Part shown: piece after piece, positions 1-64,000 of the stretch
Position numbering within the stretch: the first letter of the stretch is position 1
How the letters are laid out: every line of letters starts with the position of its first letter
Source of the DNA: Elsinoe ampelina
Lineage: Eukaryota
DNA length: 64,000 bases
Direction: 5' to 3'
Assembly: GCA_010093995.1 (NCBI GenBank)
Contig: ML992501.1
Coordinates: 1,270,566-1,334,565 of the forward strand
Program-made: the position numbers and the translations under genes
The notes under the pieces: model-generated
Seen by the model: only the letters and a program-made list of their open reading frames with translations
Database searches by the model: none
What the model was told of the DNA's origin: nothing

Positions 1-1043
1 CTAGGGTTAGATCCCTAACACTTAGTATAGCGATTAGTACTATAGTAGACTACTCTACTAGTAGCACTAGAAGCTATTAAAGCAGTAGAGTAGTTAGCAG
101 ATCTAGTAAGGTTAACTTACTTAGTTAGATCCTTAACTAGAATAGGATTAGTAACTACTAGGTATACACTACAGGTACTAAAGGCCTAGACTACTATAGA
201 CCTCTAGATAGGATACAAGTTAGCATAGTTATAATAACTAATCATCCTAAGCCTAAGGAGAGCATTCTAGATTATATCGGCCAACTATTAAGTCAAAGTC
301 TAAGTTAATTAGGCTATTAATGTTAGCTTATGCTATTAATGCTTTATAGCTACTTACTAAGAGTATTAAGACGAGTAATTAGTCTTATAGTAGTATTGTA
401 ATTAATATTAGAAGTACTAGGCAACCTTAATAGAGGATTTCTCTTCTTACTACTACCTCCGCTACCTAGTAGACTACTTAGAGCACTAGCACTAGTAGTA
501 ATGCTACTAATGCCTAGCTATTACTATACTATAGCGCTTATGTTATAAGTGTTGTTAATATAGCACAGTAAGAAGGTAAAAGTGTTATATGAAAGAAAAG
601 GCTACTACTATAAGTGTAATAAAGGAAAGAGAAATTATAAAGAGGTAGGTTAGATACTTATATCTCTTTAATTAAGACTTATAAGCTAGTCTATTTATAT
701 AAACAATAGCTGCCTAGCTATTGTTAATAGTTACTATTGTTGCTAGCAATTATAAGCCAAACTGACGGTAAATTCTTACCAATAATTAGCTAACACTAAC
801 AATTATAAGCAATTACAAAGAGATAAAGTAATAAGCTAATCACTTTACTTACATATAATAGGACAGTTCTCTAGCTTTAGCAATCTATACTAGAGGGGGA
901 GTGTTGTAATAGAAGGCTAGTACAGCTTCTCTAGTACTAAAGAACTGGTACTGATGAGTCAGCGTACGCACAGTAGATAAATCGGTTATTGTAACTCTCT
1001 GAATGAAACACACGTCTCTCGATCCGATTTGCTAGTTATAACA
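1..1043 (+). mobile_element. 3' end of a RIP-degraded Ty1/copia LTR retrotransposon (truncated by window start)
   Basis: AT-rich and TpA-rich, with no ORFs. The polypurine tract GAGGGGGAG (893-901) immediately precedes a TG..CA LTR at 902-1043. Positions 1-1043 are the reverse complement of ~49060-50102 apart from transitions. Confidence 0.93.
902..1043 (+). repeat. 142-bp LTR (3' LTR)
   Basis: TGTTG...TAACA termini; near-identical to the reverse complement of 49060-49201, 54870-55011 and 57138-57279. Confidence 0.95.
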
Positions 1044-1407
1044 GACCTGTCCCTTCATCATCTACGTACTGCATTTCCTCCATTGCAGCCATCACTTTTA
1101 CAAGCCGAATATCGTCTACCCAAGACGGTTCGCTCAGCTTTAAAGCTATCTTGACGTCCTCCCGTCTCCGCGGCTCTAGATGGAAATGTCTCGCCTTTCT
1201 TCTTGGCGCAAGCCACCGCACCGCCGATCACGCCTGCATGCATCCTTCGCCGGTGCAGAAAGGCAGTGATTCTGCAGGCGCGCGAAAACAAGGTAGGTGA
1301 GGCGCAGCGAAGGGCACCTTCATGCCGTTATGACTTCCCTTCTCCCAAGGACTGACCAAGAGTCTACTTCCCTGAGGCATCGTTGACAACATCAGTCCTG
1401 CACAACC

Positions 1408-3397
1408 ATGGCGGCTACACGACCGCTGTCTTTAACGCCAGCGGCGGTCTGGGATTACGAGGCCGAATGGAACTTGTTTGAGGTCTCTGTCGGGACTCCA
1501 CCACAGACCTTTCGACTTCTGCCACACGTCAACGGCAACACTGCACTCGTACCCACTGGAGACATCTGCCGTTCGATAGAGTCTAAAAGTACTTGTGCTG
1601 CCCGACATGGTGTTTTGCCCTTTCAAGGACGTAACAGTACCGGCTTTCTTGCCAACGAGAGTTCGACATGGGAAAGCATCCAGGTTCAAGACGCAGGCTT
1701 GGTCGGCTACGACGGTGTCAAAGTCGACGCGACATTCGGCTTTGACACAGTCTCTTTCGGTCCAGACCAGGTCCTCGATCGTCGCGTGACTGGCGCGTTT
1801 GAAGATCTAGAGCTCTGGACGGGCACGCTTGGGCTTGATGCAAGATCAGTCAATGTCAGTAGATTAGGATCGCCACAGCGGAGTCTAATGAGTGCACTAC
1901 GGAGTAATGGATCGATACCAAGCTTGAGCTATGGCTATGTAGCGGGCGCCTACTACCGTTGGTCACCGTCGAGCTGATCACCTGCAACATCTCAATTGAC
2001 ATCCACACAGGCTACGAGTCCGTCCCCGCCTCCCTCACCCTCGGCGGCGTAGACACATCCCGTTACATCCCCTCTCCCCTCTCCATACCCTTCTCCAACT
2101 CCACCACCTCCCCTCTCGAAGTCTCCTTGACTTCCATCTCCCTTTCCAGCACAACCAACGGCACCGTCTCCCTCTCTACCGCCCCACTCACCCTCACAAT
2201 CGACTCCTCCATCCCCGAACTCATCCTCCCCCAATCCCTCTGCGACATCCTCGCCACCACCTTCCGCCTTACCTACGACAACGAAACCCTCCTCTACGAA
2301 CGCAGCTCTAGCTACGACACCACCCTCACCCGCGCCTCCACCAGTCTCAGCTTCACCTTCACCTCCCCCTCCACCTCTTCCTCCTCTTCACCAGCAGCAG
2401 CGCAGGAACAAACCATAACTCTCCCCTACACAGCCTTCCGCCTCTCCCACCCCCTCGCCTCCAGTTTCTCAGGCTACTTCCCCATCCGCGCCGCTTCCAA
2501 CCCGCCATATACCCTCGGCCGCGTGATTCTCCAGGAAGCATACCTCACCGTCGACCATGAAAGGCGAAACTTCTCCCTCAGCCAAGCGGTGTACACCAAC
2601 CCCATGCCCCCTGTGTCCCTCCGCGCCATCGAGCCCTCATCCGGAGCGTCCGGTACCGCGGGCACAGGCAGCTCTAGTAGTGCAAGCAGCGAGGCCAGCC
2701 CAAGCAAAGGCGCCATCGCGGGAATCGCCACCGGCGCCGTCCTCGGGCTACTCCTCCTCCTCTTCGTCGCAGGCTGGTACATCCTGCGCCGTCGCCGCCG
2801 CCGACGACCACACCGCCCACGCCCCCCGCCGACCTCAAATGGCCCGGTGGACCGCGACGAAAAGAGACTCTCCAGCGACGCAACGCCAGAGCTCGCCGCC
2901 CGCGACCGGCCGGGCGAAGTGGGGGGCGAGACCGCGAAATGGGGCTCTTTCGGCGTGCAAGAGCTGCGCGCGAGGGAGGCGGCGGGTGAGCTTTACGGGG
3001 ACGGACAAGTGGGGCAGGCGGAGGGGGTGGTGGAGTTGGAGGGCAGTCGGGTCGAGAGGTCGGGGGTCGGGGGCCAGGGAGGCGGACGTGGAGGGGATGT
3101 ACCTCGGGGCTGGAGNNNNNNNNNNNNNNNNNNNNNNNNNNNNNNNNNNNNNNNNNNNNNNNNNNNNNNNNNNNNNNNNNNNNNNNNNNNNNNNNNNNNN
3201 NGGGGGTGAGGAGGAAGCCGTTGGGGTTGGATAAGGTGGATACTGCTAGTTTTGGAAATGGTCAAGGGGCCGGTGGGAGGACGAGTGAGATGTTCAGTCC
3301 TTTGAGCGGGAGGGGGGAGGGGAGCGAGCGGATGTTCCCTGGTGGGGGATCGAGTCCGGTGAGTCCGCTTGTGGAGCGGCGGAGCGAGGTGTTGTGA
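1408..3397 (+). CDS. Pepsin-like (A1) aspartic-protease-fold protein with a single TM helix and cytoplasmic tail; probably catalytically degenerate
   Basis: Motifs VSVGTPPQTF, GTLGL, SLTLGG, IDSS and LGRVILQEAYL; TM segment GAIAGIATGAVLGLLLLLFVAGWYIL followed by poly-R. Intron 1958-2010 (GTTGGT..CAG) joins the two ORFs. The 3' end crosses the N gap at 3116-3201, so the stop is inferred. Confidence 0.85.
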
Positions 3398-3626
3398 TAG
3401 ATGGATAGAAGGGAAGAATGGTAAGGGAGTGGAATGCCCTGTTCCGTATTCCTCGAGCGTCTATGAAACGAATACACCTAGCAAGTATCATCTTTCGCCA
3501 TAGATGGTATTCACATGTCCTGCCGCCTATATACACCCGGCCTTGTCCGTCCTGTCCAATATCGTAACCATAAATCGTGTACATCCAGAATCGAAGATGC
3601 TGTACAATCCCTCCTCTTGACGTCAT

Positions 3627-6600
3627 TCATGCTGCGGTCGTGCCATCATGGCCACCCCGGCCTCTCTGCGTTGGACCGCCGCCACCTCTTCCGCGGCTTC
3701 TCCCAGACCTCTCCCTTCTGGCTTCGCGATCGCCGGTAGCTTGTGGCTTCTCGCTGCCATCACGGACTTGCCTACCACTGCTGCGTCTCTCGGCCCCGTC
3801 TTTACCCCTTCCTCTCCCACGGCCAGATTTCCCACCACGTTTGGCGGCACCATTTGCGCTGGTGCTGGCTTCCTCATCTCCCTCGTCAGGTGGTAAAAGT
3901 CCAGCTTCGATCTTCAGCCGTCGTTCTTCCTTGTCCCACCACTCCTGGAACTCCTGCTCAGCTTGAATGTCCTGTAGACTTCGCTTGGCATTGTCCTCTT
4001 TGACTTTGGCGATGATGTCCTTTTCCGTTTGCTGCTGGTTGAGAATATCAGCCATGGACAGCTGTATCGAAGGTTCCACAGGTCTAGGCTGATGTCGAAT
4101 GGACTGCACAGATGAAGTAGGCGCAGTGGCAGATTTGACGGGTGCTGGACGGGAAGCCGTTGTGGGAGTCGTGGGTGAGGCCGCAGCAGGTACCATTGGC
4201 GGCTTTTGGACCGATGCCGAAGGCGTCGGTTTTGAGTTGGCTATGGTCTGCCTCATGGTAAGGTGAGGGGTCGACGATCGGCTTGGGATATTCGGCTTTG
4301 CCTGTGCAGGTGGTGGAGAAGCTTTGTTTTCACCATGCAACACGTCCTTGAGCGATGGGATCTTCGCAGATGACCCGACTGTCTGCCACGGCGAGGCTTT
4401 AGGTGGAGGTGTGCCTCGCATAAGCGGAGTGAGCTCCTCTGTCGTGTTGACCTGCTTCTGCGCCTGCATCTGTGCGGAAGCTTGCTGCTGTTGCAGTTTC
4501 TTGCGCTCCTTCTGCGACATCTTGCTGATAGCTGTTGCACCTGATGGCTCAGCCTTTGCCTTGCTAGCAGCGATCTCAGCAGAGAGACTGGAGATGCGGC
4601 TTGAAGACGTTTGAGCCATGATGTCTCTCATATCGAGCTTTTTGACTGCTGCCGGCGAGGCCGCCCAAGGAGCTCCTGCTGGGCCGGACGATGCCTCTGT
4701 AGGGTGTAATCTTGGACTGGGAGATCCTGTGAGGGGTTTCATAGCGGGGCTCGCAGCAGGCGGAGACAATGCTTTGCCCCGTGAGTCGAACCAGACATCC
4801 TGTAATGGAGATCCGATATAGGATCCGCTCGAGGTAGGCCTTGCCTGACCACGATCAATACTCAGTGCTGGCGCACCAAGATCAAGATCAAGGTCGATTG
4901 CTTCATCATAAGTAGATCCGAGCTTGTCGACGGCTTCCTTGCCCTTCATAGCGGGACTCTGTCTCGAGGTCGGCCCGTTCTTTGAACGTCGTCTCGATTT
5001 CTGCTGAGTCGGCGAGGCATGATCGGGATCGAAGCTGTGTGCTCTGAATGAATTTGATGCCCAATTGTCAATGTCTGAGTGCTTGGTATGGATGGCGATG
5101 GAGTCAATCTTTGCTTGGCGATTGCGATCAAGAATGTCCACTAGTTCGGGATGTCTCTCCAGTAGTAGTGCTTCAGCACGGCCACTCTTCGCAAATGGCA
5201 TGCACGCAAGCTGATTCGCTCGCACAGTTTCATCAAGTTCGTACAGCAGGTCCTCATCGAGTTCGTCGAGGAGACTAAAGCACAGTCAGAGATGAGCTAC
5301 TGCTATCCAAGCCCTCGACTTACCCTCCGTGTAGCATGGACTCCAAACTCAAGCACATGTACTCAAGAGTGGCGTCCTTGAATTCCGAGACCGAGCTGGG
5401 TGCGACGGCATTGAGGAGTGATGCCACGTTGCGTATGTTGACTTATTCAGGTCAGTGAAGCAACAACAAAGATATCCGATGGATAATTACCGTATTGACC
5501 CATGACCTTCTGACAGATTTGTGCAAGCCGGTCAAGCATCAGCTCGTTCGCCACGCTGAGGACTTCCATGATAGTATCGAAAAAGTCCTCAAGATCTGTG
5601 CTCACAACGTTATCAAACAAGTCTTCTCCACTATCGGCATAAATGTGCCGCAGCACAATCTGGAAGATGGGAGGATCGATATGCTTGAGATCCACCTTGA
5701 CCAGATCTGATTTGTCGGCGCTACGACGGCCCTCCAGCCAGCGTCCACCAGCACGACCCATGAACATTCCTTCAAAGAATGGGCATCTGCGGCAAACGAT
5801 TGCGCTATGTACTGGCACCTCCTCATCGTCAGCCAGCTCGACTAGGATGTCTGCATTGTCGAAATAAATCGGATCTCGATATGCGCCCTCAAAATCCTCG
5901 TTCATGGTCTTTGAAGGTGAGATCATTTGTCTGACAGAGGCTTCCAAATGCTTCATGCCTAGGTTACTAGCAATCTTCATCAGCTCGGTCCTGATTGCCC
6001 GATATCGATGAGCCAATTTTGGCGCCCTGCTGGCATAATGCCAGTAGTCAATGACGTTATCGGTGTACAGATAGAGTACAAAATTGACAAGTGTCAATGG
6101 ATCCAGTCCAGTGAGGGTGATGGTCGGTACCGTTGAAGACGAATCGATCTTCAAGAAATCCAAATCCTCTGCATCTGTATCCGTCAAGAGCAGCGCAAGC
6201 TTGTCTCGGAGTACGCGGCTACGAGCTGCTAGTACCGATTGGTGTGCCGGAATGGCAAGATCTGAGACGTTTGAGAGTAGTACCACGTCGTAGCCATCCT
6301 CTGCCGGGCCATTAATATGATACAAGTGTTGCTTAAGCTCCATTTCCAGATCCTTGGACTCGAGAAGATGCTTCTTCAAAAGTACTACCTCATCGGTGTT
6401 CTTTCCTTGCCAAAACCTAGGAGCAGGGGTTTCGCTTTCGCTGTCAGGTGTCATGGCCGATGTTTGAAAATCTCTGAATGACAGAAGTGGCAGAAGATCC
6501 CTCCACAATCCACTTTCCTCCACTGCAATCTGTGTCTTGGTCACATCGCAATCTCGCCGTATGGCCGCATAAGCGCCATACGATGACGCGCGAACGCCAA

Positions 6601-8638
6601 TCACGCGGGTCAAGCCGGAAACACGAGAGAACTTGTAGTCTTTTGGCTTGTAGTCTGCGGTCCCGGACGCAGTAGCATCCTTGATCTTAGCTCGCCGAGA
6701 ACGCTTCCAGACGCTTCCTTCTTCCGTGGTGATAATAATAGAACCATCTGCATCGACCCCGACGTCTCGGGCAGCCATGTTGTGTTTCTTGAGAGACCAG
6801 ATACATTGCGGCTGTGAAAGAGCGGCCTTGATCTTTCCGGGATTTGTCGTTGAGGCGTTAGTGGATTGAGCGCCCTGAGGCTGCCCTACCGACAAACTGT
6901 ATACTTCGCCGTTGCTAGACATGGCACAGATGGAGTCTCCACCAGAGGTGACCTGAACAACATGGTTTTGCCAACTGTCTGCTTGCATTGTTGTCATCTT
7001 GTCATTCAAGAAATAGTTCTGAAAGCTATTGGTGGGGAATTGTACTTTCGCATAGCCGTAATTTGCGAAGACCCAGCAATCATGTGAGCCAGATAGGAGA
7101 CAGATGGTTGCCCGGTCAATAGCAGAGATAGATGCTATTGGGGTAGAGAAGAGAGACGCGCCGACTTTGCGCGGTATCAGCTGCACTTCCAGTGATCGCG
7201 CGTCCGAGTCAACCAGACCGAGCTGACCTTCGTTTTTGCCCCAAGTAAAAAGCGAATTTCCAGTGTATGCAACGGAATGTATGCGAGAAGCCGCCACACC
7301 ATGTATGACTTCACGCTTCAAGGGTCCGAATATTTGGCGAGGTAGTGTCTGCACTGGATCTTCGTCTTTCAGCCCTGTTCGTGGTAGGGAATAGCCCAAT
7401 TGTCCGAAAGAGTTTGAGCCCCATGAGAAGATCTCGCCGTCATCTGTAATAGCCAGGGTGTGATTGAGACCAAGTCCGACGGAGACTATCTTCTTGCCTG
7501 ACAGTCCACCACCTTCGACACAGGCAAAGGTGAATTGAGACTTCTCGTGTCCAAGACCGAGTCTACCACCAGGTCCATGACCGCAGACGTGCAGATTTGA
7601 CTCTGGATCATCGGTCAAAACAGCTGTATGTAACTTCGACATGAAGACATCTTCGATCTTGATGGGGCGACTTTGCACAACCCAAGGCATTGATTCAACA
7701 GGTACGTGCTGCTTAGCGTTGCTTGTTGGGTGATCCAAGTGGGTAGAGTCGGCCATGGAGGACGCTTTAGCACCGTTTGCCATGTGCTCGCGGTAGAAGC
7801 GCTGGAGCAAGTGTGGAGGTCGTCTCAGAGTAATCCTTTCGGGCCACTGTCTATCATCTTCATCTCCAAAACCGAGGGTAATGTTGCGGTTGCTCCCAAA
7901 GGTGAAGCACTCGTCACCAATAGTGCCTTTCGGTGGCATGTGGCGAGCACGTCGTGGAGCATCACTGTCCTCAGCGCCTGGCATATCCGTGTCGCTTGAC
8001 ACCGAATCAGATCGCCCTCGTCCAGCTGACTCGGGATGCAGTGAGCGGTCTTGAATCGTGGCAGCATACAGATCAAGTGGACCATGACCTTCACGATCCT
8101 TGATTTTGATCAAACCCAGAACATGATGTGTTTTGCCACTGAGAGCTCGACCAAATGCATTATGAGCGTCTCTTTCGAGAATGGCCCGAGCGATAGAGAT
8201 GTTGCCAAAGTAGAAAGCTCGGTGGAGAGCTGTCCAGCCGCTTTCCAAATCTTGGAGATACAAGTCGACCAGAGGATGATCGAGTAGCGCCTGGACAAAG
8301 GAGATGGCATTTTCTGAATTGGAGGAGGCAGCATGATGAAGGATTGTGAGGCCATGCGCGTCGCGCCAGTTGACGTCTGCCCTGGTCAAAGTGATGGGCC
8401 CCTGACCGCTTCCGGGAGTGTGTATGTCTCGCGCTGGTGTCCGCTTCCCCTTTGCGCCGAGTATAGGACTTGATCCTCCATGTGTTGCAGGACTCGAGCT
8501 CAATTGCGTGTTCATATTCTGCCCGCCTCCTGCTCCTTTCTGTGCCGGCGCGCGCACATGATATGTCGCCGTCTCCAACAGGTGCCGGAAGCGGTCGACA
8601 TCATCTTCGAGAAAGTATCTCCAGAGATAGCTGCTCAT
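3627..8638 (-). CDS. btb1: Ankyrin + RCC1-repeat + BTB/POZ protein (Btb1/IBTK-like Cul3 adaptor)
   Basis: Ankyrin motifs (GLTILHHAA, GWTALHRA), RCC1 repeats (FSWGSNSFGQLG, FTWGKNEGQLG) and two BTB domains (IPAHQSVLAARS, VHSAIVCRRCPFF). Introns 5442-5490 and 5275-5323 link the ORFs. Confidence 0.88.
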
Positions 8639-9887
8639 GGGCTAGAGTGGGGGGATGCTTGCGCGCAGCTTCGACTATGGCACCTCGCCTTGACCTCGGG
8701 GGATCAAAGCTTGTTTAAAGGTACCGGCGAAGCTGACCAGCGGTCGAGAGAAGGGGAGGGGAGGTTGTTGGTTCCTCGATCAGTCGATCAGTCGGTCGTC
8801 GTTGAAGATGCCGTTTCCGTGAAGCTTTGGGTGCGATAAAGGTGACGTTGAGCTGACAGACGTGTGGCGATTGCACAGAGATCTTGGGCTGACAACGATA
8901 TCCAAGTGTCGGCGACTGTGGTGGATTGTCGAGTAAGCAGTTGACGCGTCTTATGTTGAACAAAGAGGATGCTCGTCGACTGGTATACAATGAATATTGG
9001 ACAGGTGTGCCGTCATGACCGGACATGGGAACGCGACCTTCCCCGCGGCCGGCGCTCAATCACTTGCTGCCCTCGAAAACGTGGTCCCTGCGTCCATCGG
9101 AACAAGGCAGATCTCGCTAATTGCACTTAGCCGTTTCCTGTCTAGTGTCGAGTCAGCTCGTCGACGAATATCCGAAGCTGCCGTGCTGCGGAAATGCTTC
9201 ATGTTGTAGAGCTTCAGCAGATGCCTTTGACGACACCTTCTACGCCGCGGCAAAATATTGTCGACCTTGAACCCTTCTTAGCCTTCGCATTCTCACCAGG
9301 TGTCTGCGCATGGACAAGTGATGACCCCCAGCAAAACTCCTGTGGTGCTGCACTGCCTTTACCGCTTCTCGCCGATTTTGTGGTGGCAGGGGCAGATTGT
9401 GTGCATCTCGCTGTTCATCAGGTCATCTTTGCTGATATTCTAGTCAAAGCCCGCATCTCACTACGCTCTAGGCGTTGCTGCATGAGCTTTCGACGGCTGG
9501 ATAGAGTAGCACTATGACTATGGCCAGCGCGTCGCAAACGTCCAAGTAAATCCGAAACACACATCGAGCGCGCGCGACTCGCCGCACTTCAATTCCTGAA
9601 ACACAACTCGGTCCTGTCAAATCAGCTGTGCCAGCAATGGTGCTGCCGCCTCACAACCCAGTCAAGTGGACCCGTACAAGCATTCACAGCTGCAAAGGAC
9701 GCGTTTCGACCAGGGTAGGTCCGACACTGACGCAACAGTGCAGCCGTCACAGGTCCTTTTTTCGCACGGTTCCCCACGGCCGCGTCTCCCTTGCTGCCGA
9801 CCTAATAGCTTTTATATCGAGCACTCTATCCTGCCCTAACGAATTCTCCCATCTCCAGAGGGTCACGGAATCACCAGCAGAGACAAC

Positions 9888-10479
9888 ATGCACTACCTCC
9901 ACTCCCTCCCGGCCTTGTGCCTAGCCATTGTCGCCACCACTAATGCACAACCTGTCCCTTCACTCTCCGACTGGACCGCGCTACATAAGACACCACGACC
10001 TCGGCATACCTCTCCGTACGAGTCACCGTCGTCAACCCAGCAGCAACCACTCCAGGTACTCCCATCACACCCGTCAACCTCGGAACATACCGCGCAATCC
10101 GAGCACAAGCCCACAGCTCCGTCAGTGAAAGTCGTCTCTGTACCAGCTACATACTTCCAATCATGGCTCGGCACAATACTCAATGACGGCAAAGCGGCGT
10201 CGTGCGAATGGTCCGCTCCCGGAGAGGCAGAGGCACCAGCAGCCAAGTGTCGTGTTGAGGGCTGAGGACAGGTACCCCCGAGATGTTGGTGGATGTTCCA
10301 GCAGCGCCACGAAGTCGACGGCAGCCTTTATGCTCTGCACCAGTATCCACTCACAAGAAGACCCGCGTCCGAGCCTGGAGACATGCATCATCCCGCCGGC
10401 GAGGTGGCCAAGGGCTTTCCTGCTATCGTGGCCGGACCCATGTGAAGGTGTAAAGGCAGCACACGACCAGCTTGTTTGA
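9888..10479 (+). CDS. Small secreted protein; 125 aa as assembled, possibly longer via a frameshift near 10260
   Basis: Signal peptide MHYLHSLPALCLAIVATTNA-Q and a P/S/T-rich linker. The ORF stops at 10265, but a Cys-containing frame continues to 10479. Confidence 0.5.
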
Positions 10480-11684
10480 AAGTCTGTTCTAATCAAGGTC
10501 AGTTAGATGGGTGCAGATTTGAGAGATACTTGACTGAATCCGCATGCTGCACGCTCGGAAAGTCATGGTCACGAGGACAATGCCTAAGGACTACGTGACA
10601 TACTATATAAATCAACAATCTGAGATGTCCTACATTCTTCTCATCAATTCTTGTCCAAGAGCCCGATACTGTTTCGCCCCATGTCCCATGAAATTGAGCC
10701 GTGCGGATACCTACCTCCTATGCAGTAATTGTAGCACCACGATGGCGGCGACCAAAGGGCAATCTGAGACGGCGACTTTTCGTCTACAACTTCCAGTTGG
10801 ACCACTTCCAGATTCTCGGGGTTTCACATCCCGCGTAAATGCACCTCGCCTCCCACAACCATGGAGTATCTGTATTTCGCATCAAATGGAGCCGTGCTAG
10901 ATGAGACCCATGAACTTTGATGCATGATACAAAGAGAGATATCAACGTGGTCTTTCTGGTTAAAAAGACATCCATGTCAAGAGAGCAGGATCGGCAACAT
11001 GACGAGACGTGTTACTGGAATATGCAGAGCCTGTGCGTCAATACAAGATAGACGATATGAGACAGACTATGGAGTTGATGTTGTCTTCCAAGGTTGATAT
11101 CATCGGCCTCCAAGAATGAAGCACGCCGACATCGGACTTTGCCGGAACAGTCGGTGATGAGCTTCAAGTGGCGTGGTGGGCTTTCAACGTCTTCCATTCA
11201 CATTATCGATCACCAATGTCTTGATGAACAGACATACATGCTACGTTGGTGGACGCTTCTTGATATCAGTCGGTGTAGAACGACCTCCAAGCCCGGGCAT
11301 GATGGGGTATGCCTCCAGCCCTAGAGAGGGCGAACTCCATCGGTCTTAGTCTGAAACATCTTGGTGGTCCACCTCGTACTTTTGAAGGCGACCATATTGC
11401 GCATCTATGGCATGGGAGTCTTATGCGTTTACTTGTAATCGAGCTGTACCAAATGACTTTCGTCAGCGGACCAGGTAGAATATCATGATCTCTCTGCTCA
11501 CAACGAGAAGCTAGTCGTTGGCTCTGGTGAGATGGGACCCACGAGTCTGTCTCAAATTGTGCTATTTTCGCGTAGCCCTAAACAAGCAGTCCCCGGGCCC
11601 TCAGATGAAGTCTCTGAATGTACGTGTACAAAATGCAGATACTGCCTTCCAATCGGTGTCGACCCATGCTCCAATGCTCACGCA

Positions 11685-12898
11685 ATGCTTCCGCTACGCA
11701 ATATTATCTTGGCCGTTGGCTTAATCAGTGGCATGTTCTGGATGTGCAGCTCGATATCTCGGCGCAGAACCTCGATACCGCTTTTCTATCCATCGACACC
11801 GAACGAGAAAGATCCGGACGTGGCTGGCAATGGCCAGATCGTATTCCGGAATGACACTCTGACATCGACCTTAGTCGTTCCCAGTCTCAAAGCCCAAAAT
11901 CCAGCTTGGCTGAAGCAAGTGACATGGATGGACAAGAAGATCTATACGGTCGACGACCCGAACAGCTGGCTCAAGGTGCCGGAAAACAAGGGAAATGAAG
12001 CCATGGTCTACCTCACCTACATCATCGACCACTACGACAAGCTCAGCGATGTGACGGTCTTCTCCCATCCTGATCGGTACCAATGGCACAACGATGACCC
12101 AGACTACGATGCGCTCCGCATACTACAGCGGCTCAACCTCACCTACGTAATGGAAGAAGGCTACGCCAACCTGAGATGCGCGTGGCTCATAGGGTGTCAA
12201 GCCGAGATCTGGCCGCACCGGGAAGCCGAGGCGTACGAGAAAAACCACAAGAACGATCCGAACTATGAGCTCCGTACTGGCGATGTGTTCAAGGAGATCT
12301 GGGAGGAGTTAATACCGGAGATGCCAGTTCCCGAGAACGTCGGTGTGGCGTGCTGTGCTCAATTCGCAGTGTCGGCTGAAGCGATCCGTCGACGACCACG
12401 AGCAGATTATATCAGGTACCGGCAGTGGCTGCTGGATACTGAGGATGATGATGATATCTCGGGTCGGATCTTTGAATACCTGTGGCACGGTGAGTACTCC
12501 TCTTCGACTAAAGGGTGTCTGTGCTAAGTAGAGCAGTAATCTTCGGCAAGACCAGCGTCTTCTGTCCTATTGCTGGCGATTGCTATTGTAAATTATACGG
12601 ACTTTGCAGCCTCAAGTGCGAAGACGACGACGGCTGCAATGAGCAATACGTCTTTCCCAAGTACGTCAAACTACCTGAAGCTTGGCCGGAAAAAGACTGG
12701 GATGGGAAGACACGTAAGCCTGGCACGATTTGGTGGACAAACGAGAAGGACGAGCAATCCAGCAAGAAGTGGAGAGAGATGCGCATCCTCTGGCTACCTG
12801 GCTACAAGAGTAAGCATACCGGAGTACAGCACCAGAAGCGGAAAGGTGTTCCTGCAGGAGGAAAGAAGACCGGAGGGAGAGGTGGACGAGGTCGGTGA
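11685..12898 (+). CDS. DUF3431-family type II membrane protein
   Basis: N-terminal anchor; motifs VPENKGNEAMVYLTYIIDHYD, HPDRYQWHND, CCAQFAVS and GRIFEYLWH. Intron 12490-12536 (GTGAGT..CTAAG..CAG). Confidence 0.88.
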
Positions 12899-13441
12899 AT
12901 ATCAGAGTATACCGACGGATAATGTCATAGATTTACAAATACTAGAACGGACTTCATCTCATGACTCTCTCGCTTCTTGGACACTTGAGAGATGAAACTT
13001 GAAGGCAATCCCTCAACGCCCACTGTCGAATAACACTTTGGGCCGAGCGCCACCAGGGGACCGGGGTGTCGAAGAGAGACATGAGTGATGAAAATGCAAG
13101 GAACGCTTCCCCCATCGGAGCTGGATAATATTCTTGCGGTCATGATTGACGAGACACATCCAGGTACAATGCAGGGAAGATGCACGCGTGACGCGCTGCG
13201 GAGGATGTTCAACATGACGACCCCGGATCTGCTCAATTTGCCTCGGAATCGCTTTGCTCGGTCAAAATCATTCCACGAGGCTTGCATCTCTGGAACAACT
13301 CTGTCCCCGCGTTTTCCTTTTTTGCCACGGTTGTTGACTCTTCAAACACAAAGTCTATCGCCGTCACACTTTAGCTTCTCAGACCATGTTGCTGCATGCA
13401 TACCGGCCTCAATCAAGCTTCACAAGATCACGTCCGTCGAC

Positions 13442-13713
13442 GGCTAGAAACGCGTGCAGTCTGACATGACTAACGCCGTCTGAAGCATCAACGCCCAACA
13501 GCCAACTGATCGGCACGCTGAAACAGCCACCAAATTCCCTGCGGGCGTGCAGGACTGCACCAAGAGTGCACCAAGAGCCTCGACGGCGTTGCTTGACTTG
13601 CATCTCACATCAACGCCGGCCTCATGCTCGCCGCTAATCTCCCGCTCGCCTGCCTTTCCGCTGACATGGAACATGCACGTCCGTCCTTGCACGACGCCCG
13701 GTGGGGTCTGGGG
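13442..13713 (+). promoter_or_regulatory. Possible XlnR-type (GGCTAG) and tandem CreA-type (SYGGRG) sites upstream of the arabinanase
   Basis: GGCTAG at 13442; GTGGGG at 13701 and CTGGGG at 13708. These are short motifs that also occur by chance. Confidence 0.3.
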
Positions 13714-13983
13714 TGCATCAACATGCATTCACACGTTTCTGGGCCCCTGCTGACCACTCTCCTCACCAACTCGAATGCTTTTGTAAGTGGAGCTCAATGC
13801 CTGATGTCCTAATTTCTGTATAGTCTACCAAATGCTGGCCCTTCATTGATGGAAACAACGGCCAGACGTCTCGTACCACAGCAATATCCATCTATATTGC
13901 CTCCTCGCAAGTATCTACATATATCTCCTTTCCCCTTCTCTCTCCCTTCCACCCACCATCCCCACCCCCCGACCACCGCCACC

Positions 13984-14955
13984 ATGCACTTCCTCACCAC
14001 CCTCACCCTCCTCACCACGGCGCTGGTCGCCCAAGTCCACTCCTACGCCATGCCCCTCTCCTGCTCCGGCGTCTGCACCAACACCCACGACCCCTCCCTC
14101 ATCCGCCGCTCCTCCGACGGCACCTACTACCGCTTCGCCACCGGCGGCCGCATGCCCATCTTCACCTCCCCGGCCCTGACCGGCCCCTGGAAACAAGTCG
14201 GCACCGTCCTCTCCGGCGCCGCCAAAGTCCCCGGCCAAAACACCGACCTCTGGGCGCCCGACGTCTCCCTCGTCGGCTCCACCTACTACCTCCTCTACTC
14301 CGCCTCCTCATTCGGCAGTCAAAACAGCCAAATCGGCCTCGCCACCTCCAAAACCCTCGACCCCGGTTCCTGGACCGACCTCGGCTCCGTCTTCAGCAGC
14401 AAAAACGGCGACAAATACAACGCCATCGACGCCCAACTCCTCCAGCTCGGCCCCAGCAACCACGTCGTCAACTTCGGCTCCTTCTGGCAGGACCTCTTCC
14501 AATTCGACATTGACATCACCCGGCCCACCATCGCCAAGACGGCCGCCCGACAGCTGGTATACAACGCCACGGGCGCCCACGCCGTCGAGGCCGCCTACAT
14601 GGTCCAACGCGAGGGCATGTTCTACGTCTTCTTCTCGGCCGGCAAGTGCTGCGGGTACGACCGCGACCGGCCGGCCAAGGGCGAGGAGTACAGCATCCGG
14701 GTGTGCGCGAGCAAGACGCACAACGGGGGGTTCAAGGATAAGGAGGGCAGGGATTGTCTCAAGAATGGAGGGACGGTGGTGTTGGCTAGTCATGATAATA
14801 TCTATGGGCCGGGCGGGCAGGGGGTTTATCTCGATCCGAGGGAGGGGTGGTTGTTGTATTATCATTATGTGGATACAAAGGTCGGGTATGGCGATGGCCA
14901 GAAGAGGTTGGGGATTAACAAGATTAGTTGGAGTGGGGGGTGGCCGTCGGTGTAG
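13984..14955 (+). CDS. abnA: Secreted GH43 endo-1,5-alpha-L-arabinanase
   Basis: Signal peptide; motifs HDPS, LWAPDV, NAID, FGSFW, AVEAAY and IYGPGGQG; intronless. Confidence 0.93.
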   Translation: MHFLTTLTLLTTALVAQVHSYAMPLSCSGVCTNTHDPSLIRRSSDGTYYRFATGGRMPIFTSPALTGPWKQVGTVLSGAAKVPGQNTDLWAPDVSLVGSTYYLLYSASSFGSQNSQIGLATSKTLDPGSWTDLGSVFSSKNGDKYNAIDAQLLQLGPSNHVVNFGSFWQDLFQFDIDITRPTIAKTAARQLVYNATGAHAVEAAYMVQREGMFYVFFSAGKCCGYDRDRPAKGEEYSIRVCASKTHNGGFKDKEGRDCLKNGGTVVLASHDNIYGPGGQGVYLDPREGWLLYYHYVDTKVGYGDGQKRLGINKISWSGGWPSV

Positions 14956-15170
14956 AGGGGGGGAGGAAGGAGAGGGGGAGTCAAGGGGAGAGGGAGGGGG
15001 AGAGGGGGTTCGCTTCTTGGATATACTTTCGCAATGAGGCACTGCAGCAGAGAGACTGCCGTGGCCGAGTCACGAAATTCATGCACATATTTTGCTTCTA
15101 TCTTTGTCTCTTCTCAAGTCGCCGCCGTGTTCATCGTCCAGATCCACCCACCAAAGACCTTGAAGGCTAT

Positions 15171-16323
15171 TCACAGCTGCAGTGTGCCCATCTCGACATT
15201 GACTCTCGACACGGTGGTGTTCGGCTTGGTGTCAGCTTGTCTAATCAGCATCTCAGCAGGGTAAGCAGGCATCAACCTGTCTTTGTCTCCAGTTTGGTCA
15301 GTCTCGCGTGCACAATTACTTTGAGTGTGACCTACCTTCCGGTATTCCTAATTCGCGACATCGACTGTCAAAGTGCTCAAAATCGTACACGTGGCAGATA
15401 CATTGTGCTGGGATCCATCCATGGACCAGGTAGTGGTCGGGGCTTGTGTACTTCACGCCGTCCTCCTTCATCGTATACGTTTTTCCCCTGGCGTAGCGCT
15501 TGACCATGGTATCGGACCTGTCCCAGAACACGTCCAATCTGTCCATCATCTCCGTGCTAACAACAGCGACGAACCAGTCTGAGCATGCGCTGTTTTTCTG
15601 CTTCAGTGCATGCGATCGGATACGGTGCCAGATCCAGGCTATGTCTTTGTGCAGCGATATCCACTCGGATGGTTCCTCTGACTCTTCGCAGTGTTGCCGG
15701 AGTGATTGTTCGGATACATGCTTTGGTTTACCACGTTCTCCGACGTCTTTGAATGGCTGGCACCCTGGATCAGCAAGGGCAGTGCACAAGAATCCCATCT
15801 GCGGGTGAAATAGTGTGTGCGATTCCTTGCGGTATGCCCTGAGTAGCAGCTGAGGCTCCTGCCAAATGGATGTTACACCAGGACGCAATACAAGCTCTGG
15901 GAAGCTCTTCAAGTGCAAACCCAAGAGAGAGCGTGCCGCGTGGGCAGAATCGATGACTCTGAGTGCAGACTTTTTGGCTTCATTCTTGAGGATCTTGATG
16001 TTCTCTGTCAGGGTTCGGTGTATGTTGGCATTGGAACGAGGTGGTAGAGACTTCTCCCCAAGATTGCCTACCCGGGAGAGGCACCTTTCAAAGGCGAGTT
16101 CCATGCCGAAGATGGATCTTGTTTCATCGACTTGCCAGATCAACCCATTGAGGGCCTGGATATCAGGATCAATTAGAAATCCTCTGCCCTTGGGCGGTAC
16201 CCAGATCTCGCCGTTGTCGTCGGTGTCGTTCGCCGAGTGATCCCATTCTGGTCCAAGTGAAACGATGGGTATACCGAACCCATCTTTCCGGTTCGTGTAA
16301 TTGCGAAGCAAGTCTGCCTCCAT
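15171..16323 (-). CDS. Paralog A: cytosolic protein with a putative ART-like (DUF7587-like) domain
   Basis: 335-codon ORF with LLLRAY, SEWISL, DRLDVFWDRSD and HYLVHGWIP. Phase-1 intron donor at 15335. The acceptor is either 15287 (GAG, giving a stop at 15171) or 15277 (immediate stop), so the end is uncertain. Confidence 0.75.
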
Positions 16324-16852
16324 GGTCTTTGCACAGGTGATTGCTACTACTCATCGTGACAAGGCGGACGAACATATGTGGACGCAATCGTAGGTGCGAC
16401 CTCAAGGTTACACAGACGAATGCTGCCTGAACACTGAACAACCTCGGTTACGCAAACCACTGTTATCTCGCAAGGGTACACTGGCTCTCACACGCTTCTT
16501 TCATGACCTTGTACAAAACTGTCGAACTACTCGTAAATTGTCGATGACTCAGTCTCGCTATTGCAAGATCACGCTACCTTGACCCTGGACGTGGAATCAG
16601 CACTCCGCAATAAGGTTCTCGCGCAACGTCTGAGTCTGGTCGTTGTAAATTTGGGATATGCATCTCACTACTGGCGTGGCTCAGGCACTAGAACGGTATT
16701 AGCGGTGCTTGCTAGGCTGAGATAAGAGTGATACATACAAGGTACATTGATGGCTGGGTCCTGCACTGACTTGATCCCGAGCAAGTCCATCATAACCTTC
16801 AGCCTCTCATGAGCTGACTTGACTTCTTGGATAGTATCAGCCAGCTGCTGCA

Positions 16853-17915
16853 TCAGTTGCTCTCGTCCCCAGAGGGCGATGAGTCTGGCAACTGGGGATT
16901 CGGCGATGACATAGCTTCCGTCTGCAACAGTTCAGTATTCTGTGGTTGCCAAATGTGCTGCCTGCTTACCTTCTCTGACTCCCAACGACTCCAGTACCTC
17001 TTCAAACTCAACGAAAGTGTATGTCTTCACAACAGCAGCCTGTGGAATCCAACCATGGGCAAGGAAGTGCCGTGGCTCAGCGTTGCGGACTGGAGCATTG
17101 GGACCCAAGGCCGTATGGACAAGCTTGTCAGATCTGTCCCAATACACCTTGAGCCGATCGAGCGCATCTGTCCGGACAATGCTGAAGCGCCAAGTGTCCT
17201 CGCCCGCCCCCTTCCGCTTCTTATCAATGGCTGTTCGCGCCCATCTGTGCGCCAGGACTAGATCATCGGACATCGATATCCAGGGTATCTTTGGGCACTT
17301 GGTCCCTTCACAATGCTCCTTCAGTCTGTTCTTTGGGTCGACTAAAGGATTCTGCAAAACTTCTGGTATCCAGTATCCCCACCCTCGAGCACGGAAGCCA
17401 AGATTGTCATGTAAGGCTGTCTCGGAAGTGGTTCGCCAGGCTCGAACAAGGAGTCGAGGAGAGCGGCCTGCGTAGATGCCATCATCGACAAGATCCGGCA
17501 GACCTGCCACGAGCTGTCGACTGCGACACAGCACCTTCTGGTCCATTTCCACGGCTTGATTGTTCATGCGGACGACTTCCGCCTTGATTGAAGCAAGGAT
17601 ATCCGCCTTTGATCTATCGAGGTCGACGGAAGCTCTGCATGAGCCGACTTCGGTCAGGTAGCCATTCATCTGGCAGAGTCCTTTGTGGTCAAATTTGAAG
17701 CGCATGGCTGCTTGGCTGTATTCCTCGCACCGACGAGACACCAACCCAGCCTCGACCCAGTTGATTGGGACACATACATCGGTCGTCTGCTCCGTAAGCT
17801 GCTTGACTGGCTCTTCATCTGAGCTATCGTCGTCGGCAAATTCAGTCATCTGAACTGGCTTTGGGAGTTCATATACTTGATCTTTTGCGTTCAATCTGTG
17901 TCGAGCGGAGGGCAT
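16853..17915 (-). CDS. Paralog B: putative ART-like (DUF7587-like) domain protein
   Basis: Motifs LLVRAW, IPWISM, DRLKVYWDRSD and HFLAHGWIP. Intron 16922-16969; last exon DGSYVIAESPVARLIALWDESN*. Confidence 0.78.
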
Positions 17916-18219
17916 TGTGCTGAATTCTCTGCTTGTGCCTTTCCGACGGTAAGATACCTGACGCCCACTTGATCAAGGGGGATTGAGAGGCCTTGGTAAG
18001 ACATTGTACAAGTTGGGCAGCGGCGGGGTAATTTCTTGTCCCTTAGGGAGCTATAGCTTCTGTGAAGGGTTTAAGCTCGAAAGACCGTTGCTGTGGATAA
18101 CTGCAGAGCTAACAGCTATGACTTCACAATGTTGACCTCGACAACTAGACCCACGATCTTCGGTCAAGGCAGAATGAAAGGAATCATCACCATCTAAAGC
18201 GTACCTGTATTGACGCTTC

Positions 18220-19252
18220 TTAGACCGGAAAGCTTGCAGGTAGCTTGGACATCAACAGCTCTGCACGCTGGATGAATCCATCATCTACATTCATTAATCC
18301 TGCAATCATACATAGAGGATCTGGAAATTTCCTTACCAGCAAATATACCCAACTCGTCACACACTTCCAAGAAGTCCTCTCCAGAGATTGTGACCATACA
18401 CTGCCTCGGTATCCATTGGTATGCCTGGTATCGTCGGCTTGCCGGCCTCTTCACCGTCAACAGAATCCACTTGGAAGAGGAGTAGCTTTCTGTTGGCCTC
18501 AGAAATTTACTAGACCGGCCGTAATAAACGTCGAGGCGCTGCATCATGCCCACACTGATAACAGCTACTCTCCACTCATTTGGCTGGTCATCATTGGACC
18601 AATTCGGTGGCTCTCTGACGACTGTCCGTAGTATTTCTCGGATGTCTCGATGCAGTGGTATCCAAGGCGAGTGTGAAGCTGGTGATCGGTCGCCGTGACA
18701 TGGGCGGTCAACTCTTGCTTGTGAGACAGTGTTGGACAGTGAAGAAGTGGCAGCCATTGCCTCCGAGGTGATCTCCGACTGGCTCACAAGTCCTAGAGAT
18801 GAATGAAAGAGGGTAGATGAGGTCTGATGATATGCGTGAAGTAAAATCCGAGGTCGACTCCTGAAGCTCCTCGGCGCAGCCTGAAGACCTGCTCTCATAA
18901 GGGCGCGCTCGTTGTCGATGTTCTTGTAGATCATGGCAGTCAGACAGTCGACCACGATCATTGTTCGCTCTGTGTCAGCTTGAAGTATCCGGAGAGCTTC
19001 ATGAGCGGTGTGATGTGGTTGGACAGAGCAGACCAGGAGCCACTTGATTTTGGCGCTTGAGGCACAGAACGGAGCGCATCTCTGAGCGGCGACGAGCAGT
19101 TGAAGGGCACGTCTGAGCTGTCTCGTCCGGTTTCCGAGGCTCTGACATATTGTATCGGACGAATAGTCGATTCTGCTGGCCGAAGGGTCGACAATCGGAA
19201 TGCCGCACTCGTCTTGGCCGCTGGTATAGCAGCTCACGGATCTGGAAGACAT
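18220..19252 (-). CDS. Paralog C: degenerate ART-like (DUF7587-like) domain protein
   Basis: Motifs ILLHAY, SPWIPL, QRLDVYYGRSS and RYQAYQWIP. Intron 18285-18336. N-terminal DECGIPIV matches DGFGIPIV of paralog A. Confidence 0.72.
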
Positions 19253-19566
19253 GGTCGCTGCGAGAATAGTATGCAGGATTGTCAGCCCAAAAAGTAGGAA
19301 TTGATTTATGATGCATCTTTGTGCGATGGCTGTACGTGATTGCTTTTGGTGTGCTTATGAGGCACAGTCGGGCGCTTAACCTCGTGCTGGTAGGTGGGAC
19401 CATCCCAACCATAATCATTTAATTCGACTAGAATTTACGAATTTGTGCGGTTAATTTGGCGCCTGCGTAGAGCTCCACTTCAGACACAATGTGTGCCTAG
19501 TCTGAAGCTGATACAGCCAAAGCGTCGGAAGAGCGACGCCGCCCGCTGCCATCCCCGAGTCAAGCC

Positions 19567-20300
19567 TTACAACGACACGCACATAAGAGCGCCTAGAATG
19601 GCTACTGGGGCCCAAGTCGTTCATCGCTGTCTGCTAGCCCCTCCAGTTGCATCTTCTGCCGTAGTGTTCGTCACCAGTCTCGTCTGGTCAGTCGGGTTTG
19701 CGTCTTTGCAGCTCTCACACTGCTTCGCGCGAGACTCGGTCTCATTGGCGAAGTTCCATGTGATTGTTCCTCCCATGCAGGCGAAGCCCGAGTCACTCCA
19801 GCATCGCTCTTGCGGCGGGGATTTGGGCGTACAAGCTCTCAATGCCGTACCATTCGGCGGGCCATCGGCGTTGCAGCCACCGAGTCGACCTTCGATTCAA
19901 ATATGGTCGACCATGAAGACAGCCCAACCTCCTTGGCCAGATGTAAGTCTGACACCAATCAATGTCGACATATCATGCTGCATGATTGTGTAGAACAACG
20001 TGCCAGTGGTGTTTTGAACCAATTGGAGGACCTGGTTTGTCTCATTTGCTGGCAGAGTCAAATTCAATGTAGCCCGGTCCGTGGCAATGCCACCATACGA
20101 GATGTTGTATCGATCGGCCCCTTGCACAGGTGAACGGGTATTCACCGAACAGTTGCGAGGACCTCCACACCAGAACCCATCAGAGATAGTGATGTTAGGA
20201 CCTGGCACAGTAGTGTCCGATTGGTAACTTCGAAAGTCGTACATGTCGAGACGACAAGAGGTATGATGGTAGATAGGAAAAAAAGATATGATGCCACCAT
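19567..20300 (-). pseudogene. Disrupted gene for a Cys-rich secreted, probably GPI-anchored protein
   Basis: Signal peptide MVASYLFFLSTIIPLVVS from 20300 is out of frame with the body. The body is one frame broken by TGA at 19897 and 19621, and ends in a hydrophobic tail TTWAPVAILGALMCVSL*. Confidence 0.65.
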
Positions 20301-20816
20301 GATATTTGATGTGCTCGGTGAGAAGCTCTGAAATGAGAATGCTGCGTACCTTCCACCTGAAGTGGGCTGCTGCTAAGTCTAAATAGCCTCTCAGGACATA
20401 GCAGCCATGCCCGTTTCAGGCGATGTAATTCTGATTAATGAAGAATACATGTTGGACCTTGAGGCACCCAACGAGAATGCGAGTGGCATCCAAGACAATG
20501 GTTCTGCCTGATCAGCGTTGGTGCCTTCAATGGCCAAGACGAGTCAGGGACGACTTCTGCAGTCTACTGTTAGGGGGACGGGAAATGTGACGTTAAGCCG
20601 GGCGGAAAGCGGAAGCCTCAATGTGATAGACCGAGAAGGATCAAAGAAGCGACCGAAGGGACAAGGGGGAGAGGGGAAGATCGGTCAAGGCGGAGAAGAT
20701 TAGCGGAGCTGGTTGAGGCGGCGGTGCGGCATTTCCGGACCGTGTCCCGTCCTTCAAGAAATTTTGGCAGAATCGTCATGCCGACTCAGTTCTACCATCC
20801 GCTGTTTGTACAACAA

Positions 20817-22481
20817 ATGGCGGGAAAGAAGTCAAGCGGTCTGCTTGCCCAGCTGGCAGACTTGGAGGATCCAACACCAAAAGGTCAGCCCCGAGTCTAC
20901 GTACCAAGCACACAACTAAACTCCACAGACTTTGACCCAGAAGATGAGCGGCCGTTCGATAGCGAGGAAGATCAGTCAGGCGATTCCGAAGAACCCGATG
21001 ACCATGCCGAGGATGCTGCTAGAGATCACTATGTCTCGGTCAGCAAAAGCAAGCTGAGGAAGTCGGAAGGGCCAAACCTAGGCCCTCGATACACTGGATC
21101 TCGAGTCAGTAGGGAAGTAGCCTTGGAAGAGGACGACCAGGATGATCCCTTTGCCCGCGGTTTCGACGACGACCCCAGTTCGGATGACGATGGAGCAGAC
21201 GCTACTATTGGAAAGGCAGACTTGGTAGAGAGTGGAGCGTCCGATGGAAGCAGCTCCGGCGACGTGGACAGGAGTGAGAGCATGAGCGACGATGAGGACG
21301 ATACTGAAGGCTCGAGCGATGATGGGAATGATATCGGGAGCACAGTCAGTCCTGCTATGAGCGGATTGCAGAAGGCTTCGAGTGCGGATGCAAGCATCGC
21401 CAGGAAATTGCTTGCCCAGAATCAAAAGTCAGTAGTGTCAACCATATCACAAGCCGCCAAAGACGAAGCGGAGAAAGGCGATGCTGTCAAGAAGCAGCGC
21501 AACACATTTGATAATCTGCTGAACATGCGGATCAAACTCCAGAAAGCTATCATTGGGACCAACACACTTTCTGGGCTCGCACGAGACTCCAAATTGCAGC
21601 CGACGGAGGACCTGGAGAGCGCATTCAAGTCAGCAGAATCGGCTGCCTTCACTCTCTGGGACTCGCTCACTAAACTTCGAGACTCACTGCAGACTGCTCG
21701 AGGTGGTAGCAAGAGAAAGCTCTCCGATTTCGCCGTGGACTCTTTGACGCCCGATCTCCTGAAGTACAACCAGACACAAGACTCTGCTTCGAGGCAATGG
21801 CAAGACTCTACCTTGGAGAAGTGGTATGCTCGGACACATGTCGACGCAACGGCAGGTCAGAACCGGAACAAGCTCTCACAGACAACCACAACGTCATCTG
21901 TGCATGACATCCTTTCAAACCATCTAAACGACACAAATAGATTGATCAAGCGAGCGCGGACACCAAGGTCATGCGCACCATATCAATTACAGCAGATCAC
22001 AGCGAAGAAGCCTCGCGCGTCGGATCCCGACGTTGCAGACGAAGACGAGCAGGTACGGCGGAGAGACACTGGTGACCCAACAATATATGATGATGCGGAC
22101 TTCTACTCTGTGCTGCTATCTACGTTACTCGAACAGAAGAGCTCATTCACACCCGGTGCGAACACGCAGGGGAAAGGCCCGAGTGAGGAAATACGAGGTA
22201 TGAATGGTTATCAGATCAGGCGAGAAGCAAAGACCAAAAAGGTTGTCGACACAAAAGCATCAAAAGGGCGGAAGCTCCGATACACGGTCCATGAAAAGCT
22301 GATGAACTATTGTGCACCCGAGGACAGAGGCGCGTGGGGCGAGCGGCAGATTGACGATCTATTCTCGAGCCTGCTCGGCAGACGGGTGGCACTCGAAAGC
22401 GACGGAGAGGATGATGCGGCAGCAGACGACGGCTGGGCAGCAGTGGAGGAAGGCGAGAAGACATTGTTATTCGGTAGATAG
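20817..22481 (+). CDS. BFR2: Bfr2/AATF small-subunit processome protein
   Basis: Acidic N-terminus, RIKLQKA, IYDDADFY, and VDTKASKGRKLRYTVHEKLMNY (TRAUB domain). Probable in-frame intron 20884-20928. Confidence 0.95.
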   Translation: MAGKKSSGLLAQLADLEDPTPKGQPRVYVPSTQLNSTDFDPEDERPFDSEEDQSGDSEEPDDHAEDAARDHYVSVSKSKLRKSEGPNLGPRYTGSRVSREVALEEDDQDDPFARGFDDDPSSDDDGADATIGKADLVESGASDGSSSGDVDRSESMSDDEDDTEGSSDDGNDIGSTVSPAMSGLQKASSADASIARKLLAQNQKSVVSTISQAAKDEAEKGDAVKKQRNTFDNLLNMRIKLQKAIIGTNTLSGLARDSKLQPTEDLESAFKSAESAAFTLWDSLTKLRDSLQTARGGSKRKLSDFAVDSLTPDLLKYNQTQDSASRQWQDSTLEKWYARTHVDATAGQNRNKLSQTTTTSSVHDILSNHLNDTNRLIKRARTPRSCAPYQLQQITAKKPRASDPDVADEDEQVRRRDTGDPTIYDDADFYSVLLSTLLEQKSSFTPGANTQGKGPSEEIRGMNGYQIRREAKTKKVVDTKASKGRKLRYTVHEKLMNYCAPEDRGAWGERQIDDLFSSLLGRRVALESDGEDDAAADDGWAAVEEGEKTLLFGR

Positions 22482-22579
22482 ACCCGAAGAACTGACAACT
22501 TGGTATTGCACAAACACGGCATCCCTGCGCCAGTACCCATGCTTGACCCATACTGTGAACGCCAATCCCATATCCTCCG

Positions 22580-24167
22580 CTACTCCCAATCCTCATCATC
22601 GCTATCATCCTTCTTCGCCTCTTTCGGACTGCTCGGCGTCTTGCTCGTTGCACCGCTGACGATGTCGTAGCTAGCGTCGCTATCGGCTGTGCTCTTCTTG
22701 TCGTCCTCATTCGACCTCCTCGGCGATTTCTCCGCGCCCTCATCAGCCTTGGGCGGCGTGAGCGTCGTCGTGCTCTGGCTCGCCGGGTTCGTCTTCCCAT
22801 CATTGACCGGCGTCGACGACTCATCCTCCTCCTCCTCCTCATCCCCCCAACCCACCTCCTCCCCATCATCCGCGGTTGCACCTGCACATCATCAGCACCT
22901 GCTCCGGCCCAGAGCGCCACATACTCACCCTTCAACACCTCCTTCCTCCTCCTCTCCTCCTCCTCAACCACCCCTTTCAAAAAGAAATACCTCCCCCAAA
23001 ACACCGCATACTCCACCTTCTCCGGGACCAACCCCCCAAACACCCTCCTCAACTCCTCATACCTCTCCAACTCCCTCGCCACCTCCTCCGTCCTCCCCTC
23101 GACATCAAACCCCCGCCAAAACCCCTCCCACTCCCCACTCTCCGGATCCTTGAGGAAACTCTCCTGCCGACTCACAATGACATGCATCTGCGCGTCAAAC
23201 CTACTCGAGTGAAACACCCTCTTGCCCTCACTATCGTTCGTCTCGAAAAGCACCTCCCGCTTCGTCCCCTCCTCCGCACCCTGCTCCGGCGCGGTGACGG
23301 TCACTGCGTCACGGAAGAAACTCCGCATGTTGCTCCCGAATTTCAGCAGCGCTTCGTCCGCCGCGTCTTCTGCTTTTTGAATGTCCTTCAGGCGCGACGC
23401 GGCTTCGAGGCGGAAGCGCGAGACCATGCTCGTGGCTTCTTTGACGATGTCGGCGGGGAGGTTCTCCACGTGTTCGGTCTCTGGGGCGGGAGCGGGGGAT
23501 GCGGACGGGGAGGAGGCGTCGGTGGCGCGGATGGTTTTGGTGGGACTGGCGGGGAGGGCGAAGGTGGGGTCGGAGAAGCTGGTCGCGCCGCTGTCGGTGG
23601 GGGGTTGGGAGAGGGAAATGCCCCGCGCGCGAGAGGCGAGGTTGCTTTGGAGGTCGGTGAGGCCTCGCGTGGCTTGGGTGGAGACGTGGGCGACTTCTTG
23701 TTGGGCGTTGGTGTAGAGGGTTTCGCCCTGGGAGCAAAGAGTGTTAGTTGTGTCCTGTCCGCATGATGTTGGGCTGCCTGATATCTCTTTCAAAGAGTCC
23801 TGCACCAAGAACCTTCCCTTTGCCGTGCGGACATGGTTGTCGATCAGACCATTCCTTGCGGGTATCTCTCCTCCTGCTTCTCTTCCAGAATCCCCCTTCT
23901 CCCCATTCGTGACTATCACCTGCCAGCCTTCCATCCATGTCCGGCACGTTCAGTCTACGACAAGGATGAAGCAGCTCTTACCTGCGCTCTGACACTCCCC
24001 CATAGTCCCCCCAGCCGCGCTCCCCATGGTGACGCGCTCACAGCCTTGAAGGCCTCCTGAAACTCCGCATTCAGTCCAGCCGGTCTATCCCCATCTTTCC
24101 GCTCTGCTCGCCCGCTCTCGTCTACCGCGAGAGCCTCTTCCTGGATGTGGTCATAGGCTACGTCCAT
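22580..24167 (-). CDS. DOS2: BSD-domain protein (Dos2-like)
   Basis: N-terminus [14 protein letters not shown] motif [17 protein letters not shown] and C-terminus DSDDEDWE. Introns 23728-23981 and ~22882-22929. Confidence 0.85.
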
Positions 24168-24463
24168 GTTGACGACGTGCGACTCATTCTCTTCCTAAGT
24201 ACTGTGGTCGAAGGTTATGTTCGGAAGGTGAGATTTGAAGGGATACGGAAGTTGAGGTTCTGCCGCGTGGTTGCGGGGAGATTGGGCTGACCTCGGGAAT
24301 GCCAAGGCCAAATCAGAAGTACCACAAATGATGGGATGGTCAGGGGCAAAGGTCAGGATATGGTGAAAATAAGTATGATCGATAGATTGGGTATCTGACG
24401 CCGGGAAATGCCTATGATGCGTGTAGAAAACAAAACACCAGTCCTGCTGACTTGAAACATCCA

Positions 24464-26782
24464 TCACTCCTCCGTTCTGAGTTCGTCTCTGTTCGCTGGG
24501 CTCGTCCCTAATCCGCTATCTGTCTTTGACTCCCTCCTAACCATACCTAGAGGGCTTCTGGGCTTCTCTGATTGAGCTCGAAGTACCGCTTGACGAGATC
24601 TGGCGTCACTAAAGCTATTCTGATCTAGCCCAGGTCGCGATGGTGCGGGCGTTTGCGGCATCGGCGAACTCCTTGTGGATGATGGTCTTGGTCTCATGTG
24701 ACGCATGGACGGAGAGGGCGAGCTCCTGTACCTGCTGTTTGACTGCGGTGGCGTCTCGACTGACGGTCTGGCGAGGTCAGGTAGCCACTCTCGATTGCTG
24801 TAGTCATCGTAGTACTCTTCCTGACGTGGCGATGATCCAGCATGTGCAATGTACTCTTCACCACGGCGCTTCAGCGGCGATTCATCATACGGATCGAACC
24901 CTAACCGTAGTCGAGCATCCCGTCGAACACGCTGTCGATACTCGGCATTAGGTCCGGCACCAGTAGTGGACGAGTCCTCCAAGAAGAAATTGAGAAGCTC
25001 GTCTTCTATGGTCAAGTGGGATGCTTGTCTGAATTGCTGCAATGCCGTAAGACGGATGAGCATCTCCAGAAGAGACAAAGACGTCTTGATTGGAGTCTGT
25101 GCCAGCTTTGTGGATGCATTTCCCGCTAATGAAGTCTTCACAGCAGGTGACTGGTCTGGGGTGGCGTTGAGGTCAAGACGAGAGAGCCCATTCGTGACCC
25201 TGCTATCGGTAGAGTCCTCCCTTCCGACACTGGTTCGGGATGAAGACTGTTCCGCTGCAGAATAATCGAGGTCCGACTCGTCCTCGCTGTCAGGTTGTTC
25301 CGTGTACACTTCAAAGGCGATCCATTCTGGATCGAGATCTTGAGGAAGCTTCCACGCTGCGCGCTGGCTCTGGTTTTGCGGCGCCGTTTCACCATGCAAT
25401 GTAGACTCACGACGGATCTGAGCATCAATATCGTTCTGGTCATCGACTGGATGGGGCAAATCGGCGGTGTCGTTGTTTTCGTCATCGCTTGCTGCGTCAT
25501 CGGACGCCTGCCGCTCCATCATTCGTCTTGGTGGTTCGGCATGTATGTCACGCTTCAGCAACAGCACCGGGCTATTTGTCTCGCCTTCCGAGCCGATGTT
25601 GAGAATTTTGCCAGTATCGGCGTAAAAGATCTTTGAGATCTGATGAATGGGGATGACATCTCGGATACCAGCGTTCGAGACCCCGTCAAATGGACCTGGT
25701 TGCATTTCTCCGTCATCAAAGGTGTGTACGCGATCGTCATCGAGGTCCTCAATCAGCAATAATTGGTACGAGAATTCGCCTGCAGCATCTTCAGCTGGGA
25801 TTGTATCGCCGTTGTGCCCATCTGCACTTCTGGTTCCAGGAACGTCGTACAGCTGATCGATAGGAAGGCGAACAAGTTTAACTCGTGCTTTGTGGATGAC
25901 TTCCTTCCAGGTCGTGGCCCGAATGTCCTCGTCATCTTGCGGTCTCCAAGCATGGCCTGCAAACAGCATGTACATGGAGAGGACATGGACAGGACCGACT
26001 TGCACTCGCTCAACGCGACCCTCTGCATACTGTGCATCTGTAGCAGTGAGAAGCGTGCTTGCTTGCAGCAGCCTGGAAGGTGACACCGTAGCCGGTAGAT
26101 TCGTGCTCAAATTGACCCCGGATGTGGTAATGGCCAGATTGATCAGTGGTACAGCATCTTCGATCCGCGTCAGAAGTCTTCGCATATCTGCAATGACCAA
26201 CTGAAGTTCGAGCTCATTCTGCTCCCTTGACTTGGCCCGCGGACTTCGGCGGCGCAGTAGTTCCTCCTCGTTGGCAGCGTTCGAAAGTCGGACTCCGAGA
26301 CTCTGGATTTCAAATCGAAGTTCTTTGGTAAGCTCGACTGCCGACTCAAGAGATGTGTTCCCGCGAGCTGCTCTGGGAAGTGTTAGTAGGGCATCTATCA
26401 GACGTGGATGCCTAGCCTACATCAATTCTATCATATCGATTGCTGGAGAAATGATCTAGAACATCATTAGAGCACGAAATCGTGGTTTGTTCGTGCGCAC
26501 CTACACGAATCTTGCTCTCCAACCTGATTTGCAGATTCCGCAAATCGTTCTTACTGCCACCCTTGGGCGTGGAGCTAAGCAGGCGGGCACACTGCTTCAT
26601 GGCATAGCCGCCTGTGACGGCAACGCCGGAGCTACGGATCGTTAGCGTTGAGCAGTCGTGATATACAGGGTGTGCTTACCGGATCGCATAATTGATCGCC
26701 TGCTGCGTGACCTGTTCGAGTTCAGTCGACCCTTCGCATTAATGTGATAGAATGAATTTACCTTGTTCAGAAGAACGTCCAT
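24464..26782 (-). CDS. YRB30: RanGTP-binding protein Yrb30
   Basis: Spliced N-terminus MDVLLNK/VTQQAINYAIR/SGVAVTGGYA; motifs RIEDAVPLINLAITTSG, WKEVIHKA, ISKIFY and LSLLEMLIRLTALQ. Several short 5' introns. Confidence 0.88.
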
Positions 26783-27113
26783 CTTGGCCGCAGCAAACAG
26801 ACTGTATCTGCAATGGGCTTCTGATCGAAAGTCCTGTCATCATTCTGCTCCATGTTCTGACATGATGTGGTGTTTGACAAGTCTCCAACACGTGAAGCCG
26901 AACGCGCTTCCGAAAGAGGAAAGATGATGGATGACATAATTTTGGGCTGCGCCGAAATACATCCCACTTCTCTTCTTCCACACCACACTTCTCTGCTCAC
27001 TTCTCCTTTTCAATTTCGCAAACCACATAGCGTCCTTCCAGAAGCACACCGGAACCTACAAATCTCACTTTCGACCACACCTGACCTCTATCAACCCCAC
27101 CTACCACCCCACC

Positions 27114-27767
27114 ATGGCGGGCAAAAAGGGCGCCGAAAACACCAAAAAGGTCGCCGGCAACGCAAAGAAAGCCGAAGCAGCAGCCAACAAGCAAGCCGCA
27201 GCAGACGCCAAAGCCGCCGCCGCCGAAGCCCAACAATGGCAAAAGGGCGCAAAAGACAACTCCAAAGCCAGCGCAGCAGCCGACAAAGCCGCCGAAGCAG
27301 CCCGGAAGAAGGCCGAGAAGGCCGCTCTCCTCGCCGAGGAAGAAGCCAGCCTCCCCAGCAAGCCTAGCAAGGCGCCACCGAAGAAAGTCTCGCGCGGCCT
27401 CGACCTCTCAGGCCTCGACGCGCCGAGCAGCAAGAAGGAGATTTCGGCGCTGAACGCCTCGGGGATAGACAATGCGTTGGACGCGCTGAGTCTGACGGGG
27501 AGTGGAGCGGGGGACAAGATTGATCGGCATCCGGAGAGGAGGTTCAAGGCTGCCTATGCGGCGTATGAGGAGCGGAGGTTGGAGGAGATGAAGGATGAGA
27601 AGGGACTGAGGAGGCAGCAGAAGGTGGACCAGATACGGAAGGAATTTGAGAAGCACCCTGATAATCCATTCAATCAGGTGCATGCTAGTTTTGATGCGAG
27701 TAAGGAGGAGCTCAAGGAGATGAGGGAGAAGGAGAGGAGTAAGATTGAGGGGAGGCTGGGGAGTTGA
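27114..27767 (+). CDS. CCDC124: CCDC124/Lso2/Oxs1-family ribosome-associated coiled-coil protein
   Basis: Motifs ENTKKVAGNAKKAE, DRHPERRFKAAY and FEKHPDNPFNQ. Confidence 0.92.
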   Translation: MAGKKGAENTKKVAGNAKKAEAAANKQAAADAKAAAAEAQQWQKGAKDNSKASAAADKAAEAARKKAEKAALLAEEEASLPSKPSKAPPKKVSRGLDLSGLDAPSSKKEISALNASGIDNALDALSLTGSGAGDKIDRHPERRFKAAYAAYEERRLEEMKDEKGLRRQQKVDQIRKEFEKHPDNPFNQVHASFDASKEELKEMREKERSKIEGRLGS

Positions 27768-28246
27768 GGTTGTGGCAGGTGGGAAGCAAATGATTCTACC
27801 ACAACGTTAGAGGATAGCGATCGGACTCGCACGAGTGAAGGCGCAGAAGCGCCGACATACGGAGACGACAGACGACGAGGTTCAAGAGCCATCTCGGATG
27901 TTGCCAAAGCCGCTAGTATACTGTGCTGCGAACTAGATCATACGACACCTAGATCATAGACTTGAGACTTCTCATATTCGCGGCATCTATCTATCCTGCA
28001 TAGGCCGCCTGTCATTCATAGCGATCGACATATCGATCCTCATAGATCGGTGGGGTATTACGCACACCTATTAATACATCTCCTCCCCGGGAGAGGTAGG
28101 AACGAAAAATCATGCCCCGAACACCTTCTAAATCATGTCCCAACCCGTCTCTTCGTGTATATTCGCGAGTCGTTCTGCGCAGCATCCATCTGCCACGTCT
28201 CGAGGCGTATCGCATTCTCGTCATCCATCAACCAGCTCTTCCACGT

Positions 28247-29739
28247 CTAAACAGCACCCTCCTTCTTCTGCTCCGCGATACGCTGCCTGATGGCCTCACC
28301 AGGGTGAAAGAACTGGTAGAAGCCGAACCACCTCTCATTGATAGGCGACACGCCAGTATACATGAAGATGTCGTACAAAACACCTCCAGTAGTGCAACCG
28401 AGGAAGGGCGCAACCATAGGTATCTATTCTCGTTAGTCCCACACTCGACCGCACAGAAGCAACAGGTCCAACGTACCCAAAAGTAGTAATTCGCGGCCGA
28501 CCACACCCCCTCGTACCCAACAGCATGAGTGAACAATCTCGGACCAAAATCACGCGCGAGATTGATCGCGAAACCAGTCTGCCAGCCGAAGCAGCTCGCG
28601 ATACCGAACATGAGGAAGAACAGCGCCAGCGGGAACCAGTTCCCATCGCCCCTGGCGACGCCGCGATTGCTGTTATCCTGCAGCGCGAAGATGACGAACA
28701 TCAGGATCGCCGAGGCGATGAATTCCGAGAAGAACTGGTTTGTGCGCGTCACGAACGACTGTGGATACGTCGCGAAGATTCCCGCCGTGGCGGTGGGAGA
28801 GGGGGTGACTGTGCGGATGCCTCTGCCTTCGTAGTTGTCGATTGCCGAGTAGTAATTCGCATAAATAACGCCGGCAGCGCAGAAGCCACCCAGGGTTTGC
28901 GCGACCATGTAGATAGGGAAGCGACGCCAGGGGAGCTTGCGGAGGAGACAGCTGGTGAAGGTGGCGGCGGGGTTGAGGAAGCCGCCCGAGTCGCCTGCGA
29001 TGTAGACGCCGAGCATGAGGCCGATGCCGAAGCCCCATGATATCGAGGTGTATTCGCCGAAACCGTCGCCGCCGGGTGCGCTGGTTTGACCGGTTGAGAG
29101 GAGGACTTGTGCCACGGCTGCGTCGCCGAAAAGGACGAGGCAGAAGGTGCCCCAGAACTCAGCAAAAGGCTCGCGGAGGGCGAGACGGATCTTGGGCCAG
29201 AGATACTGGCTGTGGGGAGCGATGTCGTGTTCGTCTATGACGGGCGCAGTTGGGTGGAGACCGAGCACTTTGCGAGTAATGGCGAGATGCGGCGAAGATT
29301 TGATGCCTTGCGAGTCTGTGGTATTCGATCGGTGCCGACCACGAGGTTTCTCTTCTGAGTACTCTGGTACAAAGCCGACATTCTTGGTCGTTGGTGTAGG
29401 TGTGTACGGCTCGCCAAAGTCATTGGTGTAGTTTGGGGCTAGGTATACATTCTGAGGTGTAGGAGGAGGTCGTGGAAATGCATAGCGATCTTGGAGACGG
29501 CTGTTGTAGCTATCTTCATAGCGATTCTCATATCGACTTGAGCTGCCATGACCATTGCCATTGGTTGCGCGCTGCTTGATACCGGCGATTGTGTCGCTCA
29601 ATCGCTTGCCAGCTCTGTCCATATGCGTTCGTCGCTGGCCCGTGATCGGGTCGATCGAGGGGTCAGCTTGGTCGAACCATGTATTGCCCTCGAACCAATC
29701 GTGGCGGGGCTCGCGCACTTCGTATAATTGAGGGGCCAT
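28247..29739 (-). CDS. Aquaglyceroporin (MIP family) with a long N-terminal extension
   Basis: Motifs AEFWGT, GGFLNPA and AINLARDFGPR (NPA/NLA pair). A 3' intron at ~28424-28476 gives the end IPMVAPFLG...EGAV*. Confidence 0.92.
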
Positions 29740-30865
29740 CTTGTGAAAATGAGTCTAAGCAATTGCTCTTGAGAAAGGAGCAATTGGCTGTGGGAAAGAA
29801 ACGAAAACAGCGAGAGAAATGCTCTTTGTAAGTCTTTGAACGATCGACGTCTGCAGATGCTGTGGGTATTCCCAGCCAACGGAGGGTCCAGGACAAGCCT
29901 GGTGGATTGCGAAGGCTAAGAAAATGCGGGCTGGAGATGCGCAGGGATCTGCATAGCGGAGATGCAGGCTACTTATCGGATCTTCTCGTTCAGGGTTCAT
30001 CATAGCCGCCCACATGGTCACTACCGGTCGATGGTTATGATGCTCACGACTTTACCAGTGCCTGGTAAGTTGTATGGTGATCGTCGATGAAACATGGCTT
30101 CTTTGCGGCTCATTTCGCTGTGAAGTGGTTCAGAAAATGATATGACGTGCGGTGTTCCACGGTGCAGACAATGGTGCGACGCGGGAAGCTAGACCAGCGA
30201 TTTTGCTATACGATATTAGCACACCTTTCGTACAGAAAACAAGCCCTAAGTGCGATGTAAGCCTGACTGGTGCGCTACGCATATCTGATCCAGCGGATCC
30301 ACCGGAGGTTGGTAGACAGAGAAAAGCGCCATCTGCGTAGGTCGACCAGGGATGTCGTATGTCAGGTCTCGGCAGACACTGCCTCGAGCAACGGTTCTCC
30401 TTCCATGCGATCCGCGGAATTCGGTCCAGGGACGCATCAGGGACATGTCTTCCAGGGCGATTCTAGTGTGCGGAAGGCTGCGCGATGAGCTGCGAACATG
30501 AGTTTGGTGCACGAAGTGGCAGATGCGGTGGGAAAAGGAAAAAGAGGGAGGCCGGGCCGAAATGGCAGGAAGCGATTCGCGCGATTCACGTCCGGCTTCG
30601 ATGCCCACAATCCCTGCCAATTGTGGGGCAGTCCCAGCAGTCTGGTTGCAAAACAAGGAAGTTATCGACACGTCGAGCAAACCAAGCATCCTCTCTTCTC
30701 CATCGGCCCAGACAATCACCGCCTTTTCAGATGTCAAGACTGCTGATCAGCACCTGATATTCGTTGACATGCTGTAATCGTGCAGAGTAGATTGTGCTGT
30801 CTGCATAAGCTGTCTACGCATCACTGTACAGGCTTTGTCGATGCATGGAGAAAACCGGAAGACGA

Positions 30866-32273
30866 TCAGGCGAGCACAGCATTTGCCTGCTCTTCCCTTT
30901 GCGCTTCGTTCTTGCGGTCAAGAGACGGCTTTCCTGCGTAGACATCTCGCAAGACAGCCTTGATCTCTGTCAGAAAGCGGCTGACTTCATCTTCGGTCCC
31001 AACCGTGATGCGCAAACACCCTAGACAGCCAACTTCCTTGCCGCGGAAGCGAACCACAACTCCACGCGACTCTGCCAGCCTCTCGTATACGCCTAGCGCG
31101 ACTTCATTGCTAGGGTTTCCGCCCGCCTGATCAAGCATCTCCACCAGCAAGAAGTTGCTTTCGCGTCCTCCACGGAACCTGCCAATGCCTGGTATTTGCG
31201 GTAATTCCTTGAGCATGCGTTCGCGTTGGTTGATGATTTTGGTACGATTCTCCCTCATGACGGCCAAGTTGTTCTCTTTGAGAGCGGCCTGGGCAATCTG
31301 CGATGTTGGGTTGGAGATGTTGTATGGTGCTTTGAGATTGTTCAGCAATGCTGCGATCTCTGGCGATGTGAATGCTGCTCCCAGACGAATACCTGCTAGA
31401 CCGAAGGCTTTCGAAAGTGTCTGCATGACCACCAGGTTTGGCCACTCGGATACCCACTCGGCCAGACTTGCATCTTGTGGCGCAAAGTCAATGTACGCCT
31501 CGTCCAGAATGACCACACCGTTCCAGGTAGGGTGCTCCAGGATTTTTTGCACGTCTTCTTTGCGGACTAAATTCGCTGTTGGATTACCAGGTGAGCAGAC
31601 GTATACTAGCTTGATCGAAGCGTCTTGCGACAGCTTCTCGTTGATGAGATTGGGCTGTAATTGAAACCCATTCTGAACATCGAGCGGTACCTTGACAACT
31701 TCTACATCATTGACCTGAGCTGAGACCGAGTACATGCCGTATGTGGGAGGGCAGGTCAGAATCTTGTCCTGACCAGGTCTGCAAAATGCTCGAATGAGAG
31801 CATCGATTGCTTCGTCCGAACCAACGCCAACGAAGAGATTCTCCGCAGTGATGTTCTTCGATGTATGAGCGTGCTTGTTTCTGAGCTTACAGAGAAGCTC
31901 TTTCAGGTCTTCTTGATGACTGTGATACGGTCAGAATGCTGCAGCATCTTTACTCTAGACGCCACTTACGGGTCAGGATAGCGGTTTAATCCCAAAAAGT
32001 CCACCTGGGGATTCGAAGATGCCGTCCCATTTGCGGGCCCATTCGTGTAGTTGCCATTCGAGAGTGCAAGTCCAGGTCCGTAAGCATTCTCATTGGCATC
32101 TAGAAGGATGTTTGTGCCGTCGTCTTTGTAGTCACTGGCCCACATTAGCCATTACACTTTGTACCATTTCGGACAGTCATATGATCGTACTCTCTAGCGC
32201 ATCGATACGGTTCCAGCGCCAGAATATTTGGTCTTGCGCATGTTGACAGATTGAAGGCACTCTGTGTCGTCAT
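30866..32273 (-). CDS. HIS5: Histidinol-phosphate aminotransferase
   Basis: Motifs LEPYRCAR, LDANEN, GVGSDEAID, CSPGNPT, DEAYIDF and TLSKAFGLAGIRLG; two 5' introns. Confidence 0.96.
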
Positions 32274-32913
32274 CTTATGTGCTTGCCAGTTTATGTCTGA
32301 GAAACATTTTTTGATTCAGAAAGTGAATGTACTGGTGAGTCAAGGGTCCGATCTGTGGAGATGCGGCTCTGCGCGGGAGAACTTCACATGCTCGTCCATC
32401 TCTCTCAAAACTACCCACCATTCTATCTGGAATCTTATCGCAATCTATGTCCCGAGCCAGATCGCTAGATTGAGAGTTGTGTAAGTACCGCAAGCTTTAG
32501 CATGTAGAAACACCTGAGCATGTCACGTGCATCGTTGACCTGCGCAGACGGTTTCGGAGGCTCCCGAAACCTTATTTGGGCCAAATTTGGTCATCAGGCA
32601 GAAGACACAGCCGGGGTCCACCAAGTTTCGGAGACACATGTCGCAGTCACGAACGCACCTCACACAACATCTCGAGCTTTCTGACACCAAGTGACGAGGG
32701 ACGCGCCGACCAGTATTCCTTACGCAGTCCCGCGAGTCCATACCCTCAATCCCTCTGCATGGCAATGCCGCACCTCCGCCAGCATTAGCCTGTATCTTAT
32801 CGCCGTGCAGCCGCTGACAATTTTCAACGCGCTTGCTTCAAGCACGTCCCGATCTCTGCCACCTTCCTGCAACTCCAGCATCATCTGGACTGAATTGAGA
32901 AGCATTGTTGAAG

Positions 32914-34196
32914 ATGTCTGCTTCACAATACCCAATTCCGCCGACTCCGAGAGTCATCTCACCATCGCCGACGCCTTCCGAAAGAAGCGGTAAAGATGGA
33001 TACTTTGCACAAGCCTCGAACGCGCGTTTCTCTTCGCCAGATCCTATCTCGGAGGATGGAGAGCCGCATGACCCTGAATTATCGCGCGCAAGGTCAAGGA
33101 GTCGAAGTCCGGCGTTGGCCAAGAGAGGCTCTGTAAGGCTGGATGGCATGACACCCATTGTCGAGAAGACTGGTCTGTCCAACGGCACTGCGAAGCCAAC
33201 ACGGCGGAAAGCAGAGACTTTGGGAAGAAAGAGCAGCAGCAGTGGTCTGCTCAAGCCGTCCAGCGCCGGAGGATATGGAAGAAACTTCTGGAGGGAGCTA
33301 AGCCGAAGCCCAAGTCCGCTTGGCTTGATACCTATACACCGCGAGTGGAGGACCTTTGTAAGACACTTTGTCAGGACACCGTTGATGAAGTGTTCGTTGA
33401 CTTTGGACCAGGTGCACAAGCATGAAATATCTCGAAAGGTCTTACATGTTGCGATTGGTTTCCTCACTCTGGCGCTCTATGCGTTCGGTAAACAGCCAGG
33501 CGACATACATACAGTCCTTCTCACCCTGCTCATACCTATCTTCCTAGTAGATGTTGTAAGACTAAACTATGCGTAAGTCTGCATCGTCAGGATATCTGCC
33601 GCTCGTTCTGACACCGCTCCAGCCCATTCAATCGATTCTACATCAAGGTTCTCGGCGCTTTCATGCGCGAGTCCGAAGCACACGACAAGTACAACGGTGT
33701 CATATCATATCTCGCAGGGGTCTGGGCAGTCATGTACTTCTGCCCTAAGGATGTTGCAGTCCTCTCAGTGCTCCTCCTCTCGTGGTGTGATACAGCCGCC
33801 TCTACCTTTGGCAGACTATACGGACGTTACACGCCACGGATACGGAAAGGAAAGTCGCTCGCTGGTTCACTTGCCGCGTGCGCTTTTGGTGTTGCTGCTG
33901 CGCTCCTGTTCTACCTCGTCTTTGCACCAATGGTCCCAGAGTCATTGAATTCTGGACCAAATCGCTTCGCTTTTGATGGTCACTTGACCCTTCCTCAGAC
34001 CGCGAGGAAACAGCTCGGCCTCAGTAGAACCGAGACCACTATTACTGGACCGATGGCTTTGGCAGTGGTCAGCATGGTAGCGGGTCTCGTGGCAAGTGCC
34101 TCCGAGGCCATTGATTTCTTTGGATTTGACGACAACCTTACGATACCCATTTTCTGCGGCCTTGGTTTGGGCGCGTTTTTCAAAGCATTCCAGTAG
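32914..34196 (+). CDS. DGK1: CTP-dependent diacylglycerol kinase
   Basis: Motifs HKHEISRKVLH, MRESE..YNGV, LLSWCDTAAS, GKSLAGS and DDNLTIP. Introns at ~33358-33411 and ~33573-33622. Confidence 0.93.
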
Positions 34197-34537
34197 ATAC
34201 AAGTACACCTAATGACACGGCCTCTCCTCTACAATTGCCGCGAATTATTTGACGTCGAAAATTAACCTCAGAATGACTCGCGAGCTTCACATGTCGGCAA
34301 ATGTCTCGACAACCGCAGGGCCGAGGTGGATGATCTTGCCCGAGAATGTGGTCAAAGCTCCACAAACCCCCCATCTCCAAGACCACGCGCGAAAGGGACA
34401 GGGACCGATCACGACGGCATCACGCCCAACGCATCTCACACTTATTCCCTCTTCTCCCAATCAACCTCTGAGCCATCTACCACCACGCACCGTACCATCC
34501 TCACCATCGTACCATTGAGCTACCAGACACTCCCATC

Positions 34538-35364
34538 ATGGTCGCCGACGCCCTCGTCTACCACCCCAAGGTGACGCACTTCAACAACTTTGTCGCAACG
34601 ACAGGTAAGCTGCTCCTCTTCGAGCCATCCGCGCAGGAGCTCACTAATCCCCCTCAGTCGGCCGCGACAAGGCCCTCCGCACCGTGCAATACTTCTCACG
34701 CTTCCTCTCCTTCTACCTCTACCGCCAAAACTACCCCCAATCCACCGTCTCCCAATTCACCGCCCTCAAAACCAACCTCGCCCTCGTCCGCAAATGCCTC
34801 CGCATCGGCAAATTCGTCGAACACCTGCGCGCCGCGGCACTCGCCTTCGACTCCAAAACCATGGACCCAGTGCTCAAGTACCTCGCCGTGGCGCGCCAGC
34901 TGGGCTACGCGGGTTATCTATTCAGTGACATGCTCACGTATCTCGATGCGGCAAAGGTGAGGCCGAATGCGGGCGTGAAGGAGTTGCAGAGGCAGGCGTA
35001 TCAGTTTTGGGCGCTGGGGTTGGGCGCGAGTGTGCTTAGTGGGGGGTATTCGTTGTGGAAGATTCAGACGGAGAATAGGCGGGTGGTGGAGGGGCAGGGG
35101 ACGGATGCGGAGAAGAAGGTCGAGGGGAAGAGGGTGTTGAGGTATGGTTTTCCGTGGGAGGCAAGGAGGACACTTTTGCTAACGAGGTGTAGGGACAGGA
35201 CTGCTGCGACTCAGCAGTTGATCTCAGATTTGTGCGATTTGACTGTGCCTTCTAGTGCGCTTGGGTGGGCGGATTTGGACGATGGACTTGTTGGTCTAGC
35301 TGGTACTGTCAGCTCACTTATTGCTCTCAACACACAGTGGAGGAAGACTGCGCCGCCGTCGTAA
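34538..35364 (+). CDS. PEX11: Peroxin 11
   Basis: Motifs MVADALVYHP, GRDKALRTVQY, RKCLRIGKFVEH and DDGLVGLAG. Introns at 34605-34657 and ~35142-35192. Confidence 0.95.
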
Positions 35365-35491
35365 GATGTTCTTGTTTCATTCTCGCAATTTGGTCATTCC
35401 GAAGATATCCGGGTCTAGAATGCAACACATGATCAATACTGTTTTCCTCAATCCCCTGTATCCGCTGCCCGATGCTCTCATGCCGCCGTTA

Positions 35492-37282
35492 TCATATCTT
35501 GTAGAAGCAAAAGGCATGGTAAAAACTGGCCGCCTCCATCTCGTCGGCAGAGACCAAGAACTTCCCGTCCCTGCTTCTCACACCCATCTTGTCTGCCAAG
35601 AACGACAATTCCCTGTCGTCTTTGTTGTCTTCCCAGATCTCGCTGAAGCTCTTCCTGAACTGCAACTCCAGCCCGTATTCTTCCGCTAATGCACGGAATC
35701 CTTCCCACGGCACCACGTATTCCGGCACGTCGACGGCTTCTTCGAGATAGAAGAAGTATTTCCACCCATACGGGGGCCGAAACACACCATCCGTTGGTAG
35801 AGACCGAGCTTGCGTGAACTTGACCTTGTAGATCGAGTTGCCCCATTCCAACGGAAGGAGATCAGCTGGTGGCTTCGTGGCATGTCCATTCGTGGCAAGT
35901 TGCTCGGCTGACTTCTCAGCGGGCTTCTCAGGATCCCAATCATCATCGTCCGCTACCGGAGCGGAGGGCTTCTCAGGATCCCAATCATCATCGTCCGCTA
36001 CCGGAGCGGAGGGCTTCTCAGGATCCCAGTCATCGTCATCGGCTGCTGCGATGGGTTTCTCCGGACCCCAAGAGTCGTCTGCGCCGCCGGAAGGCTTTTC
36101 TGGATCCCAATCGTCGTCGTCAGCAGCAGCCGAAGGCTTCTCCGGATCCCAGTCGTCGTCGTACATAGACTTCTCCTCCACAGGCTTCTTTGGGCTGGAT
36201 GCTTTCTCGCCCTTCAGGTGGACCTTGAGATGCTTCTCCACGTGCGCGCTAAGAACGTCGCTATTCGGCATGACACCGAGGAAGCGACCACCTTTCTTTA
36301 GCGCACCTGCGACATTCTTCAGCATGCCTCTGGCTTTTTCTTCACTCTCGAAGCTGTAGTGCAAGCAGAACATCATACTGATGATGTCGAAACCACCGCG
36401 TGCGAAGCGGCCTTGTACAACTCCATTGGCGTCGGGACCAGCATTCGGGTCGAAGCCGACTTGTTGGATGATGGGAAGACGGCCGATAGACTCCCCGAAG
36501 CAATCTTGTACAAAGAAGTGAGCTTCATAGACGTCGCGCCCTCTTCCCTGTCCTCCGCCGTACCCTCCTCTACCTCGACCAGGTGGTCTTCGCTGCTTCC
36601 TACGCATCTCCTCATACCTTTCACGTGCCTGCTCGATACTGACCTGTGCCGGATCGATCCCAACGTACAGCGTCGGAGCTTGTGGTGCAGCAGCCCACTT
36701 TTGTAGATCTCCTCCCTTACCGCAGCCAATATCCAGCACAAGTAGCTCCTGAACAGGTATATCTGGTTGCGAGAACTTCTGGATGAGTGCCGACTTCACC
36801 CAGTTGTTGAAGCTCCTCAAACCACGAATATTCGAGTCTGTCTTCCGCCATTCCCGACCCCTCTGCGGAACGAGGTTGTAATGATTCGAGACCAAGTCGC
36901 CATTTGATCTCGCAGCGATTGCTCGCCTCTCCTCATCCTCCCTCTGTCTTCTACGTTCCTCGGCAGCAGCTTTGGCAGCTGGATCGATTCGTGCACCTCC
37001 ACCCGGGCGTTTGCGCTGAGTAGCAGCTTCCCGTGGTGGCGAGCGGGGCGGAGAAGGGTCGCGCTGAAGCGGGCGTGTAGACGATGAAAGAGGGCTGCGG
37101 GCACGTTTGCTCGGTCTGACGGAAGACTCGAGAATGCGCTTCTTCGAATTGGGTTTGCCTCCCGGCTGGAGGTCTGTAGAGCCGGGGGTGTTATTGCCTG
37201 GCGTACCAGATCCTTCACGATGTCCATCATCTGTAGGAGAACGGCGGCGCTTGATTGGTCGTGCACCATCTGCTGGAGGCAT
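35492..37282 (-). CDS. ABD1: mRNA cap guanine-N7 methyltransferase
   Basis: Motifs LRSFNNWVKS, VLDIGCGKGGDLQKW, MFCLHYSFESE and VPEYVVPW. Confidence 0.96.
   Translation of the reverse strand: MPPADGARPIKRRRSPTDDGHREGSGTPGNNTPGSTDLQPGGKPNSKKRILESSVRPSKRARSPLSSSTRPLQRDPSPPRSPPREAATQRKRPGGGARIDPAAKAAAEERRRQREDEERRAIAARSNGDLVSNHYNLVPQRGREWRKTDSNIRGLRSFNNWVKSALIQKFSQPDIPVQELLVLDIGCGKGGDLQKWAAAPQAPTLYVGIDPAQVSIEQARERYEEMRRKQRRPPGRGRGGYGGGQGRGRDVYEAHFFVQDCFGESIGRLPIIQQVGFDPNAGPDANGVVQGRFARGGFDIISMMFCLHYSFESEEKARGMLKNVAGALKKGGRFLGVMPNSDVLSAHVEKHLKVHLKGEKASSPKKPVEEKSMYDDDWDPEKPSAAADDDDWDPEKPSGGADDSWGPEKPIAAADDDDWDPEKPSAPVADDDDWDPEKPSAPVADDDDWDPEKPAEKSAEQLATNGHATKPPADLLPLEWGNSIYKVKFTQARSLPTDGVFRPPYGWKYFFYLEEAVDVPEYVVPWEGFRALAEEYGLELQFRKSFSEIWEDNKDDRELSFLADKMGVRSRDGKFLVSADEMEAASFYHAFCFYKI
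35922..36160 (-). repeat. Coding minisatellite: six DDD(D)WDPEKP units
   Basis: Six units of 39-45 bp; two adjacent 45-bp units are nearly identical at DNA level. Confidence 0.92.
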
Positions 37283-37545
37283 CTTCGGGGTAGTTCCAGC
37301 TCTGATGTCAAGTTGGAAGTAGTGGAATATGAATTCTTTCAACACTCAGCCAGAAATTTTAAGGAGCGTGGTTTCTAGAAGTGAAAGACGCCTTGGAATG
37401 CAGATGCAAACGATGTCCTCGATCTGAATGCGAAAAGAGCAGATGTTGGTGCTACGATGAAGTGAAAGCTCCTTGATGTGCTCACTCGCGGCTCGCCGGC
37501 CCGCATCTCCGTACGTGATCAGCTTGAGCTCGTGCCTGAGCTTCA

Positions 37546-37552
37546 TGCCACC
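37546..37552 (-). promoter_or_regulatory. Possible Rpn4/PACE-like core GGTGGCA upstream of RPN7
   Basis: TGCCACC lies ~150 bp upstream of a proteasome gene; only a 7-bp match. Confidence 0.3.
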
Positions 37553-37704
37553 ACATACGTACCGAATCATCACAATCAATCCGCTCAACTCAAGTACAAG
37601 CCTTAAAAGTTATTTGCGAGACCCAGCAGACCTGTTCAGTAACCTGGGCACGAACCAAGCCGTCCTGAAATAAATAAAGACAGCTTGCAGCAGCGCCAGT
37701 AACG

Positions 37705-39232
37705 ATGGGTGATCCTCTATACATGAATTATCCGGATCTCGGACTCGCTCAGGATGTTTTCACACTCGCATCTCCTTCATCATCACAGCCATCGAAACAG
37801 ACTGCCCTCAAGAAGCTTCAAGATGCAATCCAAGAACACAAAATGGCGCCGCTGTATCACTACCTGGCGCATCCGCAGACCGGCAAATTGAACGGATCGG
37901 GAGAGTCAACGTCACAGGGCGCAAAGTCAGAAGCGCCACCGATGTTACGAAGGACAACAAGCATCAACTCATCTGGTATCGTCGGCGTGCTAGGTGGCTT
38001 GCAAAGCCTAAACGGGATCGACCTTCCGTGGGACGAGAAGCTGTACGAATCGCTGAAGGCGGAGAATGAGAAGGAGCTCGAAGCCATCAAGAAGGAGGAA
38101 GAGGAGGCCGTCGAGAAGGCAGGAGAGACTGAAGTACAAAACGCGAAGGGCAAGCAGGCAGAATTCTACACCCGAATAGGCGACAAAGAGGGCGCGCTGG
38201 CTGCGTTTGAGGCCCTACTAGAGAAGACAGGCATTCTTGCGAGCAAGATTGATATTGTTCTCGCCATCATCAGAATCGGACTGTTCTTTGATGACAAGCT
38301 TCTCGTCAAGAAGAGCGTGGAGCGGGCCACCACACTGGTTGAGTCGGGAGGTGACTGGGACCGACGAAACCGCTTGAAAGCATACCAGGGTCTGCATCTC
38401 CTTACTATCCGCTCCCACAGTCTCGCCGCACCCTTACTTCTGGACTCTCTCTCCACATTCACAAGCACTGAACTATGCTCCTACAGTAATCTCGTCGTCT
38501 ACGCCGTACTCGCAGGCTCGATATCTCTACCGCGCCGGGACTTCAAGTCCAAGGTCGTCGACTCGCCAGAAGTTCGTGCCGTGGTAGGATCTGATGCCTC
38601 CAACCCTGGCTTCAACGATCCCTCAGCCATGGATGTAGAGCCAGACGATCCAGCCAAGGCCCCTTCGGCTACTCCCAAGCCAGTCGTCAATCTCACCACT
38701 CTTGGAGACTCGTCCGCCTCCTCCAAGTCGGAAGAGCCTCAGATCGACTTCACTCCTCTCTCACAAATGGTCGGATCGCTCTACAACGGTCAGTACCAAA
38801 ACTTCTTCGCCGCTCTGGCAAACGTAGAGACCACTTTTCTGTCGCAAGATCGCTACCTCTACGAGCACAGACGGTGGTTCGTCAAGGAGATGCGGCTGCG
38901 TGCATACTCTCAGCTCCTCGCTTCATACCGTGTCGTCGGATTGGAGAACATGGCCAAGAGCTTCGGCGTGAGCGTGACGTGGCTGGATAGGGACTTGGCA
39001 CCGTTCATCGCAAGTGGGCGATTGAGCGCGACCATTGACAGGGTCAAGGGCGTGGTCGAGACGAGGAGGGAAGGCGGAAAGAACAAGCAGTAAGTTTGCA
39101 TTCATTGGCGGCAAGGTTAGGCACTGACTGCAACGCAGATACCAAGACGTGGTCAGACAGGGGGATCAGCTAATCACCAAGCTGCAGAAGTACGGCCAAG
39201 TAGTCAGGCTGAGGGGCAGCGAGAGAGGATGA
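37705..39232 (+). CDS. RPN7: 26S proteasome lid subunit Rpn7
   Basis: Motifs MAPLY, GGDWDRRNRLKAY and PCI domain MRLRAYSQLL. Intron ~39090-39138, then YQDVVRQGDQLITKLQKY. Confidence 0.96.
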
Positions 39233-39399
39233 ACAAGTTCCGCAAACGCAGACATACCCAGCCACCCTTGCAACACAGAAGCATCTCCGTCACCGTGTAT
39301 CATAGCTAGCCAAGACGAATAGACGGACAAAATCCCGAACAAATTCTCAATTCATATAACGCTTCCATGCATAAACTCCATACAGCGAACAACCCAACA

Positions 39400-42033
39400 T
39401 CACCCCACCACGCTCTTCAAACTCAACGCCTCCAAAAACCCACTCAAATCCTCCTTCTTGACCTCCACGACCGCATGCTCAAAACTGTCAATCCTCACCC
39501 TCGCCCCCGTCTCCTCCACCACCTCCTGAAACGCCGCCCCAAACTTGTTGAGCCCATACCCCCTCTTCTTCCTCTTCTCCACCTCCTCTTCATCCTCGGA
39601 CTCATCCTCGCTGCTCTCCTCTTCACTCTCGCTCTCCTCATCCTCTTCCTCTTCGTCATCATCATCCTCGCGGAAAATCCCATTCGCCTCCTCCCTCTCC
39701 CGCCTGCGACGTTTCTTCTCCTCCCGACGCAGCTTGGCAGTCGCTTTCCGCACCTCCTTCTCCTCGGCCTTCTTGCGCTTCTTCTCCTCCCTCTCGCGCT
39801 GCTCGGCCCGCGATCGCACCCGTGCGCTGCCTCCCCCGCCCAGGCCGACGACGACGTACACCCCTCGCTCCTCGTCCAGAGCGCCGAGGACGAGCGCGCC
39901 TTTCTCTTTACCGCCGCGTTCGGCCTCCAGGATACCCACTGCTTCGCTGACCCAGCTGGCGAGTTTGACGAGGGCGCCCGGGTGGCAGAAGAGCGCCACG
40001 TCTGGGCCTTCGCGGACGACGCCCATGCGGAAGGCGCGCAGGTGGCGGATTTGGTGCTTGGCCATGAGGGCGCTGCCGGTGCGGAGGATGGCGGCGTGGA
40101 GGTGTTTGGCTGTGTTGATGTGGGCGAGGAGGAGGTCGAGGCCTTTGCTGCCTGGGGCGAGGGCGTCGAAGGCGGCGTAGAATCTGTTGGTGGTGAAGTC
40201 CGGGTCGGCGATGTCTTCGTTGCCGGAAGAAGGGCTGGCTTCGGGGGTGGGGAGGGCGCGCATGCGGGAGGAGTAGGAGCCGAGGATGAGTTTGTGGCTG
40301 TCTTTGTTGATGGAGGTGAGGGAGGTGGTGGTGAGGGCGAAGGTGGGCTCGGCGCCAACTTCGAGGATGGCGGAGACGATGGTGGCGACGTCGTTGGCAG
40401 AGAGGCAAGCGCGCCAGCCCCAGCAGCGGACGAAACCCCAGCCTTCTTTGTCTGTGGTGCGAGAGGTGGGAGGCACGAGACCATCGAGGCCGTAGATAGG
40501 AGCAAATTTGAGAAGACGAGGGCGCAGTGTCCGCTTCAGCTCCATGTCCATGTGGGTGTAGCCTTTGCGTGCTTCGTCTAAAGACACGCCCATCTTGGTC
40601 AAGAGTCGATCAAGACGTTTCCGTCCAGCGTCGGTCCATATGTGAAGGCGGGATGATAGGTATGGAGAGTGTAGCATCGATTCGTATAGTGACCAGTGGC
40701 GAGTGAGCAGGAAACGCGGTTCGGGTGATAGTCGTATAGCAGTGTCTGTGGGAGAACGAGCGGTGGTAGGAATGACATCGTCGTTACCGAGGCGAGAGAG
40801 CGGAATCTCGGATGGCGGAAGAGGATTGAGACGGCGAACTTCATCGCGTAGTACAGAGGCTATTCGACCATGTTTCGATGCGGTTGAGACGGACGAGGTG
40901 GCTGACAGTTCTATCGATGAAACGCCGACGATCGCAAGCCAGAGGAGGTCGTTGTCTTCTCGGCCGAGTTCTTCGGCTAGATTGTACACTAATGATGAGA
41001 GAGGTTCTGAATAGGATGTGCCTAAGGAATAGTATGCTGAGAGGACTGCCTCATGCTTTTGTCGAAGTTTGAGCAGTTTTCTTCTCAACGCCCGAGCTGA
41101 TTGCTGCTGTGTGGGCGGGGATGATGGGACAGGCGATTCCGAAGCTCTTTGCGAGCTTGATGGGTGGTTCGAGAGAGCAAAGGTTTCTCTCCGTGCTCGA
41201 TCTTCTGACGGCGAAGATGGTATGGCAGATCCCTGATCGATAATGAGTCTCCTGCAGCTCGTTCCTCTCGGTTCACGTTGACTTACTGAATTGCTCCGTC
41301 GTCTCCGCGCAGGTCTCGCCTCATCGTCATCTTCACTTTGGTCATCCTCATTGTCCAAGCTCTTCCTCTTCCTGCTCGGACCCGCATCCTCCTCATCCTC
41401 CTCGCCTTCGCTCCCTTCATCTTCATCTTCATCCAGATCATCTTCTCCTAATTCTGGCATGTTGACTAACTCACAAAAGGCCTCCTTCTCCTTTGCAAGC
41501 TCCATTTCGATATCTCCGTCGTCGAACACGACCACTCCTCCCCGACCAGGCTGATAGTTTCGCTCAATTCTGCCTTTGTCGACTCCCCTTACTACTTCAC
41601 CTTCTGCCAGACCTCCAAAAACGTTTTGTAAGTTCCAGGGTCTCCTGCCATCCAGACACCATACCTCAACACCGTGGTCGCCTTCGTTCCCTTGCTCTTT
41701 CCCTTCAACACGCACCTGTTCCAGACCGAGAACCTCTTCGAGGTCCACCATTCCACCTACACCGAGGCATATCACCACGCCGCCTTCACCCCCTCGCTGT
41801 TGTGTCAGAGGACAGACGAGATCCCGTCCTGCAGCGGCGAGTTCTGCATATCCACTGATCGGCTGGACTTTATGGGGTATGTAGTCTCGCTTGAGCAGGG
41901 CGGTAAGTATCCGCGAGGCACAGAGAGCGTCCGGAGTGAGCGCTACGAGGAGAAGAATCGGAGGCGAGAGGGGATGTAGTCGAGAGAGCAGCGAGGTGTA
42001 CAAGTGTGAGAGGAGAGGGCGAGGGAGATACAT
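39400..42033 (-). CDS. CDC45: DNA replication initiation factor Cdc45
   Basis: Motifs DALCASRIL, DGRRPWNLQN, RHWSLYESMLHS and NKFGAAFQEV. Probable in-frame intron near 41234-41287. Confidence 0.95.
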   Translation of the reverse strand: MYLPRPLLSHLYTSLLSRLHPLSPPILLLVALTPDALCASRILTALLKRDYIPHKVQPISGYAELAAAGRDLVCPLTQQRGGEGGVVICLGVGGMVDLEEVLGLEQVRVEGKEQGNEGDHGVEVWCLDGRRPWNLQNVFGGLAEGEVVRGVDKGRIERNYQPGRGGVVVFDDGDIEMELAKEKEAFCELVNMPELGEDDLDEDEDEGSEGEEDEEDAGPSRKRKSLDNEDDQSEDDDEARPARRRRSNSVSQREPRGTSCRRLIIDQGSAIPSSPSEDRARRETFALSNHPSSSQRASESPVPSSPPTQQQSARALRRKLLKLRQKHEAVLSAYYSLGTSYSEPLSSLVYNLAEELGREDNDLLWLAIVGVSSIELSATSSVSTASKHGRIASVLRDEVRRLNPLPPSEIPLSRLGNDDVIPTTARSPTDTAIRLSPEPRFLLTRHWSLYESMLHSPYLSSRLHIWTDAGRKRLDRLLTKMGVSLDEARKGYTHMDMELKRTLRPRLLKFAPIYGLDGLVPPTSRTTDKEGWGFVRCWGWRACLSANDVATIVSAILEVGAEPTFALTTTSLTSINKDSHKLILGSYSSRMRALPTPEASPSSGNEDIADPDFTTNRFYAAFDALAPGSKGLDLLLAHINTAKHLHAAILRTGSALMAKHQIRHLRAFRMGVVREGPDVALFCHPGALVKLASWVSEAVGILEAERGGKEKGALVLGALDEERGVYVVVGLGGGGSARVRSRAEQREREEKKRKKAEEKEVRKATAKLRREEKKRRRREREEANGIFREDDDDEEEEDEESESEEESSEDESEDEEEVEKRKKRGYGLNKFGAAFQEVVEETGARVRIDSFEHAVVEVKKEDLSGFLEALSLKSVVG

Positions 42034-42673
42034 GGTGGTGGATTGCGCACTATGCTTCCTGTACTCGAGAAGAATATGCCCGTAGGTTTGTTAGCTCGTG
42101 ACGCCGGTCGTGGGTGCATCGAGCGTGCTGACAGTCGAGGAACAGAGGTAGCTTTGTCGCACTTTCGGCTTGTCGACGAGGGGCAACGCGTCAGTGACGC
42201 GTGTCGAACGTGGTGTAGAGGGTCAGGTCCTGGAGGGGGAAAGGGACATGCTTGAACTCCAGATCCAAATGCAATAGTCAGGTCGTCAATGTCGTGATCG
42301 GCGGCAATGGCAGTATACAGCAATGCGTGGTGTGTATAGTCAAGAAAGTGGTGTAAGCCAAAGTTAATTGGCGTCGCGTGTCTATTCCGGTGGTCGAAAA
42401 GACGCGGTGTGCAGGATCAATTTCTGGTTGGCGTGACGTTTTGTCTGGACCCATTTCCTTCTAGAACAAATACATCCCAGAGGTCCTGCGCAGCAACATG
42501 CAGCACTTTGGCAGCCCGACTGACGTTTGTGACGCATCATGGAATCACACAGCTGAAGCAGGCTACATATAGAATGTCAGCTCCTCGCAGCCCCCGCACC
42601 CTCAGATACACCCGACTTTCCACTGTCAGCACAAACCAATCCAGTCCTTCCGATCCGCCACAAAATCGAGAAA

Positions 42674-43018
42674 ATGGAGGCGCCAATCACTGTTCCCTGG
42701 GGTATCCGAATCAGCAACGACGATGTGGCCAAGCTTAGAGCCGGTTTCGCATCAAAGCAAATGCAGCAACGTTGGGACATCAAAACCGAGGAGACCGCAG
42801 GCGTGCTGACTGTTCGCATTTTGCGCAGCTGGACCAATAAGCTCTGCTTGGTCATGAAGGTAGTCATAAACAGCGAAGTCGGAGACGCTGAGATCACCGA
42901 CTTCACTTGGGAATCACGATCAGGTGGGGACACGTTCACAGAGGATGAGTGCAAGAAGATGGCTGTGCGCCTGTGTCGGGGCTGGTGTGATTGCGACTTT
43001 GGTGAATTCGAAGCTTGA
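42674..43018 (+). CDS. Small hypothetical protein (114 aa)
   Basis: Good ATG context (AAAATGG) and globular-looking composition (GFASKQMQQRW, ILRSWT); no family recognised. Confidence 0.55.
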   Translation: MEAPITVPWGIRISNDDVAKLRAGFASKQMQQRWDIKTEETAGVLTVRILRSWTNKLCLVMKVVINSEVGDAEITDFTWESRSGGDTFTEDECKKMAVRLCRGWCDCDFGEFEA

Positions 43019-43075
43019 ACGTCGTTGCAATGAAGATCCTGCACTCAAAGCTACCTGCATCTCGAGTACAATGGA

Positions 43076-43360
43076 ATGTGTCATCAATACGAGGTGGTGT
43101 GCGAGTCCCACACGGCTGATCCTCAGCCTTGGAACGAGCTGCTCAGCTGCAACCGCACAGGTACCGGATCTTCTTCAAGGCCGTCAGAAATCTCGGCGAA
43201 CAGCTGGTCCCTACTTCGTCATCAAAATCTCCTACCGCCAATGTGTTTGCAATGCCTGGTGGATGAGTATGAGCCGTCAAGTCGTCGAGTACTATCGAGC
43301 TGTATTAGGCTTCACCAGCCCGCGTCATCAAAACCACGAAACCGGACGGACTATGACTAA
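43076..43360 (+). CDS. Possible small Cys/His protein (MC..C.SH...C...CLQC)
   Basis: Cys/His spacing resembles small fungal metal-binding proteins; no other support. Confidence 0.25.
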   Translation: MCHQYEVVCESHTADPQPWNELLSCNRTGTGSSSRPSEISANSWSLLRHQNLLPPMCLQCLVDEYEPSSRRVLSSCIRLHQPASSKPRNRTDYD

Positions 43361-44178
43361 CACCTCAGGTCCTTCGTGCTTGATGCCGAAGCCATAACAA
43401 AAGGATGCGAAGGCAATGCCTTGAAGGCCGAGAATAATTGGTAACTGCCGATTATCAATATTCAGCCCTATCACAATGAACCCTGTACCAGTGTACGTAT
43501 CACCCGGGTGGATACTACTCGTATCAGCTGCCTTTGGGATGAGCTACAGGGTCCACGGCTGCTTCCTCGAGCGATTTCACGACACGCTATCTTACGTCGT
43601 CCTTTGGCATGCACGACCCTTTGTCTGAAAACAGCAAGGGCGAATCGATCACGACGCAGGGTTATGATTCAGGCTTGGAGTGTCCTTTCTGAGTCACCGT
43701 CTCTCTCACTTACCACATCGCCGTCCTGCGGTGACCACCAATCAAAGTACTCAGTCCTTTGGCTCAATCTCACCTTCACTCCTGCGGAAATGTCCTCCTC
43801 CAGGTGGCTCTCCAAGGCATGCCAGGATCATGTCCATGGGATGCTCATACCAAATCTGACCACCTCTTGTACACATATCCCCTTTGACTTGATCCTTTCT
43901 TCCTTGTGTTAACAGCAATCCATTTCTTCCACTTAGGAAGACACAACGGTAGGTATATTCGCAGAGCCTAATCGTGGTAGGATGAGCCCAGTACAGGTGT
44001 CGAATGCTATTCTGCGTCTATCTGTCCGGATAGCGCATCGAAGCATTCTCTATAAAGCTGCCACCATGGTCAGGACGACTCATCCCATATCGATTTGCCT
44101 TTCTATTGTTCATCTACATCTCCCTCGCTGCAATCTCACACACATCTTGTCATCCCGCTGGACGGTCCTCTCGACAAG

Positions 44179-44925
44179 ATGTTGACCAGATACTACTTCC
44201 TCCTTGCCGTCGGCGCGTCACTCACCCTGGCGATGCCGCCAAAGAAGGACACCAACCAGCCCCCAGCCCCCATGGCAAATCCGCCCGACGAAGTATACCA
44301 GGGTACCGAAGTTCCAATGGACGCTCTCAAAGACCAGGGCGCGATATTGTCCAACGCCGATAGATTCGGCAAGAAACCAAACTACAAGATGGAGCCGCAC
44401 ATCGACCCGGACGGAGAAGCAGGCGGCGACGGGAAAATGAAGAAGAACGACCCCTACATCCCAACGACAACAGACCACAGTGTAGCCGAGGGCTACGCCA
44501 AAAAAGCCGAGGAACCCACAGACGGCAAGGTACTCACGATAAACTCGAAAGAACCACCTCCTTCCGACTGGGCCGACGTGAACAAGGCAAAAGACCACCG
44601 CGGCATCAAGACATTCATGGACAACGAAGCCGAAGTCGTCACCCAGGGTCCCATCCCGCTGGACAGAGTAACAAAGATGGAGCCCGTCGTCGAAACCCCC
44701 GGCGGCACCACAAAGCTCGGCTCGCCCATCCCAGACCCGTTCAACACGGGCGCCGCCCCTCCCCCACCACCGACCGGGGGAACCCCTCCCCCTGCGCCTC
44801 AGCAGGGTTCGTCGACGCAAGCCCCACCCCCTCCCCCGCCGCCCAAGTCGGACTCGTCCTCCTCGTTGTCTTCGGCGCCGAGCACGGATCCGGAGCCGCC
44901 GAAGAAGAAGAAGAAGACTGGATGA
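44179..44925 (+). CDS. Secreted heat-labile-enterotoxin-A/pertussis-S1-like ART-fold protein with a Pro-rich, Lys-terminated tail
   Basis: TATAAA at 44051; signal peptide MLTRYYFLLAVGASLTLA; motif order PPDEVYQG, Y.M..H, DPYIPTT...A..YA, G.V..I, DVN, NEAEV..GPIP; C-terminus PPKKKKKTG. Confidence 0.75.
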   Translation: MLTRYYFLLAVGASLTLAMPPKKDTNQPPAPMANPPDEVYQGTEVPMDALKDQGAILSNADRFGKKPNYKMEPHIDPDGEAGGDGKMKKNDPYIPTTTDHSVAEGYAKKAEEPTDGKVLTINSKEPPPSDWADVNKAKDHRGIKTFMDNEAEVVTQGPIPLDRVTKMEPVVETPGGTTKLGSPIPDPFNTGAAPPPPPTGGTPPPAPQQGSSTQAPPPPPPPKSDSSSSLSSAPSTDPEPPKKKKKTG

Positions 44926-45860
44926 TAAGGACGACAGGGTGATGACTGCGTGGACCGGGGGGATTTGGCACGGCTGGGCTGGGCTGGACTGGACTTGGGA
45001 GGGGGGGATCTACTTCGGGCGTTGGGTTATAGATGGTTTGCGTTAGATTTGTATCATTTCTTTGCCTTGTTGCGCTTTTCTCCTGTTCTCTGGTGTGGCT
45101 CGCGGTGTGCTCTACTCTATCACGATTCCCTTTACTTTTTTCTCCTGGCCTCTTTCCTTGTTCGTCCTGTCATTTCCTGTTTGATATGCTGCCTGGGATA
45201 GCCACGTCTGATGACAGCTCCGGTCCTGCTTCATGCGGTCAGAGCCTTGATGGGGGATGTGCAAGGCCTCTTTCTCATCAATCCAGTTCTTTGCCACCGT
45301 AGACGTCCAGCCTTTCATCGTCCACTCCTGAGATTCGACGAGATGACCGCTTTTGGCCGAGGACTTGGACAATTCGCAGGAGGTTCGACAGGTCAAATAC
45401 AGTTTGGATCTTGATTCAGTATTGAATACTACTTGGCTTCCACGTCCCCTATGCCTCTCTTGCGCTGCATCCTGCTCTGCACAGCTGATCCAGCTCTGAC
45501 ATCAATCCCAGACTACCCGTCCATCGTCCATGCAATCTCCAACCTCTCCCGCGACCAAGCCATATCATAAAGAAATGCAATCTATACCGAAACCAATCCA
45601 GTCATGCGCAGGCCCCAATCCCCTGTCGGGCCGCCCCTGTCAAATAGTGCCGAGAATAGCAGTATAAATAAAACGCCTTCGCTTCGTCATATGTTGAAAC
45701 CAGATCATGAACCGCGCCCGGGGAAGCGCCTGTGGTGCGCTTGCCATTGCGCTTATCGACAACCTCCTTTCCCTCCCCAAATCCACTGTACTGGCGTTGA
45801 TCATCACGTTGTGCCTCCTCCCCCTTCTTACTCACCACAAACCCTTCTTGACGCGGACAA

Positions 45861-48340
45861 TCACTCCGCCCTCCTCAAGCTCTCCCTTCCCAACTCCCCC
45901 AGATCGAAAAGCAGTGGTTCCTCTTCCTCCTCTTCCTCCACTTCCTGTCTCTCGATCCCACCACTGCCGCCTCCGCTTCCGCTCCCGCTCCCACCGCCGC
46001 TGCCTTGCAACCTGCTTATCAGACTTCTTTCCTCGTTCGGCATACTCGCACTTCTGAGACCAAATGGCATCATGTCGTCGTCCACTGCACCGATGGCGAC
46101 CAAGCGGGGTGCGGCGCGGGCGTTGTTGTGTACGGAGCTACTGCGGCGTTCAGTCGGGTAAGCACGTGGAGAGTTAGGGATGTCGATCGCTCGAGCCATG
46201 GGGTTAACAGTTTGTGCCCGTGTGGGCGTCTCGCGAGACGAAGAGGCGGCGCGGAGGGTGCGGTTGCTGTCTTCTGTGTCTGGGCGGGAGTAGCTGGCTA
46301 TGCTGTTATTGCTCAGTCGTGATGGCACGGCGGGCATGTGAGGCGTGTGTGGAGAGATCGGCTTGCCGCTTGGGGAAGAGGATGTGCTGAGGCTCGCTGC
46401 GTTACCACCAACTAGGCCGGGGACGTTGGATAGCTGACGTGAGGAGGAAGTGCTGCTGCGCTGAAGCATTAAGGATGAAGACATGGACTCGGATAGCTGA
46501 GCGGTGGAATCGCGCATTTTTGCGAACTTGGAGTATTGAGCGACGGTCCTCTGAGAATTGGCGGCCAGGCTTGCGGGATCGGTACGAGTAAATGCAGGCA
46601 CCCGCTTTACTGATGTGTCTAGCATTTTCAAGAAGTCGCCAATGGATTCGGAGTCGTCCTGTGTAGCAGCTTCGTTCTCTGGGTACGCGACAGATGCTCG
46701 TTGTGTTGAGGAGACAGAGCCTCTGCTGCTCGAACCATCTTCATCGCTCTTGACGGCTTTCGTACTGGAGGGAAATCTCGCTTGTCTGTTCGAGAAGCTT
46801 GAGCTATACCTTTGGATGGGTGCCGGCTTTGGTGACGAAGAGGCTGAAGAGGCTATGGCTGTCTCATTGGCAAGCGGTGGAGCTCGGAGTGCTTGTTGTG
46901 GTAGAGTGTTCAACGATGATCGGCTTCGCGAGTGTGAGGGTTGCGCGGCACCCACTTGACGGCCGAGCGAGCTGGAAGGGGAACCTGATAGGAAACCACC
47001 AGCAGGAGATGACGACAAGGAGCCCGCCTTGAAGGGTTGGAATGAGACAGAAGTGCGTCTAGGCACGCTCGAGGAGACGACTTCGGACCTCAGTGAAGAC
47101 TTGGATCCCGATGTCGCGCGGGCGTCGGAGCCTGCTCGCAGGGGTTGCTCGTCTCGAGCGTCTACGCTCGGCATCCTGACCCAGGGCTTGTATCGTGAGT
47201 CTTGAGGAAGCTCTTCTGAGGTACTGTCAGCTCTATTGGCAGAGCTGAAAGAATTGCTTCCGGTTGCTATCTGAGCCGACAATAGCCTTTCCGCTGTGTC
47301 CAATTCAAAGTTACAATTCGTACGGTATTTGACAGATATCCTTAATGCGCCAAAAGCACATGGGAGGCGTGTGAAATTATAGTCTTCTGTCACGGAGCCA
47401 GGATCATTTGTTAGAGGTAGTTCCAGCGTGTCGGCCACTGGATGGATCGGTCCCTTGACCAAGCGAAACTTTGGCTTTGGTAGCACACCATTGCCAGCTT
47501 GTTTGCTTATTCTGCGTGAGAACTTCCAGCCTGGAAGCAGCCGTGCATATGTATAAAGAGACCGCAGTAGGACGACGCCCTTCTTGTAGATATTGGGAGC
47601 GGCATCACTGAGCTGCGAGGCAGGCAGTGTGGAAGCATCTTCGAGACTGATGGTCCAGCGTTCGTAGACTACTGTCTTGGGTGTGCTTGCGAGGTTCTGT
47701 GTCCGAGCGTGACCGTCGAGTGACTTGGCGACGTCCCATCTCTTGTGATCATCGTCAATGGCCACAAGGGCTTGATTTTGAGGATGCTGATTGAGATCGA
47801 TATAGAATTCGACGGCGAGACTTGGTGGTAGACGCTGGGCTGCCTCCATGTTCTTCCACTCGTTGAGATCTTGGCTGAGGACATTTGTGTCTCTGATCCA
47901 GGTATTGAACTGGTCACTGTCAATGAAGGACCTTTGTCTATCAATGGCCTTGGGCTTACCCATTTGTCAGTCCGAATCTCGCCATCTCGAGTCTGCGAGG
48001 GTGGCAGGTTCACCCGAGCATTCAATACAATGAGAGCGGCTTTGGAGAAGAAATGCTGCGGAGAGTAAGCCTTCTTCAGTGTGGTAGGGGGGTTTGCTGC
48101 ACACACCTGTACAATGAGGTTCAGACGCTGGCGGTCTGGGTTCTGTCCCGTCATGGTATCCTCTGTCCGGGCTGCGTCCGACTCGTTGCTCTTGCCTGAC
48201 CCCGACTCGGAGCTCACACTTTGCCTTGATGGAGCTCGTTGAGCTGGGTCGTCTCGCGGATTATTCGTTCTTTGTGCATTTGACTGAGGATTGCTTGCCG
48301 CAGATGCGGTCCGCGGTGCTGGTCGAGGGTGCTGATGCAT
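45861..48340 (-). CDS. ATG13: Autophagy protein Atg13
   Basis: HORMA region (FFSKAALI, KW/FN, VYERW, YKKGVVLLRSLYTYARLLP, ISVKYR) followed by a Ser-rich disordered tail ending EEPLLF; two short introns. Confidence 0.93.
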
Positions 48341-49059
48341 GGCTATCAGGTTATGACCGAGCTATCTCCAGCCGGCAAAGCTCCGCGGTGAAGCAGTCTA
48401 CTGGGTGCTGATGTGGGTATGGTCGCGCCAATGCAAATGATCCGATGCCATCATTCGTGAAAATGTTGCTTGTGTTTGTGTCTGGCAGGGGACCTTCCAC
48501 CTCTTGGGATTTAGACAGGGTTCGAGATTAGGCGCTATGCATGATGGACTGAGGCAAGCTCGAGAAAGTGGAGTCGATACTGCTGCCTGGGGCGGAGATG
48601 GACAGGCGATGCAAAGGCTAATTGAGGAGTCAACAAGTGAATGTCTACCTCGAGTTGATGTGTGGTCGATAGCGAGTGGGAGGATGGAGAGGAACAGGTG
48701 ACTTGGACCTTGGGACGATGAGCTGATAGCCGGGATCGGGCCTCTGGGGAGAGATGGTGACAGGCCAAGACAGTCTCGTGAGTCCCAAACAAATGACTGT
48801 TGTTTGGTCGAGGCACGGACAAGCGTGACTGAAAATCGATGATGAGGAGATTAGGGATAGACTCTGGTAATATTTAGGTGGTCGCGCAGGTGTTTGTTCA
48901 GGCCATTCAATTATTACTATGCGCTGCAGCTCATGTCGTGACGAATCGAGTGAATGACGGACCGTTTGTCGATCTTCGATACCATTATCCGTCGCCTTGC
49001 CTGCCCGCCGAAGAGCCTCTCTCCAAAAAAGCTCCAAAAATGTGGCCAGAGCTCCCTAT

Positions 49060-52000
49060 TGTTGTAACTAGCAAATCGGATCGAGAGACGTGTGTTTCAT
49101 TCAGAGAGTTACAATAACCGATTTATCTACTGTGCGTGCGCTGACTCATCAGTACCAGTTCTTTAGTACTAGAGAAGCTGTACTAGCCTTCTATTATAAC
49201 ACTCCCCCTCTAGTATAGATTGCTAAAGCTAGAGAACTGTCCTGTCACATATAAGTGAAGTAATTAGCTTATTACTTTATCTCTTTATAATTACTTATAA
49301 TTATTAGTGTTAGCTAATTATTAGTAAGAATTCACTATTAGTTTAGCTTATAATTGCTAGCAACAATAGTAACTATTAACAATAGCTAGGCAGCTATTGT
49401 TTATGTAAATAGACTAGCTTATAAGTCTTAATTAAAGAGATATAAGTATCTAACTAGCCTCTTTATAATTTCTCTTTTCTTTATTATACTTATAGTAGTA
49501 GCCTTTTCTTTTATATAACACTTTTACCTTCTTACTATGCTATATTAATAACACTTATAACATAAGCGCTATAGTATAGTAATAGCTAGGCATTAGTAGC
49601 ATTACTGCTAGTGCTAGTGCTCTAAGTAGTCTACTAGGTAGCGGAGGTAGTAGTAAGAAGAGAAATCCTCTATTAAGGTTGCCTAGTACTTCTAATGTTA
49701 ATTACAATACTACTATAAGACTAATTACTCGTCTTAATACTCTTAGTAAGTAGCTATAAAGTATTAATAGCACAAGCTAACATTAATAGCCTAATTAACT
49801 TAGACTTTAACTTAATAGTTAGCCGACATAATCTAGAATGCTCTTCTTAGGCTTAGGATAATTAGTTATTATAACTATGCTAACTTATATCTTATCTAGA
49901 GGTCTATAGCAGTCTAGGCCTTTAGTACCTATAGTACACACCTAGTAGTTACTAATTCTATTCTAGTTAAGGATCTAACTAAGCAAGTTAACCTTACTAG
50001 ATCTACTAACTACTCTACTACTTTAATAGCTTCTAGTGCTACTAGTAGAGTAGTCTACTATAGCACTAATCGCTACACTAAGTGTTAGGGATCTAACCCT
50101 AGCAATAATTAGAGCAAGGGTAGGGGTAGTAAGTTTAGTAAGTGTATTACTTTACCTAGTTAGCTTAATAAGGCCTACACTTGCTATACTTATAGTAACT
50201 AATATGCTAGATATTCCTTAGCTAACTATACTCTAACTCTAAGGCCTATTAGCTCTCCTAAACCTATAAGGNNNNNNNNNNNNNNNNNNNNNNNNNNNNN
50301 NNNNNNNNNNNNNNNNNNNNNNNNNNNNNNNNNNNNNNNNNNNNNNNNNNNNNNNNNNNNNNNNNNNNNNNNNNNNNNNNNNNNNNNNNNNNNNNNNNNN
50401 NNNNNNNNNNNNNNNNNNNNNNNNNNNNNNNNNNNNNNNNNNNNNNNNNNNNNNNNNNNNNNNNNNNNNNNNNNNNNNNNNNNNNNNNNNNNNNNNNNNN
50501 NNNNNNNNNNNNNNNNNNNNNNNNNNNNNNNNNNNNNNNNNNNNNNNNNNNNNNNNNNNNNNNNNNNNNNNNNNNNNNNNNNNNNNNNNNNNNNNNNNNN
50601 NNNNNNNNNNNNNNNNNNNNNNNNNNNNNNNNNNNNNNNNNNNNNNNNNNNNNNNNNNNNNNNNNNNNNNNNNNNNNNNNNNNNNNNNNNNNNNNNNNNN
50701 NNNNNNNNNNNNNNNNNNNNNNNNNNNNNNNNNNNNNNNNNNNNNNNNNNNNNNNNNNNNNNNNNNNNNNNNNNNNNNNNNNNNNNNNNNNNNNNNNNNN
50801 NNNNNNNNNNNNNNNNNNNNNNNNNNNNNNNNNNNNNNNNNNNNNNNNNNNNNNNNNNNNNNNNNNNNNNNNNNNNNNNNNNNNNNNNNNNNNNNNNNNN
50901 NNNNNNNNNNNNNNNNNNNNNNNNNNNNNNNNNNNNNNNNNNNNNNNNNNNNNNNNNNNNNNNNNNNNNNNNNNNNNNNNNNNNNNNNNNNNNNNNNNNN
51001 NNNNNNNCTTAAATTAGTATAATCTCTTATAAGTTTAATAGCTAACTTGTTATTAATAAAGACTATAGTTAGGCTAAGGTAAATATTAGTAAGTAGCCTA
51101 AGTTTAATAATAAGATTTCTTAACTAATTAATCTCTCTATAGGTCTTAGTAAGAGCAAGGTATTTAGCCTTAGTACTTAACAACATAATAATCTTCTATA
51201 GCCTTAACTTCTAAATAACTAGTGTACTAAGCATGTAAATAATAGTGCTAGATATAGATCTTATAGTTAATTTATCTCTAGTAAAGTCTAAGTTAGAGTA
51301 GGCCTTAATTATATTAACTAATAGTCTATTAGTCTTCTTAAAGGTAAGGCCCTTTATAATAGTCCTATTAATATACCTCTAGATCTGCTTAGCTATAACT
51401 ATATAAGCTATAGTTAGATTCTAAAGGAACCTAGCTAGGTAATTAGTAGCATAGCTAATATTAGGCCTTATATTGTTAGCTAGATATTACAATTTACTAA
51501 TAATTCTATTAAATGTCTTATAGTACTAAGCATTAACTTAGCTATTAGTTAGTTTATAAAGTTAATTAATAGGATGCTTTATAGTTCTTACTTAGTAAAG
51601 ATTATAACCTTTAAGCTTCTCCTTTAAGTAGTATAATTACTTAATCTTAATTAAGTCCTTAGTTCTATAAAGTTAAACACTAAGGAAGAGATTTAAGTTT
51701 ATAATCTTTATTAGAAACTTAAGATAAAGATCTTTAACTAGCTTATCTATATGCTTCTACCTAGTAGTAATAATCCTAAAGTTATTAATATACATAAGAA
51801 CTATATAATACTTATTAATAAAGAGATAGGTATTACTATAGGATCTAATAAAACTAAGTAATAGAAGTGCCTTAACTATAGCGTTATACTAGAGGGTAGT
51901 AGCTTACTTAAGCTTATATAAGCCCTTTATAAGAATAATAAGCTTATTCTATTTACTAGGAATTAGTATACCTTCTAGGTAGGAGATATAGTTCTTAATA

Positions 52001-55000
52001 TTAATGTCTAGTCTAAGGAATATAGTAACTACATCTACTATTATAATAACCTAGTTATAATAAAGAGTATATATAAGAATTACTCTCCTAGTTTTAGCTC
52101 TTAGTATTAGTGTAAAGGTTCTAATAAAGTTAATACCTACTCTTTAAGTAAAGCCCCTTATAGTCTAACGAGCCTTATATCTTTTAACTTTACTATTAGT
52201 AAGCCTCTTAGTCTTAAAGACCTATTTGCCTATTATTAGCCTAACACCTCTTAGTGCCTAAGATTTCTTAATAATTAAAAAGGTTTTAGAGTTAGTTAGA
52301 GCCTTCTACTCTACCTCTATTATAGCTTACTAGTAATAACCTTTAAGAGAGAATAGTATATCTCTTACTATTTATAGGTCTAGCTTAAAATTAATAGCTA
52401 TAGATCTAATAATCTTACTATTATTAAGTTTCTTATAATTAATCTAGCGATATGTTCTAAGGGACCTTCTAATAGTTTCTTATAGTAAGAGAGATCTCTT
52501 CCTTTTACTAGTTAGAGATTATATATTAAATAGTGTAATAAGGAAGTTAATATCCTTATTCTATATATATATTAGTAGTTAATTAATATTAACTATAGGA
52601 TTAAAGGTTAAATGTGGTTCACTAATAACTTTAGGTAGTAGTATTATAAGGTCTTTACCTTTATAATTAGCAACATTAAGTTACTCCCCCTGTTTATTAA
52701 TAGGTTAAGGATCTAGTTTAGGATGCTAGTATTACTTCTTCTATTCTTTAATAGGGGTAGATAATTGTTGTTTATATCTAGGGATAGAAGAGTAGTTAGA
52801 TGTTAGTTGTTTAACTTAAGGTTGTTTAGCCTAAGTAGTTTATAGATTCTTATAACTAAAGGGTAGTTAGTTATAGCTATAGCCTTAATTATAATTACCA
52901 CTAAATGTCTACTCTCCCTAAAGCTATAAAGCCTTAGGTTATTATACCTATAGGATATATAGCTATTTAATAACTTATATTACCTAGTCTTTATAGACTA
53001 TATTCTTATTAAATGTTACATAAAGTAATATAATAATCTTTCCCTTCTAGGCTTACTAAGTATAATGCTAATAGAGTATCTAGATAAGGTAATTAGTTAT
53101 TAAGTTGTTCTATATACTAATATGCTAACTAAGTAGTGCTTTAGCTTAGAATTTGTGTAATTTAGAAACATATTAGTTATAGATATAGGCTCTATAGCCG
53201 AAGCGTCTAATGTAAGTTAATAAGACTAGCCTATTATTATTAAGAAGATTCTTTCTTAGCTCTTATATAGGGATCTTCTTAGTTTTAGTGTAGGTAATTC
53301 TATTACTAATNNNNNNNNNNNNNNNNNNNNNNNNNNNNNNNNNNNNNNNNNNNNNNNNNNNNNNNNNNNNNNNNNNNNNNNNNNNNNNNNNNNNNNNNNN
53401 NNNNNNNNNNNNNNNNNNNNNNNNNNNNNNNNNNNNNNNNNNNNNNNNNNNNNNNNNNNNNNNNNNNNNNNNNNNNNNNNNNNNNNNNNNNNNNNNNNNN
53501 NNNNNNNNNNNNNNNNNNNNNNNNNNNNNNNNNNNNNNNNNNNNNNNNNNNNNNNNNNNNNNNNNNNNNNNNNNNNNNNNNNNNNNNNNNNNNNNNNNNN
53601 NNNNNNNNNNNNNNNNNNNNNNNNNNNNNNNNNNNNNNNNNNNNNNNNNNNNNNNNNNNNNNNNNNNNNNNNNNNNNNNNNNNNNNNNNNNNNNNNNNNN
53701 NNNNNNNNNNNNNNNNNNNNNNNNNNNNNNNNNNNNNNNNNNNNNNNNNNNNNNNNNNNNNNNNNNNNNNNNNNNNNNNNNNNNNNNNNNNNNNNNNNNN
53801 NNNNNNNNNNNNNNNNNNNNNNNNNNNNNNNNNNNNNNNNNNNNNNNNNNNNNNNNNNNNNNNNNNNNNNNNNNNNNNNNNNNNNNNNNNNNNNNNNNNN
53901 NNNNNNNNNNNNNNNNNNNNNNNNNNNNNNNNNNNNNNNNNNNNNNNNNNNNNNNNNNNNNNNNNNNNNNNNNNNNNNNNNNNNNNNNNNNNNNNNNNNN
54001 NNNNNNNNNNNNNNNNNNNNNNNNNNNNNNNNNNNNNNNNNNNNNNNNNNNNNNNNNNNNNNNNNNNNNNNNNNNNNNNNNNNNNNNNNNNNNNNNNNNN
54101 NNNNNNNNNNNNNNNNNNNNNNNNNNNNNNNNNNNNNNNNNNNNNNNNNNNNNNNNNNNNNNNNNNNNNNNNNNNNNNNNNNNNNNNNNNNNNNNNNNNN
54201 NNNNNNNNNNNNNNNNNNNNNNNNNNNNNNNNNNNNNNNNNNNNNNNNNNNNNNNNNNNNNNNNNNNNNNNNNNNNNNNNNNNNNNNNNNNNNNNNNNNN
54301 NNNNNTAGCTTTAATAGTGTCTAGAAGTTCCTTTAAAGTCTTCTAAGTTATACTATAGTAAAGTCTAATAGATTTATAAATCCTTATTATAATAACACTA
54401 TAAGTAATTCTATTATTCTTATACTAGGTCTTATTTCTAACCTTATAGATTACCTTAGTGCCTTTACTAGCATCTAGGGCTAGTTCTTTAGGCTTTATAA
54501 CTACTAGTATCTAGTCGATGTTATAAATTACATGTCTAAGTATATCCTTTTTAAGGAGAGCTACCTTAAGGGTTAATCTCTAAGCATTATAGTTGCTTCC
54601 TCTCTTAAGAATCTAAGTCTCGAGCATTTTTGCTAATCTAGACATAATAATAGTAATTAGCTAAAGGCCTATTAATTTAATTAATGTAATTAGCTTATTT
54701 AAGCTGTTTAAACTATTTAATTAAAGGGTTAATACGGGCTACTACAAGTGTTTATCTTAATATAGCTAGTCTAGAATTTAGTATAGGCGGCTTAGTAATT
54801 CTTTTAATAATGACATGCTTAATTTGCTATAGCTTTAAGTGCTTTTATAGAAGCGCTAGGCTTATAACCTATTATAACTAGCAAATTAGATCGAGAGATA
54901 TATATTTTATTTAGAGAGTTACAATAACCGATTTATCTACTATATGTACGCTAACTTATTAGTACTAGTTCTTTAGTACTAGAGAAGCTATACTAGCCTT

Positions 55001-57279
55001 CTATTACAATATAAGGGGTACTCTACAATTAATAAAGATATACTTTATTCTAAGAATAACTACTTTATTAGTGGCCTTAGATTTACTATTCTAGTATTAA
55101 GTATTAGGTGTAGAGATGTCCTATCTCTACCCTTTAAGATAAATAGCTATTNNNNNNNNNNNNNNNNNNNNNNNNNNNNNNNNNNNNNNNNNNNNNNNNN
55201 NNNNNNNNNNNNNNNNNNNNNNNNNNNNNNNNNNNNNNNNNNNNNNNNNNNNNNNNNNNNNNNNNNNNNNNNNNNNNNNNNNNNNNNNNNNNNNNNNNNN
55301 NNNNNNNNNNNNNNNNNNNNNNNNNNNNNNNNNNNNNNNNNNNNNNNNNNNNNNNNNNNNNNNNNNNNNNNNNNNNNNNNNNNNNNNNNNNNNNNNNNNN
55401 NNNNNNNNNNNNNNNNNNNNNNNNNNNNNNNNNNNNNNNNNNNNNNNNNNNNNNNNNNNNNNNNNNNNNNNNNNNNNNNNNNNNNNNNNNNNNNNNNNNN
55501 NNNNNNNNNNNNNNNNNNNNNNNNNNNNNNNNNNNNNNNNNNNNNNNNNNNNNNNNNNNNNNNNNNNNNNNNNNNNNNNNNNNNNNNNNNNNNNNNNNNN
55601 NNNNNNNNNNNNNNNNNNNNNNNNNNNNNNNNNNNNNNNNNNNNNNNNNNNNNNNNNNNNNNNNNNNNNNNNNNNNNNNNNNNNNNNNNNNNNNNNNNNN
55701 NNNNNNNNNNNNNNNNNNNNNNNNNNNNNNNNNNNNNNNNNNNNNNNNNNNNNNNNNNNNNNNNNNNNNNNNNNNNNNNNNNNNNNNNNNNNNNNNNNNN
55801 NNNNNNNNNNNNNNNNNNNNNNNNNNNNNNNNNNNNNNNNNNNNNNNNNNNNNNNNNNNNNNNNNNNNNNNNNNNNNNNNNNNNNNNNNNNNNNNNNNNN
55901 NNNNNNNNNNNNNNNNNNNNNNNNNNNNNNNNNNNNNNNNNNNNNNNNNNNNNNNNNNNNNNNNNNNNNNNNNNNNNNNNNNNNNNNNNNNNNNNNNNNN
56001 NNNNNNNNNNNNNNNNNNNNNNNNNNNNNNNNNNNNNNNNNNNNNNNNNNNNNNNNNNNNNNNNNNNNNNNNNNNNNNNNNNNNNNNNNNNNNNNNTGTC
56101 TTTATTATCTCTTTTACTCTAACTCTTTAGTGCTTTCTTAGAGTACTACTTAAAGTAATCTATATTAGAGTAGACATAATAAGTACACTAAGTGTATTAA
56201 TCCTTAATATAACTAGCTACTCTATAAATAGGGTTTAGATTAGTTCTTCTATTATATAGAGGCTTCTATATTCTAAGAGAGCCTATTATCTCTTTAAGAC
56301 TCTTCTTATAGTTAAGGCTAGATCTCTAGCTCCTTAACTATTTAGTAGTCTCTATTCCTATAATAAACATAGTCTTAATATAGTATAGAGAGAGCCTAAA
56401 CTTATCTAGTTTAGCACTAATAGTACTTACTCTTTGCTCTATAGTAATAGTGTATTAATAATAGTACTTTATAAAATCTTTATAGTACCTTTAGGTGTTA
56501 TAACTCGTTATAATTACCTTATTAAGGTTGTAGATAGCTATATATAGCTTATATAAAACAATAGGTTTAAATATAGCTTTAATAGTGTCTAGAAGTTCCT
56601 TTAAAGTCTTCTAAGTTATACTATAGTAAGGTCTAATAGATTTATAAATCCTTATTATAATAACACTATAAGCAATTCTATTATTCTTATACTAGGTCTT
56701 ATTCCTAACCTTATAGATTACCTTAGTGCCTTTACTAGCATCTAGAGCTAGTTCTTTAGGCTTTATAACTACTAGCATCTAGTCGATGTTATAAATTGTA
56801 TATCTAAGTATATCCTTTTTAAGGAGGGCTACCTTAAGGGTTAATCTCTAAGTATTATAGTTGCTCCCTCTCTTAAGAATCTAAGTCTTAAGCATTTTTG
56901 CTAATCTAGACATAATAATAGTAATTAGCTAAAGGCCTATTAATTTGATTAATGTAATTAGCTTGTTTAAGCCGTTTAAACTGTTTAATTAAAGGGTTAA
57001 TACGGGCTACTACAAGTGTTTGTCTTAATGTAGCTAGTCTAGAATTTAGTGTAGGCGGCTTAGTAATCCTTTTAATAATAACACGCTTAATTTACTATAG
57101 CTTTAAGTGCTTTTGTAGAAGCGCCGGGCTTATAACCTGTTATAACTAGCAAATCGGATCGAGAGACATATATTTCATTCAGAGAGTTACAATAACCGAT
57201 TTATCTACTGTGCGTGCGCTGACTCATCAGTACCAGTTCTTCAGTACCAGAGAAGCTGTACCAGCCTTCCATTACAACA
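49060..57279 (-). mobile_element. RIP-degraded Ty1/copia LTR retrotransposon complex with CCTAT TSD and an extra internal LTR
   Basis: LTRs at 49060-49201 and 57138-57279; TSD CCTAT at 49055-49059 and 57280-57284. PPT at 49202-49210 and PBS-like GGTTATAAGCCC next to the 5' LTR. De-RIPed copia RT motifs on the minus strand: YKAR..RGFTQ..GIDF (~52120-52183), RALYGL (~51915) and YVDD (~51785). Three N gaps interrupt it. Confidence 0.93.
54306..55011 (-). repeat. Second copy of the element's 5' end (leader + PBS + LTR 54870-55011)
   Basis: Direct repeat of 56574-57279 (offset 2268), differing by transitions. Confidence 0.92.
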
Positions 57280-57890
57280 CCTATTCCCAATGCTTTCTCC
57301 AACCTTGTTCTCGAGCTTGTGACCATCCATGTTTTTTGTCGCCATCCTTCTTTGACGGTCCACACTGCAACCCCTCCTCATCGTATTCAACAATCTACAG
57401 TCGCACGAGCAGACCCTATCGCGGTCGCACCAGCAGCGCGACTTCGTCATATCCAACAGGTGACCAACCAATCACACGACTGTGCCTGAGCTGAGCTGGA
57501 GTCATCTGCGTCCGTCTCAGTCCGCAACCGATTCCGAAGGATCAGCAAACATCAAAAACAGGGTCAAGCACCTCCAGATTCGAGCAATTTGGGGCTCTTT
57601 CGAGCTCTTGGAAACGACATGTGAAATTTCAACGACCTGCATGATGCTGCACCTTCGACGTTGGAAGCCCAGCTCGAATCTGGACTCGAGGCTGCTCCTC
57701 AGGTAGTACACCCCCTCCTTCGCCGCTCATGTTCTTTTTGGAGCACAACATATCATATCTCCCGTTCTGTCAGCGATGCCGAGCAAAGTCTCGATCACGA
57801 TCCGCTTTGTTTTGAAGCATGCAGTCACGTACAAATCGTGGCCAAGAGCAACGAAGATCTAAGCAATTTGTGTGCAGCCTGGTATCTCCA

Positions 57891-58559
57891 TCAAGCCGCC
57901 GAAGTTGCTGCCGGCAAGCTCGCCGCCATTTGGCGAACATGCGTCGGCCACACATTTTGTAATCCATGGACATAATTTGCAAACGATGGGGAAGAAGTAT
58001 CCTTCAGTGCGCGAAAGAACCAATCGTCGGTCTCGCCTGACTGGATCCAAAGCTTGCTCTGATGGCTCGTTAGCTCCATTATATATCCATCATAAGCTCG
58101 ACCGAAGAGTACCTCGACATTGCCTGTCTCGATAGCCTTTTCAAGCAGCACCTTTCTGAGCAGAGGCTGCGGCATGTCGAGCATACTCATCGACGGCGGC
58201 TGTACTGGAGATCCATACGCATCGACCTGTGGGTCAAAGTTCGGCTCCCCTGGGAAGTTGGCAACCAGTTCTCCAGGCTTCTTCCTACCTTGGTCATCGG
58301 ATACTGGCGGTAGGCGAATATCTAGTCCGGTCGTGCGGAAACCGCCCCCTTCCACAATATTGGTCCAAATACCGGCATCCTGTAATACAAATTGAACTTG
58401 AGGATAGTACATGCATGCTCGGGGCAGTTGGCTGATCTCGGATTCTTTCTCGATGAACGTTGTCTGGATGCCTGCTTGACCAAGTCGGACTGCAGCGAAT
58501 AGGCCAACGGGACCTGCGCCTACGATCAGGACCTCAGAAGACTTCGAGGTGGCGCCCAT
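57891..58559 (-). pseudogene. FAD-dependent aromatic monooxygenase remnant with an apparent large internal deletion
   Basis: VLIVGAGPVG and QPLLRKVLLE are present, but the 222-aa ORF has no DG or GD motif and jumps to a C-terminal-like helix after VEVLFG. Confidence 0.65.
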
Positions 58560-59632
58560 TTAATCCAGAGATGTGGCTGTGGTCCTTGTGTGAAGATAAA
58601 TGCTTGATATGTTCAACGCTGAAAGGCATTCATCTTCTACTGTAAGTGCCCCTGACGCTTTATCTTAAAAGAGTCCCGACCTCCCTACCCTCAGCTGTGA
58701 AAACATAACCTCGCAACACACTTACCCTCGGTCAATCGGGTGGGGCTTAGAAGCGACTCATTCAATACAGGGATAGGCGGTCAAGTACGGGGTCGCTACA
58801 GGGGAGTGTGTGGTGCGTCGTGCATGCAAGAGACCGATATTTGGCTGCCAAGAGCGAGTCGAGTACTGACGAGTTGCCGATGTGGAGGAGAACATTCACA
58901 CTAAAGTGGGAAGGGCTCGCGGACAATGCGGCGACTTGTAGTGTTGACGGAACACTGAAAGTCAACGAGAGACCCAGGTACAGCCACGTTTGTGATATCG
59001 CCATCCGCACGACCAAGATGGCGTCTCTGTGGCATTCGGGCACGGTGGTGGCATGGCGATGGCAAGCTCCGACCTGCGAAGTATGTTGCCGCTGGGTCAC
59101 AATATCGGTCGCACGTTCCAGTGCCGATACTGCTACTAGCCTGCTCTATGGCTTCGCGCCCTCTGCCAAATATCGCACCAGCCGAGTCACATAAGGATGT
59201 GTCAGCAACTCCGAAATGGCAGTTTCACAACCGAAGATAGTGGTCCCGATATCAAAGTTCGACATATCATGTCGCGACTCTTGCAACATTGTTGTATTCG
59301 GGCTCAATAGAGTGGATTCTATTGGTATGAACTTTGAAGTCAATTCGGCACGGGTCGTGGCGAGTGGACCCCGAACCATTTCGCGGCCTGGTGCCAGCTC
59401 AGCATCTGACAATGCACCATCATTGATCTTCTCTCGCCCGAAAGCCTTGTCTGCATTCCTCCTCCATCACGCCTCATTTTTCCAACATGAAACGCTTTAA
59501 GTTATCATCCGCCTTCATAACATTGCCATGTCGAAGTCGTCGGCCTGTTACATAAATCGGCATAGTGGGCCAGCGAATCAACTCGGTGTTGCTTGCCTTC
59601 ATTCCAAATGCCAAGTAATGCTAGGGCATATG

Positions 59633-60202
59633 GGTGGATATTGTTACACTTGTCGCAAAACTCGAGCAGAATGCGATTACCGCATTAGGCGATATCCCCC
59701 AATTTAAGCTTTTTAGCTGTTTTAACCTCCTTACGTAGAAACAATAGTATAATACTATCTATTCCTTATAGAACTAGCTTACTAGATAATATTAATCGAT
59801 AGATATATCAATTTCTATAAAAAAGCTTAAAATCCAAATTGGGATTCTACGCCAAGATTTCCCCGGATTCTACGTAAGCTTCGATCTAGATAACCTTAGC
59901 CAAGTATTACTCTATAAAGATTTAGGATACCGTAGCTACGGTATGCTAGATATTTACTTACGTAATGAAGATTCTACTTACCGTAGTACGGTTATCGAAA
60001 TCTAAGTAGCTGTGCCTATTCCTATATCTATATCTCGGTAACTGTATAGTAGTAAAATTAACCTTCGTATTCTTTTAAAAGACATACCGTAGTCCTTCAT
60101 TGTCGTAGATGTGGCGTACCGTACATGTGCCAAGCTTTTTCTGCTTTGGGCTTGACAGCTGACTCGTAAAGTGTTTTGAGACAAGTGTAAAAATATCCCA
60201 CC
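59633..60202. mobile_element. ~570-bp non-autonomous TIR element (MITE or deleted DNA transposon) with an AT-rich, RIP-like core
   Basis: GGTGGATATTGTTACACTTGTCGCAAAAC (59633-59661) is an imperfect inverted repeat of GTTTTGAGACAAGTGTAAAAATATCCCACC (60173-60202). Confidence 0.65.
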
Positions 60203-60847
60203 GTCGGGCATCGTATGTCCAGATCTCGTCTATTGCATCAAATAAGACTTCTTCTATGGCCATGTCAGCGAGTCATCGGTGAACAGCGAAAGCACGTCTG
60301 CCGAAGCCTCATACAAATCCTGACCCCGCAATGGCGTTTAGCCGTTGTCGTGATCAAACAAACAAGTGCCGCGAGCAACTACATCTCTGGTGACACACAA
60401 TAGGAGCGAGACGACGTTTCTTGGAATCAATCAATCACCATTCGGCTTTGCACACGGCAGCGACGTTGGTGCCATTTCACCGCTATTGCGTGGTGAACTA
60501 CCGGAAGGGTTCGACGACCGGAATAGCTTCTGGACGTGAAATGCCAGCGCTACTTCGACCTCACCATATCGATATGCCAGCGTCCGCTTCCTCTACTGTT
60601 GCTTGACATACGAGTTATGACAGGTGCATAGACCATCATCATTGGATCAATCTGGTTTTTCTATTCCCTTTCAGAGCTAGGAACGGCTGGAGATGAGTAA
60701 ACCGCTCCCACGAATCCTGACCCCAGTTTCGTGATCACTATACACAAGTGACAACTACCGTATATTCTTTAAAGGCAGCGCCATTGACTCCATGGTAGTT
60801 CCACCTTCCTGCAAACATCAGCTCATGCATCAACACATATTGTACGA

Positions 60848-62442
60848 ATGTCCATCATGACAACGACAGTCAAGTCGGATCAGAAGCAATCCCATGATCT
60901 TCCATCTCTGTCCACAGAAGCAGTCCAGCCAAATGCTTGGAAATGGGAGGAGGATGCCAGCAATCCATATAACTGGCCGAGATGGAAGAAGAATCTCCAG
61001 TGCGCCAATATCGCCATGCTGGGCTTCACATGGTATGCATAATACTTCGCGTCGTTTTCCGCCACACTGATCCCTACCAGCTCTGTCGGCACCTCAATCA
61101 TCAGCCCAGCTCGGTTTCAGCTCATCGACCATTTTGGAGTGTCCGGAACGGTCGCCTTCCTCCCTTTGTCCCTTTACGTACTCGCCCTTGGCCTTGGACC
61201 TATAGTCGGAGGACCTCTGTCTGAATCGGCTGGTAGACAAGCTGTCTTCATCATGGCAGTGGTGTTTGGCGGGCTTTTCTCGCTCGGATCAGGCCTGACC
61301 AACAGTTTTGTCGGACTCTGCATAATGCGATTTCTTTCAGGCTTCTTCTGGGGACCTGTCCTAGCTGTCGGTTCTGGGATCATCAACGAGGTGTACCGAC
61401 CAGTGAATCGTGGGGTTCCGAGCGCAGTCTTCATCCTCAGTCCCTTTCTAGGCCCCGGCCTCGGGTAAGTACTACCACATTTTCATACGACAGATCTGAC
61501 CAGTAAGCCCGGTACTAGGTGTCTTCATCGTCGACGGAAAAGATTGGCGTTGGATCCAATATACTCTCACCATCTTCGCTGCCGTCTGTTTACTCTGCCT
61601 CCCCTTTCCAGGCGAAAGCTACCACCCAATCCTCATCCGCCGCCGCATGAAGGCTCTCGGTCTCACCCCTCCACCACGCGATCCGCCATCACTGATCCTC
61701 AAACGTTTCCTCACCATCGGTCTGCTTCGTCCTCTCCACATGATGGCCACCGAGCCCATCGTCGGGTACCTCTGCCTCTACATCGCCTGCACCTTCGGCA
61801 CACTCTTCATGTTTTTCGGCGCCTTTTTCTACGTCTTCCAGACGGCGTACAGATTCACGCAGATCCAGTGTGGTCTTGTCTTTCTCGGTATCGCCTTTGG
61901 TTGCGTCCTCGGCTGCGCAAGCATGCTTGCTTCCGATAGACTCTTATATCGGCCCCGGGCCAAGGCCTTCTCGGGGACACAGATTCCTGCGGAGTTGAGA
62001 CTATATCCGGCCATGATCGGGAGTCTCGGTGTACCTGTCAGCCTTTTCTGGTTTGCTTGGTCTGCAAGGGCAGGGGTCAATCCTGCTGCACCTATCGTGG
62101 CGATCGTGCTGTTTGGGTGGTCGAATATCATGCTGTTCATCAGTTCGATGCAGTACCTTGGGGATACATATCACATGAGTAATGTGGCGAGTGCTTCAGC
62201 GGCGAATGGTCTGGCCCGTTATGGCTGCGCGGCGGCGTTCCCGTTGTTTTCGATTTTGTGTGAGCATGATCCACGGGAGAGCTTTGACTATCACTGACGT
62301 GAACATAGTTTATGAACGATTAGGAACCGGCTGGGCGACTAGTGTCCTCGGCTTCATCACGTTAGCACTACTACCAGGCCCCTGGCTCCTCTTCAAATAC
62401 GGCAAACAAATCCGAGCACGTAGCAAGTACCAAACGCAGTAG
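60848..62442 (+). CDS. MFS drug:H+ antiporter (DHA1-type)
   Basis: Motifs W.EDASNPYNWPRWKK, GPLSESAGR, WRW, E.RLYPAM and GWATSVLG. Introns at ~61033-61080, ~61465-61507 and ~62260-62308. Confidence 0.9.
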
Positions 62443-62482
62443 TAGATCTGTAGATCTCAATACACATTCAACTACACACGCT

Positions 62483-63994
62483 TCAAATCTCCTTCTCCCC
62501 CTTCTCCTCCCCCTCGACAATCGCCTCGCTACTCGCCCCCAACCCCATCCGACTCGTATCATACCCATTCCGCCCCAAATAAGCCCTAAACTCCTCATCC
62601 TCCCTATCAATCGTATCCTGCCCAATATGCGGCAACAAAAACAACGCCAACCCCGCGCTCACCACGCAAAGCGCACTACTGATGAAAAACGGCAGCTGGC
62701 CCGCCTTGACCGGATCCGTCTCTTCATACCGGTTGTACAAAATACTCAACACCTGCGTCCCCACAAACGCCCCCACCTTGCCCAACGCCGCCGCGATGCC
62801 ATAGTACTGGCCCCTGACGGCGGTAGCGCACGTCTTACTCGCGACAAGCCCGATGTTGTCCCCCGGGCCGAGTTCGCCGAGAGACAGAAACACGCCGTAC
62901 ACGACGACAAACCCAGCGACGTTTTCCGGACGGGACAGCGGGGCGTAGCACCCCGCCATTATGAAGCCCACGACGGCCTGGGCCAGGACGCCGTACCCGA
63001 GCGTCTTCTTCGGGCCGATCCAGTCGCTCACGAAGGACCCCGCGATGCAACCCGGCATGTAGAAGAAGGTGATGAGGGTGTTCCACGCGAAGGATTTCCA
63101 CAGCGCGGTCTGGCTGCCGAGGAGGTTGGCCACGATGGTGCTGCTGAAGATGCCGAACGAGTAGGCCGAGAAGTCGTAGATGAACCAGATGAGGGAGACG
63201 GTGAGGAGGCGGCGCCAGTAGAATTTGGTCACCAGGGACCAAGGGGTGCGGGTGTGCGCCATGGTGTTGCGTTTGTAGGCTTCGGGTTCGGAGAGTTTGA
63301 GGCGGAGGTAGAGGAGGGATAGAGGCGGGAAGACGCCCAGGCCGAGGCAGATGCGCCAGGCGGCGCGGAGGTGGGATTCGGTGGTCGCGAGGACGACGAT
63401 CATGGGGACAATGGCCGCGACGACGAAGCCGAGGTCGATTTGCACGTTGGTGAAGAGGATGAACCACCTGTTGCGCGTGCCGGAGGGGAGTTCGCCGGTG
63501 GATTCGGCGCAGCCTACGCTGCCGGCGGGGTACTCGCCGCCGATGCCGATGCCGGTGAGGAAGCGGTAGGCGGTCAGGGCGGCGAAGAGGCCGGACTGGG
63601 AGCCGTGGGCGCCGTAGGAGCCGGCGGAGAGGGCGGCGAAGATGAGGATGATGATGGTGGAGACGAAGAGGGACCATTTGCGGGAATAGTGGTCGGAGGT
63701 CCAGCCGAAGAGGAGCATGCCGACGACGGTGCCGGCAAAGGTGATCGAGGAGACGTTGGCTTGGGCGGCGCTGGTCTTGTAGGTGGTGGGATAGATGCGG
63801 GCGAGGAGAGTGTTGACGCTGCCGATCACGCCGTTGAGATATCCATCGCTGAAGAGGCCGGTACCGCAGGCGATGACTGGCCAGAGGCGTTCCCAGCGGC
63901 CTTTTTGCGTTGCAGCATAGGAGCCACGGCGGGCATCGTCTGGAGATGAGGCGGGGTCCGGGGATGTGGTGGTGGAGGGGTCCTTGGTCGCCAT
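62483..63994 (-). CDS. GIT1: Glycerophosphoinositol/glycerophosphodiester MFS permease
   Basis: Motifs GLFSDGY, GIGIGGEYP, GELGPGDN, RGQYYGIAAALGKVGA and EDEEFRAYL..NGYD. Confidence 0.9.
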   Translation of the reverse strand: MATKDPSTTTSPDPASSPDDARRGSYAATQKGRWERLWPVIACGTGLFSDGYLNGVIGSVNTLLARIYPTTYKTSAAQANVSSITFAGTVVGMLLFGWTSDHYSRKWSLFVSTIIILIFAALSAGSYGAHGSQSGLFAALTAYRFLTGIGIGGEYPAGSVGCAESTGELPSGTRNRWFILFTNVQIDLGFVVAAIVPMIVVLATTESHLRAAWRICLGLGVFPPLSLLYLRLKLSEPEAYKRNTMAHTRTPWSLVTKFYWRRLLTVSLIWFIYDFSAYSFGIFSSTIVANLLGSQTALWKSFAWNTLITFFYMPGCIAGSFVSDWIGPKKTLGYGVLAQAVVGFIMAGCYAPLSRPENVAGFVVVYGVFLSLGELGPGDNIGLVASKTCATAVRGQYYGIAAALGKVGAFVGTQVLSILYNRYEETDPVKAGQLPFFISSALCVVSAGLALFLLPHIGQDTIDREDEEFRAYLGRNGYDTSRMGLGASSEAIVEGEEKGEKEI

Positions 63995-64000
63995 CTTGTT

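Follow-up and report, generated by a model that had tools for sequence, protein, structure and literature searches.

Three genes, here called A, B, and C, lie head to tail on the minus strand in the grapevine pathogen Elsinoe ampelina, within the 64,000-nucleotide stretch of contig ML992501.1 that was analysed as a whole (the window). They stand near plus-strand genes of the GH43 and AATF/BFR2 types, as the first-pass annotation of this DNA had indicated, and a DUF6060 open reading frame that it had overlooked lies between C and the BFR2-like gene.

13813-14955, plus strand: GH43 gene
15171..16323, minus strand: gene A, 367 aa, BDZ85DRAFT_315158 (sequence and annotation); exon 1 15336-16323, intron 15287-15335 (49 nt), exon 2 15171-15286
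16668..17915, minus strand: gene B, 382 aa, BDZ85DRAFT_5272 (sequence and annotation); exon 1 16970-17915, intron 1 16922-16969 (48 nt), exon 2 16739-16921, intron 2 16688-16738 (51 nt), exon 3 16668-16687
18220..19252, minus strand: gene C, 326 aa, BDZ85DRAFT_5271 (sequence and annotation); exon 1 18337-19252, intron 18285-18336 (52 nt), exon 2 18220-18284
19897-20415, minus strand: DUF6060 open reading frame
20574-22481, plus strand: AATF/BFR2-type gene

The first exons encode 329, 315, and 305 aa in A, B, and C, respectively. Splicing was followed in contigs from four runs belonging to three studies: X1 (study P1), X2 and X3 (P2), and X6 (P3). None of the runs bears an RNA label; they were treated as spliced RNA because introns are absent from their contigs. 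The BFR2-like gene and parts of the region are not covered by these contigs, a gap from which no conclusion is drawn. The intron of A is removed in a contig of one run out of four (X1), intron 1 of B in all four runs, intron 2 of B in two, and the intron of C in three. All of these introns are GT..AG on the minus strand. The intron common to the three genes interrupts an Asp codon in phase 1 (G/AC, G/AC, and G/AT), so that the shared position read earlier from the letters is borne out by spliced contigs from the three studies. According to Kyte-Doolittle profiles, no hydrophobic N-terminus or membrane segment is present in A, B, or C. The 10-residue maxima within the first 40 aa are 1.62, -0.13, and 0.96, respectively, whereas the LT-A signal peptide reaches 3.06, in agreement with the earlier statement that signal peptides are missing. 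The three proteins are therefore probably cytosolic.

The three proteins are related to each other. BLASTP gives 28% identity for A and B (E 3e-25), 26% for A and C (E 2e-21), and 26% for B and C (E 1e-13), which, as judged from these sequence scores, is far above chance. The colinear blocks LLLRAY/LLVRAW/ILLHAY, WIS/WIS/WIP, RL.V(F/Y)..RS, and HYLVHGWIP/HFLAHGWIP/RYQAYQWIP that had been noticed by eye are all found in the A/B/C alignment, and the D-x-x-G-I-P-I-V stretch common to A and C occupies residues 14-21 in both. No DNA-level repeat linking the three genes was found. The RIP signature is likewise absent from A, B, and C (TpA/ApT 0.48-0.52); it is found in an AT-rich block at 49.5-57 kb of the window (TpA/ApT 1.89, GC 0.18). 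The earlier view of ancient duplicates without a RIP signature thus holds.

A and B belong to the Pfam family DUF7587 (PF24494), with scores of 67.4 bits (E 1.9e-18) and 47.6 bits (E 2.4e-12, residues 152-303), respectively, for a gathering cut-off of 27 bits; membership of DUF7587, which had been put forward for checking, is thereby settled for these two copies. C has no Pfam match at E<=1 and falls below the DUF7587 cut-off. From its BLASTP score with A and its place in the A/B/C clade of the tree described below, C is nevertheless a diverged member of the family at the sequence level.

DUF7587 is a small family, whose members of known phylum are mostly Ascomycota. Out of 1.84 billion representatives, a profile built from the three proteins retrieves only 110 at E<=1e-3. 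One of them (P0075, 999 aa, GH115_C) is a false positive of the profile search, and the residue counts given below use the other 109. DUF7587 is matched in 60 of 61 aligned members; two weak matches to EAD7 (E 0.049) in the same set were treated as noise. The DUF7587 clusters of the ESM Atlas are 100% Eukaryota with Ascomycota as the commonest phylum, a taxonomic range based on these clusters and on one named Purpureocillium protein. Mean column identity within the family is 19%. A word-indexed search of 5.8 billion proteins returned no close orthologue of A, only A itself, and the same search with the family profile returned only 2 proteins. A search with a 10-row family alignment yielded three related loci, of which only L004 has long flanks (17.6 kb); there, a lone family gene is split over three frames. 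Pfam finds no added domain in the longer members that would point to NLR or HET systems. Neither DUF7587 nor PF24494 is mentioned in the literature searched.

In a tree of 61 family members, A, B, and C form one clade (SH-aLRT 90, not starred). Their end branches are long (0.85, 1.53, and 2.22, respectively, for a median of 0.74), and long-branch attraction may contribute to the grouping. In the explanation that we favor, the locus would have arisen by tandem triplication of a DUF7587 gene within this lineage.

The first-pass annotation had described the genes as ART-like with helical N-terminal halves. This was examined with AlphaFold2 models of A (pLDDT 82.7, pTM 0.81) and C (pLDDT 79.4). 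Helices are indeed found in the N-terminal halves of both models, and A can be divided as follows.

15910..16323, minus strand: N-terminal region of A, residues 1-138, with the D-x-x-G-x-P motif (14-19) and predicted helices 53-85 and 105-138
15358..15864, minus strand: predicted ART-fold domain of A, residues 154-322, with R162, H211, S223, H297, and W303-I-P305

For the C-terminal domain, both Foldseek and VIA-align recover ART proteins. With Foldseek, the listed ranks 1-50 for A are all ART-fold proteins; the E-values are weak, the best being 1.7e-3 and none reaching 1e-3. With VIA-align, which is independent of Foldseek, A matches EcPltA (Z 9.9, rmsd 3.3, 135 residues aligned) and pertussis toxin S1 (Z 9.8, rmsd 3.4, 132 aligned), values near 10 that are only moderately over the background of 7-8 stated for the structure search. 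Tpt1/KptA, cholera toxin/LT, TreX, and DarT come next. Twenty-one chains reach Z>=8 against A and the best 15 of these 21 are all ART-fold proteins, as is every row of the comparison that covers the domain. The model of C matches EcPltA (Z 8.9), KptA (Z 8.5), and pertussis S1 (Z 8.2). Structural neighbours of DUF7587 in the ESM Atlas also include DarT and DUF952. Taken together, the models support an ART fold for the C-terminal domain, closest to the pertussis/cholera (Arg-Ser-Glu) type. The N-terminal part has generic helical matches alone, with Z of 7.4 or less; its motif recurs in the family alignment (D14 in 27/41, G17 in 31/41, P19 in 38/40).

The relationship with ART proteins is supported at the level of the predicted fold, and sequence methods detect none. 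No Pfam family of ART proteins, Enterotoxin_a included, is matched by any of 61 members at E<=10. Comparison by hhalign with LT-A and with a 22-sequence LT/CT alignment, at full length or with the domain only and in local or global mode, gives a non-significant probability of 0.1% or less. The best hit of a profile search of the PDB (E 0.17) is coiled-coil noise, with no ART protein found. A profile relation to Enterotoxin_a or Pertussis_S1, as expected in the Arg-Ser-Glu branch, is therefore absent from the 61 members and from the hhalign comparisons.

Five positions stand out in the family alignment: the polar R162 (80/84), H211 (94/96), S223 (88/98), and H297 (85/102), and the near-invariant P305 (100/101). 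H211, the best conserved of the polar residues, had been overlooked in the earlier reading. In the model of A, R162 sits in strand 159-164, and S223 in strand 221-225, which is followed by helix 228-241; the serine motif is W-I-S, not S-T-S. The structural alignments begin at residues 154-159 of the model and at residues 1-4 of the toxins. For all toxin rows, these offsets put R162 on Arg9 (PT) or Arg7 (CT/LT). A first-strand Arg, typical of the Arg-Ser-Glu branch, is thus found in A, and C has a His there. At the position likely to correspond to the catalytic Glu of that branch (Glu/Gln-x-Glu, where the late strand starts), A and B have His and C has Arg. In A this His is H297, eight residues before the near-invariant P305. 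Of 102 family members, 85 have His at position 297, 8 have Tyr, 4 Gln, and 3 Phe; Glu and Asp do not occur there.

Within the LT/CT alignment, four residues do not vary (R25, H62, E128, and E130) and S79 hardly does; their order is that of the family residues. The best local hhalign alignments, not significant, pair H211 with LT His62 and H297 with LT Glu112 (mature numbering). By alignment, R162, H211, S223, and H297 thus follow the order of the toxin Arg, His, Ser, and catalytic Glu. They may well be equivalent residue by residue, the Ser and His/Glu correspondences being drawn from topology, alignment ends, and the non-significant local alignments. The same offsets and pairing are in line with the earlier observation that A and B keep Arg and Ser and carry His in place of the late Glu. 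B has R158, H201, S214, and H283 at the corresponding positions and is devoid of three of the four family-conserved Cys. Out of 29 conserved family columns, A matches 24, B 22, and C 18, for a family range of 18-29, which makes A, on sequence, the most canonical DUF7587 copy of the triplet. The “graded active-site decay” formerly ascribed to A and B is not supported: most of the family has His where the toxins have Glu, so that this residue is no sign of decay in these two copies.

The situation of C is different. At conserved sites, it carries the substitutions R to H139, H to P184, E to H186, S to P199, and H to R274, and its 18 matched columns are the family minimum. The family alignment therefore confirms that C has lost the Arg, the Ser, and the residue at the late-Glu position, and adds the loss of the conserved His. 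C is still modelled as an ART fold despite these losses. It is also polymorphic.

18428, minus strand: polymorphic position of C; a plus-strand G>T change makes codon 275, TAC (Tyr), a stop (TAA)

This nonsense allele, Y275*, is found in one contig each of X2, X3 (P2), and X6 (P3), at depths of 4.7, 2.8, and 2.5. Each call comes from a single low-depth contig per run, and the call recurs in three runs and two studies. The intact allele is carried by X1 (P1) and by the window. The A and B contigs of the same runs have no stop or frameshift within their covered parts. Three intraspecific differences were seen in all, L50I, G146S, and Y275*, and all change the protein. Maintenance of the copies by selection, which had been proposed, fits C poorly, because contigs from two studies out of three carry Y275*. 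As part of the favored explanation, C would be a dead copy turning into a pseudogene and not a maintained partner, and the nonsense allele argues against C being an essential antidote.

We consider it somewhat likelier than the reverse (probability about 0.55) that the locus is a tandem DUF7587 triplication in which A and B are ART-fold enzymes with an altered NAD+ reaction and C is a dying copy. Each copy would combine a helical, family-specific N-terminal part starting with D-x-x-G-x-P and a C-terminal ART-fold domain. A and B would bind NAD+ in the usual cleft, and their reaction would be altered so as not to depend on the canonical glutamate. It could be NAD+ hydrolysis, or else the transfer of ADP-ribose to a strong nucleophile, in the way that Tpt1/KptA use phosphate. 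The enzyme may be regulated or targeted by the helical N-terminal part. C would keep the fold, having lost four polar residues and segregating a nonsense allele. What the analysis shows is the paralogy, the gene structures, transcription with splicing, membership of the family, the predicted fold, the pattern of conserved residues, and the nonsense allele; enzymatic activity, NAD+ binding, any cellular role, and the residue-by-residue match with the toxins are inferred.

Among ART-like proteins, loss of the catalytic Glu is classically associated with inactivity. DUF7587 has no Glu at this place, and 15 of 102 members have Tyr, Phe, or Gln at position 297, so that the entire family may be non-catalytic. 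DUF7587 would then be an ART-fold scaffold, a sensor or adaptor for NAD+, ADP-ribose, or some other ligand or partner, with binding specificity as the sole difference between A, B, and C. The absence of Glu and Asp from a position that varies, the lack of a match to any ART sequence family, and the confident ART-like model of C devoid of its polar residues all go in this direction. Against it, H211, R162, S223, and P305 are conserved as strongly as usual catalytic sites. Moreover, ART-fold enzymes without a catalytic Glu do exist, such as Tpt1/KptA, whose chains align to the model with Z of 7.6-8.7 and identities reaching 22%. We regard a non-catalytic family as rather unlikely.

A bolder version of the enzymatic reading, which we hold to be doubtful, would make DUF7587 a hitherto undescribed class, mostly ascomycete as far as known, of fast-evolving cytosolic NAD+-using enzymes with a His-based site (Arg-His-Ser-His) instead of the catalytic Glu, acting as effectors in intracellular conflict or immunity. 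The family would then descend from, or converge on, the pertussis/cholera ART fold, and the Elsinoe triplet would be a birth-and-death locus with one canonical, one divergent, and one dying copy.

It is less probable still that A and B are of Tpt1/KptA type, transferring ADP-ribose from NAD+ onto an RNA or DNA phosphate instead of a protein side chain. With phosphate as the nucleophile, no catalytic Glu would be needed. The NAD+ lobes of these enzymes are among the best matches and have the lowest rmsd: Aeropyrum Tpt1 reaches Z 8.4-8.7 (rmsd 2.9-3.2, 94-97 aligned, 21-22% identity), and KptA has Z 7.8 for A, to be set beside its 8.5 for C. However, these matches cover about half of the domain (88-97 residues, where pertussis-type chains align over 122-135), an Arg occupies the first strand as in the Arg-Ser-Glu branch, and A is devoid of a Tpt1-type RNA-binding lobe, its N-terminal part being a helical hairpin.

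Finally, the module initially imagined, with A and/or B as toxic NAD-using enzymes and C as pseudoenzyme antidote, or else an allorecognition or meiotic-drive locus, is the least credible: a degenerate paralogue does adjoin two conserved ones, the family has few members and evolves fast, no close orthologue of A was retrieved, all three intraspecific differences change the protein, and the fold is shared with bacterial toxins such as DarT (from DarTG) and TreX, which is paired with an immunity protein, but an essential antidote should not vanish while the toxins remain, as C does through Y275* in X2, X3, and X6 with A and B intact where covered, the lone gene at L004 means that tandem sets are not a demonstrated family trait, and no extra domain ties the longer members to NLR or HET systems.

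An excerpt of a 2026 review (PMC13720257) counts only four described fungal ADP-ribosylation writers, namely two PARPs, Tpt1, and a SirTM, and states that further fungal ARTs may exist. If active, DUF7587 would be a candidate fifth kind: intracellular, with a predicted domain shaped like pertussis toxin and a different catalytic residue, in a pathogen of grapevine. The triplet offers a natural experimental series made up of a canonical copy, a divergent copy, and a copy that has lost the conserved polar residues and is disrupted in some isolates (Y275*). If the family is inactive, the finding shrinks to the fold annotation of a DUF.

Among known systems, pertussis S1 and EcPltA, a pertussis-like toxin of E. 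coli (PDB 7skk, 7u6z, 4z9d), are the best whole-domain matches (Z 9.8-9.9, rmsd 2.9-3.4, 122-135 aligned). As in DUF7587, an Arg at the aligned first-strand position is followed by a His, then by what may be the matching Ser, located on a strand that leads into a helix, and Ile-Pro comes eight residues past the catalytic position. However, identity is 10-14%, no sequence method detects the relation, and DUF7587 has His (or Tyr, Phe, Gln) for the catalytic Glu. Unlike pertussis-type toxins, the fungal proteins are probably not secreted, are devoid of signal peptide, B subunits, and A2 tail, and have an added N-terminal helical region. Cholera toxin and LT A1 (Pfam Enterotoxin_a) have the ART fold (Z 7.0-8.2), the same order of Arg, His, Ser, and Glu position, and an x-x-x-x-G-x-I-P-x-x-x-I stretch after the catalytic position. 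According to a passage of PMC3482391, Tox-ART-RSE homologues of cholera/LT type have been reported from fungi. DUF7587 differs from the cholera/LT type in having no Glu-x-Glu and in hhalign probabilities of 0.1% at most.

The NAD+ lobe of the RNA 2'-phosphotransferase Tpt1/KptA is also an ART-fold lobe without a catalytic Glu, and has the highest identity of any structural match (14-22%). Tpt1 differs by its first-strand residue and by the presence of an RNA-binding lobe, DUF7587 having an Arg on that strand and a helical N-terminal part, and the alignable region is limited to the 88-97 residues mentioned above. Finally, DarT (Z 6.0-6.8) and the Rhs toxin TreX (Z 8.0-8.2) share the ART fold with A. 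DarTG and TreX-TriX, in which a toxin is paired with a neutralising partner, are the model behind the toxin/antidote idea; their partners, a macrodomain and TriX, are proteins unrelated to the toxins and not degenerate paralogues such as C.

Three tandem minus-strand paralogues, A, B and C, lie head to tail, flanked by a GH43 gene on one side and by a DUF6060 ORF, then an AATF/BFR2-type gene, on the other. The region is organized as follows:

5447-8641, minus strand: long ORF (1064 aa between stops) that combines ankyrin and RCC1 repeats with a BTB domain
13813-14955, plus strand: GH43 gene, neighbour of the triplet
15171-16323, minus strand: gene A, one intron (15287-15335), product of 367 aa
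16668-17915, minus strand: gene B, two introns (16922-16969 and 16688-16738), product of 382 aa
18220-19252, minus strand: gene C, one intron (18285-18336), product of 326 aa
19897-20415, minus strand: small ORF adjoining the triplet, borderline DUF6060 match (26.7 bits, cut-off 26.5)
20574-22481, plus strand: AATF/BFR2-type gene, beyond the DUF6060 ORF

The product of gene A matches the NCBI protein BDZ85DRAFT_315158 (Elsinoe ampelina) at 100% identity. The DUF6060 ORF, a neighbour without prior study, is covered by an unspliced contig (19361-20464) from sequencing run X1.

The three proteins are related at the amino-acid level, with BLASTP identities of 28% for A-B (3e-25), 26% for A-C (2e-21) and 26% for B-C (1e-13), and all the colinear blocks quoted in the first-pass annotation are present in their alignment. 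At the DNA level, no repeats were found between or flanking the three genes. Judged against the usual RIP thresholds, RIP indices are normal in the genes (TpA/ApT 0.48-0.52), and the copies have diverged beyond RIP targeting. A RIP-type signature is carried by two extremely AT-rich blocks, at 49500-57000 (GC 0.18, TpA/ApT 1.89, (CpA+TpG)/(ApC+GpT) 0.30) and at 1-1000 (GC 0.33, TpA/ApT 2.16).

A and B belong to the Pfam family DUF7587 (67.4 and 47.6 bits, cut-off 27 bits); C has no Pfam match. A profile built from A, B and C retrieved 110 representatives at E<=1e-3 among 1.84 billion, including 64 at E<=1e-10; one of the 110, P0075, was rejected as a GH115 false positive. DUF7587 is matched by 60 of 61 aligned members, and ART Pfam families, Enterotoxin_a included, by none of the 61 at E<=10. 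The longer DUF7587 members showed no additional Pfam domain. In the ESM Atlas, DUF7587 clusters are 100% eukaryotic with Ascomycota as the commonest phylum, and one named relative is from Purpureocillium. The literature searched held no mention of "DUF7587" or "PF24494". On a 17.6-kb metagenome locus, a DUF7587 relative (6811-7715, plus strand) is split over three reading frames, a split that may stem from introns, from sequencing errors or from decay into a pseudogene; its flanks contain no further DUF7587 copy.

A quick maximum-likelihood domain tree groups A, B and C in a single clade (SH-aLRT 90, not starred), with end branches of 0.85, 1.53 and 2.22, respectively, against a median of 0.74. 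Clade and branch lengths suggest that the gene was triplicated locally and that B, and most of all C, then changed faster, with the caution that long branches call for. No close orthologue of A turned up in a word-indexed protein search, and the closest relative in the domain shows 38% identity.

The triplet described by the first-pass annotation, with its shared intron, is confirmed. The first intron of A, B and C lies at a homologous place, in phase 1, and interrupts an Asp codon directly after L-G-(I/V)-x-x. Contigs from four runs in three studies, none of them recorded as RNA, were aligned to 13500-22600, and some lack exactly the annotated introns, whose minus-strand ends are GT..AG. Splicing has removed the A intron in one of the four runs, B intron 1 in all four, B intron 2 in two and the C intron in three. 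Read as spliced RNA, these contigs indicate that A, B and C are all transcribed. One of three metagenome relatives examined has, at the homologous place of the first intron (about 590-660 of its locus, plus strand), the pattern G|GCAAGT ... TACTAAC ... CAAG, plausibly a GC-AG intron with a TACTAAC branch site; the first intron is therefore probably older than the triplication.

Transcript contigs wholly cover the B-C intergenic region (17916-18219), and a single X1 contig spans B coding sequence (17135), this intergenic region and the spliced C intron. The 3' end of C and the 5' end of B may overlap or be joined by read-through; the contigs cannot establish a single transcript. One X2 contig fuses opposite strands at 19864/19933, probably because the contig is misassembled there or because antisense transcripts overlap.

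Comparison of predicted structures assigns A and C to a fold. The AlphaFold2 model of A, built on a 61-row alignment, has a mean pLDDT of 82.7 and a pTM of 0.81. Foldseek against the PDB gave no E-value <=1e-3, and its best 50 rows were all ART-fold (DarT, PT S1, Tpt1/KptA, EcPltA, cholera toxin/LT). A Foldseek-independent search ranked EcPltA first (Z 9.9, rmsd 3.3, 135 aligned) with PT S1 (Z 9.8, rmsd 3.4, 132 aligned), then TreX, KptA, Scabin, LT, DarT, CARDS, pierisin and MTX. Among the matches listed, 17 of the 17 rows covering residues 139-363 of A are ART-fold proteins, counting 2jqn, which we take to have this fold; the remaining 33 rows listed fall on the N-terminal part and are of a generic helical kind. 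A second structure search gave 21 chains at Z>=8, and the 15 listed are all ART-fold. The model of C (pLDDT 79.4) matches EcPltA (Z 8.9), KptA (8.5) and PT S1 (8.2), and the neighbours of an Atlas model include DarT and DUF952 clusters. Structure comparison recovers the ART fold, the models being not devoid of its split sheet; the ART-like nature first proposed thus stands, on predicted structures.

Family columns (gene A numbering) were counted over 109 proteins aligned to the family profile, each denominator counting the proteins that have a residue there. R162 is conserved in 80/84, H211 in 94/96, S223 in 88/98 and P305 in 100/101; position 297 (n=102) holds His in 85, Tyr in 8, Gln in 4, Phe in 3, Arg and Leu in one each, and Glu or Asp in none. 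In an alignment of heat-labile enterotoxin and cholera toxin (LT/CT), R25, H62, S79, E128 and E130 (precursor numbering) are invariant or nearly so, in the same order as the family residues. In every toxin row of the structure searches, the alignment start places R162 on residue 9 of pertussis toxin S1 or residue 7 of CT/LT, the active-site arginines of these toxins. The best local hhalign pairs H211 with His62 of LT, and a domain-only run aligns A 292-311 with mature LT 107-126, putting H297 on Glu112 and I304-P305 on Ile119-Pro120; both pairings are non-significant (probability <=0.1%) and worth noting solely for their agreement with the structural order. We infer that S223 and H297 would correspond to the toxin Ser and Glu.

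The first-pass annotation had proposed a graded decay of the active site. This holds for C, in which all four polar residues are replaced (H139, P184, P199, R274), but not for A and B, since the family normally carries His where the toxins have Glu. Of the three copies only C has lost them, and in the 61-member alignment C alone has Pro at the H211 and at the S223 column. The other 58 members define 29 columns with conservation of 75% or more; of these columns, A matches 24, B 22 and C 18, against 18-29 (median 25) in those members. Among about 60 members, four family cysteines (A residues 180, 212, 308 and 322), which might make up a metal site or disulfides, are conserved in 39, 49, 55 and 50, respectively; A retains all four, C three and B one, B keeping R, H, S and H despite these losses.

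We propose that A and B would be NAD+-binding ART-fold proteins, probably cytosolic, with a reaction independent of the canonical glutamate that may be NAD+ hydrolysis or a transfer with a strong nucleophile as acceptor; at the N-terminus, the conserved motif together with the helical hairpin would form a regulatory or targeting part, and C would be a dead copy. We assign this reading as a whole a probability of roughly 0.55. Its evolutionary and fold components are held with considerable confidence, and catalysis by A and B is advanced tentatively. Position 297 is free of Glu and Asp throughout, R162 and H211 are strongly conserved, and a wholly non-catalytic DUF7587 family is rather unlikely. 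KptA recurs among the structural matches; that A and B are Tpt1-like transferases onto nucleic-acid phosphate seems improbable.

Variation among runs bears on the remaining alternative. Three differences from the window appear in the contigs, each call coming from one low-depth contig per run. Runs X2 and X3 (one study) carry A L50I (16176) and B G146S (17480). At 18428, C Y275*, which would remove the last core strands, recurs in X2, X3 and X6 (two studies); the intact allele is found in X1 and in the window. The A and B contigs of X2, X3 and X6 show no stop or frameshift in covered parts, which argues against C as an indispensable antidote. It also argues against retention of C by selection, as first suggested, and the toxin/antidote, allorecognition or other conflict module that the triplet had evoked is unsupported, partly contradicted mainly by this truncation, and very improbable.

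Among described systems, a 2026 review (PMC13720257) names two PARPs, Tpt1 and a SirTM as the only fungal ADP-ribosylation writers described, adding that more may exist. The Tox-ART-RSE family (RxDxR, S, [DN]xN, E) also appears in ascomycetes and basidiomycetes in a 2012 polymorphic toxin survey (PMC3482391). In contrast with the signature given there, DUF7587 lacks the Glu and is outside this Arg-Ser-Glu toxin family. The locus is best filed as an ART-fold variant from a catalogued, unstudied family with a His-type site, mostly ascomycete where its origin is known.
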